In this document: piece after piece, positions 1 through 64,000 of the stretch
How the letters are laid out: the number at the start of each line of letters is the position of its first letter
Numbering within the stretch: the stretch's first letter is position 1
NCBI GenBank assembly: GCA_963575745.1
Contig: CAUYUJ010000059.1
Span: 310,001 to 374,000, forward strand
DNA length: 64,000 nucleotides
Direction: 5' to 3'
DNA from: Prorocentrum cordatum
Taxonomy: Eukaryota
The notes under the pieces: generated by a model
What the model was told of the DNA's origin: nothing
Database searches by the model: none
Seen by the model: only the letters and a program-made list of their open reading frames with translations
Program-made: the position numbers and the translations under genes

Positions 1-185
1 GACGGCCACGCCGCGCTCATGCCGCGGTGCTTCGAGTCGAAGCCCGGCGGAGCGGGCTCGTGCGGCAACCCGGGGGGTCGCGAACGGAAGGGCTAATTAG
101 GAGGAGGAGGAAAATATTCGACCGGGGAAGAGGAGAGGAGAGGCGAGGAGAGGAGAAGATAGATGGGGAGGAGGAGGAGGAGGAG

Positions 186-216
<31 letters not shown>

Positions 217-957
217 GATGGGGGGGGCGAGGAGGAAGAGGGAGAGGGCGGAGACAACAACGACGACGACGACGACGTTGAGGATGACCATGACGCGGAG
301 GGAGATGGACCAGCAGCAGGAGGAGGAGAAGGGTTCTGGGAGTTGCAAAGCAAGGGCTCAAAGGTGCACTTGGAGGCGTCACTGTTTCCGGGAAGTTCGA
401 GGAGCCCTTGAGGAGAAGGAATAGGGGGAGAGGGAGGGGAGAGGAGGCCCGCAGATACGCCAGTACGTACATGTTTCTTTGGATGTGGCTGTGAACGCGA
501 ACCCCTCCTCCTCTTCCTCCTCCTCATCCTCCCCCTCCTCTTTCTCCTCATCCTGCAGAGAGGAGTCCCCTTCCTCTCAGTTCAGTCGTTACCATCGCTC
601 CCTCCAACTCTCTTTTGAGCGTCCATTTGCGCGCCGCTGCGCGCGTTTGGCTCAAGTATCTTGTAAGGACGTACTTGCGTGGATCGGGTGTTGCCGCGCA
701 TGGGCAGGAAAAGGCGCGCTCGCCATTAGCAGCGCGCGCATCATGCACATGTTTACCTCTATCTATGGGAACGTGACCGCCATCTCGCACAACATCGCTG
801 AGGAACCATCCATCCACAAGTCCCTTGAGAAAAGATCCTCTGAGCTCAGAGATGGGAGCACGGAAGACTCTCGTTTGTCATGGGGATACATTTACACGGC
901 GAAATACTGGTTATCAGCCGAAAGAGTTGTGGGCTGTGCCTTGGGGTGCCCTTGGTG

Positions 958-1570
958 CCCAGCGCAAACTCGAACGATTTGGGCCGTGACGCTTTGCGCT
1001 GGGGCGAGGGAACGCTTGCCCCCTCGCTGACCTCGCCCGTGGGGGGAGGGTGGCGCTCGCGCAGTCCAGCGCGAATCACCTTATCCTGCTGGTTCCCGTC
1101 GTGCTCGTTCTAGTCGATTTGCTGGTGGCGTTGGTGCGTCTTGCGCGTGCGATGCTGCTGGCTGATCAGGGCGCCGGTGCTAGGCTTTGGAGCTGCTGTC
1201 CGGGCTGGGCGGCGGTAGGCGGCGGGCGCTGACGGCGGGCCCACGACGAGTCACGACCCCGTCCTCGCGCTAGCCCTGGCGCTCCTGGTGAGCGCTGCTA
1301 CTGCAAGCCCCGGCTGGCGCAATCCGTTCCCTGGGAGCGACGGCCGTTCGGGCTGGGGGCGAACAGCCCAGTGATGGGGTTCGCAAAACTTCGCGCGGAG
1401 AGATCGCGCATTTCTGCTCCAGGGCGCCCTGGTCCCCAGCGCAAAATGAACGATCTGGGCCATGACGCTTTGCGCTAGAGTGAACGCCCCACCCCCCGCT
1501 TGTCTAGCCTGCGGGGGGGCGGGGGCACTCGCGCAGTCCAGCGCGAATCGCCTGGCGCTGCTAGTTAGTC
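958..1570. repeat. Two diverged direct copies (about 950-1110 and 1425-1585) of a unit containing a CCCAGCGCAAA...TTTGCGCT hairpin
   Basis: CCCAGCGCAAA, GAACGAT, GACGCTTTGCGCT and CTCGCGCAGTCCAGCGCGAATC are present in both copies. Confidence 0.75.
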
Positions 1571-2199
1571 ATGATCGTTCTAGTGGAACTGCTGGTGGCA
1601 GTTGTGTTGCTTCGCGTGGTGGTGCTGCTTTACGTCGTGCTGATTACTGTGGTGCTGTTGGTGGTGTTTGTATTGGCACGTGTCGTGCTGTTGGATCCTG
1701 TCGTGCGCGTCGCGTCGGTGCTCCTCCTTGCGCGCGTGCTGGTGCGTGTAGTGTTGCTGCTTCCCGTCGTGCTGGTCACACTGGTACTGGTGGTTGCGTT
1801 TGAGTTGCTTCGCGTGGCGTTGCTGCTCTAAGTCGTGCTCGTCACAGTGGCGCTGATGGTGACGCTGGTGCTGCTGCGTTTGGTGTTGCTGCTTGCTGCC
1901 GTTGTGGTCGCACTGTTGCTGCTGGTGGCACTTGTGCTGTGTCGCGTGGTGCTGCTGCTCCGTTCCCCGTCATGGTCGTTATACTTGTGCTGCTAGCTTC
2001 GCTGGCGCTGTTGCGCATAGTGGTGGTGTCGTTTTGTGTCGTGTCAGAGAGGTACTGCTGGAGTCGCTTGTGTGGCTTGCACTATTGTTTCTGTTGTTGG
2101 CGTTGGTGTTGCTGCTGCTGCGTATGGTGTTGCTGTTGCTGGCGCTGCTGGTGTCAGTGGTGCTGCTGGTTGCGCTAAAGCCAGTGCGCGTGTGCAGTG

Positions 2200-2860
2200 G
2201 GACACCTCGCCCACGATTACGACGGATGCTCTCGTCTCACCAGTGGCCAGATCCACTATCTCCACTTTGCGCTGGCCATAACCCAGGCCGCATCCATAGT
2301 TGTGAATGTTGCTTTCGCCGCAGCGCAGGCCACATCCATGATTGCGAAGTTTGTTTTCGCATCTTCGCCGGCCACACCAGTGATTGCGAACGTTGCTCTC
2401 GCACATCCGTCATTGCGAACGTCATTCTCGCTTCAGCGCCAGCCACATCCACGACTACGACGGCTGCTGTCGCCTCATCGCCAGCCATAATATTCATGAT
2501 TGCGAACGTTGTTCTCGCCTCAACGTTGGCCACGTCCATTATTGCGAGTGTTGCTGTCGCCCTGGCGCCGGTAACATCCACGACTGCGAATGTTGCTCTC
2601 GCCGCAGCGCCAGCCACACCCGCGATTGCGACAGTTACTCTCGCTTTAGCGCTGGCCAAATCAATGGTTGCAAATGTTGCTGTCGCTTCAGCGCTGGCCA
2701 CACCCACGATTACGAGGTTACTCTCGCCTTAGCGCTGGCCACATCCACGAATGCGAAAGGTGCTCTCGCCTTCGCGCCAGCCACACCCAAGATTGAAAGC
2801 CCCAGCGCCGGCCACATCCATGACTGCTAAAGATGCTCTCGCGTCAGCGCCGGCCAGATG
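2200..2860. repeat. Degenerate 42-bp minisatellite
   Basis: GCCACAYCC-type anchors at 2442, 2484, 2529, 2571 and 2613 (period 42, one 45). Confidence 0.85.
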
Positions 2861-3004
2861 CTTCATTGGAAACGATAAGGGATTAGTGATACAGTTGGCA
2901 CTTTTGCATTGCATGTTGCTGTGTCGCCCTATTCTGGTGCATCATGGGGGGGGTTGTAGTGGAGTCTTGGGATCTCTCCCCCCCTGACGCTGCGCCGTCT
3001 CACA

Positions 3005-3530
3005 CCTCCCTCCTCCTCCTCCTCCTCCTCCTCCTCCTCCTCCTCCTCCTCCTCCTCCTCCTCTCCTCCTCCTCCTCCTCCTCCTCCTCTCCTCCTCCTC
3101 CTCCTCCTCCTCCTCCTCCTCCTCCTCCTCCTCCTCCTCCTCCTCCTCCTCCTCATCCTCCTCGTCCCCTCCTCCTCCTCTCCTCCCCCCTCCTCCTCCT
3201 CATCCTCCTCTCCTCCTCCTCTCCTCCTCCTCCTCCTCCTCCTCCTCCTCCTCCTCCTCCTTTTCCTCCTCCTTCTACTCCTCCTCCTCCTCCTCCTCCT
3301 TCTACTCCTCCTCCTTCTACTCCTCCTCCTCCTCCTCCTCCTCCTCCTTCTCCTCCTCCTCCTCCTGGGAGGCTTTTCAAGAGTTCAGTGCCGATTGTGA
3401 CGTATGTGTGGTGGATGCTTGGACGGCAGTTCCACGCGGTGCAGTTTTCAAAGATTCGGGCAGACAGACAGACCGACAGACAGACAGGCAGACAGACAGA
3501 CGGACAGGAAGACAGACAGACAGACAGACC
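3005..3530. repeat. (CCT)n tract followed by (GACA)n tract
   Basis: Directly visible at 3005-3365 and 3461-3530. Confidence 0.95.
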
Positions 3531-3659
3531 GAAGCCTTGCACGTCAGAGGTGCGTTGGCAGCATGTTGAAACGGAGATGGTTGTGTGAAGCCACGCGCGA
3601 GCTAAGCATGGCACCGGAGGAGGACGAAAATGAGGCGGATCAAATAAAAAGACAGAAAC

Positions 3660-4370
3660 TCTCAGTCAGGAGCCCAACGGATCTTGGGAGAAAGACCTGA
3701 ACGACCCCATACGATTTCCCGACGGGACCTCAGACGAGGCGAAAACGTGAGGGCTTCACAGACAGGATGGAAATTGCTTTGCAACGCCTTGCCACGCGGC
3801 GGCTTCCTGACGCCTGACGCCAGAGTCTGCGCAGGGCCTCCTAGCTGCCGGCTGCTCTGCGAGACACCTCGAATACATTACGTTTCCAAGATTTCTCGGT
3901 CTGCCGCGTTTTTGGCGCCCGTTCGACCAATGCAAGTCGAAACTCGCCGGTGCTGACACACACCGCCTCATAATTACGCTGTCGTCTGGGAGCCTTGCCC
4001 ATTTCTGCATCAAAAGGATTGGCCGCACGCCAGTTGAGCGCTAAGCTTTGGGCTCGTGTAGGTTTGCAGCGCCGTGGCATTGGTGACATGGCTGTAGTAT
4101 GGATGTGGTATGCCCGACAGTTTGCGCAGGCATCTTGCTTGAAATGAATATAGCAGATTATTTTCTGACTTACTCAACCACGCAGTGTGCACGCAATACA
4201 TCAATATGGACACTACACAAGCGTCAAGCGTCGCGACCTGTTTCTTCATACCTTGCGCAATGCTCCAAAGTCCTTAGACGCCATGCCTATCCTCCTGCTC
4301 AACTGGGCCGTCTTTCCGCTGGCGCAGAGTAGACCGCCAAGATAGACCAAAGGATCGGACGCGCGATTCA
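3660..4370 (-). mobile_element. 3' remnant of an RTE-like non-LTR retrotransposon
   Basis: Frameshifted fragments LVYLGGLL...SRRIGMASKDFGALRKV and ACVVSILMYCVHTAWL...FQARCLRKLSGI match the post-RT region of RTE-type LINEs. Confidence 0.75.
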
Positions 4371-5255
4371 CTCGGCTGTTTTCCCTGAGACGGTTGACGA
4401 GTATCAAGTCCGATGCAGGCTCCAAGGGGTCGTGTGGGATAGCCTCCTTGAAACCGCCCCTGCCGCTGACCACCTAGTTCTTGCTGTCCCCTCTCTTGTC
4501 TAGGCGGGGCCCGCACGATCTTTCTCGGGTTGTTTGGGGCGCGGCGCGTATGTGTAATAAGCCCCCGTGGGGCAGCTTGCGCATGCTCGGGCTTTCGCTG
4601 GGCGTAACTAGGCGCGGCACGCATGAGGGGCAGAGATATGGGCACATTAGGCATGTTATGCCCACGCCTGCGCATAGGTCGGGCGAAGTAATTCAGGCTC
4701 TGGCGCCGAGCCGACATTCTTGCCCTCAGACTCCATCCTCACGGCTCCCTGGTGAGCAGGAAGCGCAGGAGTATTGTGGCCAACGTGTTGCCATTGCTCC
4801 TTCGTCCCACTTTCGAGCGATGTAAAGCGCCGAGCATCACCCATGAGGCGTCGTGACACGATTGGTCGCCCCTGGACGAGAGTAAAGTGCGGTGTCCTCG
4901 GCATCTTCGTGTGGCCAAGGCTTGTCCTGACCTGCCTCTGATGGAATGCCCGGGGCCGCATCCTGCCTTCCTCCAGTGGAGTGGCGGCCATAGCGTCCAC
5001 CGACGCAGCTTGCAGGCCGCTTGGACGACGCGCGCCCATCCTTTGCTCGATTGCGTAGTGCGTTGAGCCTTTGCGGTGAGGCGCTCAGGCCCTGTACAGT
5101 CGGGGCCCTGAAGAAGGAACCCTTTTTGTTGGGGAGGGGCTCCGTGTTCCTTAGTCGCTTTACAGTGCTCCTTGGGTTCCCCTGAGGTTTTCCATGGAAA
5201 ATGGGGGTTTATTATATGGGAAAAAGGGGCCTCGTTCCTTATTTATCGTTCCTTA

Positions 5256-5549
5256 GGTCAGCACCCCGACTGAATTGGTCAAGAGGTACGAACGCGCCAT
5301 GTCGGACCAGAAGGCCCATCCGTTGCGTCGGCTCCGCTGTGGGCGACATCAGCAGCACCGCAGGCGCCATGAAAAGGTGGCCCTGGCCCCAGAGGGGGGG
5401 AAACACGGACAATAAAGGGGGTGATCGGACCCAGACATTTGGCCGCTCCAATTTTGGGATGCGCGGGCCCCAGAGCCAGAGGCCGAAAATGGCCCAAATC
5501 CCGCCGCCCCAATTTTTGGGGGAGCGCCGGATCTATGGGGATGCTTGAC
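5256..5549. mobile_element. Candidate MITE
   Basis: Imperfect terminal inverted repeat GGTCAGCACCCC / GGGGATGCTTGACT; no TSD resolved. Confidence 0.3.
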
Positions 5550-5644
5550 TGAGCCGGGGGCCGGGACCTCATGTTGCAGCTACTGCTCCGGAGGGACCAC
5601 ATAAGCACCCCTGGGGTGGGGGCCCGTCAGGCTCGCCTATGCAG

Positions 5645-5850
5645 GCTCGCGAAGCCCAAGCTATCTCGTGCGTGGCACGGGCCTGGAGGACACCAGGCCC
5701 CTCGGTCGGGCCGGCCGCCGCGCGGAGGGTGTGCCTGCGGGACCGGCTGCCAGGCAACTGCCTGCGCCGGTGGCGCGCACAGCTCGACTCTGCGTTTGCG
5801 CGAAGGCTGGCCGCGCAGCTGCTACAGCGGCCCGGCGCGGGCCCCCGGGC
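5645..5850 (+). CDS. Possible upstream exon (LAKPKLSRAWHGPGG...CACGTGCQATACAGGAHSSTLRLREGWPRSCYSG)
   Basis: TGCAG|G acceptor and a Cys-rich open frame upstream of the 6194 exon; frame and donor not established. Confidence 0.3.
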
Positions 5851-6193
5851 CGCGCGAGGCGGCGGCCGCCGCGCGCGGACGGGCGGTTTCCAGAGGCGAG
5901 ACAGCTTTGAGCGTCTTCCTCGTCCTCCTCCTCCTCCTCCTCCTCCTCCTCCTTCTCCTCCTCCTTATCCTCAGTCCACTGCTGCTCCTCCTCCTCCTCC
6001 TCCTCCTCCTCCTCCTCCAGATGCAGGCCTGAGAGGTGACATCGAGAGTGTGCGTGGTCCTCCCAGCCAGGGAGCAGCGGACTTGACTGCCAGCGGAGTG
6101 TAGGGAGGAGAGATCGGAGGAGCAGGGTGGGCCAGGATGGGGAGAAGGAGGAGAAGGAGCATGGGGAGAGTGAGAGCTGGAGGGCGACCCCAG

Positions 6194-6273
6194 GCAACTC
6201 GCTGCTGCCCGTGGGCGCGCAGAGGGGAGGCGACGGGCACCTTCAGTGCCGGACGCGGCACTGCAGCGGCGAG
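6194..6273 (+). CDS. Exon of ZNFX1-like helicase gene (GNSLLPVGAQRGGDGHLQCRTRHCSGE)
   Basis: CCCCAG|G acceptor and GAG|GC donor. Joins in phase 0 to the exon at 16233 to give a Cys/His cluster (CRTRHCSGE-VILACSMRSHCRGLCAVC). GCGAGG occurs at both intron ends. Confidence 0.6.
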
Positions 6274-6476
6274 GCGCGGGCGGTCCTCCAAGCGCCCTTG
6301 GAGGAAGGAAGAGGGGGAGGAAAACAATCGCGCACTATACATACATATATCTATGTATACATGTATATATATACACATAGATTCAAGGGCTCAGGGCCCA
6401 CAGGCCCCACCCCACAGATGCGATAGGTCCCCCATCAGATGGGACGGGGTGTGGACGACGACGACGACGACGACGA

Positions 6477-6507
<31 letters not shown>

Positions 6508-7329
6508 TGTGAAGACGACGCCGGCGACCAGACGACGACGACTTCGAAGACCACGGACGTCGACGACCACCACGATAACCGCAGCACCACCCGAGGCCCG
6601 CAAGGGGAAGGGGGAAGACCGCAGCACCACCCCACACTCACAGGGTGGGGACCAGTGTTGGGGGAGGAGGGGGGGCGATCCCATTAGCAGTTTGACGGAG
6701 GGGGGGTGACCCTGGACCATACATGACATCCTACCCCTTCCCCCATCCCTTCCCATTGCCACAACTTGTTTGTTTGTCCGACTACTGGGATGTCCTAACC
6801 TACCTTGGGGCTTGAGGGTGGGGGTGGAAGAGGAGGAGGATTCCAAGGGCCTGACGACTCTTCTACAATAGATCTGTTGGGATCAAGCTAGATAGTCTAC
6901 GTAAATTGACGCAAGCCGATGTGCATCCACATAGGTCGAGGCAAATCCAGAAATACGTAATTGAAAGTTTGAACAAATCGTGGAAGTTCCAGCGCGCGTC
7001 AAGGGCCCGCAGAAACAGTGGATGAGGAGGAGGAATAGTGAGGAGGAGGAGGGCGACGAGGAGAAGGAGGACGAGGACGACGAGGAGAAGGAGGAGGAGG
7101 AGGAGAACGCGGAAGAGTAAGGAGGAAGATGAGGAGGAATGAGCAGGGAGGGGGAGAGGGGGAGGAAGAGGGGTAGGGGGAGGATGAGGAGGAGGAGGTG
7201 GAGGAGAGAGGAAGGAAGAGGAAGGAGGGAGAAGGAGAAGGAGGAGGGGGGATGATGTAGAGGGGGAGGGGGAGGAGGAGGTGGAGAAGCGAGGAGGAGG
7301 AGGAGGAGGAGGAGGAGGAGAAGGGACCA

Positions 7330-10300
7330 GTGCAAACCCAAGGCGCATCAACGATGTTGCAATAAATCCTCTTCCGGGAAGAGCGCCACCCTGACGACGG
7401 GCTCAAGGTCGGCACGATGGACATGCATGTAAATCACGCCGGACAAGAGCGAGAGTTGCCGGACGACGTCACGCGCCCGCTGCCGGCCCCGACCCGTCGC
7501 GGCGGGGGCCTGCCGCCAGACGACGGCCCGCTCGCGCTGAAGGACGGCTGCGCACGGGCGATGGCCGAGGCCCGCCACTCCGCCTACGCGCTAGGGGGCA
7601 AGATTGAGAAGAGCCCCTCCGTGAAGATCGTGAGCGACGGCTGCGCCTTGTGGAAGGGCCGCGGGCGATGGCGCCTCCAGGCGGCCCCCCGCGGCGAGGC
7701 TCGGGGGCTCCGCGCTGCCGCTCTGGACCGCGACCGCGACGAGGTCGGTGGCGCGGCGGGCCAGCCCGGGCTTCCCGACGCCGGGCGGGCAGCGGCCCCC
7801 CCAGCCGACAAGGCGGAGGTGCCCGAAGACGCCCGCGCGCTCGGGGTCGAGTTCGACGCCCTGGGCCATACAGGCCTCGGAACAAATTAGCGAACACATG
7901 CCACATTCATCCATCAACGCTTCCCCCTTCCCCCAATGTTCAAAGTTGGCGGTGGGTCTGGTGAGATGCACTTCGACCGCAGTCTCCCCCGCGCGTGCCA
8001 ACATTGAGTTCGGGGGAGAGGGGGCTGTTCAGTAACTGTTTTAGTCTACCGTAGGTTCAAGGTTTGGTAAGGCTTGGAGGACCGCCACGACCGAGACCTA
8101 CAGTGGGCCGTTGGCGACGGACGAGCTCCTAGGCGCCAACGCGGCAGTGCACGCGCGCAAGTTCTTCCACCGTCGCGGCGGGAATCCCTGCCGCTGGGCG
8201 AAGGAGTTCTTCACGGACCACGGCATCGCGCCAAGTGGCCGCGTGCGGCATAAGGTCGATTGCTTGGTCCAGTCTGTCCGCCTCTTCGGAGGGGTCGACC
8301 AGGACAACCTCGGGGCGCTGGCCGGCGCGGAGAAGACGCGCCAGAGGGCCAGCGGCACCATCGACGCGCGTGCCACGCTTGGGGGCCCCCAACTGGAAGA
8401 TGGCCGGCATTTTCGACGGCTCTGCGGGGCGCGCGTCGGCGCCGCGGCCCCGAGCTTGAGGGGGCGCGGAATCCGCGGGATGAAGCAGGACAACGAGCCG
8501 ATCGCTTGAGGGGGCCCGCGGCCCGCGGGGTCAAGCAGGGGCGCGGAGTCCGCGGGGCGACGCAGGACAAGGCGCGCGCGCGGCGGCGCCGTCGGCGGCC
8601 GCAGTCAACAAGCAGAAGGACCAGACCTCGGGCGACGCGGAAGACGCTGGCCTGGCCGACGCAGGCGGCGGTCGAAGACGGGGGCGCGCGCGCGCGCGGC
8701 GCGGGCCCAGCCCACGGGGATGACTGAGCGCGGGGCGGGGGCCCCCGCCGTTGCCCGAGGCATGGGCCCCGTGCAGGCTGGGGCTGGGCGCTTACTTTGT
8801 TCGCGCTCGCATCGCCGGCTGTTCCCGTCGTCTGATCAATGGTGCGACGACGCCCCCGCCCGTGCCTCGGCGCGCAGCGCCGCTCGGGCCAGGCGGCGGA
8901 ACCACGTGCAGGAGCTGACCAGCGATGCAGCTCACGCACCTAATTGGATGAACGGAGGGTCGATGGGACAAGACACTAGAGGGCGGCCCATCGAAGTCGC
9001 CGCCGTCTTCGCGGCGACCGCCGGGGGCCACATCTAGGAAGGCCCGGGCGCGGCGACGTCGGCAGCACGTGCGACGGCGACGGCGACGTCATGATGATGA
9101 TGAGTGATGTCACCTCTTCCCACTTGCGACGCGTCTCCGCCCGCGCGCGCCTCGCCGCGGAGCCGAGGAACACCGTCCGCCAGAAGCAGCCCTGAAAGAG
9201 CTGTTCCGCAGCCCAGCGGGGGCCCAGTCCGCCGCAGCCGGGCCCACTGCGCTCGCCCGCGAGCCTACATCGCGGCCCGACACGGCGCCCGAGCCCCTGG
9301 AGCTCCGCCAGCTACTCAGCGACCGGGGCCGCCAGCATCTTGAGGGAGATGGAGAACGGGTGCTGGCCAGTCCCGCAGCCGCCGCTGTCGAGCGGGGCGG
9401 GGTTCGTGATCGTCGCTGCCTCGACCCCGTTCTATCCAGCAGCCTTGAAAACCGCGCCACATTCACACGTGACCTGAAGGCCCGAGGGTTGCCGGCCTTC
9501 GGCCCCCGGCTCGCCGGGGGCGCCGGGGTCTTTTTCGTCGCCAAGATGCGTGGCCAGCTACGCCTCGCACTGGGCGCACGTCGGGGCAACGCTCACTTCG
9601 GGGCGCCCCCGAAGGTAGATGTGTTGACGGCCGCAGGCCTCAGTCGCGTCGAGATCGAAACAGGCGACGGCGGGGGCTGGTGCCGTTCCAGCGCGGCACT
9701 GCGGATGCGATGGATGCGTTCCACCACGTGGGCAACTCGACGTGACCCTCGCGCTCCTTCGCGCCCCCCACCCCGTCGTCGCCTTCGATGATATGGGGGT
9801 CGCGTCGATGGGCGGGGGGCCCGTCGATCCGTCGGCCGTCATCTACCCAGCGCCAGCCTGGTTGCCGACGGGGTTTGCATGGCCATTCTTCTTTGCTCAG
9901 GACGCCGACGAGACCGCGGCTTCGAGGTCCTTGACTCGGCCCAGATCACGCGCGACCACGGCCGCCCTTTGGTCCCGCAGGTAGGGCGACGCGACGGCTC
10001 GCTGCGCCACTACGCGCACGCGGACAACCTCGGCGTCTTCAGCAACGATTCGCGCGTGGCGAGTGACAGCATGGAGCCTCTCATTGCGGCCTCCGAGTCG
10101 AAGGGCCTCATGATGCACGGCGCCAGCCTGTCCGCAGCGGGCGCCGAGGCCGGCGGCGCGTGGCTCGACGGAGCGCGTCGCCACACCAGGATCACGTCGA
10201 AGGGGTCTCGGCGCGTTCGAGGGGCCCCCATCGCCGCTGCTCGGAGGAGGCAGCTCCAGGGCTCGAGACCTCGAGGCCCCGATCGGGCACGCCATCTTCT

Positions 10301-12750
10301 GCGGTCTGATCAGGAGGGAGACGCTATCGACATCTAGCGCAGTTTCTGCGTTTGTCCACAGGCGCCATTGGACCCCGGCGCCCTTGCGGCGCACCGTCCG
10401 CGAGAAGCTCGGAGCGCGCGCAGGCGCGATGGTGCTTCTCGTCAGCTCGTGGGACCTCGACTGGGACACCCACGCGGCGAGCGTTGACGCGCGCCCCGCC
10501 GGGGCGTGGACTCACCGCGCGACAGGCGCATCTGCTGCACGCGGCGCGGGAGGTCGGCCGGGTCGCCGAGAGGGTCCGCTATCGCGACCCTTCCCACGCG
10601 GCCGCGCGGAGCGCCGCTTTGCTCACAGACCCAGCCGTCGCGAGAGGGTCGGGGCCGGTCTTGGCCGGCGCGCCCGCCCCAGTCGGCGCTGACCTGGAGG
10701 CTGCAGCGCGCGGACCGCCCAAGGCCGGTCTCGCGGCTGGCCCGGGCTTCGAGGAAGTGCCGGAAGGGCGCTCGCCTCTGGCGATTTGGCGGATGCCCGG
10801 GGCCCGGCCTTTCAATGCACCGACGACATCATGGCGCTTGGGTCGCACGGGGTTTTCACTCAACGGGCCGGAGCGAATCTTGCTGACCGAGTCTGGCCGC
10901 AACCATCACCGGCCGCTGCCGGGCTACAACCTCGGGGCGCGCCTCGCCACCGGAAGGCCCCGGTCCTCGCACCCGCTGCTGGTCGGGGCGCGCAGGGTCG
11001 GCGCCCCTTTGCACGCGCGGAATTGCCGTCTTGACTACAGGGCCCCGTCTGAGCGCCATAGCGCCGGCGCGCCCTCGAGGTTGTTCGAGAACTCTCGCAG
11101 GGGCGCTGTGCTGCCTCATTTTGAAGGAGGGTCGCTCGTGCAAGTAGAAGACGGCCGACACCCCTCCCCCTCGCCCCCCTCCCCTATCCAGCCGGCGACG
11201 ATGAGGCGCGGCGGCGAGGGACTGACAGGCCGATGTTTTCATACAGCGCACCCCATGAAAGACAGTTTCAAAGGGGAGGTCGACCTCCCGAAACGAGTGA
11301 AAACCAGCGCTGCTTCGCCCCTGGCAAAGATTGATCACCGCCCTGTGCCCGTCTTGGCTCAATCTCGCCCTTCACGCGATCCGCCTCGCCCCCCGCAGCG
11401 CCCCGGGCGCGCCCCAGCCGCCCGGGCCGCCCTGCCGGGCCCCGAGCTCATCCATGGAGGCGCGAGGCCCTGGCCAGATGGCGCGCGTCGCGGCGCCGAG
11501 GCCCGGGCCTCGGGCGGGCCCCCGGACCCTGGAGCCCTCGTCGGCCGCGCGCCGCGGGACTCTCGAGGCGTCGGCTGGAAGCCCGAGCCAGCCATCGAGG
11601 CGACCTCGGATGGCGAGCCAGACGCTCCGCGGCCCCCGCGCCTCGGCCGGCTCGGCGACCGCGCGCGCCTGCGGCGGGGAGACGCTCCTACGGATAGGAA
11701 CCCTGGAGGAGTCGAAGCAGGCCGACCCAGACGACTCGCTGAGCTCCTCGACGGAAGACGCCAGGGCCAGCCGCGCGCCCTCGAGGTCGCTAGCGCCGAG
11801 AGCACGGGCGCCCCCCAGGGAGCGGTTGGCCGACCAGCTCGAGCCGCGGGTCGCCCGCCCACCGGCGAGCGAGCGGCGGCGAAGCGGGCCGCGGAGAGCC
11901 AGCGCATCGCCGAGCTCGACAAGTTGGCGGATTCCGCCAAGACCGAGACAGTCAGGGAGATCCCGATCGAGCGCCTCGAGAAAGCGCTGGCGGATTACAT
12001 CGAGGACGGCATCCTGAAGGGAGCGCACAGCTCGAGCGGGCCGAAGCAAAAGGCGGCGGTGGCCCACGTCTGCCTGGAGGTCTCCAGGAGCAGCGCCAAC
12101 TTCTGCCCGCAGGCGTGGCGCGCCCTGAAAGGCTGGACTCAACTGGCGCCGAGCCGATCGCTGCTCCCGGATGCATTCCCGATCTGGGCCGGCGCGATAT
12201 ATCTCCTGGTCTTGAACGAGCTCTTCGACATGGCGATGTTCACGCGCATGCGCCGGGGCTCCTTCGCCAGACCGTCGCCAAAGCTGGCGCTGAGTTCGGG
12301 GCATATATTCCCGCCGAGCCCCGCGAGCTGCTTCTGGTCGCTGGCGCTGAACGAGACAGACGGGCAGCCTTCGAAGACCGGGGATTTCGACGTGAGCATC
12401 GACCTGGACCACAGGCTGCGGCGGCGTCTGGGCCCGCGCCTGGAGGCCCTGCGACAGCAGCCTTCAGAGTCATCTCCCCAGCGCCTCACCCACCCCGAGC
12501 TCGCTATGGAGGCGGCCGCAGCCGCCCGCCGGATGAAGACCAAGCTCGCGGTCAACCAGCTCCGTCACAGCGGAGCGTCGGCAGACGCGGCGAGCGGCAT
12601 GAGGACTCTGGCGGCAGCGCAGAAGAGGGGAGGCTGGAAGCAGCACCAGTTCGTGGCACGGCACACCAAGATTTCGCGGTTCAGCCAGGCCCCCAGCACC
12701 AGCGCTCGGCGGAGGCGCGGGCACACGCGCTCGAGTGCGAGGCCGATTTG
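7330..12750 (+). mobile_element. Decayed DIRS/Ngaro-type tyrosine-recombinase retrotransposon (gag-like, RT, RNase H, YR)
   Basis: Gag-like fragments at 7.4-8.5 kb. RT motifs GVFFVAK..GQLRL, LPTGFAWPFFFAQ and HYAHADNLGV (9.5-10.0 kb). RNase H end RAPSERHSAGAPSR (about 11050). YR motifs FARPS, SKTGDFD, QLRHSGAS and QKRGGWK (12.25-12.67 kb). Many frameshifts; ends not resolved. Confidence 0.85.
7871..8100. mobile_element. Small lower-GC insertion interrupting the DIRS gag region
   Basis: Imperfect inverted ends CAGGCCTCGG / CCGAGACCTA; gag-like sequence stops and resumes on either side. Confidence 0.45.
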
Positions 12751-13069
12751 GAGCGCATCCCCATGCACGGTATCACCGCGCCTCTGCCGCCTACCCTCTA
12801 AAGGAGGCAGGGCGGCTCGGCGCATTCTATTGCGTCGGGCCGCTGTCGGAGTGCCTGATGCGGCCGATCGAGCAGGCAAGATTAGAATCCCGAGTGCGCC
12901 GACTGCAGCGCGCGACGCCAGTGAGCACCCAGCAGGCAGCGTCCGATATACGCAAGGACTTCGCCCCCATGCCGCCAGCCCCCCTCTCTTAGAATGGGAC
13001 TTGCCAGAGCTGCGTTGGGATGTCTGGACGCTGGCGCGAAGCAATGTCGGGACTTCACGCAAGGGCCAA

Positions 13070-13575
13070 TATTAATAATGGTGTATGGTTTCGGTGCCGC
13101 GGATGTCAAATAGTTTATTGTGGTTTATGGCACCGGGGCCGCGAGCATGGCGCAATTCATATGGGTTCCTGGCCTCGGGGGCGCAAACATTGTGCAATTT
13201 ACTATGGTTTAGGGCCTTCGGGGATGGGAATCTCGCATATGTTGCGAAGGTGCGTAGCCTCGGGGGCGCAAGCCTGGTGTAATTTACCAGGGTCAGTGGC
13301 CCTGGGGACGCGCATTTTGTGTCACTTTCAAAGGTTTAGAGGGGGCGCGAGCATGATGCAATTTACATGTGTTTATGGTCTCGGGGGCGCGAACATTGTT
13401 TAATTTACGATGGGCCATGGCTTCGGGGGCGCGAATATTGTTAAATTTACAAGGGATTGTGGCTTCGAGGGCGCGAGTATGGCGCAATCTACAAATTTGC
13501 ATGGCCCCGGGGGCGCGAATCTGATGTAATTCGCTAGGGGGCATGGCTTCGGGGACACGAATACCATGTATTTAA
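13070..13575. repeat. Degenerate 42-bp minisatellite (GGCTTCGGGGGCGCGAA...AATTTAC)
   Basis: Anchors at 13377, 13419 and 13461. Confidence 0.85.
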
Positions 13576-14233
13576 ACGTGCCCCACGCCCCCCCAGGAAT
13601 TCAGACAACGCGATTTGGGCGCGGTAAAAAAACAGTCTTGGGGTCCCTCCCTTCGCGCGCTCAGCAACAATTAACAATGAGGAAACAAAAAGAAGGACTG
13701 TAACAGTGGAAACTGGAAGCTGCAACTGGAACAGGGAGCTGCAATCCTCATCCTCGCAGCCTGGTGGCCCCGCAAGGGGGCCGGCGGATTATTCGAGGGG
13801 CGGTCGTGGGGTTTCTGATCTGAGTTGCGTGCGCCTTTTGCTCGCATATAGTTCGAGCGCGCGTTGCGGCCGAGGTGCCGAGGTTAGTTTCGCCTCTGCC
13901 TGCTCGAGTCACGCGTTGGCCCAGGTGGGCAACCCGACCTTCCGGAGTGAATGTGCGTTGGTTTCTAGCTTGTGCGGCTACGGTGGGCGCTCGCGACAGT
14001 CTGTTCTTGCGCATCGCATCGCGCTCAAGGCCGCCGACTGCCAGCGCCTGGGAACATTCCGCACAGGCTGCCAGCCTCGGCGCGCGCTTCGTGATCGGCC
14101 CTACGAGGTGCGCCGATTCGCTCGCAACACTGCGCCAGAAAAATTAAGCGAGGCCCTTGCTTTCTCTCTGATGGCCCCCGTCCGAAGCTTGCACTTCGGA
14201 GTGCAAACAGCCCTGCTCTTTCGGGGCCAAGTC

Positions 14234-15016
14234 TGGGAGTTCATGGACTGCACAAGGGTGAGAATGTTTTCGTTGTGTAAAGGCTCGCTCGCTCTGCACG
14301 GATGACGTTCGCATCCGAATGTCAGCGCGCTAAGACTCGAGCAGCGCTGATGCTCCCAGGATGTCAGCCGAAAAACGTTGCGCCGCCGAAATCATGGGAG
14401 TGCTTGAACAGGAACGATTTCAAGATTTAGCATGTTTGGTCTGCCGGTGCCCCCTCACCCCCGCGATATCTCTTGGTCGTCTCCAAACCAGGTGGTGAGA
14501 CACCCGGTGGTGACCCCGATTCCCCCAAAAAATAATTCTGGGTCACCACCGGGTTTGGGGACACGCGGTCGCCACGAGGTTTTGCGTTTCCTGGGCCAGC
14601 CAGCGCTCGACAACCATTACCCAAATCGCCCAAAACTCACCACCGGGTGTTCTCACCACCACGTTTGGGGACCACCAAATCTCGGGCGAACAGCTACCCG
14701 AGTTTCCGCCCCAAGGCAAACCCTTAGATGCCGCATCGCAGGCGCGTTTCAGGGATAGGATCCGTCCCGAGCATCAGTGGGCGGAGGCTCGTGCGCAGCA
14801 TCTCTCCGTAGGGCATCCTGGCTCGCCCTACCCGCATCCGCCCTTCCTTCGGACCGATTCGGAGGTCCATGGCCGCTCAAGGGTGCGAACGTTTCCTCTG
14901 TGTAGAGGCTCGTCCTTTCTGCACGGACGACGTTCGCATCTTATTGTCGGCGCGCTAAGAGTTGAGCAGTGCAGATGCTCTCATAATGTCCGCCGAGAAA
15001 CGTTACACCGTCGAAG
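14234..15016. repeat. Diverged direct repeat of about 160 bp (14234-14391 and 14859-15016)
   Basis: Shared CAAGGGTG, TCTGCACGGAYGACGTTCGCATC, GCGCGCTAAGA and GATGCTC in register. Confidence 0.8.
14473..14678. mobile_element. MITE-like palindromic element
   Basis: TIR TTGGTCGTCTCCAAACCAGGTGGTGAGACACCCGGTGGTGA versus TCACCACCGGGTGTTCTCACCACCACGTTTGGGGACCACCAA. Confidence 0.75.
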
Positions 15017-15474
15017 TGTGTATATATATATATATATATACATACATACCTATATATATATGTATATATATGTGCATGTAAGTATACGGTGTGAATGTAA
15101 TTGCATCTGCAAGTGTATATGTTTGTGCACAGGTATATGATTATGAGTAAGAGGAGAAGGAGGAGGACAAGGAGGAGGAGGAGGGATAATATAACAGGAG
15201 ACAGAGAAGGACTGACCACAAACAGTGCCCATCGGCAGCTGGCGCTTCCAATCTTCCCGACCTACAGGGGGAGGAGGAGGAGCAGCAGGAGGAGGAGGCG
15301 CAGGAGGAGGAGGAGCAACAGCAGGGGCCGCGGAAAGGTCTGTGAGAGGGAGAGAAAAAGAGAGAGAGAGAGAGGTAGAGGCAACGAAAGAGAAGGAGAA
15401 GGAGAGAGAGAGAGAGAGAACAAGGGTGATATATAGATAGAGAGAGAGAGAGAGAAAGAGATATGTTAAGGTAA

Positions 15475-15505
<31 letters not shown>

Positions 15506-16232
15506 TGGAGAGGCAGAGGGAGCGCGCGCAAGTTTTGCCGATGACGCAGTTTCGAAGAGGAGAGAAAGGAGCACAAGGTCACATCATCACCCCCGGCGCC
15601 GCTGCTTCCTGTGTGGGCCTGGGGAGTGGGGGACGAGAGGAGGATTCCCAGAGGGGGTGCTCCAGAGGGCAGCGGCGCCGGCTCCACGGGGTGGTGGGGG
15701 CGAAACATTTGGTTTGCTGGAGATTGCCGTGACGTGCCCCAGGGCTGAACCCAAACGGTGTTTTTCGTGCTCGTTTCGTCTTCGCTCTCCCTCGTGTTGT
15801 CTTCAACCCGCCCTTCCCGCAGAACGAAGTCGAAGAGATCGCCCGAACACCGTTCATGTCCACCCCTGGCGTGCTCCATGAGGCCCCATGCTCATCGGAG
15901 CCCAGATGGCCGCACAAAGTCCAGACGGCGCGCCTGTGAAGTCTTTCGCCCCCCCAGAAATAACCTCACCGCCGTGAAGCACCTTTGCCCATGAGATCCC
16001 TGTGGCGCACCCCTGGAGCCCCGCTGCCTGTGAAGCGCTGCCGCCCGCTGCCACGGACGTCTTGTGGCGGGCCGCCCAGAGAGAGCCCCCGTGCTTCACG
16101 AAGCCCCGCCGGCCCACCGAGGCATGCCGCGCACGCCGTTCCTGTGGCGCGCCCCCGAAGCCCCGCCGCCCAGGAGGCCCCGCGGGCCCCCGAACCCGCG
16201 CCGCCCTTGCAGCCCCGCGGCCCACGAGCGAG

Positions 16233-16321
16233 GTGATCCTGGCGTGCTCCATGAGGTCCCACTGCCGCGGGCTGTGCGCGGTCTGCGCGGACCGCGAGAA
16301 GAAGCTCCTCCTCGGCCCGAG
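16233..16321 (+). CDS. Exon of ZNFX1-like helicase gene (VILACSMRSHCRGLCAVCADREKKLLLGPR)
   Basis: GCGAG|GTG acceptor, CCGAG|GC donor, phase-2 join to 21614 giving LLLGPRGPHASTHVYDG. Confidence 0.7.
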
Positions 16322-17337
16322 GCCGGGGGGCAGAAGACGGTACCCACACCCGCGCGCTCCTCCTGCTCCTCCTCCTCCTCCTCCTCCTCCTCCTCCTCCT
16401 CCTCCCTCCTCCTCCTCCTCCTCCTCCTCCTCCTCCTCCTCCTCCTCTCCTCCTCCTCCCTCCTGCCTCCTCCTGCTCCTCCTTCCTCCTCCTCCTCCTC
16501 CTCCTCATCCTCCTCCTCCTCCTCCTCCTCCTCCTCCTCCTCCTCCTCCTCCTCCTCCTCCTCCTCCTCCTCCCCCTCCCCCTCCCCTCCTCCTCCTCCT
16601 CCTCCTCCTCCTCCTCCTCCTCCTCCTCCTCCTCCTCCCCCTCCTCCTCCTCCTCCTGCTCCTCCTCCCTCCTCCTCCCAGAGAGAAGAAGAACGAGGTC
16701 CGAGGCACCCGTCCCCAACGTGGTGCCCAGAAGGACACAGAACGCCGCGGAGGACGGTGCCGAAACCACCACCGCGGCTGACGGCACGGATGCCGCCTTA
16801 AGCGAACATCCGTGGAGGGGGAGGGCCAGGTTCGTGCGGCAGCAGGGGCGGCCCGGCAGAGGCGGGGAAAAGAGAGGGGAGGGGCGGTCGGGGGCGTTGG
16901 CGGTCGGGTCGGGTCGGCGGTGGTGGTCGTCGTCGTGGTCGCGGCGCTGTCGTGCTAGGAGGGGTCGTGGTCGTGGTCCCTGTTGGCGGTGGTCGCGGTG
17001 GTTGTCGTGCTGGCGCTGGTCGTGGTCGTGGTCGTGGCGCTGGTGGTCGTGGCGCTGGCCGTCTTCGCCCACGCGGCGGTCGTGGTGATCGTGGTGGTCG
17101 TGGGGGTTCTGGTCGTGGTCGCGCGGGTGTTTGTCGCGCCGGTGGCGGTCAAGCTTGTGGTGGCCGTGTTGTGTGGTCATGCTGACGGCGATCGTGGTGG
17201 TCGCAGGGATTCTGGGGGTCGTGGTGCGGGTCGCGGTCGCTGGTGGCGGTTGTGGTGGACAGGGCTGCCGTGGTGGTCGGTCAGGGCGGTGGCGGCAGTC
17301 GCGGCGGCTATGGTGGCGTCCGCTGAGGGCTGCCGGC

Positions 17338-19900
17338 TCAGCGCCCTAGCACGCTCAGCATCATATCAGCGCTACCCCTTTGGAGGGTCCCGCTGATCTG
17401 CCGCCAGAGTCCGCCCAGCAGCTCGGAGCGGTCGCTGTCGTCGAGACCGGCTCCGTAGCTGCGGACGAAGCTGGCTGATTCGTCGCTGGGCCGCCCCCCC
17501 GTCTCGAAGACTAGGGGGACCAGCTCGCCCCCGTGCGGGGGGTACCGCTCCCTCTTGTTGTCCAACGCCTGGGCGGCCGCCAAACCATACTTGTCGGCCC
17601 AGGCCCCCCTGCGTGGAGCGTAGGTTGAGTGTACGCAGGTGATGCTCCAGTCGACGTAGACGTGGCGTCCGGTGGGTGGGTCGTTGGTGGAGAGGTCCAG
17701 AACCGCTTGCTGGAGCACCCCCGTGCACGGGTGTCGGCGGTCCCAGGCGGGAACGGATTGCTCTGTGGGCGCGGCGAAGCCTGTGAGCTCGGCGTGCTTC
17801 GCAGAGTGCCAGTCGCGGCAGCTGTTGTGGCGTTTGTTGCGGGACTCACCCACCTCACACTTGACTGCGTGCCAGCCGTGAGGGTCCAGGAGCTCGTTGC
17901 ACAAACTGCCGTCCTGGCGGCGGTGCTGGCAGCGAGAGACAGGCGGGCAGACTGGGATCAGAGGCGCCGCTTCAGGTTGCCGCAGAAATGCGGGTCGGGC
18001 TGGCGGGGGTCGTCTGGCTGGCGCGGGAGGAGCCAGCTGGAGGCGCCCGTGCCTCCGTTTTCCCGCAAGCGTAAGGGGCGGTCCTCGTCGAGCGTCCGCA
18101 GCAGCTTCTCCCTGTTGGCCGCGGAGGCTGTCTTGCCCCAGTGGTTCTGCAGCTTGGGCCGTGGTTCTGCTGTGCAGCCTATCCAGTCGAAAGGCGCCTG
18201 GAGGGCGTCTGCTGCTCGGAGAGCTGCCTCCGCCTGGTCGGGCGTCTGCTGCGTCCGCGGGCAACGGGCTCGGAATTCCTTTAGCGAGCTGGCTCCGAGG
18301 CAGGCCATTACTTCTTGAAGCAGGAGGGCCCAGCTAGCAGCGTAGGCAGCGGACGCCGTCTGGGTAGCCGACGAGGACGCGCATCCGCCGTCGGCAAGGC
18401 GCAGTGTGGCCAGGAGCCGCTGTTGGGGGTCCAAGGTTCCGCCGGCGAGCTCCTCCAGGCAGCCGAAAAACACGCGGTCCAGCTGCTCCGTCCCTGAAGG
18501 TTGGCGCGAAGGCGGTGCGTGACGCATCCGCAGGCGAAGGTCAGCAGAAGAGTGAAGGCGCTCTCGGCCCGCAGACCCGCCGTTCGCAGCTCTTGTAGGC
18601 GGGCGGCAAACGCCGTTGCCTTGGCCACGGCCGTGGTTCCGTCCAGGCCGGCGTGGATAGTCACCCTTTCTTCCTCCTCCTCCTCATCCTTCTCCTCCTC
18701 CAGCTCCTCCTCCTCCTCCTCCTCCTCCTTCTCCTGCCTCCTGCTCCTCCCCTGCTCAAGCCAGGGGGCAGCGTTTCCCAAACACGTGAAGTGGTTGACC
18801 CAGCGCTCCTGGACGGTGGCAGGCAAGCGGCCGCGCCCCCCCGCGGACCATGCCTGTGTCTTGGTCTGGTTGACTGTAAGACCGTGTCGGGTGAGGGGGT
18901 GAGGGTGTCGGTCACGACCTGCATGGCTGCGTTCGCGTGCTCTGGCGGGACGAAGACCATGATGTCGTCGAGGTAGCTGAAAACCCTGCAGGAGGTAGAG
19001 AGGGCCTGGAGGTGTCCGTAGACTTCGTCGAGCGCGTCCGCAATGCCGATTGCGAAGAGTGCCAGCGAGAGCGGGCAACCCTGGTCCACGCCGCTGCTAA
19101 CCCGAATGCGGTGGGCGTCGTCTGCGGGGTCGTCTCACCAGTAGTGCCGCGTGGTGCCCGTGAGCCAGCTGTGGGTACTCTGGAACAGCCGCGGGGCCCG
19201 CTGACGCACGCTGTCCAGCACCCTGCCCCTGGGGATGCTGTTGAATGCGTTGGAGCAGTCGAACGCCAAGGCGACCCCAAGCGGGCACGCTTCCGAGAGC
19301 GCAGTGAGACATTTGTGCACGAGTTCGCAACCCGCCGCGCGGCCGACTGCGTATTGGTGGGGGCCGACTGCGGCCTTTATGTCGTCTTTAAAGACGTCGC
19401 AGGCGGCTCTCGCAGCGAGGCGGCGGAGAACGGAGCCGCACGCAATCGGCCGGAGGGTCCCGTTACGCTTACGCTGGGCCAACAGCCAGGCCCCCAAGTT
19501 GGCGCGCGTGGCCTCCAGGCTGAGCTCGCCGAGCAGGAGCGACCGTGACGCCGGCCACCGCCTCGAGAGCGGGAGTGTCCGCCAGCAGCGCGCGCCAGTG
19601 CTCGAACCAATTGCCATTGGGCCCCGGTCCGAAACAACACAAACTCTTCACCAAACTCTTGGCTGCGACCGCAACCAGGGCTGCGCGAGTGTCGTCGTCT
19701 GGTGCGGCTGGCGCTTTTGAGAGGTGCTGTTCTGGCCCCTCTGGAAGGAGGCTCTGGAGGCCGGCCTGGACGCCGGGCCCCGCGGCCAGCGCGCTTGGGC
19801 GGAGGGCTGGCTGCATCACCGTGCTGATGAGGTGTTCGTCCAGCAGCGATTCCACCGCCTGGGCGTCCTGCTTGGCTGTTGGAGCGCTGCCTCCTCTCCA
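17338..19900 (-). mobile_element. Decayed CRE-clade non-LTR retrotransposon (RT, C-terminal zinc finger, restriction-like endonuclease)
   Basis: LRPIACGSVLRRL, PHQYAVG, AFDCSNAFNSIPR, QGCPLS and YLDD (18964-18975), then C..LDPHGWHAVKC, RHN, YVDWSIT, KRERY and VPLVFETGGR. Frameshifted, with a (GAG)n insertion at about 18668-18755. Confidence 0.9.
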
Positions 19901-19904
19901 TGCA

Positions 19905-20362
19905 TCCCTCCCTCCCTCTCTCCCTCCTCCCTCCTCCTCCTCCTCCTCCTCCTCCTCCTCCTCCTCCTCCTCCTTCTCCTCCTCCTCCTCCTCCTCCTCC
20001 TCCTCCTCATCCTCCTCATCCTCCCTCCTCCTCCTCCTCCTCCTCCTCCTCCTCCTCCTCCTCCTCCTCCTCCTCCTCCTCCTCCTCCTCCTCCCTCCTC
20101 CCCTCCTCCTCCTCCCTCCCTCCTCCTCTCTCCTCCTCCTCCTCCTCCTCCTCCTCCTCCTCCTCCTCCTCCTCCTCCCCCCTCCCCCTCCTCCCCCCCC
20201 TCTCCCTCTTTCCTCCTCCTCCTCCTCCTCCTCTCCTCCTCCTCCTCCTCCTCCTCCTCCTCCTCCCCCTCCTCCTCCTCCCCCTTCCTCCTTTTCCTCC
20301 TCCTCCTCTTCCTCACTCCTCACCATCATCAGCATCAGCATCATATTCATCATCAGCATCAC

Positions 20363-20400
<38 letters not shown>

Positions 20401-20455
20401 GCATCAGCATCAGCATCAGCATCAGCATCAGCATCATATTCAGCATCAGCATCAG

Positions 20456-20488
<33 letters not shown>

Positions 20489-21610
20489 GATCATCCTCAT
20501 CCTCATCCTCATCCTCATCATCATCATCATACTAAGATTTGTCCTCCTCCTCCTCCCTCTCCTCCTCCTTTTATTTGTCCTTCCCCTCCTTTTCCTCCTC
20601 GCTCTCCTCCTCCTCCTCCTCCTCCTCCTCCTCCTCCTGCTCCTCCTCCTCCTCCTCCTCCTCCTCCTCCTCCTCCTCCTCCTCCTCCTCCTCCTCCTCC
20701 TCCTCCCTGTTATCATTCTGTCTCCTCCTCATCCTTCTCCTCCTCATCCTCCTCCTTTCTTCTCCCCCCTCCCCATCCATCTCTCCTCCTCCCTCTCCCT
20801 CCCTTCCCTCTGCTGATCCCTCTCCCTCATATTTCGTCCCGTCTCCTTCCCTGTTCCTTTTCCGCTTCCCCACGTTATCGTTGTCCGCATCTTCTCTTTC
20901 CTTATCTACCATTCCATCACTCCCCCCGTGCCCCTTTTTTCCCCTCCTCCTGTGCCCCCTACTCACCCTCCTCTCCGGAAGGGTGGGGGGGGGGGGGAAG
21001 AAGGGGGAAGAGGGAGGAGGAGAAGGAGGAGGAGGAGGAGGAGGAAAAGGAGGGAGGAGGAGGAGGAGGAGGAGGATTCCTGCTGCGCGGACCACGCTGA
21101 GTTCGTCGCGCTACGCCTATGTCGTCAGCACTCTATTCGCGCCCACCGAACGCTACAGCATACCAGCTCGAGTCCGCGCAGCGCCAAAAGTAGGAGGAGG
21201 AGGAGGAGGAGGAGGAGAAAGAGCATGATCGAGGCGGAGGAGGATCGAAGATCTGGGTTCGGGGGGCGTTTCTCTTCTCTCCTCTCTTGGCCTGCGGGCG
21301 GCCTCCAGAGGCCCACGGGGACCGCCAGGGCCTTCCGGGGGCCCTCCGGTGCCTGGGGGGGGAGGGCCAGCGGGCCAGCGAGGGGGCCAGGACCCGAGGG
21401 CCCGAGGAGGCAGGCGCAGGCGCGTGGGCGCGCGGGCTTTGGGGCTCCCTCCTCCCCCTCCTCCTCCTCCCCCTCCCCTCCTCCTCCCCCTTCCTCTCCT
21501 CCTCCTCCTCCCTCCTCCTCCTCCTCCCTCCTCCTCCTCCTCCTCCTCCTCCTCCTCCTCCTCCTCCTCCTCCTCCTCCTCCGCCTCCTCCTCCTCCGCC
21601 TCCTCCTGGC
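19905..21610. repeat. Compound microsatellite block: (CCT)n, (CAT/CAG)n, (CCT)n, (GAG)n, (CCT)n
   Basis: Directly visible. Similar tracts at 100-230, 16357-16680, 24013-24430, 26312-26805 and 48293-48385. Confidence 0.95.
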
Positions 21611-21613
21611 CAG

Positions 21614-21692
21614 GGGGCCGCACGCGTCGACGCACGTCTACGACGGGCGCGTGTCGCGCGTGAGCGACGTGGACGGCAAGGTGTTCGTCGAG
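21614..21692 (+). CDS. Exon of ZNFX1-like helicase gene (GPHASTHVYDGRVSRVSDVDGKVFVE)
   Basis: CCAG|G acceptor after a (CCT)n tract, GAG|GA donor, GC3-rich codons, phase-0 join to 22108. Confidence 0.75.
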
Positions 21693-21694
21693 GA

Positions 21695-22101
21695 CAGGGG
21701 GCTCACGCCGGCTCCTCCGATCCGATCCGATTCGATGTCGACGGTTTCCGGTTCCGATTTGCTTCGACTCCGGACTCCGATCCAGGCTCCGGGTTCTCCA
21801 TGGAGGCCTATTGTCGGGGGTGGACAGAACCCCCAACAGTGACACGTCGATGAGTGAATTGCCCGTTTTCGGTTCTCGAGATGGCGCCGTGGCCGTCATT
21901 TTCCAGGCTTGCGCCCGCCAGGTTTGGGCCTCAGGTCGTTTTCACTAAACCACGTTTTACTAAAGGGGGGTCTGTCCATCCCCGATATTGGCCAGCCGAT
22001 GTATCCCGAGTCGACTTCTCCCGAATCGGTTGCCGATGTCCTCCGATCCGATTTATTTCGACTGCCGATCCGCCTCGTCAGCTCCATTCTGGGCTCTCCT
22101 G
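21695..22101. mobile_element. hAT-like non-autonomous element forming an intron
   Basis: 8-bp direct repeat GTCGAGGA (21687-21694, 22102-22109); termini CAGG...CCTG; the internal part is repeated at about 50635-50802. Confidence 0.7.
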
Positions 22102-22107
22102 GTCGAG

Positions 22108-22220
22108 GATTTCGAGAGCCGGCAGCCGCCGCAGCAGCACGTCATCCACTGGAGGAGCACGAAGCGGCTGCAGGCGCCCAACCTGGTCGGCGTGGTGCAC
22201 CTGGGCCCGGACGACGGCAG
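22108..22220 (+). CDS. Exon of ZNFX1-like helicase gene (DFESRQPPQQHVIHWRSTKRLQAPNLVGVVHLGPDDGR)
   Basis: IHWRSTKRLQAPNLV resembles the WxxSKRLxxGxLV motif upstream of the ZNFX1 helicase core. CAG|GC donor joins in phase 2 to 26845; AGGCGCG occurs at both intron ends. Confidence 0.8.
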
Positions 22221-22539
22221 GCGCGCGCGGCTGTGCGAAGCGTGCGCACGTCGTGCTGCGCAGGTCATGCAGGGGAGCTGCCCTGGCCAAGTCTGGCCTG
22301 CTAGGGGCTGAGCGCGTTGGCCCAGGATCCTGAGGAGGAAAAGGTACCCATACCGCTACCCTTCCCTCGTTTCCCCCTTTTTGGGCCTCCTGGGAGGCCC
22401 TCGTTGCCACCGCTGGATTCGCTTTGAAATTCTGGTCAGAACGCACCCCGGGAGAGGTCCGGGGAGTAGCGGTATCGGTACCTTTTGGTTTCCCCAGGGA
22501 CAGCCAGAGGTGGCCGTCGGAATCGGGGGCGGCCACGAG

Positions 22540-22712
22540 GGGGGTGATGACTAGGGGGGGGGGTGAGGGGCATCATGGCGGGGGCCATGAGATCTCCCCA
22601 GATGTCATGGCGCCTCTTCTGATTTCAACACGTCCCCCCTCCCTGGGCCGAGCACATGCCGCCAGCCATGATTTGCGCACCGCCCTCTCGGACGCCCCCC
22701 TCTTGCACGCCC
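22540..22712. repeat. Dispersed repeat, second copy at about 36710-36876
   Basis: GGGGGTGATGACTAGGGGGGG, TCATGGCGGGGGCCATGA, TCATGGCGCCTCTTCT and CACATGCCGCC are in both copies. Confidence 0.85.
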
Positions 22713-23794
22713 CCAACGGAATTGGGCTGGAGGTGTGGCCAGGGGAAGTGTTCGGTGTGCAGTTCTTTCCTGGCCAGGGGAAGTGTTCGGTGTGCAGTTC
22801 TTTCCACCACCACATGTTTCTTTTTTCTTGGGGGCGTGACGAATGGACGGCTCGCAAGTTGTTTTCAGTCTTGCACGCATCAACGCGGCAAATAGCAGCA
22901 AGCGGAAAAGGCAGTGAGTGAGGATGTGTACCCAGTCAGCCAGCTACCGTAGCGCTACTACATGCTGCACTCATGCGAGCCTCATTCTCCCCCTTCGTCT
23001 CTCGATTTCGTGAAGGGCTACGAGGGGAGAAGCCCTCTCCTTTTGTGCGACATGCGTTGTTCCCCCCCCCCCTCCTCTGTTTGCACCGCGAAATGTCGAC
23101 GCCCCAGAGCTCCGTAACACCGAGAGCTCTGTGGTTTCCGCGAGTTTGCTTGAGGGTTCTTTCAAGAGTTCTTGTGGGCCTATTGCGAGCTTGATGGGGC
23201 TCTTCGGGCCAACTTGCAAAATGTTGCGAGAATTGGGGGAATTTGGGGCATTTGGGGCATTTGGGGAGGGTCCTGGGGCCATCTAGCGGGCGTCTTGGGA
23301 CCGCCTCGGGCTGGTATTGAAGCCATCTTGGGGCGGTCTTGGGTCATCTCGAAGGCCTCTTGGAGTTGTGGACAGGGGGCGATTTGGGAGCTGCGGAGAG
23401 CCTCCTGGGAGCCATCTGTCTCTTGATGTTCTCTTCGGACTTCTCGCGGCCTCTAAAGTCGAATGACGGTTCGGGGCCAACAGCATTGAAGATCTTTCGG
23501 TTGTTGTGTGAAAACCGTATGATTTTTAAGAAGAGAACAGATCCCACGGAGAATTCCTTGGGTTTCTGCCAGCTGTTAGTTCCATGCTGAATCATCGTGT
23601 GCGCTCCCTTCTTCTCCCTCAAAAAAAAAATTGCAGATCTTTCGGTTGTGATATCGCCTTCGGCTCGTCCAGGGCCCCTCCTGGAGCGCCTCTCCGGTGC
23701 CCCTTGCGGCACCTGGGCTGCTGCCTCGTGGGCGGCCCACGGGCCTGCCAGGACGGCGCCACGTGCCGAGCAAAGAGGAGCGACCGGCACAGAT

Positions 23795-23955
23795 AGGGGG
23801 CCACGCGTGAACCCTACCCCCTACCCCCCACGATTTCCGAGGGGGAGGGAGGGGACGGTGGGGTGCACTTCGCTCGGGAGCTCCCGAGCGAAGTGAACCC
23901 CACCCTGCCCCTCGGAAATCGTGGGGGTAGGGGTAGAGCTCACACGTGGCCCCCT
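23795..23955. mobile_element. Near-perfect 160-bp palindrome (MITE-like)
   Basis: Loopless centre CACTTCGCTCGGGAG|CTCCCGAGCGAAGTG; outer arms AGGGGGCCACG / CGTGGCCCCCT. Confidence 0.8.
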
Positions 23956-24559
23956 GCGGAGCGCAGAGGCGAGAGCACCACTCCGGCCCGGGGGAGGGCG
24001 GCCAGCGCCGAGAGAGGAGGAGGAGGAGGAGGAGGCGGAGGAGGAGGAGGAGGAGGAGGAGGAGGAGGAGGAGGAGGAGGAGGAGGAGAGGAGGAGAGGA
24101 GGAGGAGGAGGAGGAGGAGGAGGAGGAGGGGAGGGAGGAGGAGGAGGGAGGAGGGAGGGAGGAGGGCCGGCCCGAGCTGATTTATGAGGCCCAGCGCGAG
24201 GTCGCCTTCTCCAGCCAGGAGGAGCGGGGTGGGGGAGGAGGAGGGGGGGGGCGGAGGAAGGGAGGGAGAGGAGAGGGGGGGAGAGGAGGAGGAGGAGGAG
24301 GAGGATGGGGAGGAGGAGGAGGAGGGAGGGGGAGGAGGGAGAGGGGAGGAGAGGAGGAGGGAAGGAGGTGGGGGGAGAGAGGGGAGGGGGGGCAGGGCAT
24401 GCAGGGAGGGAGGCGGAGAAGGGGGGAGGGGACGAGCCGGGAGGGTGGCAGGCGCGCTGAAGCGGGAGCACCGCCCGGAGCCAGGAGGCGGGGGTGGGTG
24501 CTGCATCCCCCCGGCCTTTCGGCCGTTCGGCCCCGGCCTGTCTTTTGGCGGCCCATATA

Positions 24560-24754
24560 GGGGAACAAAAAGTGTCATAAACATAACAACTCTGAGGTCC
24601 GCGCGGATTTCTCGGATCGGCGCTGGGGCCCCCGGGCGGCGCCTCCGGCGCCGCCCCTGGCGCGCTCCGCGCGCCAGGGAGGGGGGTCCAGCGCCGATCC
24701 GAGACATCCGCGCGGACCTCCGAGTTTTTATGTTTATGCCACTTTTTGCTCCCC
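24560..24754. mobile_element. TA-flanked MITE with about 70-bp TIRs and a T-shaped centre
   Basis: TA-GGGGAACAAAAAGTG...CACTTTTTGCTCCCC-TA; two internal perfect hairpins. Confidence 0.85.
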
Positions 24755-25621
24755 TAGCCCAGGGGCCCAGAGACAGAGCACCACCCAAAGCAAAGTTCTT
24801 CGTGATTTTTGGGTGTTGCGCGGCGCGAGGATGTCGTCGGGCGGACCGCCGGTGGCTCAGAATAGACCGCTGTGGAAAAAGGTCGGGCGAGCGGAAGGCC
24901 GCCGACCGTGGGAGGTGGAACGGGCCACACGGTGTGACAAACCAACGAACGTTGGGGACGTCACGGCACGAGCTTGCCATTATGTCAGAGACCCGAATCA
25001 TCAGGGGTAACTTGGGTCGGGGCTAACTCAGGTTCGTTTTTTCGGGAGTCCGAACCCGAGTTGCCCCGGGCCCGAGCTACCCCGGAGAACTCGGGCGTCC
25101 AGAGCCCCAAATCATCAGGGGTAGCTCGGGTCAGGACCCGAGTTGCCCCGGGCCCGAGTTACCCCGGATAACTCGGGCGCCCAATTAGGGAACGAACCCA
25201 GTTGGATGTTCACGTGTCCTTCTTCCGGTGGCCGTTTAGAGCGACGGTCCTGTACGCCCGCCCCTTCCCCTATACCCCGCCTTCACGTCCGCCGAAAGAC
25301 GAGAGTGAGGTATCCCAGCCTGGAATGGTGCTGGGGCCAGCGCAGGCGCGCCAAATCTGACAAAGGAACGCGGGCAGAACGCAGCTGGCGCTCGTGCACA
25401 GGCATTTGCACTGGGTCGCCTTGCCACGGATACCCGCCGTTGAAGAAGCTGCACAGCAATGCCAAAAACAACGCAGCACGGCTGACGCGTTGCATGATCG
25501 TTGCATTGCGTGGGCCCCTTTTGCACGTCGCCAACCTGGCGTGGGGGGGGGGGCCTTTTGGGGTCTGTTGTGATTCTGTCGAGGGAAGCTGGGCTTTCTC
25601 TTTGCAGTGGCAGTGTCACCA

Positions 25622-25785
25622 GAGTCAAGAGGGAACAAAAAACACACAGGCACAATTGATCGTCGATCCCCGGGAAAATATGGGAGAATATGGGGGGGAG
25701 ACAGAAACCCAGAAAAGATAGGAAAAGATCAGGACTCCTGTTTTTCTGTGTCTATGTATTTGTGTGTCCCAGGCCCCCCCTCACA
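25622..25785. repeat. Dispersed repeat (MITE-like), second copy at about 39443-39612
   Basis: AGAGTCA.GAGGGAA...ACACACAG.CACAAT...ATCGTCGA...GAAAATAT...AACCCAGAAAA...TGTGTGTC in both copies. Confidence 0.8.
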
Positions 25786-25911
25786 GAGGAAGTCCTGGGG
25801 ACGTCTTGGGCAGTCCTGTAACACACTGGCATGCTTGGGAGGGTGGGGGCGGAGGCCGTGGACCTGTCTGGTGGCCCTATGAATCGGGTGTTGGGGGCCA
25901 GGTTGGGGTTG

Positions 25912-26068
25912 GGTCGGGCCCGTTGTTCTACAGGAGGGATATCCCAAAATAGTCCCCAAAAAAAGTCTGGGGACGATGTTTTAATTGTTCTTCAGCATTT
26001 GGGGAGTATTGTTTTGGCCATGTTTTATGTTTCGCCTTGAATCCGCCTGTAGGGGGACACGCCCGACC
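25912..26068. mobile_element. MITE family, second copy at 50965-51128
   Basis: Inverted ends CTACAGGAGG / ATCCGCCTGTAGG...CCGACCTAA and internal AGTCTGGGGACGAT in both copies. Confidence 0.75.
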
Positions 26069-26844
26069 TAAGATTAATTAGGGTCAACTTGAAATTTTGG
26101 GGGGCGGCCAGAAGGTGGCGGGGTCGATACACGCTTATCGCCCGTGGGGACGCGCTCTCAGAGGGGTCAGGCCTTGAATCATTCCATATGTTGCAGACAG
26201 TTTGGAAACGCTCCCGGATGCCCCTAAATGTTGCTTTTTGTTGGCCACGTTCTCATTGGTCCTGTCTTGATCGTCCCTCACTGCTCCAGGGGGGGCGGGC
26301 ATGCTGGAGTGAGAGGAGGAGGAGGAGGAGGAGGAGAGGAGGAGGAGGAGGAGGAGGAGGGGGGGAGGAGGCGGAGGGGAGGAGGAGGCGGAGGAGGAGG
26401 AGGAGGGGGAGGAGGAGGGAGGGGGAGGAGGAGGAGGGGGAGGGAGGAGGGGGAGGAGGAGGAGCCCCGAAAACAGAGATGGTCCCTCCGGTCGCGGGCT
26501 CCTCGAGACCACACTGGCCGCACCTCGGGCGCGGCAAGTGGCAAGCAGAGCCGTACCGAGAACGATCACAGCGACTCGTGAGCTCCTCCTCCTCCTCCCT
26601 CCTCTCCCCTCCTCACTCCTCCTCTCCTCATCCCATCCTCATCCTCATCCTCATCCTCATCCACTCCTCCCCCTCCCCCTCCCCCCCTCCTCCTCCTCCT
26701 CCTCCTCCTCCTCCTCCTCCTCCTCCTCCTCCTCCTCCTCCTCCTCCTCCTCCTTCCTCCCTCCTCCTCCTCCTCTCCTCCTCCTCCTCCTCCTCCTCCT
26801 CCTCCCCACCACATGGGGCAACCGTGTTGCTTTCGGGCCCCAAG

Positions 26845-28990
26845 GCGCGGCACTCCAGCTGGCCGAGCGCTGCGCCCCACGGACCCGATCCTCTGGGCGG
26901 AGATCGCCCAGCACCCGCAGCAGAAAGGCACCGGCAAGGGCAAGGGCAAGGGCAAAGCCAAGGGCACTCCGGAGGCACAGTTCAGAGAGCAGAAGAAGAT
27001 TTGCCTGAACATGCTCAGTGTGACCGGCAGCTTCGACCCCGACAGGATCCCCGTGGGCCACGTCGTTGCCATTATCGACTGCATGACCTTCGTCCCAGAG
27101 TACGTGCCCGTGATTAAGGCGCTCGAGCTGCAGCAGCAGCAGGCCATTCCCTTCGATGACGGTGTAGGCCTGAACCTGTGGAGAAGCCGGCCGGCCAGCG
27201 TCGCAAACACGATTGGTCAGTACGGCGGCGCTGCAGGGGGAGGCGTCAGCGCGGGCTTCGGTGGGGGCGGCCTTGCGCCGACGCTGTCGAACTTGGATCG
27301 CATTGTGGAGGACATGATCGCGCAGAGCATGCTGCAGCCCATTCGCGAGATCAGGCAGAGCGAGACTTTGTCGGGCCAGTTGTGTCGTGACCTGATCGGC
27401 CTGGTGCGCCAGACGACGCTGGACAGCGGCCAGCTGGTGAATTTCATCGACTCCTTGCGCAACCCCGTGCACCTTACGCAAGGCCCGCCTGGCACAGGCA
27501 AGTCCTACCTCGGCGTGGTGCTCATTCGGGCGTTCCGCATGGTGGAGAAGGCATGGCGTCAACAGAACCCGTCTGTTGGTCAACGGCCAATTCTGGTGCT
27601 ATCCTACAAGAATCATGCCACAGATGAGATCTGCGCAGACTATGTGAAGACGCTGCCTCCGCAGTCGTCGAACTGGCGCTATTCAAGTCCCGACGTCATC
27701 CGCCTCGGCAATTCTGAGCATCCAGACGTGAAACCGTATTGCGAGTCAGCATCGCGTAACCGCGACACGGGAGTGCAGAACCAACGGCAGAAATTGGAGC
27801 AGATGCGGGACGCTGGTAGGAATTGCTCGCTGTTGTGCAAGCAGGCCCAGCTGTTCACGAGCTTCCGCGCGGACATGTTCGGCGACGTTGGCGGCTCGGT
27901 GCCGTCGGCAGGCGATGAACGCCAGCAGCAGAAGCAGCGCTCCAAGGTGGCCTACGACGCTACGGAGCAGATGCTTGCATGTATAGTCCGTAGCGAGCTG
28001 CTCGATAAGAATGGCACAGGTGTGACGCAGCACGCAGGGAGACAGGTTGGAAGTCGCGTCGCTCGAGCGCGTCGCGCAGCGTCCAGCCAGGACAGCAAGA
28101 GCGACAGTGGCTCTGAGTCCAGCATTGATGGCGCGAGAACTGTGGCAACTCTTGAAGACATAGTCAATCATGCTACGGATGTTTTACTTCTAGACGACGA
28201 CGTCGAGGATGGAAAGTGCCGGGCCACTCAGGCCAAGGTGCGTGCACAGGATAAGTTTGATTTGGTGCCGGGGTTGACAGCCGGCTTCCAGCACTACATC
28301 GATTGCCGCCCGCAGGATTATAATGACCCTGCTGAAATGGTATTCCAGTGGCTCAAAGGGCTACGTCCTCTGCAGAAATGCATATACTGCGCTGAGCTGT
28401 CCTTCACGGAAGATGTGCCGCTCTGTCATGACCACCGGTGCAAGTTGCCTCTGGGAGCTAGCAGTGAGCGGCGGTGCGTAAATCCTGTCACCTACGGCAG
28501 CGACCTTTGCGACGACCATTGTTGCACGAGCAGGTGGGATGGTTGGTGCGTCCGCGCGCGGATCCGAATCGACCCAGATTCTGGCAAAACACGTGACTTG
28601 TTCTGTCAGCAACACGCCTGTTTCAAATGCGCTCAGGCCGGGCAAGTACCAGCTGCCGAAGCCTGGGACGACCCGCCCCGCCACACGTGCCAGAATCATC
28701 CGCTCTGCCTCGCCCAACCGTGCCAGGAGCTGCAGGTAGCGGGCAGCGACTATTGCGACAAGCATTCGCTGGCCCCGTGCCAATTCCAATTCCACGGCCT
28801 CTTCAGGAGGTGCTGCGGCAAACCATCCATCTCCCGCGAGGTTCCCTACTGCGGCGAGCATGTCGAGACCTGGTTCGCTCGCCAGGCGGCGACGGGGAGC
28901 CGCGTCGCAGAGGTCGAGTCATCCGACAGCTCCTCGGAGTCCGCGGACGATCTGTCAGGGGCTCGACGTATCGTGATCTTGCCACAGATA
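26845..28990 (+). CDS. Large exon of ZNFX1/UPF1-like SF1 RNA helicase: Q-motif, Walker A, motif Ia, then CxxH zinc-finger-like array
   Basis: Open frame of over 700 codons with LDSGQ, QGPPGTGKS (GPPGTGKS at 27482-27505), ILVLSYKNHATDE and VIRLG, followed by repeated C...C...CxxH units. The 3' donor is not resolved; in-frame stop at 29000-29002. Confidence 0.9.
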
Positions 28991-31494
28991 TGCCCACAGT
29001 GATCGCCGCTCGTAGGGTCGCCGAAGACGCGCCACTGGCTTCGCTCGATCGCGCGAATTGTGTTGTTTGATTTCATCGCGCGATGGTTTTCGATCAGCGT
29101 GGAAGTTGACGCAACTGCGTTCACGATCAGATTGCTTGACGGCGGTTGTGATCGCTTGCGTGGTCGACCATATCAGAGAATGGATGGATTCGGTTTGTGT
29201 TCGGGATTCGGTTTTCCGTACGTGTGGGGCCAACGGGGCCAGGCGGACAGCGACGACGACGACGACGACGACGAGGGCGACGAGGACGAGGGGGAGGAGG
29301 AAGAAATCGACGACGAGGGGGCGGAGGGACAGCACCCCCATCCGTCCTATCGGCCCAAGCCAAGAGCAAGGGCAGAAGAAAGGAACGCATCGGAGTCACA
29401 TTGGAACCATATTGACTGGGGTTGTCAACTAGGGTTTGAAAGGGGTCATCTTGGGGCAACCTCGAAGTCGTCTTGGGCTTATGGGGTCGTCCCGGGGCCA
29501 CCTAACATCGGGGTCACGCGGTAGCCTCAGTTCAGTCGGGAGACAGTGGGTTCGTCCCGGTGTTCTCTTGGGGCCGCAGGGTCGCTCTGGGGTCATATTG
29601 GAGCCATTGTTTAGCAGGGGTGGGCATCTTGGGCGACAGGGGTAATCTCGTGATCCTTTCCAAACCCTGTTGGGTCCATCTTGGAATCACTTTTTCCGTT
29701 GATGCCTCCCTCGTTGCTGTTGCTATTGATGTTGCTGTTGTTGCTGGCGTCGATGCAGCTGGTGCTGCCTGGGCTGCCCGTGGTGTTGGTGCTGGTGCTG
29801 TGTAAAAGTTCGGGCCCTCTTGAAGCCATCTTGGGGGCCTCCTGGGCCCTGGGGTCCTGCGGGAGCCCTCTGACGGCCCTTGAAAGGCTTCCGAGAAGGC
29901 CAAGAATTCAACACACACATTTAAAACAAACCGCCTCCTTATTTGAAAGCGTCTTGTGTTAAATTTGTGTTGTTGAATAAGTGGGTCCTCTTGGAGCCCT
30001 CTTGGGGCCCTCGCCCTCTTGGAGCCCTGTGTAGGCCCTAAGAGGCCTCCAAGAGGGCCAATACTCCAACGCACATGTAAGACGAACCGCCTCTTTATTG
30101 GAGAGCGTATCGTGTCAAGTTTGTGCTAAATTCCGGGCCCTCGTAGAAAATCCCAATAAAGGCCAAACAGAGACTCAATAACCCCCAAGTGAGGGTGTGT
30201 TTTAGCTTCATCGCGGGGGGGTCACCATGTATCCGCTCTTTGTACAAATATTTCGTCTAACGGAGCTCGGCTTGAGGTTCGGGGGGCCTTCAGGAGGGTT
30301 CCAGCCTGAGGTATTCAAAGACTTCGCGTGAGCTTCGAGTGCGATTGCGCTGCTCCAAGACGGCTCCGAGACGTCCCCAGAGCGCTCCAAGACGCTCGCA
30401 ATGGCTTCAAGACGGCCAAAGAGACCTTCTAGACGCCCCCGGGCGGGTCCAAGAGGACCCCCCAGGGGCCTCAAGAGGCCCAAGCCCAAGTTGTTCAAGT
30501 GTTTTTGAAGGGTTTTAGCGTTCTCGCTTTTCCTGGGCTCCAACGTTCCAAGGAGGCCCAAGGGGCCACCAGGATCGGCCCAAGACGGCCCAAGAGGCCC
30601 CCGAAGAGGGCCCCAAGACGACCCACGAGGGCACCAGGACCACCCAGGAGGCCCATAATGCGGCCCAAGAGGCCCCCAGGACGGCCCCAAGAGGGGACCC
30701 AGGGGGCCACCAGAACTCAGGTTGTGAGATGTTGTCCATCAGGATCGCCTTTTGTGAAGCGGCGTGGGGGCATGCGGATAGCCTTCGCAAGTAGACGCGG
30801 CGCCAGGGTCACCATGTATCCAAACATTGCACGAATTCGTGAATTTCTGAGACGATCGACGAGCCTCTTGGGAGCCCTTTTGGGGGCCTCTTGAAGGCCT
30901 GCTGGGGGTTCTTGGGGCCTGATAGGGGCCTATTGGGCGCCTCTTGAGATATGTTGATACTTTTTGGGGGCTTCTTAGGGCGTCTTGGGGGGGGCCCTTC
31001 GGAAGCCTCTTGGGGGCTTGCTGGGGCCCCGAGAAGACACCAAGAGGGTTCCGAAAAAGTTTCGGGGCCACCTGGAATTGTTGCAAAGCCATCTTTGGGT
31101 GACCCCGAGATCTCTCGGGGCCCTCTGGGAGCTCTCTTGGGGGGCTCCAAGACGGTTTGGGAGCGGTCAAGGAGGCCCAAGAGAGCCCGAGGAAATTCCA
31201 AGAGGGTTCCGAACAGTCTCCGGGTCACCCAGAGATGTTGCAGCACCATCTGCAGGTGACCCGGAGACCTCTCGGGGCCTTCTTGGAGCTTTCACGGTGG
31301 GGCTCCTATACGGCAAGGGGGAGGGCGGAAGAGGGGGGGCGGCTTCTTCGGGCCTGATGGGGGCCTCTCGGACGCCTCTTGAGGTCTGTTGGGGTTTCTT
31401 AGGGACCTCTCAGGGCCTCTTGGGGGTCCTGTTGAACCCTTGGAGCGTCTTCTCGGGGTTGTCTTGGCACCCACTCGGGGACCGAGATGCGAGA

Positions 31495-31586
31495 TTGTTG
31501 TTGTTGTTGCTGCTGCTGCTGCTGCTGTTGTTGTTGCTGTTGTTGTTGTAGTTGGTGTGCTTGTTTGAGTAGTGGTAGTGGTAGTG

Positions 31587-31663
<77 letters not shown>

Positions 31664-31686
31664 CAGTAGTAGTAGTAGTCGTAGTC

Positions 31687-31748
<62 letters not shown>

Positions 31749-31770
31749 CGTAGTAGTAGTAGTAGTAGTC

Positions 31771-31811
<41 letters not shown>

Positions 31812-32035
31812 CGTAGTAGTCGTAGTCGTAGTAGTCGTAGTCGTAGTCGAGTAGTCGTAGTCGTAGTCGTAGTCGTAGTCGTAGTCGTAGTCGTAGTCGT
31901 AGTAGCAGTAGTAGTAGTAGTAGTAAGTAGCAGTAGTAGTAGTTAGTAGTAGCAGTAGTAGTAGTAGTAGTAGTAGTAGTACTAGTACTAGTACTAGTAG
32001 TAGTAGTAGTAGTAGTAGTAGTCGTAGTAGTATTA

Positions 32036-32067
<32 letters not shown>

Positions 32068-32289
32068 CGTAGTAGTAGTCGTAGTAGTCGTAGTGGTAGT
32101 AGTAGTAGCAGTAGTAGTAGCAGTAGTAGTAGTAGTAGTGGTACTAGTAGTAGTAGTACTAGCAGCAGTAGTAGTAGCAATAGTAGTAGTAGTAGTAGTC
32201 GTCGTCGTCGTCGTCGTCGTCGTAGTCGTAGGCGTAAGCGTAGTCGTAGTCGTAGTAGTCGTAGTAGTCGTAGTAGTCGTAGTAGGCGT

Positions 32290-32321
<32 letters not shown>

Positions 32322-32332
32322 TAGTAGTAGTC

Positions 32333-32411
<79 letters not shown>

Positions 32412-32571
32412 TAGTAGTAGTAGTAGTAGGAGTAGGAGTAGGAGTAGTAGGAGTAGGAGTAGGAGTAGGAGTAGGAGTAGGAGTAGGAGTAGGAGTAGGA
32501 GTAGTAGCAGGGTAGCAGCAGCAGCAGCAGTAGTAGCAGTAGTCGTCGTAGTCGTAACCGTAGAAGTAGTA

Positions 32572-32610
<39 letters not shown>

Positions 32611-32645
32611 TTCGTTGTTGTTGTATGATTGTTGGTTGTTGCTGT
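31495..32645. repeat. (GTA/GTC/TTG)n microsatellite, with complementary (CAA/CAG/CTA)n at 33360-33690
   Basis: Directly visible. Confidence 0.95.
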
Positions 32646-32804
32646 CGTTCTATAGGATACTACAGGGTCGCATGGGATTCCTGGGAAAAAAGGGGGGCAG
32701 CGACTCGGATCGCGATCTGTGTCGGAAGGGGAGAGGACATGCCCCCCCCCCCCTTCCGACAAGAAACCGTGGTTCACGTGGATAGCAAAGGGCGCGCGCG
32801 CGTT

Positions 32805-33172
32805 CCGACAGGGATCGCGTTCCATTCCGGGGATCAAATACCAGGGATCAGGCACTTTTCGCCGCCCAAACATGCGATGGCTTCTACTGGAACCGCCCGT
32901 CCCGACAGGGATCGCGTTCCATTCCGGGGATCAAATACCAGGGATCAAGCTGTTCTCGCCGCCCAAACATGTGATGATTTGTATTGGAACCACCCGTTCC
33001 GACAGGGATCGCGTTCCATTCCGGGGATTAGAAACCAGGGATCAGGCTGGTCCCACCGCTCAAACATGCGATGATTTGAATTGGAACCGCCCGGTCCGAC
33101 AGGGATCGCGTTCCATTCCGGGGATCAGAAACCAGGGATCAGGCCGTTCTCGCCCTCCAAACATGCGATGAT
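32805..33172. repeat. Tandem array of four 97-bp units (last one partial)
   Basis: CCGACAGGGATCGCGTTCCATTCCGGGGAT at 32805, 32902, 32999 and 33096. Confidence 0.95.
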
Positions 33173-36045
33173 GCAACCTTAATGGTGCGATGCATGTTGT
33201 GGGATATCTGTGGTGCAACCTATATGGCGCAAATGATGTGATGTTGCGCAACCTATGTGGTACAATCGGTCTGGTACAATATATGCGGTGCAATGTGTGT
33301 TTTTGTTTGATGCGTGCGCGTCTACATGTGAAATCACGGCGTATAGCACGACAGCGAACCGCAACAACCAGCGACGACAACGACGACAACAGCAACAGTA
33401 ACAGAAACAACAACAACGACAACAACAACAGCAACAGCAGCAACAACAACAACAGCAGCAACAGCAAGAGCAACACCAACAACACCAAGAAACATCACCA
33501 GTAACTAACTAACAACAACAGCAGCAACAACAGGAACAACGACAACAACAACAACAGCAGCAACAATAACTACAACTACAACAAACGACAACAACGACGA
33601 TATGAGCAGCAATAACTACAGCTACAACTACAACTACACATGCAACAACTAGTACAACACCAGCAGCAACAACAACAACAGTAGCAACATCGCTTCTCGG
33701 CCCCCGAGAGGGTACCAAGACAACCCCGAGAAGCTTCCAAGACGCCTCAAGGTTTCCACAGGACCCCCAGGAAGCCTTGAGAGGCTCCCAAGAAACCCCA
33801 ACTGACCTCAAAAGGCGCCGCCCCCTCCTCCGCGTCAGCATCTCCAGGAGCTCCCCCCCACCCTCCCGCCCTCCCCACCACCGTCTTGGATCTCCCAAGA
33901 AAGCTCCAAGAGGGCCCCGAGAAGTCTCCGGGCCACCCAGAGATGGTGCTGCAGCATCTCCGGGTGGCACGGAGGGAGATTCTGCGGGACTTTCTGGGAG
34001 TTTTCTCGGGCCCTTTTGGGGGCTCCTTGTGGGGCTCCTTGAGCGCTCCCAAGCCGTCCTGGAGCCCCCCCAGAGAGCTCCAAGAAGGCCCCGAGAGGTC
34101 GCCGGGCCACCCGGAGATGGGGCTGCATCATCTCCGGCGGGCTCGGACACTTTTCGGGACCCTCTTGGAGTCTTCTCGGGGCCCTCTTGGAGCCTCAGCA
34201 GGCCCCCAACAGGTCCTCAAAGGGCCCCCCAAGAAGCCCTAAGCTAAGCCCCCAAGAATCTTAACAGACCTCAAGAGGCGCCCAAGAGGCCCCTTATCAT
34301 GCTTCAAGAAGCCCCGAGCAGGCCCCAATAGGCCCCCAAAAGGGCTCCCAAGAGGCTCGGCGATCGTCTCAGACATGTACGAATTCGTACAATGTTCGGG
34401 CACATGGTGACCCCGGCGCCGCGTCTACTTGCGAAGGCTCTCCGCATGCCCCCACGCCGATTCACAAGAGTTCCGGTGGCCCCCTGGGTCCCCTCTTGGG
34501 GCCGTCCTGGGGGCTATTTAGGCCGCATTGTGGGCCTCATGGGTCGTCTCGGTGCCATCTTGGGTCGTCTTGGGGCCCTCTTCGGTGGCCTCTCAGGCCG
34601 TCTTGGGGCGATCCTGGCGGCCTCTTGGGCCGTCTTGGAGCATTGGAACCCAGAAAATGCGAGAACACTAAAATCCGCCAGAAAACCAAAAGAATAACTA
34701 GCCTCGTGCAGCCCCCGAGGGGGTCCTCTTGGAGCCCCCGGGGGCGTCTGCACGGTCTCTTTGGCCGTCTTGAAGCCATTGTGAGCGTCTTGGAGCGCTC
34801 TGGGGCCGTCTTGGAGCAGCGCAATCGCACTCGAAGCTCACGCGAAGTCTTTGAATACCTCAGGTTGGAACCCTCCTGAAGGCCCTCCGAGCCTCAAGCC
34901 GAGCCCTGCAAGAGGAAGCATTTGTACAAACAGCGGATACATGGTGACCCCCCTGCGTGGAAGCTAAACAAAAATCTCTTTGGGGGCCTTCTTGGGTCTC
35001 TCTTGGGCCTTCTTGGGGTTCTTCTGAGAGGACACGAAATTCAATATAAATTTAACACGAGACGCTCTCCAATAAGGAGGCGGTGTGTCTCAAATGTGTG
35101 TTGAATTGTTGACCCTCCTGGAGGCCTCTTAAAGGCCTTCGGAGGGCTCCCGCAGGGACCCAAAAGGGCCCAGGAGGGCCCCAGGAGGGCCCCAAGAGGG
35201 CCCCAAGAGGGCCCCAAGATGGCTCCAAGAGGGCCCAATTCACCAATTTAACACAAGACGCTCTCCAATAAGGAGGCGGTTTGTGTTAAGTGTGCGTTGA
35301 ATTCTTGACCCTCTCGGTAGCGTCTTAAGGGCCCTCAGAAGGCCCCCGCAGGGACCCAAGAGGCCCACGAGGGCCACAAGAGGGCGCCAAGATGGCTCCA
35401 AGAGGGCCCGAAATTTAGCACAGCTCCAGCACCAGCACCACGGGCAGCCCAGGCAGCACTAGCAGCATCAACGCCATCAGTAACAGCAGCATCTGTAGCA
35501 ACAACAACGAGAGAGGCAGCAACGGAAAGATGATCCCAAGATGGACCCAACAGGGGTTTTGGAAAGGATCCCGAGATTACCCTTGTCGCCCCGAGATGCC
35601 CACCCCCGCTAAGCAATGGCTCTAACATGACCCCAGAGCAACCCTGCGGCCCCAAGAGAACACCGAGACGAACCCATTGTCTTCCGACTGAACTAAGGCT
35701 ACCGCGTCACCCCGATGTTACTCCGAGGTGGCCCCAGAACGACCCCACGAGTTCGAGACGACTTCGAGATTGCCCCAATATGACCTTTTTGAGCCCCAGT
35801 TGACCCCAAGATTGTGTCAATATGGCTCCAATGTGACTCCGATACGTTTCTTCCTTCTCCCCTTGCTCTTGGCTTGGGCCGATAGGACGGATGGGGGTGC
35901 TGGCCCTCCACCCCCTCGTCGTCGACTTCTTCCTCCTCCCCCTCGTCCTCGTCGCCCTCGTCGTCGTCGTCGCTGTCCGCCTGGCCCCGCTGGCCACATT
36001 CATAGCAGAAAACCGAATCCATCCATTCTCTGATCATGCGTTAAG

Positions 36046-36292
36046 GCCGAAGCAGACTTACTACGCGGACAAGATGTGCGCTGGCAAGAACAAGCGCGGC
36101 AAGCCGTGCGGCTCGCGCGCGCAGCCAGGCTCCGACTTCTGCCACGCACATGCGCCGCCAGAGGCGTCTTTCTCGCAGGTGAAGGGCGAGGAGGAGGGCG
36201 CCCCGGCCGCTGGCGCGGCCACGGCCTCCGCGGACCGCCCGCCGCCGCCGTCGACGCTGCCCAGCTCGACCCCCGAGGAGAAGCCCTGCGAG
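36046..36292 (+). CDS. Probable exon of helicase gene with one further C3H unit (CAGKNKRGKPCGSRAQPGSDFCHAH)
   Basis: TTAAG|G acceptor just after the foldback element; same C-C-CxxH pattern as the end of the previous exon. Boundaries uncertain (donor could be at 36178 or 36292). Confidence 0.65.
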
Positions 36293-36535
36293 GCGCCCCC
36301 GGGGCGCCTCGAGGCCCTGCTCGGGCCCGTCCTGGGCCTCCTCGGGCAGCGCGGCGGCAGCTCGCTCGGGCGCCCCGACGGCGCGCCGCCCCCCCTCGTC
36401 GGTGGCGCTGGGCACGAGCCGCGGCCGGGCACGGAAGGAGAGAAAGGGCAACGAAGTCTGCGCACATCCATTGCCCCTGAGGAGGAGGAGGAGGAGGAGG
36501 AGGAGGAGGATGGCCTGGCCGGTTTGTGGGCCCAG

Positions 36536-36622
36536 GGCGGGCCAGGCCTGGGGCAGTGGACGTGTCCTGATGCCGTCGCCCTTGGAGGAGGCGCTGCCGA
36601 GGAGGTCGAGAACGACGGCCAG
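36536..36622 (+). CDS. Possible small exon (GGPGLGQWTCPDAVALGGGAAEEVENDGQ)
   Basis: CAG|G acceptor and CAG|GA donor, phase-compatible with 49949; no diagnostic motif. Confidence 0.3.
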
Positions 36623-37303
36623 GAGCGTTGCCCAATCGAAATGCGGGCTCCGGCCCGCTTTTTGCCTGGGCGCCAAGGGAGCAGCTTCGTTTTTCGGGTG
36701 CGGAAAAGAGGGGGGTGATGACTAGGGGGGGGGATCTCATGGCGGGGGCCATGATATTTCCCCAGACTTCATGGCGCCTCTTCTTATTTCATTGCGTCCC
36801 TGGCCCCCCCGCTGGGCCGCGCACATGCCGCCGGTCATGATTTGCCCCCCCCCCCCCTCTTGGACACCCCCCTCTTGGCCGCTCCCGAGTCTTGGGGAAG
36901 CATGTCATGGAAAGGATTACCCTGACCAGGGTTGGCCAGAGGGGGTTTTGCAGGGAGGGTTGGCCGGGTCATTGGGGGTTGGCCAAGGGGGCTGGCCGGG
37001 CTTATCTTTGCAGGGGAAGTTTGCCCCGTCGCAAGGCGTGCAGGAGGACTTTCTTTTGAAAGCGATAGTGCCGAATCTCAGCCCTGATGATCCTCGAAGT
37101 CCGAGGCGTTGTTATATTCCTCCTTTCCCTCCATCTCTGGCGGCCTTTGATCCGTCAGGGCTTCGCCCCCTGCCGCTGGCCCCCTCCCTATCACAACGCG
37201 ACATAACAGAGTCGCGTCGGTGCGTCTCGGCGCTGCCTTGGCACATTTGGGAACACCATACGGGGGCGGATAGGAATCATCAGCGCATATTGAGACGTTG
37301 GCG

Positions 37304-37490
37304 TTATCGAAGACGCCTACGGCGAATCACCGCCGCCCCCTGTCTGCTGGAATCGCCCATCTGGCCGAGCGTTGTGGCAAGAGCTCTGCCAAGCTATCGG
37401 ACCATGTGTTCCCCAGCCGTTGTAGAAACCTTTCGGGGAACAGTTGGGGGAGGATGGCGGGGAAGATCAGGATATGGAGGAGGACGAGGA
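37304..37490. repeat. Dispersed element end, second copy at 51912-52095
   Basis: Identical 21-mer TTATCGAAGACGCCTACGGCG followed by diverged homology (GCCAAGCTA, CCCCAGCCGTTGT, GGGGAAC). Confidence 0.85.
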
Positions 37491-37519
37491 CGAGGATGAG
37501 GAGGAGGCGGAGGAGGAGG

Positions 37520-39132
37520 CATCTTGGGAACCTCTGGGGCACTCTTGGGGCCTCCTGGGAGGGCATCTTGGGGGCCTCCTTGGGCCTCCTGGGGGCCTTA
37601 TAGGTCTTCTCGGGGGCTTTTTTGGCCGTCTCAGGGCATCCCTGGTCCATCTGACGCCGTCGGAAGCCGTCTTGGATGCCTCTCTGGGCCGATTGGGAGG
37701 CCCTTTTGGGGTGCTCCAGGGCCGTCTTGGAGGCCATATTGGGCGTCTTGGAGGCCTCTTGGGCCGTCTGGGGGCCCTCTTGGGGCCGTCTTGGGGGCCT
37801 CGAGAGTCGTTCCTTGGTTTCTTCGGCGATCTGTCGGGGCTCGTGAGCCGTCTCGGGCCGTCAGAAGGCCGAAAAGAGCAAATGCCCGAATCCTGAAACA
37901 ACCCAAGGCAAATCAATGAGTTTGGCATATTCGGGCTTTCCTGAAGGCCCTCTTGGATGCCTCTTGGGCCGTTTTGGAGTCCTCTTGGGGGCCGTCGTTG
38001 GCCATCGTAGAGCCATCTTGGGCCGTCGTCGTGGGATCCTGGCCCGTCTGACTCCGGCTCAAGCTGTCTTGAGACCTCTTTGGGCGGACTGGGGACCATC
38101 TTGGGGTGCTCCAGGGCCGTCTTGGAGGTCATATTGGGCGTCTGGGAGGCCTCTTGGGGCCGTCTTGGGGGGGGGGGCCTCTTGGGCCGTTCTGGGGCCA
38201 TCCTGGTGGCCTCTTGGGCGATCTTTCGGGGCTCTTGGGCCGTCTCGGGCCGTCAGAAGGCCGAAAAGAAGCACATGTCAAAATCCAACCCAAGGAAAAT
38301 CAATGAGTTTGGCATCTTCGGGCCTTCCTGAAGGCCCTCTTGGAGGCCTCTTGGGCCGTTTCGGAGTCATCTTGGGGGCCTTTTGGCCCGTCTTGGGCCA
38401 TCTTACAGCCATCTTGGGCCGTCTTCGTGGGCTCCTGGTCGGTCCGACGCCGTCGGAAGCTGTCTTGTGGCCTCTCTGGGCCGACCGGGGACCCTCTTGG
38501 GGTGCTACAGGGCCGTTTGGGAGGTCATATTGGGGGTCTTGGAGGCCTCTTGGGCCGTCTGGGGTCTCTCTTGGGGCCGTCTTGGGGGGGGGGGCCTCTT
38601 GGGCCGTTCTGGGGCCATCCTGGTGGCCTCTTGGGCGATCTTTCGGGGCTCTTGGGCCGTCTCAGGCCGTCAGAAGGCCGAAAAGAAGCACATGCCAAAA
38701 TCCTCGAACAACCCAAGGAAAATCAATGAGTTTGGCATCTTCGGGCCTTCCTGAAGGCCCTCTTGGAGGCCTCTTGGGCCGTTTCGGAGTCATCTTGGGG
38801 GCCTTTTGGCCCGTCTTGGGCCATCTTACAGCCATCTTGGGCCGTCTTCGTGGGCTCCTGGTCGGTCCGACGCCGTCGGAAGCTGTCTTGTGGCCTCTCT
38901 GGGCCGACCGGGGACCCTCTTGGGGTGCTACAGGGCCGTTTGGGAGGTCATATTGGGGGTCTTGGAGGCCTCTTGGGCCGTCTGGGGTCCCTCTTGGGGC
39001 CGTCTTGGGGGGGGGGCCTCTTGGGCCGTTCTGGGGCCATCCTGGTGGCCTCTTGGGCGATCTTTCGGGGCTCTTGGGCCGTCTCGGGCCGCCAGAAGGC
39101 CGAAAAGAAGCAAATGCCAAAATCCTCGAACA
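37520..39132. repeat. GC-rich TCTTGGG satellite with units of about 390-423 bp; resumes at 41777-42400
   Basis: AATCAATGAGTTTGGCAT at 37911, 38298 and 38721; the last two units are nearly identical. Confidence 0.9.
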
Positions 39133-41776
39133 GGTCAGATCAGGTCAGGTCAGGCCTGTATACTCCAGATTTCGTAATAAAAGGGAGGGGGTCTGGACCC
39201 TCCAAGACAAGCCATTTCAGACCTCCCCCGTGGGAGAACCCTCCAAAACATCGCCCCCAGACCCCCCAGGCCCTCCAAGATAGCCTGGAAGAGACCCCCC
39301 CCGAAATGAGACCCCCCTCCCTTTATTACGAAATCTGGAGTACCCACAAGGGGGTGGCCACGTAGGGCACAGGCGGGGAAGACACTGCACTGCAAACAAG
39401 GGCGCGCGAGTCGGTTCACGAGGGGGGGGGGGGGCGAGGAGAAGAGTCAGGAGGGAAAGAAACACACACAGACACAATGAATCGTCGAGTCCCAGGAAAA
39501 TATAGGAAAATATGGGAATTGGGCGGGAAGACGAAAACCCAGAAAATATGGGAAAATATGGGGAATCATTTTTTTTGTGTGTATTTATGTGTGTGTCTCA
39601 GGGCCCCTTCAAAGAGGGGAGGACGACGAGAAACTAGCAAGCGCTCACGTGTCGTGGGAAGTCTTCCTCCATGCGCTCCCACGAATCTGAGTCTCCAGCT
39701 GCCACTCTGCAGTCGCCAATCTCGAACTCACGGCAAAATGATCGCACGTCGTCTTCCCAAGTTTTGCGTGGTCGTCCTCGGGGTTTGTTTCCAACGGGTG
39801 ACCATTTGAGAACACGCGACACCCACCGACCAGCAGGCAGTCTCGCAACGTAACCAGCGAATCGCCAATATATTGGCGCAAGTGAACTTCCGACCACAAC
39901 TTGAGATGGCTATCGTCCATGATTGCGTACATGCGCTCGTGCCAAGAATGTAAAATCACGTGCCAAGGACTCGACCAATCAATTCCACCCGGTGGCCCCG
40001 TTACTTGACGAAGCAGTTTCCGGCATACAGCATCAAGTCGGTACCGTTCAGTTGCATAGGCCACGCGGATTGCGGAGGCAAACAAAGCGATCGGTGTATT
40101 TTTGCATGAGAATAATTGAAACGAGCTGCTGCAGAGACGCGCATGTCCGTCAAAACCCACTTCGCGTAGAACGCCTTCGTGGCGGCTTGGAGATTGTATC
40201 CATGCTCCCTCTTGAGAACGTCCGTCGACAATACGCATCCAAGCCATGGGTGGAAACCCACAAGCTTAACCGACACGCCAGATCAAAGCATGAGCGTCTC
40301 CAGCGGCTGAGCCTCGGTCGTGAGGGCCATTGTTTTCTCTGCGTTCAAGCCCACTGAAGCAAGTTCATCAACAAGTGATGTGCGAAGGGTTGCGGCCTCG
40401 TTTTTAGATTTGGTAAAGAGCACCACGTCGTCGGCAAGACGCAAGCCCAATAAACGAAGCAATCTGTCTCCCAAGTCGAACTCTGCAGTCCAGGATTTCT
40501 GACTCCAGCGCGCCATTGCCCACTCCAGTAAACTACAGAATAATCGAGGACTGAGAACACAGCCTTGTCGAACCCCAGCTGAGATGCTGAACGGGTCGCT
40601 GCGCTCACCTTGTCCGATCTGCCCTGTCTGCTGGTCGTAAAGCACCTGCAATATCCAAATAAGGTGGTCTGAAACACCATGTTCGCGCAACGCCAACCAC
40701 AGAGCTGACCACTGCACGCGATCGAACGCCTCAGACAAATCAAGGCTCACGGCCCAAACAGGAGTGCCTACCGGTTTCGTCTTCTCCATAAACAATTTTG
40801 CGGTCAGGAGGTGTTCTTCAATGCGATAATCGGCCCGGAAGGCGTGCTGTTCCTCAGGCCGTCGCTGGTCCAATCCGTTCTCGAGGCGGCCCAGCAGCAG
40901 ATATGCAAACATCTTGTACAACATGCTCGCGCTTGCAATAGGTCTATAGTCTGTAACGGTTGCGGCCTTCGTATTCTTCGGGAGCATCTGGAATAATGTC
41001 TGCCGCCAATTCTCAGGAGGAAGTCCTTCTAGTAATACCCTGCTGTACAGTATCAACAAATGATGTCGGAATGATGCTGGCGAGTTATGGAGTAGCTCTG
41101 CGACCAAACCAATATCATCAGAAGCTCGTCTCGAGCTCAGCCTTTCTATCGCTGTGTCCAACTCCACTGCTGAAAAAAGGAGCTGCCATAAGATCTCGAG
41201 GCGTCTCTGGCGGGGGCGGCGCCCCGGCAGACCAATGACCGAGAAAGCCGGCGAATCCTCCCTCCGAGGGCGATTGGGGCAATGCTTTACCTGTGATAGT
41301 TTCTGTCAGCGCCTTGACGTCATGCCGATGTCTCGAGCTCCTCAAAATCTCATCTGGCTGGGCAGATTTCCAAATCCTTCTCTCTCGCCGCTGAAGACGT
41401 CGAATCTCAAAACTGAGCTGCTTTCGATCAGTCTGGTCGCGGGAACTCCTCCTTCGGGTCCGCAGCGTCTGAAGACAGACGCTTGGCTTGAAACGGTCTT
41501 CCTGCTTGCCGTGCGTCCGAACTTCACGGCCGCTTCCCGCAAGGCTGTTTCACCGTCCTCTGAAGACGCAGTCCCCCCATGTTGCAAAATCCACATGCTC
41601 AAGTAATCTTGGTATGCACTGCTCTCCCCATTTACATCCAGATCCGGCTTCCAAGTCTTGAATGATTTATGGTTCCCTCCTTGATTTGCAATTGCTCTGC
41701 CCGTCCCGATGGACTCTTAGGCGCCCGATGCTGTGAACACAAAGACAGCGATGAACACAACGAGGAACACAACAAC
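39133..41776 (-). mobile_element. 5'-truncated RTE-like LINE with RT domain, short-repeat tail and probable 11-bp TSD
   Basis: DYRPIAS, EQHAFR, LDLSEAFDRV, GVRQGCVLSP, LADD (40427-40438) and C-terminal WRFAGYVA...PRGRPRKTWED. (CCTGA)n tail at about 39133-39154; ATCCTCGAACA at 39122-39132 and 41777-41787. Confidence 0.88.
39163..39340. mobile_element. Tc1/mariner-type MITE with TA TSD; degenerate inverted copy at 49701-49884
   Basis: TA-CTCCAGATTTCGTAATAAA...TTTATTACGAAATCTGGAG-TA. Confidence 0.9.
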
Positions 41777-44744
41777 ATCCTCGAACAACCAGGCAAATCG
41801 ATGATTTTGGCCTCTTCGGGTCTTCCTAGAGGCCCTCTTGGGGGCCTCCTGGGCCGTCTTGGAGACCTAATGGCCCGCCTGACGCCGTCGGACGCTGTCT
41901 TGGGGGGCAGCCCTGGGGACCCCCTTGGGAGCCTCTCGGGGGCCTCCCAGCAGGGCCCCTCGGGGCCTCTTGGGGGCCTCCCCTTGGGGGCCTCCCCTTG
42001 GGGGCCTCCCCTTGGGGCATCTTGGGGGCATGTTGGGGCCTCCTGCGGGCCCGTCGGGGCCGAGGGCCCTTGATGCCCGCCCGGGAGCCGCCAGGCCGTC
42101 TTCGGCGCCTCTGCCGTCTTGGAGGCCTCTTGGGCCGCCTTGGGGCGACTTTGGAAGACATCATCTAGGGCCGCCCGGGAGCGTCGGGAAGCCGAAACGG
42201 CGAGAACGCCAAAAACCGCGAATGAAAAATCCAAGGAGAATCGGTGGTTTGGGCCTCTTGGAGGCCTCTTGAGGCGTCTTGGAGCCCGCTTGGGCTGTCT
42301 GGGGGCCAGGTTGAGCGTCTTGGAGCGATCGTTCGGCGACTCGGAGCCCTCCTGACCCGTCTTGGGGCCCTCGCGGGCCCTTTAAAGTTATGCGAGAAGA
42401 TGCCCCAGAGCCCAGGGGAACCGCGCCAAGCCCAAGAAGATTTGAGAATTAGGGGCATGGGCCCCACAAGAACTCTTAGGATCAAGGATTGTGGCTCAAA
42501 GGATTGGGCAGAGGACCTGTGGACACGCCCACTCCGTGACCAGCGGCACGGTGGCGGATTCTCACAAGTGGGCGATAAAAACTCACCCAAAAAACCAGAC
42601 AGCCCAGAACCCTCGCCCCCAGAACTGCTTGGACTCCCTTGTTGAGGGTCTCCCAGGACGTCCTTGCCAGGCCAAGCCAGCGGGTCAAGAGCAGTCAGGA
42701 GGGTGGGGCCAAACGGCCCGGCGAGATCCCCAAGCAGCCCCAGACACCCACCAGACGCCCAAACACGGTTCAAAGAACACCCCCAAGAGGATCTCGGAAT
42801 GCAGAAAGACATCAGATGTATGTTTAAGTCGTTGAACGGTTTGATATTTTGATATTCGATTCTTCGATCGTCGGGCATCCGAGAACGCTTAAGAGGCCCC
42901 GAAAATTATCCACAACGGCGCGAAAGGGCTTCAAGGCATGTGTAGCTTACCATGTGACGGTTCGTCAGCCTCGAAGGTTATAAAAATAGCTACGTGTGGA
43001 GGACTGATGATGGTGACGATGGTTGCGGTGACTATGTTGGTAACCGCAAGACCCCCCACGGAGCAGTGATGATTGGGCAGTGAGTTATTGTGATTTGCAT
43101 ATTCGGACTGTCTTACTGCTTATGTATATAGATGTATGTGGTCTAGCTGCCATGCTCTATATACAACTTATTTGCTCATACGTCACTACGCAACAACCCA
43201 CGGGACAATCCACGCGACAACCCACGGGACAGCCTACGGGATAGCCCACGAGAGAATCCACGGAACAATCTACGGGACAACCATTAGGCAACACACGGGA
43301 CAATCCACACGATAATCCACTGGACAACCCACGGGACAACCATTCAGACAGACAACCCACAGGACAACCACGGGACAACCGAAGGGACAATCACGGCGGG
43401 CAACCGCGATACAGGAGGAGGTATGCTTTGCCCGACTTGGCCCTAGCTACGCCGACACATCGTCGCCCTCGCGCATCACCGACCCGCCCGCAAGCACGAC
43501 ACGAGCCGAACCGAAGCCGATTCCCCGATTGAGGCCACGTCCTTCACCCTCCGACTTTCGATCGGAGCGACCGCACGGCAACAACGGCAGGACAGCCGCG
43601 CACAGCGGCACCGCGAACGGCACCGGGGCGCGCGAATAACAGCAACACGGGACAAACACAGAACAATTGGTAGCCCGCGGCGGGGCCGGAATTGGGCGCA
43701 AATTAATAAGGGGCGAACAAATCGGGAAGAAAAGATGTTTTTTCCGGGCCCTAAAGGCCTCCTCTTGGACCCTAAAGGTCCCTTTTTAGGGGCCCTTGTG
43801 GGCCCCGCAGCCCTCGCCGCTCCTCCCATAATCATTTCTCGCCCCTCATTAATTCGCGCCCGAAGGGATGGGGAGCACGTGGGCTGCGACGCGCCTTGCA
43901 CGCGCGGCACGACCCGAGGTCGAGGTCCGGTCTCCGCGGGATGGGGGCGCTCTGGCCTGCCTGGATACCAACCACCCAACATCCAATGATTATTGGCGCG
44001 TTCCTTCGCTCTCCCTCCTCCTCCTCCTCGGCCGAATCCGCCTTCGGGAAGCAGCCCCCAAAGTCCGAGGCGTCGAAATAGAGCGCTGCAGACAGGTCTC
44101 GCCCGCGCGCGATCGAGAGGTTGGCACCTCGCCTTCTGCGGAGGCGGGCGGGAGGCCCGCGGGAGTCGCGGGAAGCGAAATTGGACCCCTTGTGCTGGCG
44201 GCAATTCGGTTGTTTGGCCTCTGGCCAGCGGAAGTAAAAGTTGCCCCCCCACGGGAGGGGTCAACGCAGGCGTAACCGGGTTTCTGGAATCGGCGACGTG
44301 TCGATGTGCCGATGCCCCCAAATGGCCTTTTGAAGGCCGTGCGGGTCGACGGCTTGTTGCTAGCCATTCGGGCCTTGGCAGGGCTTTCGGGGCCATCTTC
44401 AGATGTCTTGGTGCCCTCTGGGCTGAGCTCGGAGGCCACCTTGGGCATGTGGGCGGAGTGTTGGGCCGTCTTGGTGAACAGCTTGGAGAGTTGTTGGCTG
44501 GCCGGGAGCTGTCCATGTTATCTGGGGGCGCTGGGTGTGTATGACCACACACAGCTCACCACATCGGAGCCTGAGGAGTGAGGCCGAAGTGGAACGTGAG
44601 GTGCCCCAACCGTGAATTCGCTCCGTTTCGCGCTTGACACGCGGGCTCGAGGCGAGGCGAAGCTGCGTGAGGTCTTGCCTTGTTGGAGGCCGAGGCAGAC
44701 TAAACTGTTGCGCCCCTGGTCGGAGCCGTGCCTCCCGGTGGCTC

Positions 44745-46465
44745 CAGAGTTGTCCCGATGGTTGACGCCATGGTTGTCCCGATGTTTGCCCCGATGGTTG
44801 TCCGGATGATTGTCCCGATGGTTATCCCGATGGTTGTTTGCCCTGATGGTTGTCCCGATTGCAGTCCCAACGGTTGCCCCGACAATTGAACAAATAAGTA
44901 TACCTATTGTTATTCCGTTGGTTGTCCAGATGATTGTCCCGATGGTTGTCCCGTTGTCCCGATGGTTGTCCCGTTGGTTGTCCCGATGGTTGTCTCGTTG
45001 GTTGTCCCGATGGTTGTCCCGATGGTTGTTTTGATGGTCGTTCCGATGGTTATCCATGAGGGTGTCCCGATGGTTTTCACGATTTTCGTCCCGATGGTTG
45101 TCTCGATTATTTTTCCGATGGTTGTCCAGATGGTTGTACCGATGGCTGTTCCGATGGTTGTCCCGATGGTTGTCCCGATGGGTGTCCCGATGGTTGTCCC
45201 GATGGTTTGCCCGATGTTTTGCCCGATGGTTGCCCCGATGGTTGCCCGGATGGCTGTCCCGATGATTGTCCAGATTGTTGTTTTTGCGGTTGTCCAGGTA
45301 TATGGTGGGACCGATGTCGATGTATATATATATATATATACACATCTATATACGTGTAGGTGGAAAGGTAGAGTGGTTGTCCCGATGGTTGCCACGATAG
45401 ATAATGAGTTCGACACATAGGTGGGTAAACACCAATTGGTAGATACGTAAGTCCAGAGCGAGACCGATAGATCGATATATTGAACGATAACATGTTCGTC
45501 CCGATGGTTGATTGTCTCGATGGTCGTCCCGTTGGTTGTCCTGATAGTTGGCCTGTTGATTATCTTGATGATTGTCGCGACGGGCGTTCCGGTACTATTG
45601 GCAATGGGATCAGCATATAGATTGATAGCGAGATTGGTGGAACTACGCAAAGGTTGTCTCCATCGTTGTTCCAACTGTTGATTCCGATCGACAGTTAGAT
45701 CTACAGATGCATTGTGATAGATAATGAGACCGATTGGTACGTCGTCCCAATGGTTATCCCGAATGTTGCCCCGACGGTTATCCTATAGATCCTGAGATCG
45801 ACAGATGGGTTCATCATGAGATCGGTAGATAGTAAGACCGATAGACAGTGAGATTGATAGGTAGATCGACACATGGATATATTGCGTATTGCGTGTCCCG
45901 ATGGTTGCCTCGACAGTTCTCCTGTTTGTTTTTTGGATGGTTCTATGTCCCGATGGTTGTCCAGATGGTTGTCCTGATGGTTCGCCCGATGGTTGCCCCG
46001 AACGTTGTTCCGACGGTTGTCTCGTTTGTTGTCCCGATGTTTATCCCGATGGTTGTCCCGATGGTTGTCCCGATGGTTGTCGCGATGGTTGTTCCGATGG
46101 TTGTCCCGATGTTTTTTCCCGATGGTTTTCCCGATGGTTGGTCCGATGGTTGTTCCGATGGTTGTTCCGACGGTTGTCCAGATGATTGTTCCGATGGTTG
46201 TCCATATAGTTGTCCCGATGATTGGTCCGACGGTTGTCCCGATGATTGTTCCGATGGTTGTCTCGATTGGTTTTCCGATGGTTGTCTGGGTGGTTGTCCC
46301 GATGGTTGTTCGGATGGTTGTCCCGATGGTTGTCCCGATGGTTTTTTCCGATGGTTGTCAAGATGGTTGTCCCGATGGTTGTCATGATGGTTGTCCCGAT
46401 AGTTGTCCCGTTGATTGTCCCAGTGACTTTTTCAGATTGTTGTTCGGACGTTTGTCCCGATGAAT
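44745..46465. repeat. 12-bp minisatellite (GGTTGTCCCGAT)n; inverted relative at 43190-43400 and scattered copies to about 48200
   Basis: Directly visible tandem 12-mers. Confidence 0.95.
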
Positions 46466-48287
46466 GCTGATCGGAGCTTGGGGGTGAGATCGCAGTGGAA
46501 CGGAGAGCCCCCCACCGTGACATCGGTTTCGGTTTCGTGTTCGTGTCGCGCGTGAAGGCGAGGCGAAGTTGCGAGAGCGCGCCAGAGGAATGACCCCGTT
46601 GTCGCTGGTGCGATTCGGATGCAGTGGACCGCCTTTCCGCCACCAGTGGCCGCGCGGTGGCCCGGGGTGTCCCGACGTGGTGTCTTGTGGTGTCCCTGTG
46701 GTGTCCCGTCGGTTTTCCGACGGCGATGGGCGGGCGGTGGCCGGCGGTGTCCCGTTTTGGGGTCGATAGTGAAGTCAGTAGTGAGATCGATTATGAGATC
46801 GTGAGAATGGGTTGGACAGTGAGATCAAAAGTGAGATCCAAAGTGAGCTTGATCGTGACACTGGTTGTGCTCGCGCTGTCGGGTGCGCAGGGAGGCGGCG
46901 TCCCCCGGGTCGTGCAGACCTCGCGGGGGCAGGCGATCCCCCCGGGGGCGAGCACAACGGGGTCGATCTCGGAGTCCTTTGGTGCTAGGACTGGCCGGGA
47001 GGTGGATGGTGGAATCGATCGAGTGAGATCCAAAGTGGGGACAATAGTGGCATTACATCGCAGCGCAGCATCGTCATCACGCGTCGTCGCTAACTCGAGG
47101 GCGCGTCACGGGCACCGTCATCATCACACCCCTCGCATTTGCCAGCAGTTGGTTCTTTCCCCCCGCCACCTACCTTTTTATCACCCGGAGGGTGTTCGTC
47201 TAGATAGATAGATAATGGGGTGGATCACATCGAGATCGATATATTGATAGTGAGACCGGTCGACAGATAGACGGAAAGTTTGAGTGGTGTTCCCGATGGT
47301 TGTCCCGATAGATATTCACATCGACAGATATATTGATAGGTAGACAGAGCGGTGGATATTCAAGCCCAGAGCGAGACCGATATTCAGATAGATGAACGGA
47401 CGAAATGGGCGTATGGATGGTTGTCCCGATATTTGTCTCGATGGTTGTCTCGATAGTTTGCCCGTTGATTGTCCAGATTGTTGTCTCGACGGCTAACCCG
47501 ATAGAAGAATAACCGCATCCCCGAGATAATCAAGCATCCCCCCTTTCCTTTTTGTATCACTAAATCCACGGGATTGAATGTGGTTCACTTGAATCAGCAG
47601 GCGTTGAGGCCGAACTTTGCTATCCCCTCCAAAGGTCCTATCGTAACTCTGAGTGTGAGGATGTCTTAGGCGAAAGGCGATCCAGGCATCCTAACATCGA
47701 TATCTCTGGGAACAAGAACTAGTGTATTATCCCGCCTAGATCCCGAACGTTGTTATTCCCATGGGATTGTTCTCACAAGCTTATGGTGAATGAAGGTGGG
47801 AGATGGATTCGCAGCGAGATCGATAGATTGATAGTGAGATCGATAGATATTGAGATCAATAGGTAGATAGTCGGAAATTTGAATGGTTGTCCCGATGGTT
47901 TATTCCGATTGATAGACGGTGGAATCGACAGATGCATTGTGATTGATAGTGGGATTGATAGATTTGTAGATGGGTCCTTAGAATGGTTGCCCCGATGGTT
48001 GTCAAAATTGTTGCCCCGACCGGCAGATATCGAGATCGACAGATGTATTCATCAAGGTATCGATAGATAGCGCGAGCGGTAAATAGTGAGACCGATCGAT
48101 AGGTCGACATTTGGATAGATAGAGTCGTTGATCCGATGGTTGTCTTGTTATGTGTCCCGATGGCTGCCCCAATCGAATGTGAGATCGACGGATAGATGGA
48201 TGGTGGTAGCGACATGTCTGTAATGAGGCCGGTAGGTGGTGATTTTGTCAGGCGCATTCAGGGGCTACGATGAGGGCTGGCATGCTC

Positions 48288-48319
<32 letters not shown>

Positions 48320-48514
48320 GAGGAGGAGGAGGAGGGAGGAGGAGGAGGAGGAGGAGGAGGAGGAGGAGGAGGAGGAGGAGGGGGGGGAAGCATCGACCCC
48401 AGATCGCCCATTCGTCGTCGACGGGGGCCTGATTGCCCACCCCGCCCAGGAGCCTGCGGCTTCGCTCTCTGGGGCGTATCGCCGATCGGTCGGCGATACG
48501 CCTCAGAGAAAAAA

Positions 48515-48557
<43 letters not shown>

Positions 48558-49948
48558 GTATCGCCGATCGGTCGGCGATGTACCGCCGATCCAGGTCGAT
48601 CTGTCCCCCATCGCTCCCCTGCATACATCGAGATCGCGATCAGAGGGAGTCGTTGAGATCTCGATGAGGGGACAGGCTGGCAGAGCTATAGGTACGTGCG
48701 GACCAATGTTGCTGTCTCGGTGTGCGTCCACTCGTGAGTTGAATCGCGCGTCCACTGCAAATCAAGCATGCTGCCACCAAATTCTTTTGTTACTCAGAAG
48801 GTGGCCTCTGTGGTAGCCACGCGCACGTCCTTTGGACTGCTCCTATCGTCGCTGTCCAGACGTGGCCACCCACATAATTTCTGACCCCCCATATACCACA
48901 GGTCCCACATGGCGCATGTCGAAACTAGCGCAGGACATGGTCCCATATTGACGGGGGGCGCAAAGAGATCCCAGGATGGACCAAGAGAAGAATCAAACGC
49001 CACTAGAAGGGCACAGTGCAAGAAGGGCAGCTTACATAAACAGGGAGCCCATGAAGGAGCACGTGCCAAGAAGCGATTTTTGGAGACGAATGTGTCGCTG
49101 GATAGTTCACAGACCAGGAAGGTAGCCGAACCTGCGAAAGGGGTCCCAGACCGCCCAGCTTTGTAGTTCCATGTTTGCCTCACCGAGGTGCATCGTCCTG
49201 AGATGTCCGCTCCCGTTTCTCCCCCCCATTGTTTTGAAGCGCCATAGCCGGCCGCCTGAAAGCCAGGCGTGACCCAAGGATTGTAGGGGCCTGAGTATCA
49301 TCCGCATCAGATCCCCACAAGCACACTCTCTACGATGGGAGAGAATTCCAAGAAGGCCTCGTGGTACCGGCACTTTCTCTCAACAGTCTCGTTCGCAGTG
49401 GGGAAGCCACGAGACGGCCTCGGCAGCGCGGCGGCCAGTTTGGAGTTGCTCGTGCGTGCGGGGGTGGCCGCGCGGAGGGCGGCTAGGCGGGCCTGCCCCC
49501 TTGTTCCCTCCTCTTCTCCCCCCCCCCACCCCCCTCCCTCGGGATGTGGCCGTACAGGGATTGCCCCTCCCGGGTCCGCGCGAGGGGCTGCCGTGTCTCG
49601 CACAGTGCCAACCGGAGCGGAGTTCGACACGGGCGAGACAGCCTCGCTGTGGTCCTTGCTTCGGCCCTTCTTTGGCCACGGACGGTCGGTCCTTTCGCTC
49701 GTTCTGGATTTCGAAATAACGGGGTGGTGGTCTGATTTTGGGAGGATCTACCTTGAATTGTCTTGGAGGGTCCCAGTTGGGTTGGGGCAACAACCCGCCT
49801 TTTCATGACTGGTCTTGGGGGGGTCTAAAACTGCTCGTCTGGGAGGGTTGTGATCCCCTCACTTCTATTACGAAATTTGGAGTACCCCCTGTGCTTGGTC
49901 TGCCCGGAAAATGTCGATCAGAGCTTCACGCATACCTCGATGATTCAG

Positions 49949-50042
49949 GACGACGCGCTTGTCTGCCGGCCACCGCCGGGCCTGATCGATGCCGCCGACC
50001 TTCCCGGGTACGACAACCCTGACGAGGTCGAAGAGGCTGAAG
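49949..50042 (+). CDS. Probable exon of helicase gene (DDALVCRPPPGLIDAADLPGYDNPDEVEEAE)
   Basis: TTCAG|G acceptor, GAAG|GT donor, phase-1 join to 50492 giving DEVEEAEGAQHLREVL. Confidence 0.6.
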
Positions 50043-50491
50043 GTTCCATGTCTGTCGAGGTTGACGAGGTCGAAGAGGCTTAAGGTTTTGCAGTATTTTC
50101 GTCGGTTCTCGGCGGCTTTCCAGCCTCGGGGTGCGTTCAAGCAGCTGCGCCTGTCCAGGAGCGTTCCAGGGGTTCCCCGATCGTCCCGAACGGCCGCCGG
50201 AGAGTCGATTTGTGACCCGGAGGCCAGGAGGTTCGAGGTCTGTTCATGGGAGCACTGGCCGGCGACATTGAGTTCAATTGTCCTGCATTTGGGCTGCATT
50301 TGGCCCTTCCTCCTGCTCCTCCTCGCCCCTCCTGTCCCTCCTCCCCCTCCCCGTTCTTCTCGTCTCTCCTGAAGGTGTGAATCTGGTCCAGATCTGGTCC
50401 CAGATGTGTTCCAAATCTGGTCCAAATCAGAACCCAAACCGGACAGCGCCAGGGGCCACGCAGGCTCCCATGGAACGGGCACCAAATCGAG

Positions 50492-50575
50492 GTGCGCAGC
50501 ACTTGCGCGAGGTCTTGGGGGAGGTCGACGAGGGCGAGGATGATTTTGCGAATTTTGACGTGGGCGACGGCGCCG
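50492..50575 (+). CDS. Probable exon of helicase gene (GAQHLREVLGEVDEGEDDFANFDVGDGA)
   Basis: CGAG|GT acceptor; acidic linker; putative CG|GT donor is phase-compatible with 51147. End uncertain. Confidence 0.5.
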
Positions 50576-51146
50576 GTCTGCCAGAAGCGCCTCCGGAGAC
50601 AGACCAGGGGCTTGGCGATTGGGCGTCGCGCAAGGGGGGGTCGGAGGTGGATAGACCTCCCACCCTGACACGTCGATTGAGGAAGTGGCCGTCTTCGGTT
50701 CGCGAGAGGGCGTCGCGGCCGTCATTTTGCGGGTCCAGGTCCGTCGGTTTCGGCCCCAGGCCGTTGTCACTAAGGGGAGGTTTCCTAAAAGGAGGTTTGT
50801 CCACCGCCGAGGGGGGGCGACAAATGGGGGGTGGTAGCGAAGGCTGCAGAAAGGGGGTCCTTCAGGGCCCCTACAGGAGCCCTTTGGGACCCAAAAGGGA
50901 GCCTCCAGGGCCCGAAAAGGGCACCTTGTCTTGCCCTCCCCCCCGTCTGTCGCCCCCATGAGGCTTAGGTTGGTCATGTCCCTCTACAGGAGGAAAATTC
51001 TAAAGTTGTGAAATCATAGTCTGGGGACGATTTTACTATATTTGTTTTCCTATTATTGAACATGCTTGACTACGTTTAATGTTGCCTCGAATATCCGCCT
51101 GTAGGAGGACATGCCCGCGCCGACCTAACATTAAGCGACGCCCAAG

Positions 51147-51265
51147 GCGAGACTTTGGAGTGGGAGTGGCAGCCTCTGAGCACAGCTGCGAGCCCCGACC
51201 CGAAGGCCTGGACGTGGGACATGACATTGCAGCAGCGTTGGGAGGCGTGTGAGCATTTCATGCAG
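51147..51265 (+). CDS. Exon of helicase gene (GETLEWEWQPLSTAASPDPKAWTWDMTLQQRWEACEHFMQ)
   Basis: WDMTLQQRW matches the WxLxxxxRW motif that precedes Walker B in ZNFX1-like helicases; CAAG|G acceptor, CAG|GA donor. Confidence 0.8.
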
Positions 51266-51268
51266 GAA

Positions 51269-51469
51269 CTTGGCGGCGAGCAAGGGGGGGAAATGAGAAG
51301 GGGACGGCCTTCTCAGAAGGCGGCGGGGCTTCTCTGAAGGCCAGCGGCCTTCTGAGACGTTTTCTGCGTCTTCGGGGAAGGCTTAGCACATGTCTCAGAA
51401 GGCCGGGGAACTTCCAAGCCTTCTGGGAAAGCCCGCCCTTTGTCATTTCCCCCCGGGCTCGCCGCCGAG
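51269..51469. mobile_element. TIR element forming an intron (Introner-type) with 3-bp GAA TSD
   Basis: About 50-nt imperfect TIR CTTGGCGGCGAGC...GGGGGGAAATGA / TCATTTCCCCCC...GCTCGCCGCCGAG; GAA at 51266-51268 and 51470-51472. Confidence 0.85.
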
Positions 51470-51911
51470 GAACACAAGAAAAAATTGGAAGCGGTTCGAG
51501 AGCAGATAAAGAAGCATTTCCCCATTGAGCGCAAGAAGCAATGGTGCGGGCCAATGCCCGCGCGTACGAGAACAAGTCTGTAATCTTCGGGACGATCGTG
51601 GGCTGCATTGGGCGCCTGGAAGCGATACGGGCGACAAATCCGTTCGCGATATTGGTGGAAGAAGCCAGCGAAGTGCTGGAGCCGTTGCTGTACGCCTGCA
51701 TCGGATCATCAACTGCGAAGTTCGAGATGATAGGCGACCATCTCCAGCTGTCGCCAAGCATCATGCAGAAATTTGATTTCGAGCGGACGAACAAGATCAA
51801 CGTGTCCATGTTCGAGCGACTTATTCGTGCACCACAGGAACATGCGGTGCCGAACGGGGTGTTGTGTGTGCAGCGGCGCATGCGCCGTGACGTGTGCGAT
51901 CTGACACGCGA
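51470..51911 (+). CDS. Exon of helicase gene with Walker B and motif III; contains an apparent 1-nt frameshift near 51538
   Basis: VIFGTIVG, ILVEEASEV, MIGDHLQLSP, SMFERL and LCVQRRM are UPF1/ZNFX1-family motifs. The upstream part (EHKKKLEAVREQIKKHFPIERKK) is in a different frame from MVRANARAYENK. Confidence 0.9.
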
Positions 51912-52879
51912 TTATCGAAGACGCCTACGGCGCAGCACCGCCGCCCCGCGCCTTGGAAGTATTCATACGGCCAGGCGATGGGCCAGAGTCTGGCCAAGCT
52001 AGTGGGCCATGTATTCCCCCAGCCGTTGTGGAACCCCTTTGGGGAACGCCTGAGAGAGCAAGAGGAAGGGAAAGGAGGATAAGAGGGAAGATGCTGGCGG
52101 AACACACAGCCTCAAGGGCGGCCGGTCCCTGCCTGTGATTCCTTTTCGCGTCGACGAGGGTTCTCGAACAGACGATGCGCAAGCATAAGTTGCCGATCTT
52201 ATCGGCTACGCGGCCAGGACAGAAGGAAATGGGGTTAAGAAGATGTCCCCCCACCGGAGGGGGGCAGCGTTGAAGAAGCCCAAGACGAGCAAGTGCAGGT
52301 AGCAGAAAGATGGGGCAATCTGCAGGGTGTGGCGGGATGCAGGGCAGCAAGAGAGAGGGACGGGGGCAGTTGGGATGGGAAAAGTGGACCGCAAGCGCAG
52401 GAGGAGGGCGCGCTGCTGCGAGACGGGGGGAGGGCCGAGCAGGAGAGAGAGCCCAGCGGCAAGACAGTGCGGCAACCAGAGGACAGAGAGGACGGAGCAG
52501 CGGTGAAGGAGCGCGACGCGAGAGGGAGGAAAGAGCGACGAGGCAGGAAAGACCGACGGCCCACGGAGAGGCGAGTGCTCTGGGTCCAAAGCTGCGGGGG
52601 ATGGGGATCGAAGGGTCCAGTGTTGCGCCTCAGTAGAAGGGGAGGGAGCGGTCGGTGCCGCCGGATATGGGCAGGGGGGTCGCGCGAGGCCTGGCCTGCC
52701 CCGCCAGCGGCGGGGGTAGCCGGGTGATCTTGAAGAGAGCCAGAACACCGTGGTAATAAGCAAGGCACAGCATGAAGGGTCAAATGATTGGGTAGGGGGG
52801 CATAATGGCACCTCGCCTTTTTGAGTTATTCATGTTCTTCTCTCTCTCTCTCTCCCCTCTCTCTCTCTTTCCTTTTTTT

Positions 52880-52913
<34 letters not shown>

Positions 52914-52939
52914 TCTCTCTCCCCCTCTGTCGAGGACGC

Positions 52940-54375
52940 TCAGATTGATTCTCTTTTGTGCGAGCGGGTACAAGTTGATTTCCTTGATGGGGATTACACA
53001 TTGATTTCCTTTGTGGGGGGCTACACATTGATTCCCTTCGTGGCGGGATTACACGTGTTCCATGTGTGTGGTTACATATCGATTCCTTGTGCATGGGGGG
53101 TCAAATAGGTTCTCTTTGTGTGTGTGGGACGGGAGGGTCTGGCCGCCCTGGGGGAGACTCCAGGAAGAAAGAGAATAACAAATAAAAAAAAATGGAAAAA
53201 AAAATGAGGATAACAAAAAAAAAAAAAATGAATTCACTGGCCCGTTTTTTTTTTTTCTGGGCCCGAACCAAAAAAAAACAAAAGAAAGAAACAACTGGGC
53301 CAGTATATCCAGAGGGCCGTTTTTTTGCTGGGATCTTCCCCCCAGGGCCAGACCCTCCCCTCCTCCGCCACAAAAGGAATCAATGTGTACCTCCTCGCAC
53401 AAAGGGAATCGACGTGTAACCCCCCGCGAAGGGAATATATGTGTAATCCCGCCACCAGGGAAATCAATGTGTACCCCCCCACAAAGGAAATCATTTGTAA
53501 TCCGCACAAAAAGAATCAATGTGTACCCCTTCACACAAAGGGAATATAATCCTTTGTGGGGGGGCTACACATTGATGTCCTGCGTGGTGGAATTGCACAT
53601 CGATTCCCTTTGTGGGGGGTACACATAGATTCCCTTTTTGTGAGCGCGATGTTGTTTTCTTCCTGGGACCTTTCCCCCAGGCTGCGCCCCCTCAGGCAGC
53701 GGGCAGCGCCAGGGACAGTCGGCGCCAAAGTCCGTCGGCAGCACCTCCTCCTCCTGCTCTTCCGCGTCCTCCTCATCCTCCTTTTTTCCGCGTCCTCCTA
53801 GGGCGATTTACAAATATATTCCCTTTGTGTGAGAGGGTACATGTTGATTCCTTTTGCGGCGGAGGCAGGGAGGGTCTGGCCCTGGGGGGAAAAGCCTCAG
53901 CAAAAACATGCTTTTCCTTTTGTCCCAAAGAAAACAAACAATACACGTGCAACCCCAATAAAGGGGAAACACTTTGGACCAGTGCATTCAGGGGGGCCGT
54001 CTTGTTTTTTTTGCTGGAGCCCTTCCCCTCGGGCCAGACCCTCCACTCCTCCGCCACAGGAGGAGTCAATTGGTTTACACAACAAAAGGGAATCGATGTG
54101 CAATTCCGCCAGAAATGGAGTCATAGTTTCGCCCCCCACACAGGAAGTCCATTTGCAATCCCTACAGGGAATCTGTTGTACCCCCTCAAACAACAGGGAA
54201 TGGATTCGTACCCCCTCCCCCCCACACCCCGCACAAAGGGAATAATTGATGTGCAACTCCGCAACAAAAAAGAATCGGTTCGCAGGCCCCACAAAGGGAA
54301 TCACTGTGTACCCCCGCAACGGAAGCCAATTCGCATTCCCTCGCACAAGGAGAATCGATGTGTGATCCACACACA
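52940..54375. repeat. Two adjacent foldback structures built from about 30-bp TACACATTGATTCCC units
   Basis: Unit orientation flips across GGGAGGGTCTGGCC...GGCCAGACCCTCC cores at 53131-53359 and 53868-54044. Confidence 0.7.
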
Positions 54376-54399
54376 CAAAAGGACCCCAGAGAGGGAGGC

Positions 54400-55740
54400 T
54401 TTCAATCATCTCAAGATCCTTCCCTTTCCCTCAGGAAGGAGGATAAGGAGGAGGAGGCGGAGGTGGAGGAGGAGGAGTTTCCCTTCCCATCCCCCCATGA
54501 AGGAGGACGCGGAGGAGGAGGTTCATTCCTTTCCCTGTCCTTCAGGACGGAGAAGGAGGTCCCCTTCCCTGCGCTCTCCCTTAGGAAAAAAAAAGAGTGG
54601 GATGTTCCTTCACTCCCCTTTCCTTCAGGGCAGAGGAGGAGGAGGTTTCTCTCTTTCCCTTTCCATGAGAAGGAAGAGGAAGAAGAGGTGGAGATTGGAA
54701 AGGAGATTCCTACCCTTCCCTTTGCCTCAGGGAAGAAAAAGAGGAGGTTCCCTTCGTGCCCCTTTTCCATCAGAAAGGGGGAGGGAGAGGAGGAGGAGCA
54801 GGGCAATTCCCCGCCTTCCCCTCAGGAAGGAGGATGATGATTAGGCCTTTCCCTCCCGTTTCCCTCAGGAGGAGGGCGGGGAGAAGAAGGCGGACAATCC
54901 TCCCCTTCCTTTATCCCTCAGTAAGATAGGAGGAGGTACCCTCCCCTTCCCTGTCCCCCAGGAAGGAGGGGGGTGAGGGGGCTCATTCGCTTTCCTTTTC
55001 TTCAGAGGGAGGAGGAGAAGGAGGAGGCGCATTCCTTCGATTTTCCCTCCAGAAGGAGGAGGGGACAATTCCTCGCCTTCCCTTTCTTCGGGAAGGAGAA
55101 GGAAGAGGAGGACGCCCCCTCCCTTCCCTTACCTTCAGGACGGAGAAGGAGGAGGCCCCCTCCTTCTTGCCTTTTCACCCATGAAGGGAAATGAGGAGGA
55201 GGTGAATTCCTTGCCCCCTTCCTTCAAAATTCAGGAAGATGATGAGGTACCTTCCCTTCCCTTTCCCCCTTAGGAAGGGGCGGAGGAGGTTCCTTCCCAC
55301 CCTACCCATCAGGACAGCGGAGGAGGGGGAGGAGGAGGAGGTCCCGTCCCTTCCTTTCCCTCCCCCCAGGAAAAGGATGAGAGGGAGTAAGTTATTTTTC
55401 TTCGCTCTCCCTCAGGGAAGACGAGGAGGAGGTTCCATTCCTGCCCATGTGCATCAGATGCAGGGGGAAGAGGAGGAGGAGCAGGGTCATTCCTTTCCTT
55501 TTCCCTCAGGAAGGAGGCCGAGGACGCCCCCTTCCCTTCCCTGTCCCCCAGGAAGGAGGAGGAGGAGGACGACGACGAGGAAGCTCCTCCTTCTCCGTCC
55601 TGAAGGTAATTAAGGGAAGAGAGGGAACCTCCTCCTCCTCCTGCCTGAGGGAAAGTGAAAGGAATGAGCCCCATCCTTCTCCTTCTCCCTCTGGAGGAAA
55701 GGGAAGCGAATGAGCCTCCTCATCCTCTTCTTTCCTGGGA
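54400..55740. repeat. Degenerate minisatellite of alternating purine (GGAGGA) and pyrimidine (TTCCCTT) blocks
   Basis: Recurrent CCCTTCCCTT...CAGGAAGGAGGAGG units of roughly 35-40 bp. Confidence 0.8.
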
Positions 55741-58700
55741 GACTGGGAAGGGGGGGCGGGCGAGGTGCCGCCGACGCCCGCGAGCCCGCCTGCTCGCCCA
55801 GGCGCCGGGCCCTCGGCTTCGGGAAGAAGGTCCCAGCAAAAAAACCGGGACCGCCCGAGAAAAAAAGAACGGGCCAGCGGATTCGGGGGGCCGTTTTTTT
55901 TTGCCGGGACCTTTCCTCCAGGGCCAAAACCCCCTTTTCTTCCCAAACAACAAAGAATCAATATGAGCGCCCTCCACAGAGGGGAAGAGATAGAGAGAAG
56001 GAGAAAAAGAGAGAGCGAGAGAGAGAGAGAGCGAGATAGAGAGGGCGAGGGAGAGAGAGTGAGAGAGGGGGGGGGGAAAGACAGAGAGAGAGAGAGAGAG
56101 AAAAAAAAAAAGAGAGAGAGAGAGAGAATACAGAACAACAAAAAAACTTGAAAACTTCAAAAACGCAAGGTGCCGCCACGCCCCCCAGGGGCGAAAGCCC
56201 AGCACGAGGGGCCAACACATGCGGAGCCAAAGCCCCATCGAACCATAGGACATGTAGAATGGGTATCATTGGGAGCGCAACGGTCTGGACGTCGGAATTG
56301 TAGATTGACACGGGTGGCAGGGGTGGCACGATTTATCCCGCGCATCGCGCTAAGAAGTGAGCAAAGCAGGGCCGAAATTGAGCGCAACAAAGCGTGGTTC
56401 AGTTGGTTTGTTCGGTTTCAGCTATAACACCGATATGGAGACGAAGCGCGAGGCGAGCGACGGAACAAAATTTAGGATTACGGTTGCGGCCGAAAGAGAT
56501 GAAACCACGGCCAGATAGCGAACGCACGCGAGGCAGGTCGAGCATGGGGGCACCAGGCAGTCGAGAAGAATTAAATCATGTTGAGGGGAGCAATGCGGGG
56601 GACTGGCCCACCGTTGCAGGGGGCAAGAGACTGGGGGGGCAGAGAGAGTGAGAAAGATAGACAGCGAGAGAGAGAGAGAGAGAGAAAGGGAAGAGAAGCC
56701 TGTCGAGCGCAAGGCAGGACCGAACAGGATGGGAGCACGGATGGGATAAGTGCGGGATAGGCAAACCGAAAAAAGAGGCGATGATGTGAGCGCAGCGCCA
56801 CGCCAGAATCGATTTTACTGAGAGCGCAACGGCGTGGACGCCGGCAATGCAGGGAATGAGATGGACAACGGATGCCATCGCGCGGAAGGCAGACGCCGAG
56901 AGGGATGAGGGATCGGGCGGTAAGCCAGAGAGGAGGAGACGGAAAAAAACAGCGGGACTCAGGCTGGCAGAATTGGCGACGAGGCACGAACAGAGCAGGC
57001 GGGCACGAGATAGGCGAAGAGACTGATTTCGCGCGCAAAGGAAATGCCGAGAAGGATGAGAGACCGGGCGGGTAGCCAGAAAGGATAAGGATTGGATAAA
57101 CGCGGAAAGCAGGCAAGCAGAACGGGGGGGGGGATGTGAACGCCGCGCCACTGGACGCGTAGAGCCGATATTATTGCGAGTGTCGCGGTCTGGACGTCGG
57201 CACTGCATATAGAGCGACAGCGGCGGCGCACTTGCCCGCTCCATCGTGCCCCCAAAGGTACAGAACAAAGTAGGGCCAACATTGGCCACGACAAGGTGCG
57301 CTTTCGCCACGTTTGCTTGGTTGTTGCTTGCACAGCCGATAAGGAGGTGATGGGCGCGGCGAGCCGTTGTGGAGCCCGCGCCACAACCGATTTGATAGGT
57401 GGCAGGTTGGACCAGCCAGTCATCGAATCAACAGGTGGCACGTCCGTTTTTAGGCGCGAAGACAAGGGCTGCCCCCGCTCACAAAGGAAAATGCTGAAAC
57501 GCCTTGGAGAGCAGGATAGAAGAGGATTACATCCACCTTCGGCAGGGATCTGTAGCAATGCGCAGGGCGGGGCGGGATACAGGGCAGCAAGATACAGGGG
57601 CAAGAGCGGGCAGCAAGCGCAGGATGAGGGCGCGCCGCAGTGAAACGGGGGGGGCCGAGCAGGGGAGAGAGCCCGGCGATGTTCAACGAGGCGACAAGAC
57701 AGCCCGGAAGCCAAAGGACAAAGTGGACGGGGTAGATGGCCCAAGGCTTTCTGGCCCAGGGCAATCTTTCGAAAAGCTCCGACCAGGAGCCCTGCCAAGG
57801 GCGGGGTGCGGTCCTTGCATATCCCTTACACTGCACTTCCCTTTTCGGCCATCCCCAGTTGCCCTCGCAACCTTCCCCCTGCCGCGCCGCCACGCCGGGT
57901 GCGCGCCAGGTTTGAGCCCCCAGGCGAGGCGCCCCCAGGCGTGGACACCTGCGCCGCGCATGGTGGCGCCTCCGGAGTTCAAGGTCTCATCGTCGCCAAT
58001 CGCGCGAACGGGGCGGCCGCGGGCGGCGGGGACATCGACGGCTTCGACTCCGTGGACGCGGAACTCGATAAGTCCAGCGCCACGCATGGCATGGCAGCCT
58101 TGCAGATGAACGCTGACTCCAGCGCTCAGGCTGCCACCATGGCACTTCCTATATTGGACGAGTGGCTACAGGATCGAGCGCGCGATGAGGTGCTCCGAAA
58201 TGACTTTCTGACACAGGCCAGCGCCATGACGCGGCCGCTAAATGTCAAGGGCCTCTCAATCTTAATCCCAGAATTTTGGGGCGTTTTCGAAAATGTGATC
58301 ACCAAGCTCGCTCTCAACACCTCCGCATCAAACCCATGGAGTACATTTGGATTTGGCCCCTCGGCGTTCCAGAGCCAGCGGAGCAGCGCATCGTCACCCG
58401 CACGCGTACCGCGATTATTATATGTTCATTCGCTTCTGAGTTTACTCGGCCGCAGGTGGGCATATATAGAACGGCGGCGGCAGCCCGCCACCTTCCCCGA
58501 GGCCGGCCTCCAGTTCGAGGAGCAGGTTTCTGGAGTGCCCCGCAAACGCCGCCGGCTTCGTCTTAAGCTCCCACGGTGGAAGGAGTTTGGGGACCCGTCC
58601 TGCTGCCCATGCTATGGCAGCTACCCGGCGGCCCCAGATCCTGAACGCTTCCTCCCAGGTTCATTCGGCGACGGTCGATCAGCATCGGCGGCCTGCGGGC

Positions 58701-59199
58701 GCGCCGTGGGGGATGGGGGGCCAGCGGGCGCTAGCTTGGGCGCCTTACGATTCGAGTGCGTTCCACTGCGCCCTATTGCGACAGCCGGATCCGCAGTTTC
58801 GCCCACTGAGATTCGCGCTTTTTGCGCCCATTGCCCACCTTCTTGGCGTTAGTTCTCCCAGCGAGTTATTTGACCTCCGAGGCCAGAACGCGCCGCTCTC
58901 CTTCGCAATGTGGACCTAAACTTGCAGCCGGTGGAGCATATCCTCCCGGGCCGCTCCGCTCCCCGACGCGTTCGTCAAGGTCTGGCGTGTTTTACGATCT
59001 CGACGGAGGGCCCCCGCGCGACCCCCACGACCCGCCACCGCGGTTCGCGCCCCCCGCGGGTCGACCTCCCCGCCGAGCTTTCGCCCGCCCTCGCGCGCAA
59101 GATGGATGGCCCCGAAGTTCGCTCCAATCCGGCACCGTTGCTCTGCCTGCCACCCCAGAGAGTTTGAAAAGCACGCCGGAGGTGGGTCGCTTGCCCGCG

Positions 59200-62100
59200 G
59201 AAGTTCTTCTACCCAGCTAATTTCCGAGGTTTCCACGGAGGTGGACATTCGTTCTCTGCGGCGCCAGGCCCTGACCTCGCTGATGCACGCGGGCCACGAG
59301 AACCTCTGCGTGTCCCTGGGCGCCAAAATGGGGCGCCGCAGTCCGCTCGCCTTGCGACGCACTTGGCCCTTGCGCTCCCAAGCACTGCACTTCTCATCGG
59401 ACATGGCGCTCCTCTACACTTCTGCTTCAAAGGAAACGCGGGTCGAGATGTTCGACCAGGCGCTCCAGGGGGATCCGGGCCACGCGATCACGACGCTCAA
59501 GCACAAGGCCAGCCGCCTCGGCGGCCGCCCGCGGGCGCCCCCACGACAACCTCAGCGGCACTCGGCGCCCCCCGCCGGCAGCGGGGCCGACTCCAGACAG
59601 AGACAGCGCCGATGAACTACGTCGCGGAGGTCCGGGGTCCGGGGACACCGACGGGAGCGCGCCCAAGCAGGTGATCACCCGCGCGTGCTCTGCGTCAGGT
59701 CTGGACCTTCAGCCCGCGGATTCCAAGCAGGCCCCGCGACCCAGAGAATGGGTGCACCTCGCTTGTCGGGATGCTGCTGCGCTCCCTGGCCGCGCTCGCC
59801 CATTGCTTCGTTCCACTGACGAGGTTTGGAAATTGTTCAACGCGCTGAATGGCCAGGCCCTTCAAGTCGGCGTCGACTATCTGCATAACGAATGACGCCA
59901 CGAATGCTTGGGAATTCAAATACGTATTTGCATGGGCCCCGCCTTCTGGCCCGCGGACGTCGCTGCCGAGCTCCGCCAGCGCCCCCCAGGACCGTGCTCT
60001 CCGTGCCGCGGCCAGCCCAGCAATGTGGAGTCTACCACGTCTTTTCGTTTGTCTTCGTCAATTCCCGGAACTTCGCCCTGCCAGCTCTTGCCTCGCCCAC
60101 TTGCTTTTCCATTCGACCGGCTGCGCGCATTGGACCAGCGATTGTTGGTTCACACGCCAGGCGACTCGCAGGCAGATGTCCCATACCAGATCCAGCTGCA
60201 GAACAAGATTCGGCATGCTTTCGGATATGGTGCACATCCAGTGCCTTCGGCGTTTTCTGCGCCCCCTTGCCCGCGCCCCCCCGGGAGCCCCCGGCCTCGG
60301 CCCCCTCTTGAGGACGGCCCGTACTTTGTTAAGCTTCCGGCCGCCACGTGGAACTGTCAAGCTTCATTTGCTACGGATCCCAGTCTTCATCGAACGAAGT
60401 CTCATTGTTCTCGCAAGCTCATGGCCGCCCACGACACCGGTTTCTGGACAGAGACGCACGGCGCCGTTGGGGGGATCGCAGTTTGGCGCAATCCCGCGGA
60501 TTGCACTTCCCGGTGGGCCCCCTGCCCTACCCCTGGCAGTGCTGGAGCGGGAATGATTCTTAAGAACAGCATCCCAGCGAAGTTCACCAGACGCTCGTGA
60601 GAGCAGATCTTTGCGCCTGGCCGCGCTGCTGCCTCCGCCTGCGAGGTCCGGGGGGCGATCTTGATATCAGGGTTGCATATACACTGGAGGGGCGCCCTCC
60701 TAAGTGAACATCGACGCGGCAGGCCCACCCCACCCTGGCCGAGCCCCACCTCCGTGGAGCCCCGCGAGGCCTTGCGCTAGCGCATCGCTCAGCGCCAGCG
60801 CATCGCTCAGCACATCTTGCCCAAAGACCGGGTGCTGACCTTCCTCGGGTGACTTGATTTACGTCACGGTGCCTGAGGACCGTCGGCGCGCCAGCTCCAG
60901 GGCTGCGACGGGCGCGCGGGGCCTCGAGGAAGAGGCTAGTTGGCGTCGCGCTGCGGAGCTACCACGCGGCCCCCAATGACTCACGGCCCCCCCGCTTCCC
61001 GATCCCGCCTCGACAGGTTCCATTGCACTCAGAGCGTCGCGGAGGGCTTTGACCGGAAGCTGACGCGCGCGGCGCCGGCATGGACGCTCGGGTTTTCTAG
61101 GAACCAGGCTTTATGTTCTCGCCAAGCTCTGCCCTGGCACTTCTCGGTCGACTGCGCTGCTGCCTGGCGACGCGACGGGGGCCCCTGAGTGGCCTCATCG
61201 AGTCGCACATGCATGGTAAGCTTCTTCTCGAAGAGGAGAGCGCCCCATTTGAGTTGCGCAAGCTGGCACGCCCGATGAAAGCGACGCGGACCGTTGCCCG
61301 CAACGCGTTTTGCCCGGCATCTCTCGCCGAGGATGCCACTTCATTGGGGGTCGCGTCGGCATCGCTATGAAGTCTCTTCGTTCCTCGGAGGCAGGCTCGG
61401 CGACCGGCGCGAGTCAACGCATTCGCGGGCGCCCGCCCCTCGCAAACTTCGTGGACAGCCCTGACACCATAGACGCGCCCGTCGGCCGACGTCTTCGTCT
61501 CCGGATGCACATTGCGGAGTTTGCCCGCAACCGCTCCGTTTCCGCATTACGGCAGCTTCACGACGACATCGCAGGCCAGTCGGAAGAGCGGGCAATTCGT
61601 CGCAGGCAGCGGAACCACTGGCTTGTTACACGTCGCGCTCCTGGTCGGGGGTGCTCCAGTTTGGCGCTCGGAGAACTCCGGGCGCGCGTGCACCTCCCCC
61701 GAACATCAAGCACGAGTCTTGCGAGAACACCAGTCTCCAGTTTTCCGTCTTCGTCGCGCCGGTGAACAGATTCGCCGGGCATGGATTGCGGAGCCACGCC
61801 CCAGGCAACATTGCCTTGTTCGAGACGCTCGAGAAGGCCATTCGCAGCACGAACAACAGTTCGCTGGGGCCGGGCGGGACCCCTTTGCAAGCGCGGCGGA
61901 AGCACGGCCGGTTTGCCGCGGAGGCCCTCTACGACGCGTTCCGCGCCATTGCTTGCCCCGCCGGGATCACTTCGCTGGAGGCGGACTTGGACACGTATAA
62001 CGAGAGCCCGATGGCGCTCCCCCCCCAAGAAGCCGCGCACCTCCACCCCGGACGGTTTGGACGCCTTTCACCGCGAACAGCACGCGGCCTTTGAGCATCG

Positions 62101-63950
62101 CCAGCGCCGACAACAGGATCAGACGCAGCGCGGTCCGCATGCACATCGAGCTGGACGCGGCCCCCCGGGGCCCCCAAGTCGCAACAGGGGTCTCTCCACG
62201 GCCGGTCGACGCCGGTGAACTTGATGGACGTCGAGGAAGCAATGCTCCACCATTCTTTCGTCTGCGAGGACTCGGCGGCGGCGCCCTTCGACTGCGAAAC
62301 CGCATTTCCGAGCGTCAGCCAGGAGTTCTTGATGGATGTGGCCCGCGCGCGCGGCTGGCCTGCGTGGCGCGCGCGCGTTTTGCCTGGGCACATCATTGGA
62401 ACAACTATTGCAATATGGTCATATCCGAGGCGAAGTTCAGCGGCTTCCTTTTGACGGCAAGGGCGCGTCAAGGCTGCCCATTGCCACCACTTCTCGGCGA
62501 CCATGAACTGCATCAGCGCGTCGACGTCGGGCTCGCGGAAGGTGACGTCGATCTGGTGGGCGGGGCTGTTTGCGGTGGTATACGGCGTCCTCCTGCGGCG
62601 CCTCGCCCATCGCCATCCTGATGCTACTGCTCGCGCCTACGCCGACGACCTCGCGGTTGCGCCAGTGCACGGGGCAACCGACCCCCCCGTCTTGGAGCGC
62701 ACGTTCGAGCCGCGCGCGCGGTTCTCTGAGCTCCAGCTTCGCCATGGCAAGTCAGCGCGGGCACCGTTGTCATCGGTCATTGCAGACGAGGTGACGACCC
62801 AGGTCCAAGCTGCCGCCCCCACCCGGAGCGACTTTACGATCCGCCGCCACGCCAATTACCTTGGACTCGCAGTGGGCCCGGAACGCGCCGAGCACGCATG
62901 GACACAGCCATTGGAGAAGTTTCTGGCTCTAGCCCGGACCTGGAGATGCATCGGGCATGGCTTGCTGCTGACGCTCTAGCCTTACCGCGCTTACATATTC
63001 CCGACCCTCGCCTTCGCGTCGTGCTCCAGCTGGACCGCCCCCCTTCTGGCTGGGCAGTCCACGAGCAGAAAGCGCGCACGATCCTCTTTCCAGGTCCGCG
63101 GGGCTGGGGCCCTCCCGCAGCCCTCCGGCGCTTGCGCGCCCTCGATTTCCAGAGCACGCTCATCGATGCCCACGCGACGGCTGCGGCGGCGAAGTGCCAA
63201 ATTTACCAATGGGAGAACGTTGCGCACGGCGGCCTTGAGGTTCGGCGCCGCGCCTGGGCCTTGCAGGATGTTTGGGCGAGTTCTGATCGCGCGACGCGGC
63301 AGGCAGTCTGGGGCGACTGGCACGACAACAGCTTGTTCGCCAACCTCGACCGGGCCCACGGGCAGCTCCAGCAGAAAGCGACGGGAGCGAGGATGTCGAT
63401 CGCAGAGCTGATGCAGAGGGCCACCTCTGAGCCCACCTTGCGGGCGCACGGGCAGATGCGCTCCCGCGCTCGCTTGCAGGAGCCGTTCCCGACGGGCTCG
63501 GCGAGTCACCTGAGTCGTTACCTCGCCCGCCTGTCTTCCCCAGTGCCTCCAAGTCGCCGCCTGGAGCGGGCCGCCTGCGCCCTCCGCGGGCTGGCGCGTT
63601 TGGTGCCTCCCCGCGTTTTGCTGCAATGGCTGGAACACCAGCCACCCCATGCAGCGACGCATGGAGTGCGTTTTCGGATGTCGAGCTGCCGAAGACAGCC
63701 TTCGATATGATGCTCCAGTTGCGGATTGTAGCCAGAGGCGGCTGGGCCCCCTCCCCGCCCTTCCTCTGGAGCGGTTGTCTTCTGTCTCCTCTTAACCCCG
63801 CAGTTCCGCGAAGACACGGGCAATGAACTCGTTCGACGCGCTTTTACTACTTATGCGGCGTACGTTGCCGGAACCGCCGCGCGCCACGGGCAGACTGTCA
63901 ACGCGCATGAGGCCCTGGGCGCATGAGGCCCTGGCGCAGTACGCGCGCGA
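59200..63950 (+). mobile_element. Decayed L1/Tx1-like LINE (ORF1-like remnant, AP endonuclease, RT, C-terminal region)
   Basis: ATWNCQ (about 60345), THG..SRSRLDRFH (about 61000), FDCETAFPSVSQEFL, ARQGCPL (about 62470), YADD (62638-62649) and YLGLAVGP. Many frameshifts; 5' boundary uncertain, possibly as far as 57.9 kb. Confidence 0.8.
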
Positions 63951-64000
63951 GGCGTGTGCGGCACACGCTGGTCTGGCTAATATTGTAGCTGCTGTGTGGA

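What the first reader, a model, noticed from the sequence alone, without database searches (positions are those of the whole stretch)
51266..51472. Intron that is exactly a TIR element: the TSD supplies a GA donor and the element terminus supplies the AG acceptor
Seen: exon ...ATG CAG | GAA [CTTGGCGGCGAGC ... GCTCGCCGCCGAG] GAA CAC. The 201-bp bracket has about 50-nt imperfect inverted termini and is flanked by GAA on both sides. Splicing 51266-51469 (GA...AG) removes the element plus one GAA and restores the pre-insertion coding sequence exactly. Known: Introner elements and GA donors are described in dinoflagellates. Inference: this is a self-erasing, intron-generating transposon family that depends on the non-canonical GA donor; this particular family may be undescribed.
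Basis: partly seen in the sequence, partly recalled or inferred. Interest (0 to 1): 0.75.

Follow-up and report, generated by a model that had tools for sequence, protein, structure and literature searches.

The report
Transposon-made intron in a dinoflagellate gene
A 199-base hairpin-shaped mobile element sits inside the coding sequence of a dinoflagellate helicase gene, and transcripts lack exactly the element plus one copy of its duplicated target, which is a well-supported example of a way of making introns already described in these algae.

Summary
A MITE-like element with inverted ends lies in a coding exon of a ZNFX1/NFX1-type helicase gene. Contigs from 3 of the 4 public runs laid (three studies) join 51263 to 51468, so they lack exactly 204 nt. 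Seven cut registers give that same product, and only 51266-51469 (GA..AG) ends in AG.

The anatomy needs correcting. The next intron upstream (50615-51146, GC..AG) is built the same way from a related element. Three other small elements in the window also have T-Y-G-G ends and exact 5-bp target duplications (5 found; mean 0.06 in shuffles). The element is therefore best read as 51270-51468 with a 5-bp duplication GGAAC, not 3 bp. The donor is bases 2-3 of the duplication. The acceptor is the element's last A plus the duplication's first G. The mechanism does not depend on GA, because the neighbouring intron uses GC.

This kind of intron is in print for Symbiodinium, Polarella and Prorocentrum cordatum, and this scan noted one before on another piece of the same genome.

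Caveats: no whole genome was available, so E1's family size was not measured. The transcripts also carry 10 nt at 51534 that the window lacks, so an insertion-free allele or paralogue as their source is not excluded.

The parts
51265..51269 (+). Upstream copy of the 5-bp target-site duplication GGAAC. The exon ends with its first G (51265), and the intron starts with its bases 2-3 (GA, 51266-51267).
51270..51468 (+). Element E1: 199 bp, MITE-like, no coding capacity, 63% G+C. Its ends are TTGGCGGCGAGC and GCTCGCCGCCGA (11 of 12 complementary). Its interior is built from short palindromic units (5 copies of a 13-nt unit).
51469..51473 (+). Downstream copy of the duplication GGAAC. Its first G completes the AG acceptor, together with the element's last A (51468).
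51266..51469 (+). Intron C: 204 nt, GA..AG, phase 0. Contigs of runs X1, X2 and X4 skip it (joint 51263->51468, with 6 letters that fit on either side).
51147..51265 (+). Coding exon upstream of E1 (...WTWDMTLQQRWEACEHFMQ), collinear with homologues.
51470..51915 (+). Coding exon downstream of E1 (EHKKKLEAV..., helicase AAA_11 part). Transcript contigs match the window up to 51915.
50615..51146 (+). Intron B: 532 nt, GC..AG, built the same way as intron C (duplication bases 2-5, then element E2, then the first G of the second duplication copy). Contigs of X1, X2 and X4 skip it.
50619..51145 (+). Element E2: 527 bp. Its ends are TTGGGCGTCGC and GCGACGCCCAA, with the 5-bp duplication GGCGA at 50614-50618 and 51146-51150. 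Its first ~22 nt are homologous to the left end of E1. It is a composite of several hairpin modules.
50641..50810 (+). Element E3: a 170-bp MITE nested in the G-run of E2, with ends TCGGAGGTGGA and TCCACCGCCGA. Many transcript contigs match it at 90-95%.
21814..21985 (+). A second copy of the E3 family: 172 bp, 76% identical to E3, with an unambiguous 5-bp duplication TATTG.
14473..14678 (+). Another small element with TTGG...CCAA ends: 206 bp, arms of about 40 nt, 5-bp duplication ATCTC.
51534..51535 (+). Place where transcript contigs of X1, X2 and X4 carry 10 more letters than the window. Without them the window's reading frame shifts here.

Best explanation
E1 is a non-autonomous cut-and-paste DNA transposon (a MITE). 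It inserted into a coding exon of a dinoflagellate ZNFX1/NFX1-type helicase gene and duplicated 5 bp of the target (GGAAC).

The element ends in A and the duplicated target begins with GG plus a non-G base. The pre-mRNA therefore offers a donor (G|GA, inside the upstream duplication copy) and an acceptor (A from the element plus G from the downstream copy). The spliceosome removes duplication bases 2-5, the element, and the first G of the second copy. That is exactly 204 nt, and it restores the pre-insertion coding sequence.

The long hairpin formed by the inverted arms brings the two splice sites together. Because both ends of the element are T-Y-G-G, either orientation would work.

What is shown: the TIR and duplication anatomy; transcripts lacking exactly 204 nt; a single register with an AG acceptor; and a sister intron built the same way with a GC donor.

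What is inferred: that the spliceosome does the cutting at GA..AG; that the hairpin helps; that one transposase family mobilises all five elements; and that exonic insertions survive only in GGHNN targets.
For: TIR and hairpin:
- The TIRs, the longer inverted arms and the hairpin (z = -10.2) are shown.

Transcripts:
- Contigs of X1, X2 and X4 come from three studies and match the exons with 0-1 other letters.
- They join 49960-50040 | 50490-50613 | 51146-51263 | 51468-..., so they skip three stretches, including exactly 204 nt at E1.
- For each of the three stretches, exactly one register is G[T/C/A]..AG: GT..AG, GC..AG and GA..AG.

Homology:
- The spliced reading is collinear with homologues with no gap at the junction. 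In P0050, residues 786-812 and 815-836 flank two residues, exactly as in the window.

The 5-bp duplication:
- Intron B has the same construction with duplication GGCGA, and its terminus is homologous to E1's.
- The window holds 5 elements with T-Y-G-G ends, TIRs matching at 10 or more of 12 positions, and exact 5-bp duplications. The mean in 100 Markov-1 shuffles was 0.06 (maximum 2).
- The same scan with 3-, 4- or 6-bp duplications finds none of the four outside the G-run.

Other copies:
- Part of E1 (51272-51334) matches other contigs at 90-95%.
- One contig's loose end runs into the same right terminus...GCTCGCCGCCGAG.

Literature:
- The preprint describes TIR elements whose duplication gives the donor, with GA commoner among newly gained introns.
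- Symbiodinium introners with 4-bp duplications co-opt their donor from the duplication.
- The P. cordatum genome paper finds introner patterns in 2.4% of its introns.
Against: - The transcripts differ from the window by 10 letters at 51534. They may come from another allele or paralogue, and whether that copy carries E1 is unknown.
- No contig was shown to bridge an exon-E1 boundary, so an unspliced precursor was not seen.
- The run types are '?' or 'RNA? (a guess)'.
- The fourth run laid (X5) shows no contig across this joint.
- No second full-length copy of E1 lies in the 64-kb window, and no genome was available. E1's own family size and the duplications of its other copies are therefore untested.
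- The register GA..AG is chosen by rule (it has an AG acceptor), not observed directly.
- E1 and E2 resemble each other only over the first ~22-35 nt.
Confidence: 0.8

Rival explanations
1. Empty-site reading. The transcripts come from an intact allele or recent paralogue that never received E1. The window's copy is a frameshifted pseudogene into which a MITE happened to insert. The 204-nt 'skip' would then be a DNA difference, not splicing.
For: All three runs that cover the place carry 10 letters at 51534 that the window lacks, and the window's frame breaks there. An uninserted site looks exactly like a precise splice. No unspliced contig was shown across the exon-E1 boundary.
Against: The exons match the window with 0-1 other letters over 527-813-nt contigs, so the source is this locus or a very young copy of it. 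The same contigs skip two more stretches, and in each of the three exactly one register is G[T/C/A]..AG. By my estimate the chance of that is about 0.07-0.08 per element. Three independent insertions into the exons of one young copy is not a parsimonious account.
Confidence: 0.08
2. The element is 51269-51469 (CT...AG), it carries the whole AG acceptor, and it makes a 3-bp duplication GAA, like the CT...AG introners of Symbiodinium but with a shorter duplication.
For: With C and G included, the TIR is 13 nt with one mismatch, and GAA flanks both sides. Symbiodinium introners are described as carrying their 3' splice site.
Against: The sister element E2 has no C...G pair outside TTGG...CCAA, yet it has an exact 5-bp flanking repeat. 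The two non-intronic elements have 5-bp duplications (TATTG, ATCTC) that a 3- or 4-bp model leaves to coincidence.
Confidence: 0.12
3. Hairpin-guided removal that is not ordinary spliceosomal splicing, as was discussed for the non-canonical introners of Amoebophrya, with the cut at any of the seven registers.
For: The hairpin is very stable and pairs the two intron ends. The junction cannot be placed within 6 nt from contigs alone. Farhat et al. raise such a mechanism for Amoebophrya (passages).
Against: A legitimate dinoflagellate register (GA..AG followed by G) exists here, and GC..AG and GT..AG registers exist in the two neighbouring introns. Nothing requires a new mechanism.
Confidence: 0.03

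Closest known systems
Introner-like elements of Symbiodinium and Polarella glacialis classes 4/5 (Roy et al., bioRxiv 10.1101/2020.10.14.339549, parts 1-2 of 4 read; Gozashti et al. 2022, PMC9860276, passages read)
   Same: A TIR DNA element sits in a coding exon. The first bases of the target duplication (G plus A, C or T) serve as the donor. The 3' end of the element lies at the acceptor. Splicing removes the element plus one duplication copy. GA donors are typical of young introns.
   Different: Those classes have 4-nt duplications (GHNN), CT at intron positions +5/+6, and the whole AG inside the element. Here the best reading is a 5-nt duplication (GGHNN), TT at +5/+6, and an acceptor split between the element (A) and the target (G). 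The preprint does describe splice sites that straddle the element-duplication boundary, for its classes 9, 12, 13 and 1, but with other duplications.
Introner elements counted in the Prorocentrum cordatum genome (Dougan et al., bioRxiv 10.1101/2022.07.25.501386 and PMC10666404; passages and supplement 1 passages read)
   Same: Their definition is met: an inverted repeat of 8-20 nt and a direct repeat of 3-5 nt within 30 bases of the intron ends. The window's G+C (mostly 55-65%) fits that genome's 59.7%.
   Different: In the passages I read, that work counts a pattern (2.4% of introns) and does not describe families, termini, duplication length or splice-site origin. Its supplementary tables 1-2 were not seen.
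Non-canonical introner elements of Amoebophrya (Farhat et al. 2021, PMC7789003, passages read)
   Same: Hairpin-forming introns with inverted repeats at their ends and 3-5-nt direct repeats that overlap the exon-intron boundaries.
   Different: Many Amoebophrya introns have no recognisable splice dinucleotides. Here a GA..AG register exists.
MITEs (miniature inverted-repeat transposable elements)
   Same: About 200 bp, no ORF, TIRs, a target-site duplication, and related copies elsewhere.
   Different: An ordinary MITE in an exon disrupts the gene. This one is removed from the message.

Membership tests
Introner / introner-like element (DNA-transposon type) | Intron boundaries coincide with a transposon plus one copy of its target-site duplication | tested here: met
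   The joint 51263->51468 skips 204 nt, which equals the 199-bp element plus 5 bp.
Introner / introner-like element (DNA-transposon type) | Terminal inverted repeats and a flanking direct repeat | tested here: met
   The TIRs match at 11 of 12 positions, and the arms extend inward as 24-nt and 37-nt blocks. The flanking repeat is GGAAC.
Introner / introner-like element (DNA-transposon type) | Removed from transcripts as an intron | tested here: met
   Contigs from 3 of the 4 runs laid, from three studies, lack it. Caveats: these are contigs rather than reads, the run type is uncertain, and there is a 10-nt difference at 51534.
Introner / introner-like element (DNA-transposon type) | Many similar copies that form introns in unrelated genes | tested here: inconclusive
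   There is no second full-length E1 copy in the window. Other contigs match 51272-51334 at 90-95%, and one loose end shows the same terminus. Sister intron B has a homologous terminus. No genome was available.
Introner / introner-like element (DNA-transposon type) | Intron absent at the same position in orthologues (recent gain) | not testable with these tools
   Only protein collinearity was seen. Genomic loci of relatives could not be fetched.
Symbiodinium-type ILE (4-nt GHNN duplication, element carries the AG) | 4-nt duplication | tested here: not met
   The five elements with T-Y-G-G ends have exact 5-bp duplications. The 4-bp scan finds only the copy in the G-run.
Symbiodinium-type ILE (4-nt GHNN duplication, element carries the AG) | Donor recruited from the duplication as G plus A, C or T | tested here: met
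   GA in E1 and GC in E2, at duplication bases 2-3.
MITE | Short, non-coding, with TIRs, a duplication and multiple copies | tested here: met
   E1 is 199 bp, and reading it through in frame meets stop codons. TIRs and duplication are shown. For the related family, E3 and the copy at 21814-21985 are 76% identical.

The most novel reading that the evidence does not exclude
The five elements define a group of MITEs with T-Y-G-G...C-C-R-A ends and a 5-bp duplication. Its way of making introns is not among the classes in the parts of the Roy et al. preprint that I read. The element carries only the A of the acceptor. Both the G of the acceptor and the whole donor come from a GGHNN target. Any insertion into such a target, in either orientation, would then be erased exactly from the message. 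Two neighbouring introns of one gene, one with a GA donor and one with a GC donor, arose this way, and one of them has since grown by a nested insertion. If the group is abundant, it could be a main source of new introns in this high-G+C dinoflagellate.
Probability: 0.3. Interest if true: 0.45.

Novelty: new member of a known kind. Interest (0 to 1): 0.3.

Why it matters
This is a concrete, transcript-backed example of intron birth by transposon insertion in a dinoflagellate. Two adjacent introns of one gene show the same construction, and a nested MITE shows how such introns can grow. It helps gene annotation, because GA and GC donors and precise element-plus-duplication introns must be allowed. 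It also gives a testable rule for which insertions can survive in exons: GGHNN targets for elements that end in A. It does not change the picture already published for dinoflagellates.

Tried and rejected
- Whole-genome search for copies: no genome is held for this window.
- BLASTN of 51201-51540 against the window: only the self hit and the self-inverted hit, with no other hit below E = 0.2.
In BLAST of E1 and E2 against them, every match was 19-27 nt, no longer than the seed region, so these are chance hits in G+C-rich DNA.
- The same scan of viral contigs: 10 loci, all seed-only matches.
- Search of this scan's notes by E1's sequence: no look-alike stretches. One word search also returned nothing.
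- Run X5 showed no contig across the E1 joint, and intronic parts without cover are not used as evidence.
- Search for downstream exons of the helicase in 51900-64000 by relaxed tblastn: all 25 rows printed had E of 0.078 or more and were not collinear, so the next exon is not in the window.
- The 3-bp and 4-bp duplication models were considered and set aside.
- DNA-level excision of the element was considered and rejected. This rests on general knowledge, not a call: cut-and-paste excision normally leaves both duplication copies or a footprint, whereas the transcripts hold a single copy.

Full report
**1. The observation**

ATGCAG GAA is followed by CTTGGCGGCGAGC. About 200 nt later comes GCTCGCCGCCGAG, then GAA CAC.

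- The exact 10-mer GGCGGCGAGC occurs in the 64-kb window only at these two ends. The other 16 of the 18 matches allowing one mismatch are at chance level (shuffle mean 13.68).
- The inverted arms continue inward as a 24-nt block at 83% and a 37-nt block at 84%.
- The 204-nt stretch folds as one long hairpin: -138.6 kcal/mol against -87.0 +/- 5.1 for 200 shuffles, z = -10.2, with no shuffle as stable.
- The single TIR mismatch is a G-U pair in RNA.
- The flanking direct repeat is longer than GAA. AGGAAC stands at both 51264-51269 and 51468-51473.

**2. The gene**

The element lies in a gene on the + strand.

- The ORF at 51529-52002 matches Pfam AAA_11 (E = 4.8e-07). The ORF at 26582-29002 also matches AAA_11 (6.8e-11).
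- Of 82 homologues found, the best named ones come from the dinoflagellates Effrenium voratum (77% identity) and Durusdinium trenchii (72%, named NFX1-type zinc finger-containing protein 1). An unnamed protein, P0050, is 94% identical over 59% of the query.
- tblastn places exons at 27287-28876, 36041-36184, 49931-50050, 51182-51262 and 51473-51906.
- Across the element, P0050 residues 786-812 and 815-836 leave two residues between them. That is exactly what the window gives once 204 nt are removed (Q and E). The homologues therefore have no insertion here.
- Read through in frame, the 204 nt contain two stop codons.

**3. Transcripts**

No genome is held for this window, so I looked for public runs. 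Twenty rows hold part of 50950-52000, and none holds half of its words or more. I laid the contigs of four runs from four studies on 49800-52400.

- In X1, X2 and X4, contigs match the exons with 0-1 other letters and skip three stretches: 50040->50490, 50613->51146 and 51263->51468.
- The last skip is exactly 204 nt, with 6 letters that fit on either side.
- X5 has no contig across this joint.
- The run types are not on record as RNA ('?' or 'RNA? (a guess)'). Contigs that skip three stretches are nevertheless spliced messages, or copies of such messages.
- I enumerated the registers. For each of the three stretches, exactly one register is G[T/C/A]..AG:
  - intron A, 50043-50491, GT..AG;
  - intron B, 50615-51146, GC..AG;
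  - intron C, 51266-51469, GA..AG.

**4. Corrected anatomy**

Intron B begins GCGA TTGGGCGTCGCGCAAGGGGGGG and ends GCGACGCCCAAG.

- Its element (E2, 50619-51145) has perfect 11-nt ends and an exact 5-bp flanking repeat, GGCGA.
- Its first ~22 nt are homologous to E1's left end. Beyond about 35 nt the two elements are not alike (51% in a global alignment).
- E2 carries a nested 170-bp MITE (E3, 50641-50810) in its G-run, and further hairpin modules.
- A 76%-identical copy of E3 lies at 21814-21985, with the unambiguous 5-bp duplication TATTG.
- Another element with TTGG...CCAA ends lies at 14473-14678, with the duplication ATCTC.
- A scan for T-Y-G-G...C-C-R-A elements with TIRs matching at 10 or more of 12 positions and an exact 5-bp duplication finds these five. 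The mean in 100 Markov-1 shuffles was 0.06 (maximum 2).
- With 3-, 4- or 6-bp duplications, the same scan recovers none of the four that lie outside the G-run.

E1 is therefore best read as 51270-51468 (199 bp) with the duplication GGAAC. Introns B and C have the same construction. The exon ends with the first G of the duplication. The intron starts at duplication bases 2-3 (GC or GA). It ends with the element's last A plus the first G of the second duplication copy.

**5. Mechanism**

- Shown: a MITE-like insertion in an exon, and a message that lacks the element plus one duplication copy.
- Inferred: spliceosomal removal at GA..AG, and help from the hairpin in bringing the two sites together.
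- Inferred: a rule that elements of this group ending in A can survive in exons only in GGHNN targets, in either orientation because both ends are alike.

GA is not required, because the sister intron uses GC. The two E2 duplication copies are still identical, so that GC is original and not a later conversion from GA.

**6. Caveats**

- All three runs that cover the place carry 10 extra letters after 51534. With them the frame reads on as in the homologues. Without them the window's frame shifts. The window is thus an assembly error, an allele or a young paralogue at that point.
- If the transcripts come from another copy, an uninserted site would look the same as a splice.
- Against that reading: the exons are near-identical, the same contigs skip three stretches, and each stretch has a proper splice register. 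I put the empty-site reading at about 8%.
- No second full-length E1 copy lies in the window. Other contigs match 51272-51334 at 90-95%, and one loose end runs into the same right terminus. That shows relatives exist, but not what their duplications are.

**7. What is known**

- Roy et al. [quoted passage not shown] They report GHNN duplications, GA donors enriched among new introns, and classes in which splice sites straddle the boundary between element and duplication.
- Gozashti et al. 2022 (passages) show Symbiodinium introners with 4-bp duplications and TIRs that carry the 3' site and co-opt the 5' site.
- The P. cordatum genome paper (passages and supplement passages) counts introner patterns in 2.4% of introns and in 10-11% of genes. 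Its gene finders were modified to accept GC and GA donors.
- Farhat et al. (passages) describe hairpin introners in Amoebophrya.
- Gozashti et al. 2025 (passages) has no occurrence of 'Prorocentrum' in its main text.
- A library search for 'Prorocentrum' plus 'introner' gave 7 papers, of which 6 were listed. I read only the genome paper among them, and in the passages I read it does not describe families. Whether any of the others does was not checked.
- This scan already noted a 214-nt TIR introner on another piece of the same genome. I did not check that, beyond noting that the window's G+C fits the published 59.7%.

**8. Verdict**

The feature is real and transcript-backed, and it is a new instance of a known kind. 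That needs a genome-wide census.

Noticed in passing
window 51534/51535: Transcript contigs of X1, X2 and X4 carry 10 letters that the window lacks, between two GAAG repeats. Without them the helicase frame shifts. The cause could be an assembly error, an allele or a young pseudogene copy.
   Followed up: partly
window 50020-50087: The last 26 nt of the exon, together with the donor of intron A, are repeated 42 nt downstream inside the intron (96% identical). In the second copy GAAGGTT has become TAAGGTT. This is a duplicated 5' splice-site region.
   Followed up: no
window 50813-50957 and 50972-51116: Two more hairpin modules lie inside element E2 (19-nt arms at 89%, 23-nt arms at 83%). The A+T-richer part at 50931-51191 matches many transcript contigs, so it is probably another nested repeat.
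   Followed up: partly
window 51910-51916: Transcript contigs stop matching the window at 51915 (GATTAT|CG), with no G[T/C/A] directly after. A GA donor at 51910 would fit if the next exon begins GATTAT. The next exon is not in the window.
   Followed up: partly
window 40283-41305 (-): A reverse-transcriptase ORF (RVT_1, E = 8.4e-26) lies on the opposite strand, inside the 13.7-kb intron of the helicase gene.
   Followed up: no
window 31389-33801: A 2.4-kb stretch is bounded by a perfect 12-nt inverted repeat (TTGGGGTTTCTT / AAGAAACCCCAA) with CTG on both sides. It encloses a long TAG/TAC microsatellite at about 31588-32428.
   Followed up: no
window 52800-56200: Long low-complexity, purine/pyrimidine-skewed repeats give open frames on both strands. 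No family was assigned.
   Followed up: no
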